Shown: one piece after another, positions 1-32,000 of the stretch
Layout of the letters: each line of letters opens with the position of its first letter
Position numbering within the stretch: the first letter of the stretch is position 1
DNA from: Crocosphaera subtropica ATCC 51142
GTDB taxonomy: Bacteria; Cyanobacteriota; Cyanobacteriia; Cyanobacteriales; Microcystaceae
Assembly (NCBI RefSeq): GCF_000017845.1
Contig: NC_010546.1
Coordinates: forward strand, 3,870,001-3,902,000
Direction: 5' to 3'
Length of the DNA stretch: 32,000 nt
The notes under the pieces: model-generated
Database searches by the model: none
Told to the model about the DNA's origin: nothing
The model's input: only the letters and a program-made list of their open reading frames with translations
Program-made: the position numbers and the translations under genes

Positions 1-956
1 GAATTCAATTCTTTTTCTTTTAAATTAATTTTATAAAGAATTCTATAGCTATTATTTTTTATTTTATCAAAGATAGGAATTGATCGTTGTTTCCTTCTCC
101 ATTCAATTGAAGACTTTAATATGTGATGATTATATAAATCTTTTCTCAGTAAAATTTTATAGTTATCATTATTTTGATCAATCACTGTTTTTGCTGTAAT
201 CAACCAAAATGCTTGTAAGTATTTTGGGTAAAAAGATAATTCGCATTGAAACAATTTTTGAATACCTGAAATCTGTCCAGAAAAAGCAAAAACATACAGT
301 TTGATGCGGGAAATATAAGAATTTTTTTTTAGTTTCAATAAAACAGATTGTACAGTTAAAATCTCTTCAAATAATTGATTCAATCCACCAGTTTCCCCTA
401 AACTTCTTATGTAATAAGTGAGTAAAAGCGGATCTTTCCATAATATTTTTTTGTCAACTTGTTCATCAAACCACTGTAAACAACTCTGCCAGTCTCCCAG
501 AATTTCATAGGTAAAGAGTTGATAGTAATAATGAAAAATAGGAAGATGATTATTACTTCTATGCAAAACATCAATGGCTTTTTTTCCATTTCCTTTGTCA
601 GCTAATTCTAAAGCTAATAACAATTGATAATAGTTGCGCCAATATTGAGTAAAATGTAAAACCATTAACCGAGATAAAAGCTGACGAGATTTTTGATAGT
701 TTTTAATTTCCAATAAATGATTAATTCGACGGAATCCCCACTGAGGAATGATTAAGAAAACCATGGATAAAATTCCGCCTATCCAAGCAGTTAAACTAAG
801 ATTAATAACTAAGAATAAAACCGTAACTAAAATGATTAACACACTAATGGTTATCCAACCATCATTTTTAGGGATAATTCCTTGAGTAACTCCTATGATC
901 GTAACTAAACAAGAGAAAAAAACGATTATAACAATCAACACATTGATATCTATCAT
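1..956 (-). CDS. Partial CDS (N-terminal ~318 codons; the C-terminus lies beyond the left window edge): membrane-anchored protein with a helical-repeat (TPR-like) region
   Basis: Hand translation of the minus strand from the ATG at 956..954 stays open down to position 1 (MIDINVLIVIIVFFSCLVTIIGVTQGIIPKNDGWITISVLIILVTVLFLVINLSLTAWIGGILSMVFLIIPQWGFRRINHLLEIKNYQKSRQLL...). There is an in-frame stop just upstream at 971..969. Hydrophobic helices at the N-terminus are followed by Y/L/W-rich amphipathic repeats. It is absent from the ORF track because it is edge-truncated; the listed 407..589 ORF is an out-of-frame shadow of it. Confidence 0.55.
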   Translation of the reverse strand, partial: MIDINVLIVIIVFFSCLVTIIGVTQGIIPKNDGWITISVLIILVTVLFLVINLSLTAWIGGILSMVFLIIPQWGFRRINHLLEIKNYQKSRQLLSRLMVLHFTQYWRNYYQLLLALELADKGNGKKAIDVLHRSNNHLPIFHYYYQLFTYEILGDWQSCLQWFDEQVDKKILWKDPLLLTYYIRSLGETGGLNQLFEEILTVQSVLLKLKKNSYISRIKLYVFAFSGQISGIQKLFQCELSFYPKYLQAFWLITAKTVIDQNNDNYKILLRKDLYNHHILKSSIEWRRKQRSIPIFDKIKNNSYRILYKINLKEKELN

Positions 957-974
957 TCTTAAGTTCTGTTAGGG

Positions 975-1020
975 TGAAAAAATAAAAGCGACAGCAATAC
1001 AATAAGAGTCTGTCGCTTTT
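975..1020 (-). terminator. Rho-independent terminator candidate downstream of the small ORF 1034..1210
   Basis: Perfect 11-bp stem AAAAGCGACAG (984..994) / CTGTCGCTTTT (1010..1020) with a 15-nt loop. On the minus strand the hairpin is followed by a T-rich run (complement of 976..987). Confidence 0.5.
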
Positions 1021-1033
1021 AGTAAAAAGAGAA

Positions 1034-1210
1034 TTAAGAATTATTAGGAAAAGTCAATTCAAACTCTTCAATTAATTCATCAAGTTCTTCGAGGGCTTGT
1101 TTAACATCCACTCGTAAAATGCCTAAATCCGGTTTTTCCAAAAGTTCAACTAAAAATCCTCGTTTACTTTCAATTAATTTTACTTGTTCTTGAATTGTTT
1201 CTTTATCCAT
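1034..1210 (-). CDS. Small acidic helical hypothetical protein (58 aa), below the ORF-track length cutoff
   Basis: Hand translation gives MDKETIQEQVKLIESKRGFLVELLEKPDLGILRVDVKQALEELDELIEEFELTFPNNS*. AAGGA sits directly before the ATG and a terminator hairpin directly after the stop. I recognise no family. Confidence 0.3.
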   Translation of the reverse strand: MDKETIQEQVKLIESKRGFLVELLEKPDLGILRVDVKQALEELDELIEEFELTFPNNS

Positions 1211-1389
1211 TCCTTTGATCCTAAAGTGAACACCAACTCTAGGATAAACAATCTTGAGTCTTCTGGTCTAGCATTCAGGAAAAATTCTCTTGAAAATAAA
1301 TTATTTTTGATTTAAGGGTTTACCTCTTTTCTTAAGTACCTATCACGAGGATAATAAAATTTAAAGCGATCGCAAAATACAGGAATTAT

Positions 1390-1950
1390 ATGTTACGCAA
1401 ACTTTCATTAGCACGAGTCGGACTAACAGTGGGAGGCATATTAACCATCATTGGTTTTGTAGCCTATGCTATGGATAATCCTACCCTCAATTTAGCAGGA
1501 TTTTTCTACGGTATCCCCATTTTATTAGGAGGGCTGGCGTTAAAAGCAGCCGAACTTAAACCCATTCCCTATAGTCAAGTCCTATCGACAGAAACTATCG
1601 CCTTAAGGGAAGAAAAAGCCACCCCAACTCAAAATCAAATTCGTAAAGATGTCACCCGTTATCGTTATGGACAAGAAGCCCATCTTGATGATTCCCTTGA
1701 ACGGTTGGGGTTAAGTCCTACGGACGAAGATAGACCCCTTTTGGTGGCAATTCGAGAGGAAAACCTTGAGGGAAATTATGGGTTAATATTAGAATTTGAA
1801 TCTCCTTTTATTACGTTGGAAACTTGGCAAGAAAAAAAAGAAAAAATTGCAAAGTTTTTTGGACCCGGTATTTCAGTAAAAATTGATGGCAAAGAAGATA
1901 ACAAGGTTGATGTTTTCTTAATTAGTCTAGGTAATAATCAAGATAACTAA
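1390..1950 (+). CDS. Conserved cyanobacterial/plastid-lineage membrane protein (DUF2854-like)
   Basis: 186-aa ORF. The N-terminus has two hydrophobic helices (GLTVGGILTIIGFVAYA, FFYGIPILLGGLALKAA) followed by a soluble acidic C-domain. The family name is from memory of the sequence pattern and is not verified. Confidence 0.65.
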   Translation: MLRKLSLARVGLTVGGILTIIGFVAYAMDNPTLNLAGFFYGIPILLGGLALKAAELKPIPYSQVLSTETIALREEKATPTQNQIRKDVTRYRYGQEAHLDDSLERLGLSPTDEDRPLLVAIREENLEGNYGLILEFESPFITLETWQEKKEKIAKFFGPGISVKIDGKEDNKVDVFLISLGNNQDN

Positions 1951-1956
1951 AATTAA

Positions 1957-1986
1957 GGTAACAGGAAGGTTTCGTTTCCTGTTACC
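1957..1986. terminator. Hairpin between convergent genes (candidate bidirectional terminator)
   Basis: 11-bp perfect stem GGTAACAGGAA (1957..1967) / TTCCTGTTACC (1976..1986) with an 8-nt loop. T-rich sequence follows it only on the minus-strand side (TTAATTTT). Confidence 0.45.
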
Positions 1987-2012
1987 CGATTAACTCACTT
2001 TTCAATCTTTGT

Positions 2013-2486
2013 CTAGGACATTTTATCAAGAATTTTTTGCACAATCTCCATGCCACTAAAGGCTTGCCAACCGAATAAACCGACAAGAGCCATATTGAGG
2101 GTAATATGGGTGTAACGGGCTAATTCATTACCTTTCTGCATTAAAGGGGAAAGAGAAGCAGAAACCGCAATTAACCCAGTCATGGTTAAACCCACTAATA
2201 AATGGGGACCGACGAATAATTTACCGTTGTTGATGTAGGTAATAGCCATACCACCGAGGTTACCTAATACCATTAAACCTAAGAGTAAAGAACCTAATTG
2301 ATAGTGTCGACTACGAAAATCTTTTTTTAATAATTCTTTTTTGTTATCTTTATCAGCAAAACGAGTCCGTCGCCATTGAATCCCTAAATATAGGGCATAA
2401 AGGGTTAAGGCGAATAAAATCCACATAAGAAGAGGATGGCCAAACTGTGACCACACTTTAATGGGTTCTGGAATGTCTATGGTCAT
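2013..2486 (-). CDS. DUF4079-like four-helix membrane protein (cyanobacteria/chloroplast family)
   Basis: 157-aa ORF with four predicted TM helices and a conserved-looking layout (HPLLMW..., RSRHYQLGSLLL, GPHLLVGL). The family assignment is from memory. Confidence 0.65.
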   Translation of the reverse strand: MTIDIPEPIKVWSQFGHPLLMWILFALTLYALYLGIQWRRTRFADKDNKKELLKKDFRSRHYQLGSLLLGLMVLGNLGGMAITYINNGKLFVGPHLLVGLTMTGLIAVSASLSPLMQKGNELARYTHITLNMALVGLFGWQAFSGMEIVQKILDKMS

Positions 2487-2606
2487 AAAGGATTTCCTAA
2501 CAGAGCGTAAGAGTAAGTTACAAAACTTAACTTAACATAAATTGTAGACCAATGAGTCGTTTGACACAATCAAAGATGGACTAAAGATTTAAGGAGTCAC
2601 TAGAAA

Positions 2607-3113
2607 ATGTTGTTCAAAATACGTCAAGGTTTTACTGTTTTTGCATTGAGTATTCTATTATTATTAACCTCCTGTGCGACTCAAGCCCCATCAAGGTTTG
2701 ACCAAGCGCAACAAGAAAGCACCCAGAGAGGCAGTAGTGCTGTTGTGAAAGAATCAGAGTCGGGGGGCAGTTTTAATCAGTTCTTCCCCCCCTCTGGTGG
2801 CGGATATGAGCGGGTTTATACCCAAGAGAAAAAAGGATTTGCAGAAGCTAAATTGAAAAAAGACGGTAAAGAAGTGGCCATGTTAGCCATTTCGGATACG
2901 CTCAATAATCCCAGTGCAGCTAAAAAATTTGAAAAAAGTACCCAAATGATCGGGGGTTATCCTGCCGTTTCCCAAGGGAGTACCGGAACCGCCGTTTTAG
3001 TGGGCGATCGCTTTCAAGTTAAGGTGTTGTCCCGTGATCCTGCTTTTTCTGAAGGCGATCGCCAAGCTTGGTTAGAAAAGTTTGATCTCAACGGCTTAGC
3101 ACAGTTGAAATAG
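2607..3113 (+). CDS. Hypothetical lipoprotein
   Basis: 168-aa ORF with a signal peptide and lipobox (LLLLTSC|ATQ). An AAGGAG Shine-Dalgarno lies about 10 nt upstream of the ATG. Confidence 0.7.
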   Translation: MLFKIRQGFTVFALSILLLLTSCATQAPSRFDQAQQESTQRGSSAVVKESESGGSFNQFFPPSGGGYERVYTQEKKGFAEAKLKKDGKEVAMLAISDTLNNPSAAKKFEKSTQMIGGYPAVSQGSTGTAVLVGDRFQVKVLSRDPAFSEGDRQAWLEKFDLNGLAQLK

Positions 3114-3147
3114 GGTTAGGAGTTCCCAAAACGCTACCTTGAAATAA

Positions 3148-4521
3148 TTATGAATTGTTAATTATTAAAGAGCGTTTCATCATTTCTAAAGCAACTTTTA
3201 GATTAGCTTGTGTCCATAATAAAGGAGTGGCATCTCCTGGGACATAAGCTCCTTTTTCTAAATAATATAATTCAGGACAGTGAAAGCCACCAAAAGGACT
3301 ATCTGAGGAAGTGATTTGCCCCAAAGAACGGTTAAGATAATAGGTTTGTTTTTCTAGATAGATTGTTTCTTTTGTTTGTTGAAATTTAAGACCCAAGATA
3401 GCAGAAATAATGGGATCAAAAATGCACCATTGGGCTTCTTCTCCTAGTTGTAATTCTCGATCATTATCTTTAAACCATTGTTCTCTATCCCTAGAAAGAG
3501 TCGTCCGAATTTCTAGGGGAACTTCTTGATAATTTTTACACCAAAAAGAATCTTTTAAATAGCGTCTAATCCCATAATCACCTTGTAAGTGATTAATAAC
3601 ATCGTCAAGAATTTTATCAGCTATTTCTCCTTTAATTATTTGTAGGGGATAAATTAAAAAGAGTAACGCTGAGTCGTAGCGTCGATTTTTAGGCTTTTCC
3701 TGAATACACTCTGAAGGTAAAATTTCCTCTAGTGCTTTTTTTCCTTTTGTGATTAATTCATTGACAAACTCAAGATCAATCACTGTATTATGTCCTTTTA
3801 AATCATTGTTTAATGGTAATTCTTGAAATAATCGTTTAAACTCAGTTAGACCAGCTACAACCACCCCAATGCTAGAGGCTTCAATTTTTGGCTCTTCTTC
3901 CCAATGACCGCTATCTTCATCATGCCAATATTCAATGGCATGAAAATAAGCCACAAAAAGACTGATAGTTTCTAATTGTTCAAGGTTAGTCTTTAATCTT
4001 TTTTCTCGTACCAATTTACAATAAAACCAGACAAAATATCCTAGAGCATCATTTTGAGCATGATTCCATTCTTGGTCAATTTCTTCTAAAGTTTCTCCCT
4101 TAAAACGAATATGGGGACGCTGCATCATTTCGTTTTTACCAACTTGGCCATTAATAATATGTAGAAACCGTGATTGATGGGTTTGAAAATATTGCACTAG
4201 AGTATGAACTGTTTTGACTGCTACATCAATCTGACCACACAAATAATGAGCATAGGCTAAATAAATATTATCCCTAACCCAAACATTACTATATCCTGTA
4301 TATTCAGTATTAGAAATGACGGCAGCAGCAGGAAATAACCCATTATCCAAACGAGGAAAATTAAAGGTTTTGTGCTGTTCTAATAAGTGAGTCATTCTTT
4401 GAATGTCTGATAAAGAATAGTCTGAAGAAATTAACTGACCAATGGTTTGATTATGAATGATCATTTCTAAATATTGCCTGTTAAGAATTTGCCTCGACCG
4501 AAGCGTAATGATAATTGTCAC
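3148..4521 (-). CDS. Glycoside hydrolase family 15-like protein (glucoamylase / phosphorylase-kinase alpha-beta-like (alpha/alpha)6 barrel)
   Basis: 457-aa ORF. It has GH15-type motifs: YSNVWVRDN near the N-terminus, HAQNDALGYFVW, an acidic EEPK segment, and C-terminal LLWTQANL. Confidence 0.75.
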   Translation of the reverse strand: MTIIITLRSRQILNRQYLEMIIHNQTIGQLISSDYSLSDIQRMTHLLEQHKTFNFPRLDNGLFPAAAVISNTEYTGYSNVWVRDNIYLAYAHYLCGQIDVAVKTVHTLVQYFQTHQSRFLHIINGQVGKNEMMQRPHIRFKGETLEEIDQEWNHAQNDALGYFVWFYCKLVREKRLKTNLEQLETISLFVAYFHAIEYWHDEDSGHWEEEPKIEASSIGVVVAGLTEFKRLFQELPLNNDLKGHNTVIDLEFVNELITKGKKALEEILPSECIQEKPKNRRYDSALLFLIYPLQIIKGEIADKILDDVINHLQGDYGIRRYLKDSFWCKNYQEVPLEIRTTLSRDREQWFKDNDRELQLGEEAQWCIFDPIISAILGLKFQQTKETIYLEKQTYYLNRSLGQITSSDSPFGGFHCPELYYLEKGAYVPGDATPLLWTQANLKVALEMMKRSLIINNS

Positions 4522-4611
4522 GATAAGGGATCAGAGGTACTATCCGTAATGATAGGGAGTACGCTTTAGGAAAAAACTCGGAGAACTTGAAAGTTACGAG
4601 GGTATTTTTCT

Positions 4612-4658
4612 GAAGTTATACACGAAGTTATACATAACGCTAACATTAACGCTAACAT
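4612..4658. repeat. Two adjacent pairs of tandem 12-mers in a divergent promoter region
   Basis: GAAGTTATACAC (4612..4623) / GAAGTTATACAT (4624..4635) is followed immediately by TAACGCTAACAT (4635..4646) / TAACGCTAACAT (4647..4658). Confidence 0.6.
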
Positions 4659-4701
4659 CCACCGTCGATAATAGGAACAGGGGAAAATGACTAGATCCTA
4701 A

Positions 4702-5562
4702 GTGTATCCTATGAAGACTGTTAACATTCTTGATGTCGCTATCCACAATCTTTCAACCGAGGAACTACTGCACGCTCTTAATCATCAAGGGGGAGTGGTA
4801 GTTACCCCTAATGTGGATCACTTCATGAAACTTCGTAAAGATCCTGAGCTAAGGGAAGTATATCAACAATCTGATTATCGGGTATGTGACAGCAAGATTG
4901 TTCAGTTTGCTTCTCACTTCTTAGGGACACCTATCCAAGAAAAAATTTCGGGATCTGATTTGTTTCCTGCTTTTTATGGATACAACAAAGATAACGAAAA
5001 CATTAAAATCTTTCTCTTAGGGGCCCGAGAAGGGGTAGCCAAGATTGCCCAAGAAAAAATCAATCATAAAGTGGGTAGAAACATTATTGTCGATTGTTAT
5101 TCCCCTGCCTATGGGTTTGAACAGGATGAAGACGAATGTCAAAGCATTCTAGAGAAAATAAAAGCCTCAGGTGCTACAGTGGTAGCTGTCGGGTTAGGTG
5201 CGCCTAAACAAGAAAAATGGATTAATCGCTATAAAAAAGAGTTACCTATGGTGAAAATCTTTTTAGCGATCGGTGCTACGATCGACTTTGAAGCAGGCTA
5301 TAAATCCCGTTCTCCTAAATGGATGAGCGAAGCAGGATTAGAATGGTTATATCGTTTACTGTGTGAACCTCAACGGCTGTGGAAACGTTATTTAATCGAA
5401 AGTATGCCATTTTTTGGTTTAATTGTGCATCAAAAAATTATGACTGTGGTTTCTGGTCAACCTTCTATCTTATGGAAAATGTTAAAGGGAATCAGTCATA
5501 AGAAATGGGCAGTTATCAGGTTTTGGATAATAATTTTAACCTTAAGTAAAACATTTTTGTAA
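4702..5562 (+). CDS. WecB/TagA/CpsF-family glycosyltransferase (GT26)
   Basis: Family-typical motifs are VVTPNVDHFMK, FLLGAREGVA and GLGAPKQEKWI. The track ORF begins at GTG 4702, but the more likely start is ATG 4711 (MKTVNIL...). A hydrophobic tail of about 40 aa extends past the conserved domain. Confidence 0.85.
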   Translation: MYPMKTVNILDVAIHNLSTEELLHALNHQGGVVVTPNVDHFMKLRKDPELREVYQQSDYRVCDSKIVQFASHFLGTPIQEKISGSDLFPAFYGYNKDNENIKIFLLGAREGVAKIAQEKINHKVGRNIIVDCYSPAYGFEQDEDECQSILEKIKASGATVVAVGLGAPKQEKWINRYKKELPMVKIFLAIGATIDFEAGYKSRSPKWMSEAGLEWLYRLLCEPQRLWKRYLIESMPFFGLIVHQKIMTVVSGQPSILWKMLKGISHKKWAVIRFWIIILTLSKTFL

Positions 5563-5567
5563 GAAAA

Positions 5568-6170
5568 TCATTTATTTTTCATTACTTGATCGATTTGTTG
5601 ATATAGTTTCTCTACTGTAGAAGAATTATCAAGAATAATATCAGCCTTTTTGACTTTCTCTTCGATGGGCAACTGGCTTTTAATGCGAGCGATCGCCTCT
5701 TCTTCACTTAAGTGGTTCCTATTCATTAATCGTTGTAATTGTTGTTCATAGGAACAGTAAACCACCCAAATTTCTGTTACTAAATGGGTTAATTGAGATT
5801 CAAATAATAACGGAATATCTAAGACAATAAGATCCCCTTGAAACTGTTTAATTTCTTCTTGAAATCGTTGTCTAACATAGGGATGAATTTGACTTTCTAA
5901 CCATTGTTTTTCTCTCGAATTATTAAAAATAAGATTACCTAATTTCTTACGATTTAATTCCCCGTTCTGCCAACAAATATCGGAGCCATATCGTTCCTTA
6001 ATGGTTTGTAAAATAGGAGAATTTTTCTTAACTGCTTCCCTAGCGTAAGTATCAGCATCTAAAACCCGAATATGGCAAACAGTGGCTAAATAATGAGAAA
6101 CCGTACTTTTTCCTGTGGCGATTCCTCCGGTTAACCCAATAATACGTTTTGAGCTTTCATTCATGGTCAA
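5568..6170 (-). CDS. coaE: Dephospho-CoA kinase
   Basis: 200 aa, with the P-loop IIGLTGGIATGKSTV at the N-terminus and typical CoaE length and layout (LDADxxAR, VLDIPLLFE). Confidence 0.93.
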   Translation of the reverse strand: MTMNESSKRIIGLTGGIATGKSTVSHYLATVCHIRVLDADTYAREAVKKNSPILQTIKERYGSDICWQNGELNRKKLGNLIFNNSREKQWLESQIHPYVRQRFQEEIKQFQGDLIVLDIPLLFESQLTHLVTEIWVVYCSYEQQLQRLMNRNHLSEEEAIARIKSQLPIEEKVKKADIILDNSSTVEKLYQQIDQVMKNK

Positions 6171-6250
6171 AAACTAAAATAAGGCTAGAATTTTCAGGGA
6201 TTCTCAAAAAAGCTGATAAACTTGACATACCCTAGAAAAATGAAAATCTT

Positions 6251-6649
6251 ATGAAGGTATTAAGGTGTCCTAAGTGTAGAGGAAAACTAGAACCAATTAT
6301 TTATGAAGGTATCGAAGTCGATCGCTGTTGTCAATGTAGTGGGATTTGGTTTGACTCCTCAGAAGCAGAAAACCTTAAAAAGCTCAGAGGTTCAGAAAAA
6401 ATTGATATTGGACACTTAAGTCAAAAAAATGACAAAGAAGTTTTAGAAACGGATGTGTTTTGCCCCCATTGTGATCTGGCCATGATCAAAATGTTTGATA
6501 TTGATAAACATCCTATTTGGTACGAAACCTGTCCTCAATGTCAAGGCATTTGGTTCGATGCCGGGGAATTCAAAAAATTTAAAGATAACTTTGCTCATCC
6601 TAAATTATTATCCAAAGCCTTGAATCTGTTTGGCTTTAAGAAAAAATAA
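6251..6649 (+). CDS. Duplicated TFIIB-type zinc-ribbon protein (zf-TFIIB-like)
   Basis: Two copies of CPxC...(E/D)xCxxCxGIWFD...E: CPKCRGKL...DRCCQCSGIWFDSSEAENL and CPHCDLAM...ETCPQCQGIWFDAGEFKKF. Confidence 0.7.
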   Translation: MKVLRCPKCRGKLEPIIYEGIEVDRCCQCSGIWFDSSEAENLKKLRGSEKIDIGHLSQKNDKEVLETDVFCPHCDLAMIKMFDIDKHPIWYETCPQCQGIWFDAGEFKKFKDNFAHPKLLSKALNLFGFKKK

Positions 6650-6773
6650 TCACTCTCGTGCAAAAAGTTAAAGGCGATACTTAACAATGTGTTTGAAAGT
6701 ACCGCCTTGGTTTTACCAATAATTAAATTTTGCTCTTGTCACCAAATTCTCTAACTCCCTGATAACACCAACC

Positions 6774-7382
6774 TTACCACATACCAGGAACAGGCTCAGG
6801 AGGGGGCGCAATTTCAGCTTGATTTTCTTCCATAGGAGGTAAACTGACATCAGGACGATCCCAATCAATGTCGGTTCTGGTTACTAAGGGAACTTCCCGT
6901 AAATCTAAACGAGATACCCAACGGGGACGAGCTTCAGCAACATAGACATCCAGGTCAGGTCTTTGGTCACTAATAATAACCCATTTACCGTCTTCTTCTC
7001 TCATGATGACATCGGCACCAGCAACTAAAGTAGGCCAGTAACCAGGCATTTGAGCGGTAACGTGCCAAACGTCCCGTTCTCCTGTGGTCAAGCCAACGTC
7101 ATAATTCATTCTGACGTGAGCATTTTTTTCCTGACCAGCAGAAATGATTTGAACTTGAGCTACGTCTCCGGTAACACCACGAATACGACCGATGATATAG
7201 TCTTCAAATTTGAATTCTAACCAATCGGCACGATAAACATCGATGGGATCTTGGAGAACATGACCTCGTAATTGACTAACAAGAACCTCTTCTTGAGCAG
7301 GTTCTGCTTGAGCAGGGGAAATCCCCAGTAAGGATAAGCCGAGAGCTAATCCTGCTAACATATGTGAGTGTTTCATAAACAC
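6774..7382 (-). CDS. Secreted hypothetical protein
   Basis: 202-aa ORF with a signal peptide (LAGLALGLSLLGISPAQA|EP). I recognise no family. The C-terminus is proline-rich. Confidence 0.65.
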   Translation of the reverse strand: MFMKHSHMLAGLALGLSLLGISPAQAEPAQEEVLVSQLRGHVLQDPIDVYRADWLEFKFEDYIIGRIRGVTGDVAQVQIISAGQEKNAHVRMNYDVGLTTGERDVWHVTAQMPGYWPTLVAGADVIMREEDGKWVIISDQRPDLDVYVAEARPRWVSRLDLREVPLVTRTDIDWDRPDVSLPPMEENQAEIAPPPEPVPGMW

Positions 7383-7400
7383 AATGACCTCACTCCAACC

Positions 7401-7429
7401 TAATTGGGTAAACTATAATTGGGTAAACT
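7401..7429. repeat. Tandem direct repeat TAATTGGGTAAACT x2 (period 15) immediately upstream of the 6774..7382 gene
   Basis: Copies at 7401..7414 and 7416..7429 are identical. They lie 19-47 bp upstream of the start codon at 7382 (minus-strand gene). Confidence 0.6.
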
Positions 7430-7571
7430 GTTCTTTGACACTTTTAAGGATAGTTTAGTTCCCAGGTAGGGGCCCAGAATTTTAACTATCCTTTTATAAG
7501 TGTGGAGAATTCGTTGAGAAAAACAGTCTGTCTAGAGGCGTATATCTCAAATCTTGCATCTTCGATAATTC

Positions 7572-7650
7572 TCTACCCCCCTACCCCCACACCCCCCACA
7601 CCCCCCACACCCCCCTTTAAAAGGGGGGCAGGGGGGGTAGGGGGGTTGGT
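7572..7650. repeat. C-tract / G-tract inverted-repeat element (GC-block hairpin) with internal 9-bp tandem repeat
   Basis: ACACCCCCC occurs three times (7589..7615), followed by the loop TTTAAAA, then G6-CA-G7-TA-G6 (7623..7645). The three C6 blocks can pair with the three G blocks. Its translation (PPTPPTPPTPPFKRGAGGVGG) is the spurious track ORF 7502..7690. Confidence 0.7.
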
Positions 7651-7682
7651 AAGAGGATTTTATTGTGACCGAACTTTTTGGC

Positions 7683-9239
7683 TTAACTGAGGTTTAATTT
7701 GTCCACGATGCCACTGAAATCGATATTTTTGAAGAAATTAACTAATTTTTCCAGCCATTGAACCTTATTGGCTTGAGGAAGTTGTTGAGACGAGGGGGTT
7801 ACTGTCTCAGGTTGAATCGTTTCGGATAAGGGAGTTGAAGTTTCTTCTACCCCTGTCTCTGATGAGTCTTCAGTCAAAATTTCCTCAGTCATTACTTCTT
7901 GATCATTTTCTAGTTCTGTGGGTTCAATGATGGTTTTTGGTTCTTCTACCACTGTTTGAGTCTTAGAGGGGGTTACAGTTTCCGAGGAAACGGGTAATGG
8001 TTCTGGGTTTTCAGTTTCTTGAGTAATGGTTTCATCAGAAGCAGGTAATGGTTCTATCGTTTCGGTTTGTTGGATAATTGTTTCTGGAGAAGGAGATCCA
8101 GATTCTATCATTTCAGTTTCTCGGGTAATGGTATCATCAGAAATCGGTAATGGTTCGGTATCTTCTTCAGTGGTGTTTTCAGAAGTAGGACTGATGATGG
8201 GTTCAGAAGCAGACTCTTCAACTGGTTCTTGAGGTTCTCTGGTTTCTTCTACTGTGGGGGGAGGTGTTTCTTCTTCAATGGGTTCGGGTTCTAACGTATA
8301 AATATAATTAGGATCAACAACAGAACGGGCAACCTCAACAGACAGTTCTCCCCGTATCAGTTTAGAGAGGGTATCTTCTCCATTGGGTTCATAGGTAATG
8401 ACTCGAACAGTATCATTAAAAGCGTTATTAACTTCCTTGCCTTGTTCGTCAATAAATTCTAACTGTACCCAGTTTTTCCCAGGTTCAAACCCTTTTAAAT
8501 AAATCGGTTGCCACGTATCGATTAAAAAACTTTCCCCGTTGATGGTGGCTTTAATGCGCCAGTCTATAATCTCATCATTAGGATCACTTTGAGCAATAAA
8601 ATGTAAGGGTGCATTGGTTAGATAAAAATCTAACATAATCGGTTCAGCCCCGTAACTTCCCTGGGGGCGACTGTAAGTAAGGAGAGGAAGGGAAGAAGAG
8701 GGGGAGTTATCTTCGGTTTCTGTAAACACACTAAAAGTAGTTTGTGCATAGGCCCCTTCATTTTTAAAACTTTCGTGCCAAGGACGAGAGGCAAACACGC
8801 GAATGGTATGGGTTCCTGGGGTTAAATCTTCTAAAATAATCGGTTCATCAAGATTATAAACCGCCCGATAGGGTTGATTATCCACAAAAAGGTGTAAATG
8901 GGGTCCGAGTCCTAGGGTTTCGTCTTTAAAGAGGGGATAGTCTTTGACCTCTAATTGCACCGGTACGGTGGTTTCTGAGAACATTTGCCGAGGTTTGGGA
9001 CTAATAATGCTCACTTGAGGATGATATTGGGCTAAAATCTCTTTCAGTTCTTGGATAACCGTTGGAGGGGCTACTTCTGTTAATTTTGTAGTGGTGACGG
9101 GAACAGGAGAGGGTTCTATCACTGGGGAAGACGCTACAACGCGATCGCTACACCCTAGTAACCCCCAACTCAGAAGACCAACGAGAATAGAACTGGACAG
9201 AACTTTAATCAATGGCGATCGCTGATTCAACCCAAACAC
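7683..9239 (-). CDS. Probable lipoprotein with a globular N-terminal half and an acidic T/E/P-rich repetitive C-terminal half
   Basis: 518-aa ORF with a signal peptide and LLGC|SD lipobox. Residues from about 318 onward are low-complexity with repeated EPLP(I/A/V)S(D/S)(D/E)T(I/V)T units. Confidence 0.75.
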   Translation of the reverse strand: MFGLNQRSPLIKVLSSSILVGLLSWGLLGCSDRVVASSPVIEPSPVPVTTTKLTEVAPPTVIQELKEILAQYHPQVSIISPKPRQMFSETTVPVQLEVKDYPLFKDETLGLGPHLHLFVDNQPYRAVYNLDEPIILEDLTPGTHTIRVFASRPWHESFKNEGAYAQTTFSVFTETEDNSPSSSLPLLTYSRPQGSYGAEPIMLDFYLTNAPLHFIAQSDPNDEIIDWRIKATINGESFLIDTWQPIYLKGFEPGKNWVQLEFIDEQGKEVNNAFNDTVRVITYEPNGEDTLSKLIRGELSVEVARSVVDPNYIYTLEPEPIEEETPPPTVEETREPQEPVEESASEPIISPTSENTTEEDTEPLPISDDTITRETEMIESGSPSPETIIQQTETIEPLPASDETITQETENPEPLPVSSETVTPSKTQTVVEEPKTIIEPTELENDQEVMTEEILTEDSSETGVEETSTPLSETIQPETVTPSSQQLPQANKVQWLEKLVNFFKNIDFSGIVDKLNLS

Positions 9240-9315
9240 TGTTTACTCTCCTTATGGTGGCAAGATTCGGTCTATCTTTGACTATATCAGTTGCGTTGCA
9301 AAAACTCTAACCTTT

Positions 9316-9336
9316 AACCTGAGTTCGGAGTTCGAG
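9316..9336 (-). mobile_element. Solo or partial end of the MITE-like repeat family (inverted relative to the other two copies)
   Basis: AACCTGAGTTCGGAGTTCGAG is the reverse complement of CTCGAACTCCGAACTCAGGTT. That matches the CCGAACTCCGAACTC...AGGTT ends at 12607..12628 and 20014..20042. Confidence 0.4.
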
Positions 9337-9380
9337 CATTATTACAAAGATAATAGATGTTTCAGACAACGGTAAAATTG

Positions 9381-9426
9381 ACCAAGGAAGTGCGCCGAGG
9401 TGTCCTCGGCAAGCACAAGTCTTGGT
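9381..9426. other. Extended imperfect stem-loop in the divergent intergenic region
   Basis: Three paired segments: ACCAAG/CTTGGT (9381..9386 / 9421..9426), GTGC/GCAC (9390..9393 / 9413..9416) and GCCGAGG/CCTCGGC (9394..9400 / 9404..9410). The loop is TGT and 17 bp are paired in total. Confidence 0.45.
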
Positions 9427-9480
9427 TAGGCTTTCAGTTTGATAAAATGTAGCTTATCTTTTTTCTAATATTTTTATCCT

Positions 9481-10659
9481 ATGAAATATTATTTGGTTTA
9501 TAGTGAACTTTCACAACAGCCTGATTCTGCCCATGAAATTCATGATGTCATGTGTGCTAATGCGATGGCTAATCTGGGTTATGAAACGATTTTGACTTAT
9601 CCTGATAACCCTCAATCTAACTTAAACTTAGGGTCATTATTGTTTCCTTTTCATCTGCAAAAACCGACCAATAATTTTATCGAGTTTTATGATATCCAAG
9701 ATCGCTTAAATATTTTGCCTTTGTTGATTCCTAATGTTATTCGCAAAGGAATTAATCGCTTTAATCTGAGTAGTTTGGTGTGTAAATATTATTTACCGCT
9801 TCATCTCAAAAATAAACTTAAAGCAGTTCATACGAGAAATTGGAATTTTGCCAAAGCTGCAGTAAAAAATAACATTCCTACTATTTTTGAACGTCATTAT
9901 TTTGCTGAAAATAAGTTTGACCAAGAAATCGTTAATCATCCTTATTTCAGAGTTTGTATTAGTCAATCTGAAGTCACCCGACAGAGTATCATTGAAGCTG
10001 GAATGCCACCAGAAAAAGCAATTTGGTTGCATAATGGGTTTAACCAAACTTTCTTAGAAAGACATCTAGAGGATGCTGAAACTTGGCGTAAACAATTACT
10101 AAAAAATAACCGTGAAAAGTTGATTGTTTATTCCGGCGCACTCTATCCCTTCAAGGGAATTGATTTATTAATTGATGTGGCTAAACTGTTACCGAATATT
10201 CAATTTGCTATCACAGGAGGAACGGAAGAACAGGTGCAACAGTATCAAGCATTAGCTAATAATAAACAAGTAGATAATATTACTTTTTTAGGTTGGATTA
10301 TCCCACGATCGCGTCTTATTAGTCTGTTTCAAGCTGCGGATATTTTAGCCCATCCCCATCTATCAGGTAAGTCAGCAAATTTCACCAACCCTGTTAAATT
10401 TTTCCAGTATTTAGCATCAGGAACTCCTATTGTTGCTACAGAGATTCCTCCCTTAATGTCTTTTAAACAGACAGTTCCTATCGCTGTTTGGTGTCCCCCT
10501 GATGATCCCTCTATTTTTGCTCAATCTATTGAAAAAGCATTAGAAATTTATCCCAGAAAATCAATAGGATATCAAGAAAATATTAAATATTCTCAAGAAT
10601 ATTCTTGGGAAAAAAGAGCCGAAAAAATCATCAAATATCTTCCTGAACTGATGGTTTAA
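9481..10659 (+). CDS. Glycosyltransferase family 1 (GT-B, GT4-like)
   Basis: 392 aa. The C-terminal Rossmann half has a typical layout (LIVYSGALYPFKGIDLLI..., FLGW...ADILAHP, KFFQYLASGTPIVAT). Confidence 0.85.
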   Translation: MKYYLVYSELSQQPDSAHEIHDVMCANAMANLGYETILTYPDNPQSNLNLGSLLFPFHLQKPTNNFIEFYDIQDRLNILPLLIPNVIRKGINRFNLSSLVCKYYLPLHLKNKLKAVHTRNWNFAKAAVKNNIPTIFERHYFAENKFDQEIVNHPYFRVCISQSEVTRQSIIEAGMPPEKAIWLHNGFNQTFLERHLEDAETWRKQLLKNNREKLIVYSGALYPFKGIDLLIDVAKLLPNIQFAITGGTEEQVQQYQALANNKQVDNITFLGWIIPRSRLISLFQAADILAHPHLSGKSANFTNPVKFFQYLASGTPIVATEIPPLMSFKQTVPIAVWCPPDDPSIFAQSIEKALEIYPRKSIGYQENIKYSQEYSWEKRAEKIIKYLPELMV

Positions 10660-12434
10660 TGTTCATCAGTAACTAGAGAAGATCCATACACAATAACTCG
10701 ATTTCTTCCTTCTTGTTTCGCTTGATAAAGAGCTTTGTCTGCTTGGTTAATCAATCTTTTAGTTGATAATTGATCCTGGAGAAATAAACTAGAAATACCA
10801 CAGCTAATGGTAACATAATCGCTAGTTAAAGAAGTGTTGTGAGAGATATTCAAAGATATTACTTTTTCTAAGATTCTTTGAGCAATTTTTTTAGCTTCTT
10901 GTCTATCAGTTCTCGGTAAGATAATGGCGAATTCCTCTCCACCGTAACGGGCAACAAAATCAGTGCGACGGATGGCTGTTCGTATTTCTTTTGCTACCTT
11001 TTGTAAACAGCGATCGCCAGCAGGATGGCCATAGGTATCATTGTATTGTTTAAAATGATCCACATCACATAAAATTAATGAGGTTTGTTTACGAGATAAA
11101 TGATGTAATAATCGTGTTTGCTCTAAAATTTTATCAAAATAAAGACGATTAGGAACTTTTGTTAAAGTATCAAAGGTGGCTAAATATTTCCACTTATCAA
11201 CCATGATAATTACTGATGCTCCTAAAACAACCATGAAAGGGGTAATAGTTGGAACCCACCAACCCTGTAAAAATAGAACATAACTACAACTAAATAACAA
11301 TAATCCTAACCAACAATCATTAAGAATAAATAAGATCCATTTAATGACACTATTATATTGAAAGCTGTGTTTATTTAAGACAACATAAGTAACCAGCATT
11401 CCTATTGTTGTCCAGGCGAAAATCCATAGCCATTCTAAGGGATTTGACCAAACTTTGAGCAAAGGGCGATCGTCTAAAGCTGCACTCAAAATTTGACTAA
11501 TGGCGTTGGCTTGAATAAAGGTGCCGGAAGTAGGATAAGAAGGATGGTAAGGAGTTAAGAAAGACGTATTAATACTGTCGGCCGTAACTCCTATTAAAAC
11601 TAGGCGATCATTGAATAAATTTTGTGGATATTGTTGATTGAAAACATCTATAATAGAAATGGTTTGAAACTTTTCTTCACCCCCACGATAATTGAGTAAA
11701 ATTTGATAACCTCCATTGTCAATATTGATATAATTACCAGCATTTTTATCAAGGGGAAATAAATGAGCTTTTCCAATGATTATTTCTTCTTGAGAAGAAT
11801 TACCTGACTGAGCAATAATATTTTCTTTTTGAAGATAACTTAAAGCTAAAGTGATACCAAAACTTAATTTTTGTCCAAACTCTTCAGAGGTAATCGTAAC
11901 TAAATCTCGTCGTACTTTTCCGTCTTTATCAAGCACTAAATCAACAAAGCCAACTTGCTTTGATTGAGATAAAATTGCAGGGGGTTGAATGCTATTCCCA
12001 ATCACTTTTTCAATACCAATTAAATTGGGAGTTGTTTTAAAGATTTGGTTTAAAGTATCTGATCCGGGTTCAATGGGAAAATCTCGAAAAATATTTAAGC
12101 CAATGACTCTAGGATTTTCTGTCTTAACAATGTTAATGAGTTGAGCAAGTTTAGCATCAGAAAGCGGCCATTGTTTTAGGGTACTAATATCTGCTTCATC
12201 AATGGTAATAATGACAATTCTGGGATCTTTTTTTTCTGATTCACTGGGAAAGTGCGATCGCCAACGAAAAAATTGATCAAAGGTCAATAATTCTAAAGGT
12301 TCTAATATCCCTGTCAAACTGATACCAATCACCAATCCTGTTACAGTTGGTGCAATGAGTAGCATTTTGCGCCATTGATAAACTTTTTCTCCTAATGCTT
12401 TCAACATTCTGAACATATTATGTCTTTGATACAA
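10656..12434 (-). CDS. CHASE2 sensor domain / transmembrane / GGDEF diguanylate cyclase
   Basis: 592 aa. An N-terminal TM helix and a periplasmic CHASE2-like domain are followed by three TM helices and a C-terminal GGDEF domain with active-site RYGGEEF (GGEEF encoded at 10929..10943). I see no EAL domain. Confidence 0.9.
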   Translation of the reverse strand: MYQRHNMFRMLKALGEKVYQWRKMLLIAPTVTGLVIGISLTGILEPLELLTFDQFFRWRSHFPSESEKKDPRIVIITIDEADISTLKQWPLSDAKLAQLINIVKTENPRVIGLNIFRDFPIEPGSDTLNQIFKTTPNLIGIEKVIGNSIQPPAILSQSKQVGFVDLVLDKDGKVRRDLVTITSEEFGQKLSFGITLALSYLQKENIIAQSGNSSQEEIIIGKAHLFPLDKNAGNYINIDNGGYQILLNYRGGEEKFQTISIIDVFNQQYPQNLFNDRLVLIGVTADSINTSFLTPYHPSYPTSGTFIQANAISQILSAALDDRPLLKVWSNPLEWLWIFAWTTIGMLVTYVVLNKHSFQYNSVIKWILFILNDCWLGLLLFSCSYVLFLQGWWVPTITPFMVVLGASVIIMVDKWKYLATFDTLTKVPNRLYFDKILEQTRLLHHLSRKQTSLILCDVDHFKQYNDTYGHPAGDRCLQKVAKEIRTAIRRTDFVARYGGEEFAIILPRTDRQEAKKIAQRILEKVISLNISHNTSLTSDYVTISCGISSLFLQDQLSTKRLINQADKALYQAKQEGRNRVIVYGSSLVTDEH

Positions 12435-12491
12435 ATCGGATCATTCAGTCTAAAATATCTATAAGGTATGAGGTTTCAAGAAATAGTGCAA

Positions 12492-12628
12492 AACCTGAGT
12501 TCGATATCAGGAAACTTATAGATAACCTGTCAAAATAAGGAGTCTCAACCCCTGATTCCCTCGTTAAAAAAATCGTAACTCCGTTGCGTAGCACGATGTA
12601 GTCGCACTCCGAACTCCGAACTCACGTT
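12492..12628 (+). mobile_element. MITE-like element, ~137-bp copy
   Basis: Starts AACCTGAGTTCG and ends CTCCGAACTCCGAACTCACGTT. It shares the termini, an internal A7 run, TGCGTAGC and CTCCGAACTCCGAACTC with the 19879..20043 copy. It is intergenic. Confidence 0.55.
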
Positions 12629-12709
12629 GCAAAGGTATTTTAACTCTTATATCTTGTCTTTATCATCTAATAGCAGTTTTCATTTGCATCGAATATAAAC
12701 TGTTGATAG

Positions 12710-12738
12710 AAAAAATCCCCAACTTGAAAAATTGGGGA
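12710..12738 (-). terminator. Rho-independent terminator of gnd
   Basis: On the minus strand the sequence reads TCCCCAA-TTTTTCAAG-TTGGGGA followed by TTTTTT. It lies about 80 nt downstream of the gnd stop. Confidence 0.65.
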
Positions 12739-12815
12739 AATGTAAGACGATAGATTATTGAGTTAATTGAGGACGATTCTTAACTAAAAAAAGTCAATAA
12801 CGCCTTTAGCATGGA

Positions 12816-14237
12816 CTAAGCAGCCCACTCAGTGTGGAAAGATTCACCTCTGGGCTTATCAACCCGTTCGTAGGTGTGCGCCCCAAAGTAGTCCCGTTGT
12901 GCTTGGGTTAAGTTTTGGGGTAAGTCAGCGCGACGATAGCTATCAAAGTAGTCTAAAGAAGAACTAAAAGCAGGAACAGCAATACCGACTTGATTAGCCA
13001 ATATAAGCACTTCACGCCATGCGTCTTGACGATCTAAGATAGTTTGCTTAAACTCAGGGGCTAACAGTAGGTTAGGTAAATTGGGATTATCCACAAAAGC
13101 CTTCTTAATCTTATCTAAGAAACCAGCCCGAATAATACAACCCCCTTTCCAAATACGGGCAGACTCAGGTAAGCTAACTTGATTGTTGTAATACTCAGCA
13201 GACGCTTTAGCAATTAAAGCCATCCCTTGAGCATAGGAACACATTTTAGAGCAGTAGAGAGCATCTCTTACCTTGTTGATAAAGGCTTTTTTGTCTCCAT
13301 CAAACTTAATTTCAGGCCCAGTTAACTGTTGAGAAGCGGCCTTTCTTTCTTCTTTGTAGGAAGACATTACCCGTGCATTCACTGCAGCGTACATGGTGGG
13401 AATGGGAACCCCTAATTCTAAGGAGCTTACCACAGTCCAGCGACCCGTACCTTTTTGACCAGCAGAGTCTAAAATAAGGTCAACCAGATGCTTGTTGCTA
13501 TCAGGATCGACATACTTGAAGATATCGGCGGTAATTTCAATTAAGAAAGAATTAAGTTCGTCGGTGGTATTCCACTCTTTGAACACTTCGTGTAATTCTT
13601 GGTTACTTAGGCCCATGGCATTTTTCATAATGTCGTAGGCTTCTGCAATTAACTGCATATCACCGTACTCAATGCCGTTGTGAACCATTTTGACATAGTG
13701 GCCAGCACCACCAGGTCCGACAAAAGTAACACAGGGACCATCATCTACCTGTGCAGCAATTTTGGTTAAAATGGGTTCTAATTCTTCGTAGGCTGCTTTG
13801 GTACCGCCAGGCATTAAGCTAGGACCATTTAAGGCCCCTTCTTCACCGCCACTGACACCCATGCCAACGAAACCTAAACCAGTTGATTCTAAGTCTTTAG
13901 TCCGTCTTTCGGTATCTTCGTAAAGGGAGTTACCGCCATCGATGATCATATCTCCTTCTTCTAGAAGAGGTTTTAAATCTTCGATAACATAATCAACAGG
14001 CGCACCTGCTTTGACCATTACTAAGATTTTACGGGGACGTTCTAAGATTTGTACAAATTCTTCTAATGAATAGGCCGCCTTGACATCTTTGCCTTGAGCC
14101 CGAGTTTTCATGAATTCTTCTGTTTTACTTGCTGTACGGTTATATACAGCAATAGGGAAACCGCGACTTTCGACATTGAGGGCGAGATTTTCTCCCATCA
14201 CCGCCAAGCCGATGACACCAAAGGTTCGCTTTGTCAT
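12816..14237 (-). CDS. gnd: 6-phosphogluconate dehydrogenase, decarboxylating
   Basis: Strong family pattern: GVIGLAVMGENLALN NADP-binding fold, GGNSLYEDT, GMGVSGGEEGA and IRAGFL. The track ORF runs to 14321, but the conserved protein starts at MTKRTFGVIGL, which puts the ATG at 14237. Confidence 0.95.
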   Translation of the reverse strand: MTKRTFGVIGLAVMGENLALNVESRGFPIAVYNRTASKTEEFMKTRAQGKDVKAAYSLEEFVQILERPRKILVMVKAGAPVDYVIEDLKPLLEEGDMIIDGGNSLYEDTERRTKDLESTGLGFVGMGVSGGEEGALNGPSLMPGGTKAAYEELEPILTKIAAQVDDGPCVTFVGPGGAGHYVKMVHNGIEYGDMQLIAEAYDIMKNAMGLSNQELHEVFKEWNTTDELNSFLIEITADIFKYVDPDSNKHLVDLILDSAGQKGTGRWTVVSSLELGVPIPTMYAAVNARVMSSYKEERKAASQQLTGPEIKFDGDKKAFINKVRDALYCSKMCSYAQGMALIAKASAEYYNNQVSLPESARIWKGGCIIRAGFLDKIKKAFVDNPNLPNLLLAPEFKQTILDRQDAWREVLILANQVGIAVPAFSSSLDYFDSYRRADLPQNLTQAQRDYFGAHTYERVDKPRGESFHTEWAA

Positions 14238-14696
14238 ATAATGATTCCTACCAACTCTACGGGTTGTCTGATCAAGAAAACTTTGATCTTGTTTGACTGT
14301 TGAAGTGTGTCTAGGGAACACGCTGATCAGTGTAACCTGTAATTCTATGTGACTTGGGTTCTCTAAATAGAATCTTAAGTAATCACCCAGAAAATACAGT
14401 CAATGATTGAAGGATTTTCATTACTGACATTAAGCTGCGTACAAAAGTTCTAACTTAGCAATGGCAACCCTCGCAGCTTTAATTTTATTCCACCCAATCC
14501 GTTTGACAAATATAGATTGGTAGAGTAGAGAGTGCTGAGACATTAAGATTTGTAAGGTTTAAGAAGATTTGTCAAAGAAGGCGATCGCAGCCTGATATAA
14601 ATAGAAACATGGGACAGTCTTGATTGCAGCTAGGACGCTACAAACGCTCGACACTGGAACTGGCTAGTTGCTGTTTGTTTAGTAGGAGACATATAT

Positions 14697-16301
14697 ATGA
14701 TCAACCCATTGATTTACGAAATTGGTACATTAATCCTTGTTTTAGGAGCTTCTGGTATCAACTATCGTCAGCTTCGTAACAGTCGTCTAAAACGAGAAGC
14801 AACCTTATTAAATCAACAAAAAGAGTTGACTCAAGAAAATGAGAATTTGAGCGAAAAATTACAGCAACTTGATAGTCTTAATGAAGAACTGAGACAAAAA
14901 AATAATAATTTACAACAAGATTATACTCATATTAAGCAACAAGTGACAGCTTTAGAGGAAAATGTTAGTCAATTGCACGACGAGAAAAACAATTTATCTA
15001 AGACGATTAAACAAGAACAAGATAAAGTTAATGTAGCTCAACAAACAAATCAATCGTTGCAGCAACAAAAAGAACAATTAGAAATAACTTATAAAAAAGA
15101 TTTATCTAACCTAGAACAAAAACTAGAAAGTCTTCAAAAAGATCAAGAGAAAACCAATACTCAATTACAAGAAACCAGTAAAAGCAATAATTCTTTGAAC
15201 CAAGAGTTAAAAACAATAATAGCTAAACGAGAAGAATTAGAAAATAGTTTAAACCGACAACAAGAAACTGTTGCTTCCTTAGAGAAACAACTAGAAACTG
15301 TATCTCAGGAGAAAAATAGTTTAGAGAAAGAACTACAACAGCGAATTAAAACGATTACCGAAGAAAAACAGTCTCTAGAAAATAGTTTAAATCAACAACA
15401 AAAAACTATTGCTTCCTTGGAGAAACAACTAGAAACTGTATCCCAGGAGAAAAATAGTTTAGAGAAAGAACTACAACAGCAAATTAAAACGATTACCGAA
15501 GAAAAACAATCTCTAGAAAATAGTTTAAATCAACAACAAGAAACTGTTACTTCCTTGGAGAAACAACTAGAAACTGTATCCCAGGAGAAAAACAGTTTAG
15601 AGAAAAAACTACAACAGCAAATTAAAACAATTACCGAAGAAAAACAATCTCTAGAAAATAGTTTAAATCAACAACAAGAAATCATCTCATCTCTAGAAAA
15701 AACACGGAAAACCTTAGAAAAAGAAAATAATAGCTTACAGCAAGAACAACAAGAAAGCCAAAAAGTTTATGATGAAAAAGATGAGCTTAAAAAACAACTC
15801 AAACAACAAGAAGAAATAGTTACAAAATTGCAAAATCAACTCAACACAATAGAACAAGAAAAAGAAACCGTCGAAACTCAGCTAAAACAAGAAATTGAGA
15901 AGATTGCTAAGGACAAAGAAAAGTCCAGTAAAGGTAAAATAGAAGAAACTGAAAATATTTCTGATGTAAATAAGAAAACTGAATCAGGAGAAAAAAAATC
16001 GAAAAAAAAAGCAGAAGAAAGCCAAGAAAAAATAAAAAATGAAATTATTTTAGAAGGAAAAAAACTGGTCGTAGTCGGTAGTCTTAATAGTATGAATAGA
16101 GAAATAGCCAAATCCTTAGTGCAACAAGCAGGAGGAACACTAACCAGTTCTCCAAGTTCTAGAACCCACTATGTTGTTGTTGGCAAAAACCCTGGAGACA
16201 AACTGAAAAAAGCACAAAAACTAGGAATTGCTCAACTGTCAGAAGACCAGTTTCTAGAAGCATTAGCAGCAACAGGAATAACAGAAATTAACCAGGAATA
16301 A
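14697..16301 (+). CDS. N-terminal TM anchor / ~400-aa coiled coil / lysine-rich linker / C-terminal BRCT-domain protein
   Basis: 534 aa. It has a hydrophobic N-terminus (IYEIGTLILVLGASGI), then Q/E/K/L heptad-rich sequence with tandem 46-aa repeats. The C-terminus GKKLVVVGSLNSMNREIAKSLVQQAGGTLTSSPSSRTHYVVVGKNPGDKLKKAQKLGIAQLSEDQFLEAL matches the LigA-type BRCT pattern. Confidence 0.8.
   Translation: MINPLIYEIGTLILVLGASGINYRQLRNSRLKREATLLNQQKELTQENENLSEKLQQLDSLNEELRQKNNNLQQDYTHIKQQVTALEENVSQLHDEKNNLSKTIKQEQDKVNVAQQTNQSLQQQKEQLEITYKKDLSNLEQKLESLQKDQEKTNTQLQETSKSNNSLNQELKTIIAKREELENSLNRQQETVASLEKQLETVSQEKNSLEKELQQRIKTITEEKQSLENSLNQQQKTIASLEKQLETVSQEKNSLEKELQQQIKTITEEKQSLENSLNQQQETVTSLEKQLETVSQEKNSLEKKLQQQIKTITEEKQSLENSLNQQQEIISSLEKTRKTLEKENNSLQQEQQESQKVYDEKDELKKQLKQQEEIVTKLQNQLNTIEQEKETVETQLKQEIEKIAKDKEKSSKGKIEETENISDVNKKTESGEKKSKKKAEESQEKIKNEIILEGKKLVVVGSLNSMNREIAKSLVQQAGGTLTSSPSSRTHYVVVGKNPGDKLKKAQKLGIAQLSEDQFLEALAATGITEINQE
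15231..15690 (+). repeat. In-frame 138-bp tandem repeat, ~3.3 copies, inside the coiled-coil CDS
   Basis: The marker GAAAATAGTTTAAA recurs at 15240, 15378, 15516 and 15654, an exact 138-nt (46-codon) period. The unit is LENSLNQQQETV(A/T)SLEKQLETVSQEKNSLEKELQQQIKTITEEKQS, with only a few substitutions between copies. Confidence 0.9.
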
Positions 16302-16382
16302 CAAGATAACTTGTTATCAAAACAACAAAAATGATAGGCTAAAAAATAAAGTCTATTGTTTAAAGCGTCTTAAGAATAACCT

Positions 16383-16982
16383 ATGAATGCTTGGGGCGAT
16401 CGCCTTAATAAATTCACTGGAAAAACCCGTTTTGTGGTTTGTCGTATTTTCGTGCATCTTGCTGGAGATGACATTGCTCCCTTGTTGGGAGTGCTTAACC
16501 GTATGGCGAGAGAAGCCATAGACACAGAAGGAGATTTAGAGGTCATTGGAGAAGGTTTAGTTCAAATTTGCCAAAATCTTTTGCAAAGTAGCCTCTACTG
16601 GCAATCTGCTGCTAATGAGGGAGACTTTTTTTGGCAGGAGGGAGAAGCAGGAGACTATTTCACAGAACTGTTTACTGACTCAGCACAACGTTATCTAAGT
16701 GAAGCGATGCTGTCAGAGGAGGATGAAAATAGTCCCCTTTCGTTCCCAGTGACTCGTAACTTGGTGGTCATGATCACCGTAGCCTTTACGGGAGAAGAAC
16801 CTGATCTCGAAACCAATTTAGCCGATAGAGAAGCCTTAGAGTATGGGTTAAAAGCCTTAATTAACCTTCACTATCAAAACCGGTTAGAAGCCATCCAAAT
16901 TCACTATTCTCCGGCACAGTTTGGAGACGAACTCACCAACGATCAATTATTACTCAATTTTTCGGAACTCATACCCTTATGA
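16383..16982 (+). CDS. Conserved acidic hypothetical protein (possibly DUF1517-related C-domain; uncertain)
   Basis: 199-aa ORF with coding-like composition. Its stop overlaps the start of the next gene (ATGA at 16979..16982). Confidence 0.6.
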   Translation: MNAWGDRLNKFTGKTRFVVCRIFVHLAGDDIAPLLGVLNRMAREAIDTEGDLEVIGEGLVQICQNLLQSSLYWQSAANEGDFFWQEGEAGDYFTELFTDSAQRYLSEAMLSEEDENSPLSFPVTRNLVVMITVAFTGEEPDLETNLADREALEYGLKALINLHYQNRLEAIQIHYSPAQFGDELTNDQLLLNFSELIPL

Positions 16983-17842
16983 TGCGTAAATTATTAGCTA
17001 TTTTCTTATCCCTATGCCTTTGTTGGACTACCGTTGCTTGTAGTTCTCCAACTTCAATGGAATCTTCTTCCCCTCAAAACAATAATACAACTGTAACTCC
17101 GCCTAATCAAGTCACAGAAGGACGTTATCCCGTCCAACAAGCAGAATATGATGACGCTGACGGGACTTATACGTTGATGTTGTTGAATACCCCTTCAGGA
17201 AAACCCCCTATCTATCGCACGGAAAATCTACAAATGGCGAGATTAACCCCCGAAGAAATTGAACAAGGGGAAAGTACCTATGTAGAAGTCACGGGCGATC
17301 AAGCAGTGATGCACCTTACCGAAGACTTTAAAATCGAGTATGTTCATACCGTCACCGAAACCCAACCCAACCCGCAAACAGGACAACCTCAAACCGTTGT
17401 TGTCCGTCGTGAGTCCAATTTTTGGGCCCCATTTGCCGGCGCATTAGCGGGTCAAGCGTTGGGGAGTTTATTGTTTACCCCACAATACTATTTTCCTCCC
17501 GTTTATCAATCTGGAGGGGTGATGACTGGTTATGGTAGTTACGGCAATACTTACAGTCAGGCCAGTCAACGCTATCAAAGTAAGTATAATGCACCCCCAC
17601 CGGCTGTGAAAAACCGTCAAACTTTTCGTACCTCAGGAAACCTTAACCGTTCCTCTTCTCGTTCCACTACTACTGGTAAAACACAGTCTTCTAATGCGAC
17701 AAAGTCCAGTGGTTCTGGGTTTGGTTCCAGTAAGTTAGAAAGTAGTGGTCAATCTCGATCTAATAGTCAACGGCGATCAGGGTTTGGTAGTAGTAGTCGT
17801 TCAAAATCTGGTTCCCGTAGTTTTGGCAGACGCAGACGTTAA
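16979..17842 (+). CDS. Probable lipoprotein with a Ser/Gly/Arg-rich basic C-terminal tail
   Basis: 287 aa with a signal peptide ending TTVAC|SS (atypical lipobox). The C-terminal ~80 aa are low complexity (SGFGSSSRSKSGSRSFGRRRR). It is translationally coupled to the upstream ORF. Confidence 0.6.
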   Translation: MMRKLLAIFLSLCLCWTTVACSSPTSMESSSPQNNNTTVTPPNQVTEGRYPVQQAEYDDADGTYTLMLLNTPSGKPPIYRTENLQMARLTPEEIEQGESTYVEVTGDQAVMHLTEDFKIEYVHTVTETQPNPQTGQPQTVVVRRESNFWAPFAGALAGQALGSLLFTPQYYFPPVYQSGGVMTGYGSYGNTYSQASQRYQSKYNAPPPAVKNRQTFRTSGNLNRSSSRSTTTGKTQSSNATKSSGSGFGSSKLESSGQSRSNSQRRSGFGSSSRSKSGSRSFGRRRR

Positions 17843-17862
17843 AGCAAGTGATTAAATTTTTA

Positions 17863-17898
17863 GAAGCGATCGCCTATTATAAAGCGATCGCTTTTTAT
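17863..17898 (+). terminator. Terminator hairpin built from two HIP1 copies
   Basis: AAGCGATCGC (17864..17873) - CTATTATAAA - GCGATCGCTT (17884..17893) is followed by TTTATT. It sits between convergent stops at 17842 (+) and 17895 (-). Confidence 0.6.
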
Positions 17899-18950
17899 TC
17901 GAGGGAAAAATCTAACTCAGGAATGGAAATAATTGCCCCATTTTCTGCCATTGAACGACTCAAACCCGTTAAAATCTGTACTAATTTTGTCCCTACCCTT
18001 GCAGAAGAAAACTCACAAGCAATATTAGTCTTAACACTCTCTAAAAAGCGATCGCAGACTGCTTTGAGGGGTTCGGCTTTTTCTACAGGAATTACCTGTT
18101 TTTGTTGTCCTTGACCAATCAAATTTTCCCCCTTCCGTTGGATGTAACCTTGTTGTAGGACTAAGGGTTCATCTTTTGACAATTCATCAAAAATTAAAGT
18201 CCCTTCACTGCCTACCATACAAAGACGACGCTGTTTATCAGGATTACACCAACACAGATGAATAGTTGCTTGAAATCCCCTAGGATAATGTAATGTTACC
18301 CAAACCATGTCCGCTAAACCATCAGGAGACAAAGACGTACGGCGATCGCCTTGTAACCAAATTTTTCCTTGTGCCTGTACTTGATGGGGATATTGACCCA
18401 ACCAGTGGTTAAAAATGCTGATATCGTGAATTGCTAGATCCCAAAGTGCGTCCACGTCTTGACGGACTGGTTCTAAATGAGTCCGACTAGCATAACCGTA
18501 ACGTAATTCCCCTAATTTTCCCTCCTCTACAGTCAATTTACCCTGATTGACAGCAGTATGGAATAAATAGGTATGATCGATCATCAATTGTCGCTGTTGC
18601 TGTTTGGCCAGATGGGTTAACTCTAAACACTCCCTAGGATCAAGGGTTAACGGTTTTTCAGCCAACACATGAAAACCGGATTGTAAAGCGTCTTTGATGA
18701 GAGGATAATGGGTTGAAGCAGGGGTGACAATCACAAGAGCATCCAAGTTAACCTTTGATTTGATGCTTTGCCAATCTGATGTGAATAAAATAGATTGAGG
18801 ATCAAGGGAAAACTTTTCTTGAATCGTTGTTAAATTATCAATAATCGGATCAGCGATCGCCACTACTTCGGCTTGTGGATGAGCTAAAAAATTGCGGACT
18901 AAATGGGTTCCCCAACGTCCAACCCCTAAAATAGCTAGTCGAGTTTTCAA
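17895..18950 (-). CDS. Gfo/Idh/MocA-family NAD(P)-dependent oxidoreductase
   Basis: 351 aa with the N-terminal Rossmann motif LAILGVGRWGTHLVRNF, an EKP motif (HVLAEKPL), and a C-terminal alpha/beta domain. Confidence 0.85.
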   Translation of the reverse strand: MKTRLAILGVGRWGTHLVRNFLAHPQAEVVAIADPIIDNLTTIQEKFSLDPQSILFTSDWQSIKSKVNLDALVIVTPASTHYPLIKDALQSGFHVLAEKPLTLDPRECLELTHLAKQQQRQLMIDHTYLFHTAVNQGKLTVEEGKLGELRYGYASRTHLEPVRQDVDALWDLAIHDISIFNHWLGQYPHQVQAQGKIWLQGDRRTSLSPDGLADMVWVTLHYPRGFQATIHLCWCNPDKQRRLCMVGSEGTLIFDELSKDEPLVLQQGYIQRKGENLIGQGQQKQVIPVEKAEPLKAVCDRFLESVKTNIACEFSSARVGTKLVQILTGLSRSMAENGAIISIPELDFSLE

Positions 18951-19044
18951 CGATTTTTATCCCTTTCTGGCAACTGATTTGTAGTTTATCGAAAAATTTG
19001 GGTTTATATTAATTAATGTTTTGCTTGGTGTATGGATAATTCAG

Positions 19045-19881
19045 ATGTTAAGCAAGTATTGGTATGATGGTCAGCTATTTGAGCAAGATACAATCTGTCT
19101 ATCCATTGATGATCCCGGTTTAAATTATGGAGCTACTATTTTTACGACCCTTCGAGTTTATCAACAATCGCTAGAACACCCGTTAACTCAATGGAACGCT
19201 CATTGCCATCGTCTTGAAAAAAGCTTACAAGAGTTTGGCTGGTGTTTACCAAACTGGCAACAAATATGGCAAGGGGCCAACCATTTAATAACCACTTATC
19301 CTGTGTTAAGAATTGCCATTTTTCCTGATGGCAGAGAATGGATTAGAGGACGTTTTTTACCCGACAATTTAGCTCAATCTCAACAGCAAGGGGTGAAAGG
19401 GTGGTTAGCGTCCTATCCCCTATTCCAACGAACGTTAAACGCTCATAAAACAGGGAATTATTTAGGGGCGTGGTTAGCCCTACAGCAAGCCAAAACCCTG
19501 GACTTTCAAGAGGCTATTTTAGTTGATTCCCAAGGAAATTGGCTCGAAACCAGTACAGGAAATCTCTGGGGATGGAAACAGGGAAAATGGTACACACCCG
19601 CTTTAGAGGTTGGTATTTTACCCGGTATTGGCAGACAGCAATTAATCCACTGGTTATATCAACAAAATATCAAGATTGAAGAAAATCAATGGACTCCTTC
19701 ATGGATTCAATCTCTAGAAATGATTGCTTATAGTAATAGTGTCGTAGAGGTGATTCCTTTTCGTATCATTGATTGTCATGGCATATTACTGACCTTTGAT
19801 GTCTCTGATGAACCGTTACAGATGTTATCTCAGTATTATGAGGTGATGAGGTGTAGGGGTGACAGGAAGAACATATATTAA
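19045..19881 (+). CDS. Class IV aminotransferase-fold protein (aminodeoxychorismate lyase / branched-chain aminotransferase-like)
   Basis: Family pattern: YGATIFTTLRV, KTGNYLGAWLA, EAILVDSQGNWLETSTGNLW and GILPGIGRQ. The track ORF starts at TTG 19021; the first ATG is at 19045. The stop codon TAA (19879..19881) coincides with the MITE boundary. Confidence 0.8.
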   Translation: MLSKYWYDGQLFEQDTICLSIDDPGLNYGATIFTTLRVYQQSLEHPLTQWNAHCHRLEKSLQEFGWCLPNWQQIWQGANHLITTYPVLRIAIFPDGREWIRGRFLPDNLAQSQQQGVKGWLASYPLFQRTLNAHKTGNYLGAWLALQQAKTLDFQEAILVDSQGNWLETSTGNLWGWKQGKWYTPALEVGILPGIGRQQLIHWLYQQNIKIEENQWTPSWIQSLEMIAYSNSVVEVIPFRIIDCHGILLTFDVSDEPLQMLSQYYEVMRCRGDRKNIY

Positions 19882-20043
19882 CCTGAGTTCGGGATAAGCT
19901 GAGACGAAATCTCTTGGAATACTATACTTGATAGCAGAGGAAGCAGTAGTTTCAAACACCTATTATCTTGTAAAAAAAGACTCAATTCCCCCACTGAAGC
20001 TGCGCGTAGCGTCCTCCGAACTCCGAACTCTTAACTCAGGTTA
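19879..20043 (+). mobile_element. MITE-like element, complete copy (~161 bp plus TA flanks)
   Basis: 11-bp terminal inverted repeats TAACCTGAGTT (19879..19889) / AACTCAGGTTA (20033..20043). If the element is taken as 19881..20041 it is flanked by TA on both sides. It has no coding capacity and lies between convergent genes. Confidence 0.6.
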
Positions 20044-20082
20044 TATTAATCATTTCTCCCACTCCCTTGCAGTTTTTTATCA

Positions 20083-20385
20083 CTACGAAGAAGCAGAAGA
20101 AGACCGAAAAATCCACCAACCAGCAAAACAAAGGGTACAATTTCCTACTACTGTTAAGGATGCTTGTAAAGTGACTAACCAATCTAAAGAAGGTGCATTA
20201 TCAAACAAATGCCAAGTACAAGCACACATCGCACTGACTAAAGCCGGTAACATTCCCCAAGATAGCGATCGCCAATATAATTTTTGGCTAACTTCGGCGT
20301 AAGTCCAGACAAATAATATAGCAACTGTCCACTCAATAACACTAGAAACATGAACCATCCACGTTGGAATTGAAAGTGCATTCAT
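20083..20385 (-). CDS. Ycf49-like (DUF2499) small membrane protein
   Basis: 100 aa with three hydrophobic helices. The N-terminal MNALSIPTWMVHVSSVIEW pattern recalls ycf49/DUF2499 proteins; the assignment is from memory. Confidence 0.65.
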   Translation of the reverse strand: MNALSIPTWMVHVSSVIEWTVAILFVWTYAEVSQKLYWRSLSWGMLPALVSAMCACTWHLFDNAPSLDWLVTLQASLTVVGNCTLCFAGWWIFRSSSASS

Positions 20386-20479
20386 AACTCAAAAATAAAC
20401 TCTAATCATTACACTAATCAAACTGATTAGATAACGTCTCAGAATATATTGTATTTAATTAGTTCACCATTCAACAATC

Positions 20480-21367
20480 ATGGATAAATTTGAGAGTATC
20501 CGTGCTTTCACTCAAGTCATAGAAGAAGGAAGCTTTGCGGCCGCAGCCAGAAAAATGCACCTATCTCGTTCTGCGGTGAATAAGTTGGTGATCAATTTAG
20601 AAAATCACTTAGGAGCCTCTTTGCTCTATCGTACCACTCGCCAAGTAACCCCCACAGCCACCGGTCGAGCTTTTTATGAACGCTGTCTTGAGATTCTTAG
20701 CACCCTAGAAGAAGCAGAATTATCCGTTTCGCAACAACACAACGAACCCCAAGGAAACCTAAAAATTAATGCGCCGATGTCTTTTGGTATTGCTCGTTTA
20801 GGTGAAATAATTGCTAAGTTTATGACTCGCTATAGCAAAATTAAAATTCAATTAACTCTAGAAGACCGCTTTATCGATCCTATTAGTGAAGGTTATGATC
20901 TCGTTATTCGCATTGGTTCACCCCCCAATTCCCCTAATTTATTGGTTCATAAAATTACGACCCTTTCTCGTGTTATCTGTGCCTCTCCCCATTACTTAAC
21001 AACCAAGGGAATGCCTAACAATCTTTCTGATCTAAAACAACATTCTTGTCTTCACTATGGCTATTTAATAAACGGTAGTCAATGGCAATTTATTCACCAA
21101 GGAAAGGAGGAAAGAATCACTGTTGAAGGGTTTTTTTGTTCTAATAATGGCGAGGTCTTGAGGGATGCTGCATTGCAAGGATTGGGCATTGTTATGTTAC
21201 CGAATTTTATTGTTGATCACTATTTAGAAAGGGGGGATTTACAAATTATTTTCCCAGATTATCAAATACCCGAATTAGACCTATCTATTATTTATCCTAT
21301 CAATCGTCATCTTTCTACAAAAATTAAATTATTTACTGAATTTCTTCAAAGGTCTTTGATGAACTAA
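20480..21367 (+). CDS. LysR-family transcriptional regulator
   Basis: 295 aa. The N-terminal wHTH is FESIRAFTQVIEEGSFAAAARKMHLSRSAVNKLVINLENHLGASLLYRTTR, followed by a C-terminal LysR substrate-binding domain. Confidence 0.9.
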   Translation: MDKFESIRAFTQVIEEGSFAAAARKMHLSRSAVNKLVINLENHLGASLLYRTTRQVTPTATGRAFYERCLEILSTLEEAELSVSQQHNEPQGNLKINAPMSFGIARLGEIIAKFMTRYSKIKIQLTLEDRFIDPISEGYDLVIRIGSPPNSPNLLVHKITTLSRVICASPHYLTTKGMPNNLSDLKQHSCLHYGYLINGSQWQFIHQGKEERITVEGFFCSNNGEVLRDAALQGLGIVMLPNFIVDHYLERGDLQIIFPDYQIPELDLSIIYPINRHLSTKIKLFTEFLQRSLMN

Positions 21368-21512
21368 AAGCACCTCCGAACATCCTACCCCCCATGCCCC
21401 ACCCCTCCAGTTTTTGTGTCTATCAAGAAAATTTCCAAATCTAAACAAAATGTAACGAAATGCAAAGTATAATGAGTAAGACATAAACCCTTAGAAAGAA
21501 TAGTAAAGATAA

Positions 21513-22940
<1,428 letters not shown>

Positions 22941-23079
22941 TCGGCTGGACTGTTAGTGGCCTAGAACTTTGTCCGAAATAATGACGAAAGAGTCAATGAA
23001 TGGGACAATGCTAAGAGTCTAACGGTCAAAAAACTCCATTACCTCTTTTTACTATAGAAAATCATTCTGCTTGTGCTGA

Positions 23080-24012
23080 ATGCTACAATTGCCTAAACGT
23101 CCCCAACCCCCAAAAATGCTGGTCTCCGTAGAAGAGTCCTATGAACGCTGTCGTCAGATTACCCAGAAATATTCAAAAACCTTTTATCTGGGAACCCTTT
23201 TAATGCCGTCGCAAAAACGACGGGCGATCTGGGCTATCTATGTTTGGTGTCGCCGTACCGATGAGTTAGTCGATGGTCCTCAAGCCAAATACACTACCCC
23301 AGAAACCTTACAACAGTGGCAAAATCATCTTGAATGTCTGTTTAAAGGTCATCCTATGGATGATGAAGATGTTGCCTTAGTGGATACGTTACAACGGTTT
23401 CCTGTAGAAATGAAACCCTTTGAGGACATGATCGCAGGACAACATATGGACTTGTACCGTAACCGTTATGAGACGTTTGAGGATCTCAAGCTTTACTGTT
23501 ACCGCGTCGCCGGAACCGTTGGCTTAATGTCTAACGCCGTCTTAGGCGTAGAAAAACAGCCTTCTATTGGCCCTTGGAATAAACAACTTGAAGACTATAT
23601 CCCCAAAGAAGAAGCGATCGCTTTGGGTATTGCCAATCAGTTAACTAATATTTTACGGGATGTGGGAGAAGATGCCCAACGGGGACGTATTTATTTACCC
23701 CTAGAAGATTTAGATCGCTTTAACTATACAGAAACAGACTTATTGAAAGGGGTCATTGACGATCGCTGGCGTGAATTAATGAGGTTTCAGATTCAAAGGG
23801 CCCGACAGTATTATAAAGAGGCAGAACGGGGTATTCGTATTCTTTCTAGGGACTCTCGTTGGCCAGTTTGGGCAGCTTTGATGTTGTATCAGGGTATCCT
23901 TGATGTGATTGAAGCGAATGATTATGATGTGTTTAATCAACGGGCTTTTGTACGGACTCCCCAAAAAATGGTTTATCTACCTATTGCTTGGCTTAGGGCC
24001 CAGGTACTTTAA
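23080..24012 (+). CDS. crtB: Phytoene synthase
   Basis: Squalene/phytoene synthase motifs YVWCRRTDELVDG and YCYRVAGTVGLM...LTNILRDVGED. It follows crtP as in other cyanobacteria. An alternative start is ATG 23116. Confidence 0.95.
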   Translation: MLQLPKRPQPPKMLVSVEESYERCRQITQKYSKTFYLGTLLMPSQKRRAIWAIYVWCRRTDELVDGPQAKYTTPETLQQWQNHLECLFKGHPMDDEDVALVDTLQRFPVEMKPFEDMIAGQHMDLYRNRYETFEDLKLYCYRVAGTVGLMSNAVLGVEKQPSIGPWNKQLEDYIPKEEAIALGIANQLTNILRDVGEDAQRGRIYLPLEDLDRFNYTETDLLKGVIDDRWRELMRFQIQRARQYYKEAERGIRILSRDSRWPVWAALMLYQGILDVIEANDYDVFNQRAFVRTPQKMVYLPIAWLRAQVL

Positions 24013-24046
24013 AGCAGTGACCAATTAACAGTTATCGGTCACTGCT
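24013..24046. terminator. Hairpin between convergent crtB and the DUF2141 gene
   Basis: 10-bp perfect stem AGCAGTGACC (24013..24022) / GGTCACTGCT (24037..24046) starts one nucleotide after the crtB stop. There is no clear U-tract, so terminator function is tentative. Confidence 0.45.
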
Positions 24047-24065
24047 TATGGGTCACTGATAATTG

Positions 24066-24521
24066 TTAAAAGGATTGTAATTTAATAGAAATTACTTGGT
24101 TTTTACCGGTCATTAAAATAGCAGAATCAGAAAATTTAGGGGGACCAGTCCGTATAATCGGGTTACTAGAAAATCCAAATTTTTCCGTCGGTACTCCCAA
24201 AAAATTGCGGTTTAATTCTCCATCGGAATTATTATCCCAAAACACTGCCACCGCATAGGTGTTGGGAGGTAAATCGTTAAAAGTTATTTTAGGGGGAGTT
24301 TCTGTAATTTTGACACATCTTTTATCGACGGCATCATTACCACTGTCAGGAAAACCACGACTACTTTTAAAAAGACTAAAACAAATTTGTCCTTGGCGAT
24401 CGCTAACCCCGTCGATTTGTACAGTAAGATTACTGCTAAATCTTCCATAAACAGGAGCAGAAGCACTTAAAGCTCCCAAAAAGGGCAATAAGAAAGCACT
24501 GATTAAGTATCTAGAAGTCAT
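24066..24521 (-). CDS. Secreted DUF2141-like protein
   Basis: 151 aa with a signal peptide. The pattern GQICFSLF...GFP..., YAVAVFWDNNSDGELNRNFLGVPTEKFGFSSN matches my memory of DUF2141. Confidence 0.7.
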   Translation of the reverse strand: MTSRYLISAFLLPFLGALSASAPVYGRFSSNLTVQIDGVSDRQGQICFSLFKSSRGFPDSGNDAVDKRCVKITETPPKITFNDLPPNTYAVAVFWDNNSDGELNRNFLGVPTEKFGFSSNPIIRTGPPKFSDSAILMTGKNQVISIKLQSF

Positions 24522-24634
24522 GGTTCTGTCAACCTTGAAGAAATTGTTAAGATATAGGGCGTATTATACCTTCAAGATTGGCTCATCCACAATGGTTTCA
24601 ACCAGAATAGGGGTTATCAAAAAACTGATTATTT

Positions 24635-25813
24635 TTAATTAATTTCCCAATATTTACAAGTCGCATAAGCTAGGGTCACTACTCCAGTAATAATCGCAGA
24701 TTCATCAATGTCAAATAGAGGATGATGTAAGGGGTAATTAACTTTATCTTGATGTCCGACTCCTAAGCGAAACATGGTTCCTGGGGCGTGTTCTAAGTAT
24801 AAAGAGAAATCTTCTGCTCCCAAAGAAGGTTCTGGCAGTATCTCAACCTGATCGTTACCCCAAGCTTCTCGACAAGCACTTTCTAATATTTGAGTTAAAT
24901 TAAGATCGTTTTGAACTGAAGGAACCCCCCGACGATAATTGATTTCATACTTAGCATTGTAAGTATTACAAACATTGGCGATAATCCCTTCTATCCAGTC
25001 TGGTAAGTTGGCATGGGTTTCTGGATGTAGCGATCGCACCGTTCCGGCCATTCTCACATGATCAGCAATGACATTAGGTGCTCGGCCACCTGTAATTTGC
25101 CCAATGGTCAACACTAAAGGACGTAAAGGGTTCTGGGTACGACTAATGGCTTGTTGCAGGGTGGTAATCACCTGAGAGGCAATCCAAATGGCATCTACCG
25201 CCTCATGAGGACGTGCGCCGTGGCCTGACTCTCCTTTGATAAAGATTTCGATATCATCGGCTGCTGCGGTTAATGCTCCGTAACGAATGCCCACAGAACG
25301 GGCGTGAAGGGACGGAAATACATGAACCCCAAAAATGCCATCGACATCTCGCATCACCCCATCTTGCACCATCCAGCTTGCTCCCTGAGCAATTTCTTCA
25401 GCAGGTTGAAAGATAAAGCGAATGTTACCAGGTAAGTGTTCCCGTAACTGGGACAAAATCATAGCGGTTCCCAATCCTAGGGTGGTATGGACATCGTGAC
25501 CGCAAGCGTGCATCACCCCAGGTTTACAAGAGGCAAAGTCAAGTGGGGTCCGTTCTTCAATAGGTAAGGCATCCATATCAGTGCGGATGGCTAAAATTCC
25601 CTTATTCTTACCATTGCCCTCCAAATTACCCACAACTCCTGTTTTTCCTACGGCTTCTTGAACATGAAGGCCACAGGAGGAAAGAACTCCTGCTACATAG
25701 GCCGCTGTTTGGTATTCTTGCCCACTTAATTCGGGGTGGGCGTGTAAATGACGGCGTATTTCAATTAATCTCGGTGCGAGGTCTTCAGCGAGGGTTTTGA
25801 TTTGGGAGAGCAT
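24635..25813 (-). CDS. M20-family amidohydrolase (N-acyl-L-amino acid amidohydrolase / hippurate hydrolase type)
   Basis: 392 aa with the family pattern RRHLHAHPELSGQE, IRTDMDALP, MHACGHDVH and GTVRS. Confidence 0.9.
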   Translation of the reverse strand: MLSQIKTLAEDLAPRLIEIRRHLHAHPELSGQEYQTAAYVAGVLSSCGLHVQEAVGKTGVVGNLEGNGKNKGILAIRTDMDALPIEERTPLDFASCKPGVMHACGHDVHTTLGLGTAMILSQLREHLPGNIRFIFQPAEEIAQGASWMVQDGVMRDVDGIFGVHVFPSLHARSVGIRYGALTAAADDIEIFIKGESGHGARPHEAVDAIWIASQVITTLQQAISRTQNPLRPLVLTIGQITGGRAPNVIADHVRMAGTVRSLHPETHANLPDWIEGIIANVCNTYNAKYEINYRRGVPSVQNDLNLTQILESACREAWGNDQVEILPEPSLGAEDFSLYLEHAPGTMFRLGVGHQDKVNYPLHHPLFDIDESAIITGVVTLAYATCKYWEIN

Positions 25814-25894
25814 AGAAAATTGTCAGCATTTGGCATTATTTTAATGTTAGTATATTTTTTGTTATAATTTCTATAGTAATCCCTACAAGTATCA

Positions 25895-25915
25895 ACTATT
25901 AATAGTATTAATAGT
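25895..25915. promoter_or_regulatory. Perfect 10-1-10 palindrome (candidate operator) in the AT-rich leader of the FAAL cluster
   Basis: ACTATTAATA-G-TATTAATAGT. It also reads as a tandem TATTAATAG x2. A TGnTATAAT extended -10 match lies at 25860..25868. Confidence 0.35.
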
Positions 25916-26261
25916 ATTTTTTATCCTAATAATTTTCACTAGTTTATCTGGCAAATAATATATAATTCGTTTATTTTGTCAAGCACAAGGCAATAATTTA
26001 AGCTTAATTAGTATCAATTTTATTCGTCAATTTAGGAGTGACATATCAACTCATAATAAAGTTTTTATGGCATTAATAAAAATTTTATCTTACAACTCGA
26101 ACAGCTTAATCCCAGTCATAGCAAGGATTAGACTCTGATTACTCCCTTTATAGTCTGCGGCCGATGTAAGTGATTCACAAGTTTTTGACTTTCTCTTTCT
26201 AGGATACGACCAACAACAGTTAAAAACCCTAACTTAACTATGGTGCGAGGCTAAGAAAATT

Positions 26262-28091
26262 ATGTATTTGTATGACGATAATAGAAGAGGCTCAGTCCCC
26301 TTTAAAACAACGAACTTACCCTTGTGGGGGCATTCCTCTGAGCAAAATTTAGTTCGTATTCTACAACAAAGAGCCAATTATCAACCTTCAAAAACAGCCT
26401 ATATTTTCTTAGACCGTGGTGAAAGTGAACAGTGTTCCTTAACCTACGAAGAATTAGACAAAAAAGCCAGAGAACTCGCTGCAATTCTCTGTAACTCTCA
26501 TTTACAAGGGGAAAGAGCTTTATTGATGTATTCTCCTGGTATTGATTTTATTATTGCTTTTTTTGCTTGTCTCTATGCTGGTGTCATTGCTGTTCCCATC
26601 TATCCCCCTCGTCGAAATCAATCCCTCGACAGACTAAAAGCTATTATTGATGATTGTCAAGCCAAAGAAGTTTTGACGACCAGTTCCATTAAAAATAATC
26701 TAGAAAATAGCCTAATTAAGTATCCAGAATTAGCTCATTTTCAGTGGATAGCTACGGATAATTTACCCACCAGAATCAATGCTCATGACTTTCAACCCGT
26801 CAGAATCGATAAAGATGATCTTGCTTTTCTACAATATACCTCTGGTTCCACTGGTAATCCTAAAGGCGTGATGGTGAGTCATGGTAACTTAATCCATAAT
26901 GAGTGTATGGTCAAACAAGCATTTGGACATACAGAGCAAACAATTTTTGCAGGATGGCTACCGTTATTTCACGATATGGGACTCATTGGTAATGTACTAC
27001 AACCCTTATATTTAGGTATTCCTTGTATTTTGATGTCTCCTGTTGACTTTTTACAAAAACCCTATCGTTGGTTAAAAGCCATTTCCGATTACCGTGCTAC
27101 CACTAGCGGAGGTCCCAATTTTGCTTATGACTTGTGTATTCAGAAAATTACTGATGAACAACTGAAGACCCTGAATTTGAATAGTTGGGAAGTTGCTTTT
27201 AACGGGGCTGAACCGATACGGGCTGAAACCTTAGAAAAATTTGCCCAGAAGTTCGCTCCCTGTGGTTTTCGTAAAGAGGCTTTCTATCCTTGTTATGGAA
27301 TGGCTGAGGCCACCTTATTTATCACTGGTGGAATGTCATTTAATGCCCCCAAGTACAAAACAATAGACGAAAAAGCTTTAGAAGAAAATCAAGTTGTTGA
27401 AGTTGAAAGACAAAAACCCTATAGTCGAACCTTAGTCAGTTGTGGCCACGAATGGTTAGAACAAACAATCAAGATTGTTAATCCCCATTCTTTAACCGAG
27501 TGTAAGAATAATCAAGTGGGAGAAATTTGGGTATCGGGAGGAAGTGTTGCCAAGGGTTATTGGCAAAAACCTGACAAAACCAAAGAAACCTTTGAAGCTT
27601 ATTTATCTGACACAAAAGAAGGTCCGTTTCTAAGGACGGGAGATTTAGGGTTTCTCTCATCAGAAAAAGAACTCTTTGTTACAGGAAGACTCAAAGATGT
27701 CATGATTATTCGAGGACGCAATCATTATCCTCAAGATATCGAATTAACTGTTGAGCAAAGTCATCCTGCTTTAAGATCCAGTTGTGGGGCTGCTTTTGTT
27801 GTGGGCAATACGGGTAATGAGAGATTGATTATTGTTCAAGAAGTTGAACGAACCTATTTACGAAAACTGAATCAACAGGAAGTCACAAGTGCTATTCGTC
27901 AAGCTGTCGCTAAACATCACGGTTTACAAGTTCATGAAGTGATTTTGATTAGAACAGCAACCATTCCCAAAACTTCCAGTGGAAAAATTCAACGTTATCG
28001 TTGCAAAGAACAGTTTTTAAAGCAGATGCTCGATTATTTACCCTCAAACTCTTCCTGTTCAACTCAGGTTACCCTAAAAAGAACCGCTTGA
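26262..28091 (+). CDS. Fatty acyl-AMP ligase (FAAL; acyl-ACP synthetase type adenylation enzyme)
   Basis: 609 aa. The adenylation core YTSGSTGNPKG is encoded at 26835..26867. Further motifs are GLPCILMSP-type, YGMAEATL, the FAAL-typical ...LVSCG... segment after an inserted stretch, GDLGF, GRLKD and PKTSSGKIQR. A stand-alone ACP and a PKS lie downstream. Confidence 0.9.
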   Translation: MYLYDDNRRGSVPFKTTNLPLWGHSSEQNLVRILQQRANYQPSKTAYIFLDRGESEQCSLTYEELDKKARELAAILCNSHLQGERALLMYSPGIDFIIAFFACLYAGVIAVPIYPPRRNQSLDRLKAIIDDCQAKEVLTTSSIKNNLENSLIKYPELAHFQWIATDNLPTRINAHDFQPVRIDKDDLAFLQYTSGSTGNPKGVMVSHGNLIHNECMVKQAFGHTEQTIFAGWLPLFHDMGLIGNVLQPLYLGIPCILMSPVDFLQKPYRWLKAISDYRATTSGGPNFAYDLCIQKITDEQLKTLNLNSWEVAFNGAEPIRAETLEKFAQKFAPCGFRKEAFYPCYGMAEATLFITGGMSFNAPKYKTIDEKALEENQVVEVERQKPYSRTLVSCGHEWLEQTIKIVNPHSLTECKNNQVGEIWVSGGSVAKGYWQKPDKTKETFEAYLSDTKEGPFLRTGDLGFLSSEKELFVTGRLKDVMIIRGRNHYPQDIELTVEQSHPALRSSCGAAFVVGNTGNERLIIVQEVERTYLRKLNQQEVTSAIRQAVAKHHGLQVHEVILIRTATIPKTSSGKIQRYRCKEQFLKQMLDYLPSNSSCSTQVTLKRTA

Positions 28092-28240
28092 GGAAAAAAT
28101 AATTTTTCTAGAGTTGTTAATCCTCGAATCGAAGAAACTCTCAGTCAAACAATGCTTACTCAAAAAAGTCAATATTTAGGTGTTAATTTTTTGAAGTGTC
28201 TGGGAATTATAAATTTGTAAGTTTACAAGTTTGTGATTCT

Positions 28241-29167
28241 ATGACTTCCTCAACGGTACAACCATCACTCACTGTATCCAGTGCTTCTCTGGGAAAAACT
28301 AAAAGACGATTCATTATTAGTTTAAGTATTGTGTCTTTAGTTGGTTTTTCTCTGGCAATATATCAAGTTTTCACTACTCGGATTGGACTTCTAGAAATTA
28401 GTCTTTTCCTATTAATGAGTGCTTGTAGTGCTATTGGAATAACAGTTGGTTTTCATCGTTATTTTTCCCATAAAGCCTTTAAAACTACCCGAACCATAGA
28501 GATTATTCTAGCGATTCTTGGTTCTATGGCTGGACAGGGTTCAGTCACTTCCTGGGTTTCAGTTCACCGTTGTCACCACAAATACAGCGATCAGTTAGGA
28601 GATCCCCATTCCCCTCATTTACATGGAGAAGGATTGCGGGGTAGAGTATTAGGGCTATGGTATGCTCATCTCGGCTGGCTATTAAATGACGATCTTCCTA
28701 ATTCTTTGGTGTTTGCTAAGGACATGATACAAGATCGGACAATGGTAGTCATCAATCGTTTCTATATCCTATGGCTGGCTTTAGGTTTATTGATTCCTGC
28801 AATGTTAGGAGGACTCTTAACTGGCACTTGGCATGGTGTTTTCCAAGGATTTATTTGGGGTGGACTCGCTAGATTATTTTGGACATTCCATAGTGGTTAT
28901 ACCATTAATTCTGTTGCTCATGTGTTTGGAAACAGCTTTTTGAAAAGTGATGATAACAGTAAAAATAACTTATTGTTAGCCCTTCCAACTTATGGAGAGG
29001 GATGGCATAATAATCACCATGCTTTTCCTCAATCGGCTAAGTTTGGTTTAAAATGGTGGCAAATTGATTTAGGCTATTGGTTTATAAAAGTTCTACAATG
29101 GATAGGTCTAGCTTGGGATGTCAAAATTCCTAGCAATGAAATGATCGAAGCTAAAAAAATTGTTTAA
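28241..29167 (+). CDS. Membrane-bound fatty acid desaturase, Delta9/DesC-like histidine-box family
   Basis: Three His boxes: HRYFSH (28454..28471), HRCHH (28565..28579) and HNNHH within GEGWHNNHHAFP (29006..29020). It has four hydrophobic helices. The track ORF begins at GTG 28196; ATG 28241 (MTSSTVQ...) is the more plausible start. Confidence 0.9.
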   Translation: MTSSTVQPSLTVSSASLGKTKRRFIISLSIVSLVGFSLAIYQVFTTRIGLLEISLFLLMSACSAIGITVGFHRYFSHKAFKTTRTIEIILAILGSMAGQGSVTSWVSVHRCHHKYSDQLGDPHSPHLHGEGLRGRVLGLWYAHLGWLLNDDLPNSLVFAKDMIQDRTMVVINRFYILWLALGLLIPAMLGGLLTGTWHGVFQGFIWGGLARLFWTFHSGYTINSVAHVFGNSFLKSDDNSKNNLLLALPTYGEGWHNNHHAFPQSAKFGLKWWQIDLGYWFIKVLQWIGLAWDVKIPSNEMIEAKKIV

Positions 29168-29243
29168 TGCCCAACCAATAAAGACAATTGGTTAGTCTTA
29201 AGATATTTTACATTCTTAACCCACTTATTTAGGAGAAAAAATT

Positions 29244-29522
29244 ATGAATTCTCAACAACCCACTGTTTCTGATCCCCAAAAATCCCCTAGTTATTCTGAA
29301 ATTGAAGCTTGGTTAATCTCTTATTTATCTAAACTGTTAGAAGTTGACCCTGAAACCATAGACGTTAACAACACATTTGAAAGCTATGGTCTTGATTCTT
29401 CAGCATCTGTGGGCTTAAGTGGAGATTTACAAGAATGGTTAGAAACCGATCTTGATCCCACCCTATTATTTGATTATCCTACCATTGACAGTTTATCCCA
29501 TTACTTAGCAGAAAATGATTAA
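29244..29522 (+). CDS. Stand-alone acyl carrier protein (PP-binding)
   Basis: 92 aa, acidic. The phosphopantetheine attachment motif is GLDSS, with the Ser codon at 29397..29399. An AGGAG Shine-Dalgarno lies upstream of the ATG. Confidence 0.85.
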   Translation: MNSQQPTVSDPQKSPSYSEIEAWLISYLSKLLEVDPETIDVNNTFESYGLDSSASVGLSGDLQEWLETDLDPTLLFDYPTIDSLSHYLAEND

Positions 29523-29641
29523 TGGATTCAACAACTGATTAGTTTAGCTAATTATAATGTATTTTCTTTTAAGAATTGTCAGGATAACATAGAAAGTTAA
29601 TGGCATTAGAAACAGCTAAATCAAAGTCCAGGGATTGTATA

Positions 29642-29682
29642 GAAATTCAATGATCATTTACCGTAAACGAGCATTGAATTTC
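29642..29682 (+). other. Perfect 11-bp-stem hairpin in the ACP-PKS intergenic gap
   Basis: GAAATTCAATG (29642..29652) / CATTGAATTTC (29672..29682) with a 19-nt loop. No U-tract follows it. Confidence 0.5.
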
Positions 29683-29772
29683 TCCCCTGATCTCAGTTGA
29701 TTCCTTGGTTTGTATGGGTTATATATTGATGCTCGGAGATATCTCGGAATTTCCGATGATATAAAAAAGGTT

Positions 29773-32000
29773 ATGGTAGAACATATTGCAATTATTGGTC
29801 TAGGCTGTCGCTTCCCCCAAGCTAACAATGTAGAATCTTTCTGGCAATTGTTAAAAGGAGGTAAAGATGGCATTAGAGAAGTTCCGCCAGAACGCTGGAA
29901 CGTAGATGATTTTTATGATCCTCAACCGATAACCCCAGGAAAAATGAGTACCCGCCGGGGAGGGTTTCTCGATCAGGTGGATCAATTTGATGCTGGCTTT
30001 TTTCAAATTTCACCACGGGAAGCTGAACAAATTGATCCTCAACAAAGATTATTCTTAGAAGTGGCCTGGGAAGCTTTAGAAAATGCAGGACTCATTCCTA
30101 GTCAACTGTCTGGTACTCAGACTGGCGTGTTTGTGGGAATTAATAACAGCGACTATAATCGCATGAGTTGGCAAGATTTCGATTCGCTCAATGCTTATAG
30201 TGGAACAGGAACAGATGTGTGCATTGTTGCCAATCGTTTATCCTATTTTCTCAATCTCAAAGGACCCAGCCTAGCGATTAACACCGCTTGCTCTTCTTCT
30301 TTGGTAGCTATTCATTATGCTTGCCAAAGTTTACGGCTTCATGAATCAAATCTCTGTCTTGCTGGAGGGGTGAGCTTAATTCTGTCTCCAGAAGTAACGA
30401 TCGCCTTTTCCCAAGGCCGAATGATGGCTGCGGATGGTCGTTGTAAAACCTTTGATGCGTCCGCTGATGGCTATGTTAGAGGAGAAGGATGTGGTGTCAT
30501 TGTTCTTAAACGCTTATCCGATGCTCTAAAAGATGGGGATCAGATTCAAGGGATTATTCGGGGATCGGCAGTTAATCAAGATGGCTTAACCAATGGACTT
30601 ACTGCCCCCAACGGCCCATCTCAACAGGCCGTCATGGGTCAAGCCCTCAAAAATGCTAACCTACAACCCCACGAAATTAGTTATGTCGAAGCCCACGGAA
30701 CCGGAACCCCGTTAGGAGATCCCCAAGAATTTAGATCAATTACCACGGTCTTGAAACAGGGAAGACAACCAGAACAAACCTGTTGGGTGGGTTCGGTAAA
30801 AACCAATATTGGCCATCTAGAGTCAGCTTCAGGTATCGCTGGTGTCATTAAAACCGTTCTCTGTCTTCAACATCAAACTATCGTTCCTCATCTTAATCTC
30901 AACCAACTGAATCCTTATATCTCCCTAAAAAATATTCCGTTCACCATTCCCCAAGAATGCACTCCCTGGACAATTACAACGGAAAAACGCTGGGCTGGCG
31001 TTAGTTCCTTTGGCTTTGGGGGAACCAATGGCCATATCATTTTAGAAGAACCCCCTTCCTCTGAGTTAACAGCAACCTCTCAAGAGCAAAAACCTCACTC
31101 TTTAGACCATCCTTATCATTTATTAACCCTTTCAGCCCAAAGCAAAGAAGCTTTACAAGCTTTGGTTAAACGGTATCAAGATTTTCTCAACACACATCAG
31201 GCCGTTGCCCTCCAAGATGTATGTTTCACAGCTAATACGAAGCGATCGCAGTTTGAACATCGACTAGCTATGGTAGTCGGTTCTTCTAAAGAATTACAGC
31301 AACAATTAGCCACTTTAATCAACCACCCAGAAGAATCGGCCATTCGAGCCATAGCCCGTCCCCGTAAGTCCCCTAAAATGGCTTTTATGTTTACAGGGCA
31401 AGGTTCACAATTTGTGGGCATGGGACAGCAATTGTATCAAACTTCTTCTTTCTATCGTCAAATTATTGATGAGTGCGATCGCTTATTACAACCTTACTTA
31501 GAAAGGTCTTTAATAGATATTTTGTATGAGCAAACAGAAAATAGTCTTTTAGATCAAACAATCTACACCCAACCTGCTTTATTTTCTCTCGAATACGCTT
31601 TAGCTAAACTATGGCAATCTTGGGGTGTAAATCCTGTTGCGATGATGGGACACAGTGTAGGAGAATATGTGGCTGCTTGTTTAGCAGGGGTATTTAGTCT
31701 CGAAGATGGACTCAAACTCATTGCCTACCGAGGTCGTTTAATGCAAGCTTTGCCTGAAAATGGGGCAATGGTAGCTGTTTTTATTTCTGAAAAACAAGCC
31801 CAAGCTTTGATTGAATCCTATGGAGACAAGGTTGCTCTTGCAGCCATTAATGGCCCCAATAGTGTGGTAATTTCAGGAGAAAGGGATAGCATTCAAACCT
31901 TAATCACCACATTCGACAGCCAAGGCATTCAATTTAAAGAGTTGCAAGTGTCCCATGCTTTTCATTCTCCCCTCATGAAACCCATGTTGGCAGAATTTGA
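29773..32000 (+). CDS. Type I polyketide synthase, partial (KS-AT..., continues past the right window edge)
   Basis: Hand translation from ATG 29773 gives MVEHIAIIGLGCRFPQANNVESFWQLLKGGKDGIREVPPERW.... KS motifs: TACSSS (Cys codon 30289..30291), EAHGTGTPLGD and NIGHLESASG. AT motifs: FMFTGQGSQFVGMG, GHSVGE (Ser codon 31654..31656) and HAFH (31954..31965), which indicates malonyl specificity. The frame is open to 32000. It is absent from the ORF track because it is edge-truncated. Confidence 0.95.
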   Translation, partial: MVEHIAIIGLGCRFPQANNVESFWQLLKGGKDGIREVPPERWNVDDFYDPQPITPGKMSTRRGGFLDQVDQFDAGFFQISPREAEQIDPQQRLFLEVAWEALENAGLIPSQLSGTQTGVFVGINNSDYNRMSWQDFDSLNAYSGTGTDVCIVANRLSYFLNLKGPSLAINTACSSSLVAIHYACQSLRLHESNLCLAGGVSLILSPEVTIAFSQGRMMAADGRCKTFDASADGYVRGEGCGVIVLKRLSDALKDGDQIQGIIRGSAVNQDGLTNGLTAPNGPSQQAVMGQALKNANLQPHEISYVEAHGTGTPLGDPQEFRSITTVLKQGRQPEQTCWVGSVKTNIGHLESASGIAGVIKTVLCLQHQTIVPHLNLNQLNPYISLKNIPFTIPQECTPWTITTEKRWAGVSSFGFGGTNGHIILEEPPSSELTATSQEQKPHSLDHPYHLLTLSAQSKEALQALVKRYQDFLNTHQAVALQDVCFTANTKRSQFEHRLAMVVGSSKELQQQLATLINHPEESAIRAIARPRKSPKMAFMFTGQGSQFVGMGQQLYQTSSFYRQIIDECDRLLQPYLERSLIDILYEQTENSLLDQTIYTQPALFSLEYALAKLWQSWGVNPVAMMGHSVGEYVAACLAGVFSLEDGLKLIAYRGRLMQALPENGAMVAVFISEKQAQALIESYGDKVALAAINGPNSVVISGERDSIQTLITTFDSQGIQFKELQVSHAFHSPLMKPMLAEF

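Follow-up and report, generated by a model that had tools for sequence, protein, structure and literature searches.

A conserved FAAL-desaturase-ACP cassette and single-module PKS in Crocosphaera subtropica ATCC 51142: a candidate gene cluster for a small unsaturated beta-keto lipid

The occurrence of genes for a fatty acyl-AMP ligase (FAAL), a membrane desaturase, an acyl carrier protein (ACP) and a type I polyketide synthase (PKS) next to each other in Crocosphaera subtropica ATCC 51142 raises the question of whether they serve a common pathway, and which kind of product this may yield. The window analysed here is a stretch of 32,000 nucleotides, to which all coordinates refer. Positions 26262-32000 contain four genes on the + strand (cce_3758-3761), coding for the FAAL, a desaturase with three His boxes, a 92-aa ACP and the PKS, each at the place where the first-pass annotation had put it. 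All four show strong matches to Pfam and NCBIfam domain models and are therefore not chance features. The locus was followed past the window end on identical contigs (L001-L005, 100% identical over 2.9-4.8 kb), where the PKS gene is followed by genes for a SAM methyltransferase and then a class B flavin monooxygenase. Positions 26262-32000 thus cover about the initial two thirds of a small orphan cluster of biosynthetic genes, which extends from cce_3758 to cce_3762 and possibly includes cce_3763. RefSeq already names these genes (fatty acyl-AMP ligase; acyl carrier protein), and the cluster has been annotated before but is uncharacterised.

The first gene (26262..28091, +; cce_3758, ACB53106) codes for a stand-alone FAAL of 609 aa in the position of JamA, which consists of an AMP-binding and a DIP2-like C-terminal domain (Pfam) and matches the NCBIfam fatty-acid--AMP ligase models with E-values of 1e-142 to 1e-118. 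Its best match among solved structures, 7R7E (660 bits), can be aligned over the whole length, the FAAL-specific insertion region included, and represents the FAAL domain of the olefin-synthase (Ols) PKS of Picosynechococcus PCC 7002 (PMC11837247). The second gene, in the position of JamB, codes for a membrane di-iron acyl desaturase (cce_3759; Pfam FA_desaturase) with three long hydrophobic segments and the His boxes HRYFSH (28454-28471), HRCHH (28565-28579) and HNNHH (29006-29020), all on the + strand. Read from its ATG, it covers 28241..29167 (+) and 308 aa, a start shared by its homologues and by RefSeq WP_009545084, while the GenBank entry ACB53107 uses an alternative GTG (28196-29167, +, 323 aa). 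The intergenic gaps of 104, 76 and 250 bp reported in the first pass are correct for the GTG start, but the first one amounts to 149 bp if the ATG is used. The stand-alone ACP in the position of JamC (29244..29522, +; cce_3760; Pfam PP-binding, E = 7e-16) carries its phosphopantetheine-attachment serine in a GLDSS motif (29388-29402, +). In the spacer between the ACP and PKS genes (29523..29772), an alignment of all four Crocosphaera lineages shows conservation of the final ~45 nt, which include the palindrome TCGGAA-T-TTCCGA (29744-29756); this part is most likely the 5' leader and ribosome-binding region of the PKS gene. L090 has lost the middle part of this spacer, while that of L092 is non-coding and has an in-frame TAA. 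A scan of the + strand of the spacer gave no terminator-like site, the promoter and terminator scans being uninformative as to co-transcription.

The 5' part of the PKS gene (cce_3761, WP_009545082) starts with an ATG at 29773 and runs off the window (29773..32000, +). It opens, as previously noted, with a condensing ketosynthase (KS; 29779-31047) with a Cys-His-His active site and the motifs TACSSS (30283-30300), HGTGT (30694-30708) and NIGH (30805-30816), followed by an acyltransferase (AT; 31384 to the window end) with GHSVG (31648-31662) and HAFH (31954-31965), all on the + strand. Together with the YTQPALF context of this AT, these two motifs denote malonyl specificity by the established rules. 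Pfam analysis of the complete L001 protein shows the PKS to be one module of 1264 aa with the architecture KS-AT-ACP-TE, whose ACP (aa 923-1007) and type-II-like thioesterase (TE; aa 1034-1251) are encoded on the + strand past the window. The first-pass annotation had counted a pseudogene, or the lack of further PKS or release domains, as evidence against its own reading; the gene is intact and ends with ACP-TE. Neither of the two continuations envisaged there is present: an Ols-type KR-ACP-sulfotransferase-TE series is absent, and so are further PKS/NRPS modules of the jamaicamide/carmabin type, instead of which the methyltransferase and monooxygenase genes follow. No KR, DH, ER or sulfotransferase domain was found in the full 1264-aa protein, and such a single module rules out an Ols olefin synthase as well as a multimodular lipopeptide line. 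The closest solved structures of the TE are the acyl-ACP-hydrolysing type II thioesterases RifR, human FAS TE2 and 3QMV/3QMW, which we take to be RedJ; other KS-AT-ACP-TE proteins likewise end in such TEs.

The cluster occurs in the same gene order in four Crocosphaera lineages and is under purifying selection in them, with dN/dS values of 0.05-0.29 and all ORFs intact apart from the desaturase of L101. The latter carries a clean internal deletion while the remaining cluster is kept, so that the desaturase is dispensable, which speaks against a role as sole housekeeping Delta9 enzyme. Upstream of the cluster, a gene for an M20-family amidohydrolase/peptidase (24635..25813, -; Pfam Peptidase_M20 and M20_dimer) is 90-92% identical in the other lineages (dN/dS about 0.05) and is a conserved, divergently oriented neighbour, probably outside the pathway. 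The AT-rich region of 448 bp between this gene and the FAAL gene (25814..26261) is presumed to hold the cluster promoter, and promoter-like matches within it are no more numerous than expected from shuffled sequence. L101 contains a 904-aa ORF inserted between the M20 and FAAL genes. The wider surroundings of the cluster consist of housekeeping genes.

A view on the relatedness of 93 desaturases in an unbootstrapped neighbour-joining (NJ) tree shows the Crocosphaera proteins inside a cyanobacterial clade whose members, without exception, have FAAL and ACP genes next to them, whereas desaturases that stand alone in Planctomycetes and Actinobacteria form separate clades. By these sequence relations, the enzyme is of a cassette-associated type, apart from the stand-alone housekeeping-type desaturases; its assignment as JamB-like rests on synteny and this unbootstrapped tree, since JamB was absent from the comparison. 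Gene order and protein families agree with the earlier claim of a JamABC-type starter cassette, which here immediately precedes a type I PKS gene. Cassettes of this kind are combined with different partners: in Chroococcus FPU101 they feed a KS-AT-KR-ACP protein and an NRPS, in Moorena producens PAL, L007, L008 and L009 modular PKSs, and in Nostoc DedSLP04 and L094 lipid pathways of the reductase/acyltransferase kind. The closest cases outside Crocosphaera (63% identical desaturase) feed phospholipid-like pathways. The FAAL-desaturase-ACP cassette is a portable starter module. To call its genomic context unusual, as the first pass did, was an overstatement, considering the RefSeq annotation, the more than 80 operons (PMC8341276) and 29 cyanobacterial genomes (PMC8406139) reported to have jamABC-like cassettes, and a 2014 catalogue stating, at the level of the strain, that its PKS/NRPS cluster families are shared only with ATCC 51472 (PMC4247773).

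What the analysis shows directly is which genes and domains are present, how the complete PKS is built, that the cluster is conserved under purifying selection, and that the desaturase belongs with cassette-associated ones. We infer all chemical steps, the substrate and the product as follows, with a probability of roughly 0.6 for the pathway as a whole: a fatty acid would be loaded on the ACP, desaturated, extended by two carbons and released as a small beta-keto lipid. The FAAL would adenylate a free fatty acid, for which a medium chain length is a guess, and load it on the dedicated 92-aa ACP. Homology and synteny suggest that the desaturase acts while the chain is ACP-bound, as JamB and TtuB do; JamB is known to work on JamC-bound acyl chains (PMC7063234, PMC8341276). 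Either an internal double bond or terminal unsaturation (alkene or alkyne) could result, with the omega-terminal position favoured by analogy. The KS would then condense the chain on the ACP with a single malonyl unit, chosen by the HAFH-type AT, and because the module contains no KR, DH or ER, a 3-oxoacyl thioester is expected on the PKS ACP, which the fused type-II-like TE would hydrolyse to the 3-oxo acid. The adjacent methyltransferase probably stabilises this acid as methyl ester or 3-methoxy-enoate, while any unmethylated 3-oxo acid would lose CO2 and yield a methyl ketone. Its nearest homologues outside Crocosphaera (53-58% identity) stand in unrelated contexts and its fold matches generic small-molecule methyltransferases only, so that its role in the pathway is suggested just by conserved adjacency. 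The pathway would thus probably yield an unsaturated 3-oxo acid, either as such, as its methyl ester or as the derived methyl ketone.

Among the alternatives, an ordinary regiochemistry is the one to be taken most seriously, although we consider it rather unlikely: a C14-C18 chain would receive an internal, Delta9-like cis double bond, and the product would be an unsaturated 3-oxo acid of long chain length, or an ester or methyl ketone of this kind, devoid of a terminal alkene or alkyne. The enzyme is a member of the stearoyl-CoA (Delta9) desaturase superfamily, with 4YMK and 4ZYO as PDB relatives, and the phospholipid-like pathways fed by the closest cassettes outside Crocosphaera would use long chains. 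Since the FAAL shares about 60% identity with that of Ols (7R7E), which handles long chains, a long-chain substrate with ordinary internal desaturation fits equally well. However, the characterised cassette enzymes JamB and TtuB produce terminal alkynes on C6 and C10 chains (PMC8341276), and the residue aligned with A229 of Ols, which is Ala in Ols and the lipid-pathway cassettes and Phe in L090, is Ile in the cluster FAAL, which hints at a shallower acyl pocket by a weak and unpublished criterion.

It appears improbable that the monooxygenase is a true tailoring enzyme, acting either as Bmp5/JamD-like single-component halogenase on a terminal alkyne or as Baeyer-Villiger enzyme on the 3-oxoacyl intermediate, to give a halo-alkyne or an ester. 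Its gene is co-directional, starts 115 bp past that of the methyltransferase and is adjacent in all four lineages; the protein belongs to the class B flavoprotein monooxygenases and has FMOs and BVMOs as relatives, and one orthologue bears the UniRef label of a 4-hydroxybenzoate brominase, i.e. Bmp5-like. L007 carries an FMO-like gene between ACP and PKS, presumably the same location as that of jamD in the jam cluster, but the two FMO-like proteins share only 25% identity. JamD itself is a single-component flavin-dependent alkynyl halogenase (PMC11725856). Against a tailoring role, orthologues of 70-76% identity are present in many cyanobacteria and stand in housekeeping contexts without FAAL or PKS in Gloeothece PCC 7424 and Calothrix NIES-2098, and the gene diverges more like the flanking M20 gene than like the core PKS genes. 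From these contexts, it is probably a conserved neighbour and not a tailoring enzyme.

Still less credible is a head-to-head Claisen condensation as in the FadD32-Pks13 mycolic acid condensase, in which the ACP-bound acyl chain would be joined to a second long-chain carboxyacyl unit and the TE would transfer the resulting branched beta-keto lipid to an acceptor. The formal order FAAL, ACP / KS-AT-ACP-TE is indeed common to both systems, FadD32 models match the FAAL, and positions 3-77 of the NCBIfam Pks13 model match the ACP and those from 101 on the PKS. But the score of 738 bits is far under the family cut-off of 2100 and lower than that of a generic cyanobacterial modular-PKS model (1213 bits), the first ACP stands apart as a protein of its own, the motifs of the AT are of malonyl type, no acyl-CoA carboxylase gene was found near the cluster, and a type II TE takes the place of a trehalose acyltransferase. 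A split-gene Ols/CurM-type olefin synthase, which would extend the chain, reduce it to the beta-hydroxy acid and form a terminal alkene by sulfonation and decarboxylation, shares the identical front end (FAAL, ACP and KS-AT) and the FAAL most similar among solved structures, but is refuted by a PKS lacking KR and sulfotransferase, the distinctive domains of that pathway (PMC3903477); the type II instead of a CurM-type TE and the desaturase gene inside the cluster are further differences. Coincidental adjacency of four functionally unrelated genes, with the desaturase as the cell's housekeeping lipid Delta9 enzyme, would agree with its family annotation (acyl-CoA/Delta9 desaturase, COG1398/K00507) and the housekeeping surroundings, but is strongly disfavoured by the conserved gene order under purifying selection, the position of all close desaturase relatives between FAAL and ACP, the loss of the desaturase alone in L101, and the fact that CCY0110 and WH8501, two close relatives, have shorter, DesC-type genes for housekeeping Delta9 desaturation, from which JamB is separated in a different clade (PMC2593844).

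The predicted route from ACP-bound fatty acid to beta-keto lipid may be set beside several known systems. JamABC of the jamaicamide pathway (Moorena producens JHB) and CamABC, VatABC and TtuABC comprise the same three families in the same order and orientation; common features with JamABC are the location immediately before a type I PKS with a catalytic Cys in its KS, and a desaturase which groups with cassette-associated ones. In contrast to the long PKS/NRPS line with an HMG-CoA-synthase cassette of jamaicamide, the Crocosphaera cluster has one non-reducing module with its own TE, and no JamD-type halogenase gene lies between ACP and PKS. The polyyne clusters of cepacin (ccn), caryoynencin (cay), collimonin and protegencin (pgn) are alike in passing the chain from a FAAL to a dedicated ACP, in thiotemplated desaturation and in the release of a free lipid acid by a thioesterase (PMC9828172, PMC8406139). 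They differ by three desaturases, a rubredoxin, a stand-alone TE and the lack of chain extension, compared to one desaturase, no rubredoxin and a KS-AT-ACP fused to the TE in Crocosphaera. A functional analogy is offered by the methyl-ketone pathways of tomato (ShMKS2/ShMKS1) and E. coli (FadM), in which a 3-oxoacyl thioester is hydrolysed to an unstable 3-oxo acid that is decarboxylated to the methyl ketone, but the thioesterases are unrelated hot-dog-fold enzymes and their substrates originate from fatty acid synthesis or beta-oxidation instead of a dedicated PKS module. The cluster should be regarded as a neat case of a pathway type already known, not as a new kind of system.

Window positions 26262-32000 contain four open reading frames, all running in one direction, which encode a fatty acyl-AMP ligase (FAAL), a membrane fatty-acid desaturase, an acyl carrier protein (ACP) and the start of a polyketide synthase (PKS). 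The same four-gene cassette had been proposed by the first-pass annotation and was found again from the reading frames, Pfam and NCBIfam matches and motifs. The FAAL gene (26262-28091, + strand) codes for 609 amino acids with a Pfam AMP-binding and a DIP2-like C-terminal domain; the protein matches the NCBIfam fatty-acid--AMP ligase models with E values of 1e-142 to 1e-118, and its FAAL-specific insertion region aligns with 7R7E, the FAAL domain of the olefin-synthase (Ols) PKS of PCC 7002. Directly downstream on the same strand lies the desaturase gene, starting either with GTG at 28196 (323 amino acids) or with ATG at 28241 (308 amino acids), the latter version matching the length of the homologues and the RefSeq model; the intergenic gaps of 104, 76 and 250 bp reported earlier are correct when the GTG start is used. 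The desaturase carries three His boxes (HRYFSH, HRCHH and HNNHH) and three long hydrophobic segments, and its relatives in the PDB (4YMK, 4ZYO) are membrane di-iron enzymes of the stearoyl-CoA desaturase type. It is directly followed by a stand-alone ACP gene (29244-29522, + strand; 92 amino acids; PP-binding, E = 7e-16), whose GLDSS motif holds the phosphopantetheine-attachment serine, and then by the 5' part of the PKS gene (29773 to the window end, + strand), which continues past the window. The KS of this PKS shows the Cys-His-His triad in TACSSS, HGTGT and NIGH, and the AT motifs GHSVG, HAFH and the YTQPALF context predict malonyl as substrate by the established AT-specificity rules.

Five public-run contigs, 100% identical to the window across 2.9-4.8 kb, extend the cluster beyond the window end. 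The full PKS consists of 1264 amino acids and is organized into a KS (residues 3-425), a KS-AT linker, an AT (538-845), an ACP (923-1007) and a thioesterase (TE; 1034-1251), and domain searches detected no KR, DH, ER, methyltransferase or sulfotransferase domain in it. The TE belongs to the type II family, its nearest solved structures being RifR, human medium-chain FAS thioesterase and 3QMV/3QMW, which we take to be RedJ, followed by TesA of M. tuberculosis. Such TEs occur among 1.8 billion representatives searched both on their own, with a length of about 250 amino acids, and as C-termini of PKS/NRPS, including other KS-AT-ACP-TE proteins. After a gap of 113 bp, a class I SAM methyltransferase of 275 amino acids is encoded, followed after another 115 bp by a class B flavin monooxygenase of 463 amino acids (cce_3763; positions 6449-7840 of contig L001, just past the window) and then by a convergent PhoH/PIN gene. 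The proteins of the cluster exactly match ACB53106-ACB53111 (cce_3758-cce_3763) from C. subtropica (formerly Cyanothece sp.) ATCC 51142, which are named in RefSeq, in this order, fatty acyl-AMP ligase, acyl-CoA desaturase, acyl carrier protein, type I polyketide synthase, methyltransferase and NAD(P)/FAD-dependent oxidoreductase. One of the extending contigs, L002 (runs SRR26036484-88), stretches from the FAAL gene to the monooxygenase gene and would represent a read-through across them, if those runs are RNA-seq. Positions 1-23 of L001 are an Illumina adapter (CCCTACACGACGCTCTTCCGATCT) fused to window position 28199, 42 nt 5' of the desaturase ATG.

The gene order found in ATCC 51142, with a divergent M20 amidohydrolase gene followed by the genes for FAAL, desaturase, ACP, PKS, methyltransferase and monooxygenase, recurs in three more Crocosphaera lineages represented by MAGs and metagenomes, while the regions downstream of the monooxygenase vary from lineage to lineage. 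Amino acid identities to the ATCC 51142 proteins amount to 90-92% for M20, 79-83% for FAAL, 68-84% for the desaturase, 68-81% for the ACP, 79-80% for the PKS, 86-91% for the methyltransferase and 86% for the monooxygenase. The reading frames are intact, the dN/dS values range from 0.05 to 0.29, and dS is alike in the cluster and its flank, which together indicates that the cluster is inherited vertically under purifying selection. One lineage, L101 (metagenome contig JAAUYD010268345.1), has cleanly lost the interior of its desaturase gene (L101 positions 6366-6754), of which only codons ~7-22 and 285-305 are left, while FAAL, ACP, PKS, methyltransferase and monooxygenase are all intact with dN/dS values of 0.07-0.17. 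Because the rest of the cluster is retained after this loss, the desaturase appears to be an optional tailoring step which is dispensable to the cell. The same contig contains an inserted reading frame of 904 amino acids between M20 and FAAL (L101 positions 1415-4129, minus strand).

Within the variable or partly deleted 250-bp spacer preceding the PKS gene, a block of about 45 nt next to the start codon (window 29730-29772) is kept in four Crocosphaera lineages. It contains the palindrome TCGGAA-T-TTCCGA (29744-29756), which is degenerate in L101, and may serve as a leader or regulatory site. Its interpretation as an N-terminal extension or docking domain of the PKS was rejected because of an in-frame stop codon in L092, another Crocosphaera lineage, where the block is non-coding. 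Scans of the DNA for promoters and terminators gave no more hits than expected from shuffled sequences, and neither Rfam matches nor tRNA genes were found in the DNA scanned. The GC content of the cluster is not atypical (0.36-0.41 vs. 0.386 for the window), so a foreign origin by recent horizontal transfer finds no support from this side. The remaining window is of housekeeping character, comprising crtP-crtB, gnd, coaE, glycosyltransferases, a LysR regulator and the M20 amidohydrolase divergent from FAAL. The pair of phytoene desaturase (a crtP-type amine oxidase) and phytoene synthase is located upstream of the cluster at a distance of about 2 kb (21513-24012, + strand); a DUF2141 gene comes next, on the other strand, and the context is an ordinary housekeeping one. 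Farther upstream, a reading frame of 534 amino acids (14697-16301, + strand) codes for a long coiled coil with a C-terminal BRCT domain, in a region deviating far from the window average (GC 0.295, AT skew +0.47).

From the observed domain content and its conservation, we infer the chemical steps of a short pathway. FAAL would charge the ACP with a fatty acid, and the desaturase, by analogy, would act on the ACP-tethered chain, before the KS would join the acyl chain to a single malonyl unit. Since the PKS carries no reductive domain, the expected intermediate is a 3-oxoacyl-S-ACP, from which a hydrolytic TE would free the 3-oxo acid, which may then either be methylated, yielding a methyl ester or an enol ether, or decarboxylate to a methyl ketone. 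Some information on the starter may be drawn from FAAL, which shares ~60% identity with PCC 7002's long-chain Ols FAAL domain. Where the latter has A229, the aligned residue (window 26952-26999, FAAL residues 231-246, HDMGLIGNVLQPLYLGI) is Ile in ATCC 51142, Phe in the Crocosphaera lineage L090 and Phe or Ile in most cassettes feeding PKS or NRPS, whereas Ols and the lipid-type cassettes of L088 and L094, two loci outside Crocosphaera, have Ala; in PDB entry 7R7G, A229 of the Ols FAAL is mutated to Ile. This position may act as a chain-length gate, and the Ile hints weakly at a shorter acyl pocket. As to regiochemistry, a long chain desaturated internally in the ordinary way has to be regarded as a serious alternative to terminal desaturation, and we know of no sequence signature of acetylenase activity. 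The boldest version of the pathway, with the cluster as the smallest natural JamABC-dependent route, in which five genes yield a clickable terminal-alkyne 3-oxo ester or methyl ketone that acts as an infochemical, volatile or diffusible, and L101 the saturated congener, stays a rather improbable proposal, which we would give about one chance in five.

The membership of the last two genes was judged from their relatives. Methyltransferase identities, which are 75-91% within the Crocosphaera cluster, reach at most 58% outside it, and the three of these relatives looked at occur in unrelated contexts, so the assignment of the enzyme to the cluster is suggested by conserved adjacency. Its AlphaFold model (pLDDT 91.8) retrieves only generic small-molecule class I methyltransferases in a Foldseek search against the PDB, from which no substrate can be deduced. 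The monooxygenase, whose best solved relative is an unnamed flavin-dependent monooxygenase (8Z12-8Z17; E = 6e-61), is an unlikely but conceivable tailoring enzyme of the pathway, as one of its orthologues is tagged in UniRef as Bmp5-like (4-hydroxybenzoate brominase) and the flavin enzyme JamD is an alkynyl halogenase of the single-component kind (PMC11725856). However, orthologues with 70-76% identity are spread over many cyanobacterial orders, and those of Gloeothece PCC 7424 and Calothrix NIES-2098 are encoded amid housekeeping genes without any FAAL or PKS, so the enzyme is probably a conserved neighbor rather than a part of the pathway. As to the condensation step, a reaction of the Pks13 type appears unlikely, because the PKS scores 738 bits against a cut-off of 2100 for the NCBIfam mycolic_Pks13 equivalog and its AT is predicted to be of the malonyl type.

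The desaturase was placed in a neighbor-joining tree without support values, comprising 93 non-identical superfamily desaturases from a profile search of genome contigs; JamB is absent, and the sample is spread across the whole Delta9 superfamily among the matches listed, rather than covering the closest relatives. Among these, the Crocosphaera desaturases fall into a cyanobacterial clade whose members are all flanked by FAAL and ACP, and the lone desaturases of Planctomycetes and Actinobacteria form separate clades. This placement argues for a cassette-associated rather than a housekeeping enzyme in ATCC 51142, and a chance adjacency of a housekeeping desaturase is further contradicted by the conserved order of the cluster and the loss of the desaturase alone in L101. 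The closest desaturases outside Crocosphaera are 62-63% identical and belong to the same three-gene cassette with other downstream machinery, which is KS-AT-KR-ACP plus NRPS in Chroococcus sp. FPU101, and a docked thioester reductase, an acyltransferase and CDP-alcohol enzymes in Nostoc sp. DedSLP04 (L088) and a JGI metagenome contig (L094). In the latter two (L088 positions 7993-18688, L094 positions 8209-14274; desaturase 63% identical), the reductase is TubC_N-docked and the acyltransferase of the PlsC type; L088 additionally encodes an alkyl-DHAP-synthase-like FAD oxidase, an SDR, a CDP-diglyceride synthase, a CDP-alcohol phosphatidyltransferase and a PS decarboxylase, and L094 a CDP-alcohol phosphatidyltransferase. 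These gene sets look like a dedicated route to an unusual unsaturated ether lipid or phospholipid. Cassettes with 47-51% identity stand ahead of the modular PKSs of Moorena producens PAL, Tolypothrix, Pleurocapsa and a marine MAG, as exemplified by P0048 of M. producens PAL (desaturase 51% identical, FAAL-Des-ACP-PKS context) and by locus L007 (47%), where an FMO-like gene is inserted between ACP and PKS; this order presumably corresponds to jamABCD-E, with the FMO-like gene in the position of jamD. JamB is known to act on acyl chains bound to JamC, and more than 80 jamABC-like operons have been recorded (PMC7063234, PMC8341276), with the cassette present in 29 cyanobacterial genomes according to another survey (PMC8406139). 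An older survey separated JamB from cyanobacterial DesC and gave a shorter length, about 825 nt, for the Delta9 genes listed from CCY0110 and WH8501, two sister strains (PMC2593844). Neither Cyanothece nor Crocosphaera appears in the supplementary lists of a survey of polyynes.

Neither the cassette and its logic nor its wide distribution is new, and the genes are annotated, so no new class of biology is involved. Not yet characterized is the combination found here, in which a single desaturase and a methyltransferase accompany a lone non-reducing module that has a type-II-like TE fused to it. The PKS/NRPS clusters of the strain have been catalogued as orphan cluster families that it shares with ATCC 51472 only (PMC4247773), and the locus tags cce_3758-3762 appeared in no paper found, nor did the literature offer anything specific on the cluster. 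If the proposed pathway is true, the FAAL-desaturase-ACP starter would also serve a one-module pathway to small beta-keto lipids, besides large lipopeptide lines and polyyne clusters. The host is a genetically well-studied model of marine nitrogen-fixing unicellular cyanobacteria, the lineage with the desaturase deletion provides a natural comparison, and the compact five-gene set would be convenient for making unsaturated and possibly alkyne-tagged building blocks in a heterologous host. Should the terminal-alkyne reading be true, beta-keto building blocks with an alkyne tag would become accessible by a route that is minimal and portable.

Compared with the known systems, the cluster shares FAAL and ACP with the Ols/CurM olefin synthases, but is missing the KR that makes their beta-hydroxy intermediate and the sulfotransferase preceding their TE. 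An Ols-type outcome, for which the first-pass annotation had expected KR-ACP-sulfotransferase-TE downstream, is therefore excluded, the full PKS being composed of KS-AT-ACP-TE only and no sulfotransferase match occurring in it or the genes beside it. The bacterial polyyne clusters contain a desaturase triad, a rubredoxin and a stand-alone thioesterase, whereas a single desaturase, no rubredoxin and a TE fused to the PKS module are present here. The closest likeness in cassette architecture is to JamABC, the starter cassette of the jamaicamide pathway, with FAAL, a three-His-box desaturase and a dedicated ACP encoded in JamABC order on one strand.

Follow-up and report, generated by a model that had tools for sequence, protein, structure and literature searches.

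A FAAL-desaturase-ACP cassette of Crocosphaera subtropica ATCC 51142 and its putative carrier protein-dependent membrane desaturase

The desaturase gene and its neighbours

The stretch of DNA analysed here (32,000 nt, hereafter the window) carries, all on the forward strand, a stand-alone fatty acyl-AMP ligase (FAAL, 26262..28091), a membrane desaturase (28241..29167), a stand-alone acyl carrier protein (ACP, 29244..29522) and, from an ATG at 29773, the KS-AT part of a type I polyketide synthase (PKS, 29773..32000), whose gene is cut by the window end. The FAAL gene is separated from the desaturase ATG by 149 nt and the desaturase gene from the ACP gene by 76 nt. In this JamB-type context the FAAL would take the role of JamA and the ACP that of JamC. 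The initial annotation had already placed the desaturase between an acyl-loading enzyme and its carrier protein, and the identity of both neighbours was confirmed by Pfam and PDB matches.

The PKS fragment matches the NCBIfam type I PKS model with 1010 bits and has the CurL KS-AT as closest PDB entry (881 bits); its AT bears an HAFH motif, which we take to be a malonyl-specific signature. The ACP is matched by Pfam PP-binding (E 7e-16) and by cyanobacterial and PKS ACPs in the PDB, with its phosphopantetheine serine located within GLDSSAS. The FAAL matches Pfam AMP-binding (E 2.5e-73) and the AMP-dom_DIP2-like C domain, its best NCBIfam matches are FAAL families and it shows dN/dS values of 0.12-0.14 against relatives. 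Its best PDB match is the FAAL domain of a Picosynechococcus PCC 7002 PKS (7R7E-G, 660 bits), followed by LpFAAL (3KXW) and FadD32/23/28 (names taken from Table 1 of PMC11837247). Prediction of the chain length from the FAAL was abandoned, a review of these enzymes rating specificity prediction as still rudimentary.

The desaturase reading frame (28196..29167, +) comprises 323 aa when counted from a GTG and contains HRYFSH, HRCHHKYSD and GEGWHNNHHAFP boxes. It matches Pfam FA_desaturase (PF00487) with E 5.4e-19 and 69.4 bits (gathering cut-off, 29.7 bits), and residues 49-301 match mouse and human SCD1 (E 2.6e-28). The nine His and the Asn of the His boxes and NS..H motif are all retained in the SCD1 alignment. 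These ten metal ligands (H72, H77, H109, H112, H113, N223, H227, H256, H259 and H260, numbered from the ATG) are invariant or at least 90% conserved among 60 homologues. The AF2 model (mean pLDDT 94.7) displays four long helices (15-45, 50-76, 175-194 and 197-225), and SCD1 structures were its only significant Foldseek matches in the PDB (E below 1e-13, TM 0.77-0.82). With dN/dS values of 0.12-0.17 against relatives, the gene is under purifying selection. It thus encodes an intact, membrane-bound di-iron His-box enzyme of the SCD1/Delta9 structural class, in agreement with the His boxes, four TM helices and SCD/Delta9 branch read by the initial annotation. The latter had left the start ambiguous between GTG 28196 and ATG 28241. 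ATG 28241 is conserved in all relatives, while the GTG position reads GTT or CTT in them and one relative carries a stop codon five codons upstream of the ATG. These comparisons settle the predicted start at ATG 28241, giving a protein of 308 aa, the length annotated in the relatives.

A 21-nt non-coding motif, TGGGAATTATAAATTTGTAAG (28201..28221, +), precedes the desaturase ATG by 20 nt. The window contains a single copy, against an expectation of 0 by chance. All Crocosphaera-type clusters have the motif at this position, within a spacer that is otherwise poorly conserved, and none of the other loci compared contains it. It is retained in a cluster from which the desaturase has been deleted (see below). 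The motif could serve as an internal promoter or operator, or as an element of the 5'-UTR; a promoter and terminator scan of positions 25700-29900 gave nothing above the shuffled expectation.

Divergently from the FAAL, an M20D-family amidohydrolase is encoded on the reverse strand (24635..25813), as judged by Pfam Peptidase_M20 and M20_dimer and by NCBIfam TIGR01891 (435 bits for a cut-off of 154). It adjoins the cluster here and likewise in two relatives, the far flanks of which differ, but was not found when looked for upstream of the cluster in a third relative, L132. We consider it a possible but unproven cluster member.

Complete clusters in relatives and distribution of the desaturase

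In relatives at 68-84% identity the cluster is complete and reads FAAL, desaturase, ACP, PKS, methyltransferase and flavin monooxygenase (FMO). Their whole PKS of about 1260 aa has the domain order KS-AT-ACP-TE, as established from locus L004, where the thioesterase (TE) is TE-II-like; KR and sulfotransferase domains are absent from the relatives' PKS. By analogy, the window cluster would continue in the same way beyond position 32000. No description of such a cluster in Crocosphaera was found in our searches of the literature.

One metagenomic relative, L132, carries an internal deletion of the desaturase gene which leaves a remnant of roughly 50 codons. The FAAL, ACP, PKS, methyltransferase and FMO genes of this cluster are intact, and its FAAL and ACP are still under purifying selection. 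The desaturase is therefore dispensable for the rest of the cluster.

The FMO probably belongs to the cluster, since in three lineages that differ in their downstream flanks the PKS gene is followed by a methyltransferase-FMO pair. We considered that it might be part of the chromosomal backbone, but loci with stand-alone FMO genes and cluster loci have no flanking genes in common. A role as a JamD-like alkynyl halogenase was also considered and can be no more than tentative: the FMO is only 29% identical to a 620-aa FMO-like protein of Moorena, compared with 65-76% identity to a widespread stand-alone cyanobacterial FMO (about 40 found), and PDB entry 8Z12, an uncharacterised FMO, is closer to it as well.

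Outside these clusters, the three-gene cassette is also kept in the nearest relatives, where it is joined to other downstream machinery, of lipopeptide, ether-lipid-like or cyclopropane-synthase type, as would be expected of a portable starter-unit module. Synteny was surveyed in the best 80 GTDB loci with desaturase homologues from a pattern-based genome scan. In the 17 best (L006-L022; at least 250 bits, 38-84% identity) an ACP gene lies beside the desaturase gene, except at the orphan locus L010, and nearly all have a FAAL gene too. Neither FAAL nor ACP linkage was observed in any of the 63 weaker loci (at most 245 bits), so that a split in bit score at about 250 coincides with the split in synteny. 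L010 is a clade member with neither FAAL nor ACP nearby, showing that linkage is not absolute. In most FAAL-linked loci surveyed the ACP gene directly follows the desaturase gene, and FAAL/ACP linkage is kept across three different flanking contexts.

We further built a neighbour-joining (not maximum likelihood) tree of 92 sequences, a set in which canonical cyanobacterial DesC is not represented. The FAAL/ACP-linked desaturases were monophyletic in 54% of bootstraps and in a further 44% when L031 was included, together 98%. In 77%, the window desaturase fell into a group with a Nostoc and two Crocosphaera MAGs. About 15 positions distinguish the linked clade from stand-alone homologues, several of them shared with SCD1. 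None of the homologues retrieved with the window desaturase and two Moorena producens cluster desaturases bears the name JamB, CamB or TtuB. Membership of the JamB/TtuB clade is consequently read from synteny and from a Moorena producens proxy: the window desaturase is 51% identical to P0068, which is itself 98% identical to a desaturase of a Moorena producens FAAL-Des-Des-ACP-FMO-PKS cluster.

The distribution of close homologues is sporadic, and their contexts are in every case secondary-metabolite-like. The 120 best database matches (at least 47% identity) come from patchy taxa rich in secondary metabolism, with no standard model cyanobacterium among those bearing a name, and every homologue at this level whose context was inspected lies in a FAAL/ACP cluster, L010 excepted. 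The confinement of linked homologues to the close ones, the full clusters of the relatives and the L132 remnant all point to an accessory tailoring step, as opposed to a housekeeping desC. This agrees with the initial annotation, which proposed a candidate ACP-dependent desaturase/acetylenase whose substrate is probably the acyl-S-ACP made by its neighbours and whose chain-length and regiospecificity may differ from DesC; gene order, the neighbour-joining clade, sporadic distribution and the L132 deletion argue in its favour. The opposite outcome that it had envisaged, a sole desC conserved in synteny in genomes without the FAAL/PKS, differs from what was found: close homologues are cassette-linked and L132 has lost the gene.

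Substrate carrier and reaction of the desaturase

Taken together, the desaturase is very likely an oxygen-dependent di-iron enzyme of the JamB/TtuB lineage, acting on an acyl chain tethered to its dedicated carrier protein. In the pathway that we envisage, the FAAL would adenylate a free fatty acid and place the chain on the stand-alone ACP. The acyl-S-ACP would then dock at the cytosolic face of the desaturase, which would remove two hydrogens (four in the case of an additional acetylenase activity) at a site determined by how far it lies from the thioester. The modified chain would next be accepted as starter unit by the KS of the PKS encoded downstream and, as suggested by the complete clusters of close relatives, a single malonyl-CoA extension would follow before the C-terminal thioesterase frees a 3-oxoacyl product. 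This product would probably be tailored by the methyltransferase and the flavin monooxygenase. The acyl-S-ACP substrate and the order of steps are inferred, the former from the arrangement of the genes and from what has been published for JamB, TtuB and the polyyne triad. JamB and TtuB work on JamC- and TtuC-bound acyl chains (PMC8341276, PMC7063234, bioRxiv 10.1101/291195), and the polyyne desaturases of the FAAL-Des-ACP cassette are likewise thiotemplated (PMC9828172).

A narrower version of this reading would give the enzyme both terminal desaturase and acetylenase activity, as in JamB (C6) and TtuB (C10), yielding an omega-alkynyl starter and a terminal-alkyne product. We regard this as a tentative possibility. 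The Moorena producens cluster of the P0068 relative continues with the 620-aa FMO-like protein and a PKS, and the cluster of the close relatives also ends in an FMO-like protein, although the latter is nearer to the stand-alone cyanobacterial FMO and to 8Z12 than to its Moorena counterpart. From its position and from the make-up of the jamaicamide cluster, the 620-aa protein is presumably JamD-like. We know of no sequence signature that tells acetylenases from plain desaturases. The cassette architecture is the same as in JamABC and TtuABC (PMC8341276), but other relatives point away from a terminal alkyne. Among those at 56-63% identity, L089 feeds a cyclopropane-fatty-acid-synthase-like methyltransferase, which would need a cis-alkene. 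L008 and L088 feed sets of reductase, acyltransferase and CDP-alcohol phosphatidyltransferase, suggesting long lipid chains.

Desaturation could alternatively precede loading, the chain being modified while bound to a membrane lipid or to CoA and set free before the FAAL takes it over, so that the ACP would not be the substrate carrier. SCD1 relatives use acyl-CoA and cyanobacterial DesC enzymes use glycerolipids, and a hydrolase gene is found upstream of the FAAL in several clusters (the M20 enzyme here, a GDSL lipase in L087 and L090). We nevertheless consider this order unlikely in view of the ACP gene that directly follows the desaturase gene in most linked loci and of the separation of the linked clade from stand-alone homologues. 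In addition, ACP dependence was shown experimentally for JamB/TtuB and for the polyyne triad (PMC8341276, PMC9828172, bioRxiv 10.1101/291195).

The approximately 15 positions that part the linked clade from stand-alone homologues also raise the question of another di-iron oxidation (hydroxylation, epoxidation, conjugation or UndB-like oxidative decarboxylation) of a tethered or free chain. In the membrane His-box superfamily few substitutions can change the reaction outcome. However, several of the discriminating residues are common to SCD1, a plain desaturase, and the characterised FAAL-Des-ACP members are all desaturases or acetylenases (PMC8341276, PMC9828172), which makes a different chemistry very improbable. 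Finally, that a housekeeping Delta9 acyl-lipid desaturase (desC) should lie beside a PKS cluster by chance is scarcely credible: relatives are publicly annotated as 'acyl-CoA desaturase' or 'stearoyl-CoA (Delta-9) desaturase' and the 32-kb window contains no other desaturase, but the taxonomic patchiness of the 120 best matches, a FAAL/ACP linkage maintained in three flanking contexts and the loss of the gene in the sister cluster L132 all speak against it.

If the carrier-bound reading is extended to the whole cluster, a very compact pathway can be imagined whose product would be a small, diffusible derivative of an unsaturated or alkynyl 3-oxo-fatty acid, with a desaturase of new chain-length or positional specificity and with desaturase-plus and desaturase-minus chemotypes in related populations. 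This extension is speculative, and we would not expect all of it to hold. Examples of products under such a scheme are a methyl ester, a methyl ketone or a Baeyer-Villiger ester.

Few enzymes can introduce an alkene or a clickable terminal alkyne into an unactivated fatty chain within an assembly line, and ACP-dependent membrane desaturases/acetylenases belong to them. To our knowledge, only JamB (C6) and TtuB (C10) have a defined specificity. Should that of the present desaturase differ from both, the enzyme would be a new portable tool. With its one-module PKS and in-line release, such a compact cassette would be easy to express for determining a third specificity and for making tagged short lipids, and the naturally deleted L132 cluster is a ready-made comparison for product finding by metabolomics. 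Absent such follow-up, the window cassette is one more orphan example.

Comparison with known systems

The window desaturase has in common with mammalian stearoyl-CoA desaturase 1 (SCD1; PDB 4YMK, 4ZYO, 6WF2) the fold, the four TM helices and the nine His and one Asn ligands. The two proteins are only 26% identical and are set apart by a 10-residue insertion after the second His box. The carrier would be an ACP for the window desaturase and is CoA for SCD1, and the electron donor, unlike that of SCD1, is not cytochrome b5.

In cyanobacterial olefin synthase (Ols) and mycobacterial FadD32-Pks13, a KS-AT module ending in a TE likewise receives its fatty acyl chain from a FAAL and an ACP. The PCC 7002 domain matched by the window FAAL with 660 bits is that of Ols, and the window PKS and ACP match the Pks13 model. 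Neither system has a desaturase between FAAL and ACP. The Pks13 AT is specific for long-chain carboxyacyl units, whereas the window AT has the malonyl-type HAFH. Ols is organised as KS-AT-KR-ACP-ST-TE after FAAL-ACP; the relatives' PKS, without KR and sulfotransferase, departs from this definition, and decarboxylative olefin formation of the Ols type is therefore not expected.

The polyyne cassettes (cay, pgn, cepacin, collimonin) are closer, sharing the core of FAAL, desaturase and ACP, thiotemplated desaturation (predicted here) and release by a thioesterase (known here from the relatives). A polyyne cluster requires a triad of desaturases together with a rubredoxin and a separate thioesterase (PMC8406139). 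With a single desaturase and no gene for a rubredoxin, the window and its close relatives fall outside the polyyne cassette definition, and the TE of the relatives' cluster, in contrast to that of polyyne clusters, is fused to the PKS.

The closest parallel is with JamABC (jamaicamide, Moorena producens) and TtuABC (Teredinibacter turnerae), in which three co-directional genes ahead of a PKS line likewise encode a fatty-acid-activating ligase, an SCD-like membrane desaturase and a dedicated ACP. The Moorena cassette desaturases are only about 50% identical to the window protein, and JamABC and TtuABC are followed by a large PKS/NRPS, as compared with a single KS-AT-ACP-TE module, a methyltransferase and an FMO in the relatives of the window cluster. 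An operational definition of the alkyne cassette, namely co-located FAAL, desaturase and ACP, has been applied to cyanobacteria and retrieved 29 genomes (PMC8406139); the FAAL, desaturase and ACP genes of the window, co-located on one strand, correspond to it. Since this arrangement is that of the published JamABC/TtuABC cassette (PMC8341276, PMC8406139), the gene adds a further instance to a known cassette type for which cyanobacteria have already been mined, and its enzyme is not of a new kind.

The desaturase, its start codon and its neighbours

The open reading frame of the desaturase (308 aa from ATG 28241, 323 aa if read from GTG 28196) and the His boxes recorded for it in the initial annotation (HRYFSH, HRCHHKYSD and GEGWHNNHHAFP) are real. 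The protein matches the Pfam FA_desaturase profile with 69.4 bits (threshold 29.7), and its residues 49-301 match mouse and human stearoyl-CoA desaturase 1 (SCD1) with an E value of 2.6e-28. The nine histidines and one asparagine that correspond in the alignment to the His boxes and NS..H motif of SCD1 are all present, and these residues are invariant or nearly so across 60 homologues. An AlphaFold2 model, with the same 60 homologues as input alignment, was obtained with a mean pLDDT of 94.7 and a pTM of 0.91. It contains four long helices (15-45, 50-76, 175-194 and 197-225), and Foldseek comparison of the model with the PDB gave significant matches to SCD1 structures only (TM 0.77-0.82). Thus, the initial annotation was right to assign the protein to the Delta9/SCD structural class and to give it four transmembrane helices. 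Every feature tested places it in the SCD-like His-box desaturase family.

The start had been left ambiguous between GTG 28196 and ATG 28241. When the DNA is aligned with that of the two closest clusters, the ATG is seen to be kept, whereas relatives have GTT or CTT in place of the GTG. The open frame of one relative reaches just five codons upstream of the ATG, and the annotated length in relatives is 308 aa. This settles the ambiguity in favour of ATG 28241. The 45-nt stretch between the two codons is non-coding and not an N-terminal extension. It includes a 21-nt motif, TGGGAATTATAAATTTGTAAG (28201-28221, + strand, 20 nt 5′ of the ATG), itself containing the near-palindrome TTGTAAGTTTACAA. 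The motif occurs once in the window and is present in every Crocosphaera-type cluster (L001, 9957-9976; L004, 9961-9980; L007, 6485-6504; L132, about 4326-4346). The spacer around it diverges among these clusters while the motif stays, even in L132, from which the desaturase is deleted. TGGGAATTATAAATTTGTAAG may serve as an internal promoter, as an operator or as a 5′-UTR element.

The reported position between an acyl-loading enzyme and a carrier protein was confirmed. Upstream, on the same strand, lies a fatty acyl-AMP ligase (FAAL, 26262-28091, 609 aa) with an AMP-binding and a DIP2-like C domain, whose top NCBIfam matches are FAAL families. Its top PDB match is the FAAL domain of a Picosynechococcus PCC 7002 PKS (660 bits); next come LpFAAL and FadD32/23/28 (PDB entries named after PMC11837247, Table 1). 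The gene of an acyl carrier protein (ACP, 29244-29522, 92 aa) lies downstream. After a 250-nt spacer, a type I polyketide synthase (PKS) gene starts at ATG 29773 and runs past the window end; its KS-AT most resembles that of CurL, and its AT carries HAFH, the malonyl-type motif. A divergent M20D amidohydrolase gene (24635-25813, - strand) adjoins the FAAL gene in the window and in two relatives with differing outer flanks; none was detected upstream in the L132 cluster. A GDSL lipase gene precedes the cassette, in the equivalent position, in the related lipopeptide-type clusters L087 and L090. Either enzyme may supply the fatty acid.

For the rest, the window consists of ordinary cyanobacterial chromosomal genes, among them gnd, coaE, a phytoene desaturase-like gene and a phytoene synthase gene. 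The gene at 14697-16301 (+ strand) has a predicted 534-aa product that ends in a BRCT domain and shows long coiled-coil-like matches. The composition around this gene is unusual, especially at 15001-16000 (GC 0.295, AT skew +0.47). No Pfam match was found for the ORFs at 7683-9239 (- strand, 518 aa) and 6774-7382 (- strand, 202 aa).

Cassette linkage and natural loss of the desaturase

The 80 best loci, drawn from a set with a single genome for each GTDB species, were examined for FAAL and ACP genes in the neighbourhood of the desaturase. An ACP gene lies beside the desaturase in 16 of the 17 best loci (L006-L022; at least 250 bits, 38-84% identity), with a FAAL gene within a few kb in nearly all. 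Some loci of this group are gammaproteobacterial and, with two or three desaturases, resemble polyyne clusters. The exception, L010 (Nostoc favosum CHAB5714, 9965-10930), is a true orphan copy, 52% identical, within the cassette-linked clade: it is flanked by SLH, DUF4198, GNAT and WD40 genes and lacks a FAAL or ACP gene within 10 kb. Neither gene was found near any of the 63 loci at 245 bits or below. Neighbour joining, with SCD1 as the root, recovered the linked desaturases as one clade in 54% of bootstraps, and in a further 44% if one stand-alone sister is counted in. In 77%, the window desaturase grouped with those of a Nostoc and two Crocosphaera MAGs. About 15 alignment positions differ between the linked clade and stand-alone homologues. 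The dN/dS of the desaturase (0.12-0.17) indicates purifying selection, as for the adjoining FAAL. By context and phylogeny, the desaturase probably belongs to the JamB/TtuB cassette lineage.

A metagenome scan with the flavin monooxygenase (FMO) of the cluster, followed by screening of the matches, yielded L132 (JAAUYD010268345.1). In this cluster FAAL, ACP, PKS, methyltransferase (MT) and FMO are intact, with about 75-83% amino-acid identity to the window FAAL, ACP and KS-AT. The FAAL-to-ACP gap is 389 nt (4222-4610) and retains, besides the 21-nt motif, the first ~20 and last ~25 codons of the desaturase (MTFLIGQPSLLLCSASLK...KWISLAKDVKIPSNGIIQAKIC*). An internal deletion has thus left a ~50-codon remnant, without any of the His boxes or transmembrane helices. 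The L132 FAAL and ACP are under purifying selection. Since the rest of the cluster is intact, the desaturase is an accessory tailoring step that the assembly line does not require, and L132 would represent a natural desaturase-minus chemotype. Whether the gene might be the sole desC orthologue, which according to the initial annotation would refute an ACP-dependent role if synteny were conserved in genomes lacking FAAL and PKS, is answered in the negative by the same deletion. A role as the essential Delta9 desaturase of the cell was accordingly rejected. No second desaturase was found elsewhere in the 32-kb window.

The cluster in relatives and its product chemistry

An identical desaturase was not found in the public collections. 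Homologues in Crocosphaera sp. MAGs (84% and 68% identity) lie in the same gene order as in the window. In these relatives the cluster runs M20 (divergent), FAAL, desaturase, ACP, PKS, SAM methyltransferase (275 aa) and FMO-like flavoprotein (465 aa). The PKS (1259-1260 aa) is KS-AT-ACP-TE with a TE-II-like TE; domain analysis found neither KR nor sulfotransferase (ST) in it. The flanking genes vary from genome to genome, indicating that the block is inherited as a unit. In L001 (17965-20927), glmS followed by Tn7-type TnsA and TnsB genes comes after the cluster, a typical attTn7 insertion.

Outside Crocosphaera, the closest relatives (56-63% identity) keep the cassette and differ in downstream machinery. 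In L087 and L090 it feeds KS-AT-KR-ACP and NRPS lipopeptide lines. In L008 (Nostoc sp. DedQUE08, 7993-19985) and L088 (5303-16764) it occurs with a TubC-docked thioester reductase, a PlsC-type acyltransferase and a CDP-alcohol phosphatidyltransferase. Also present in L008 are FAD-linked oxidase, SDR, CdsA and PS decarboxylase genes; in L088 there are also phosphonate genes and one for PEP mutase, together with a P450 and a second FAAL-ACP. Each resembles a dedicated pathway to ether- or phosphono-lipids that carry a desaturated chain. The minimal L089 (7101-11570, halophilic cyanobacterial MAG contig) has four genes: FAAL, desaturase, ACP and a cyclopropane-fatty-acid-synthase-family methyltransferase. 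The latter would need a cis-alkene substrate. The gene set suggests alkene formation on the ACP-tethered chain followed by methylenation or methyl branching. These contexts argue that some members of the desaturase sub-clade are not terminal acetylenases.

In L086 (Moorena producens), FAAL-Des-Des-ACP is followed by a 620-aa FMO-like protein, which looks JamD-like by position, and then by a PKS. Identity between this 620-aa protein and the Crocosphaera cluster FMO is only 29%, and the latter is nearer to a widespread stand-alone cyanobacterial FMO; a bromo-alkyne product is therefore unsupported. About 40 such stand-alone homologues (65-76% identity) were found on metagenome contigs L093-L131, with no PKS, MT or FAAL nearby. 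In the PDB, the cluster FMO best matches an uncharacterised 'flavin-dependent monooxygenase' (8Z12-8Z17, 215 bits).

Proposed order of events and known systems

JamA loads a C6 acid onto JamC, and the membrane enzyme JamB turns the tethered chain into terminal alkene and alkyne; TtuABC performs the same reactions on C10 chains, and ACP selectivity is greater for JamB than for JamA (PMC8341276, PMC7063234, bioRxiv 10.1101/291195). The polyyne desaturase triad is also thiotemplated (PMC9828172). Operationally, an alkyne cassette is defined as co-located FAAL, desaturase and ACP genes; thousands of genomes, including 29 from cyanobacteria, were found to have one (PMC8406139). All three genes are co-located in the window, and this fit, together with the published work, leads us to propose the following order. 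By analogy, the FAAL would load the ACP with an acyl chain, the desaturase would oxidise the acyl-S-ACP and the KS would take the oxidised chain. Of the parts in this scheme, the window holds FAAL, desaturase, ACP and KS-AT only, and the later steps are drawn from relatives: the PKS module would perform one extension with malonyl-CoA, the TE would release a 3-oxo acid or derivative, and the MT and FMO would tailor the released product.

Among known systems, a bacterial polyyne cassette is ruled out for the window by the single desaturase and the absence of rubredoxin, and Ols is ruled out for the pathway by the absence of KR and ST from the PKS of relatives. A desaturase sandwiched between FAAL and ACP is the textbook form of the alkyne cassette. 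What is new here is only the pairing of this cassette with a one-module PKS-TE, MT and FMO, and the natural desaturase-minus variant.
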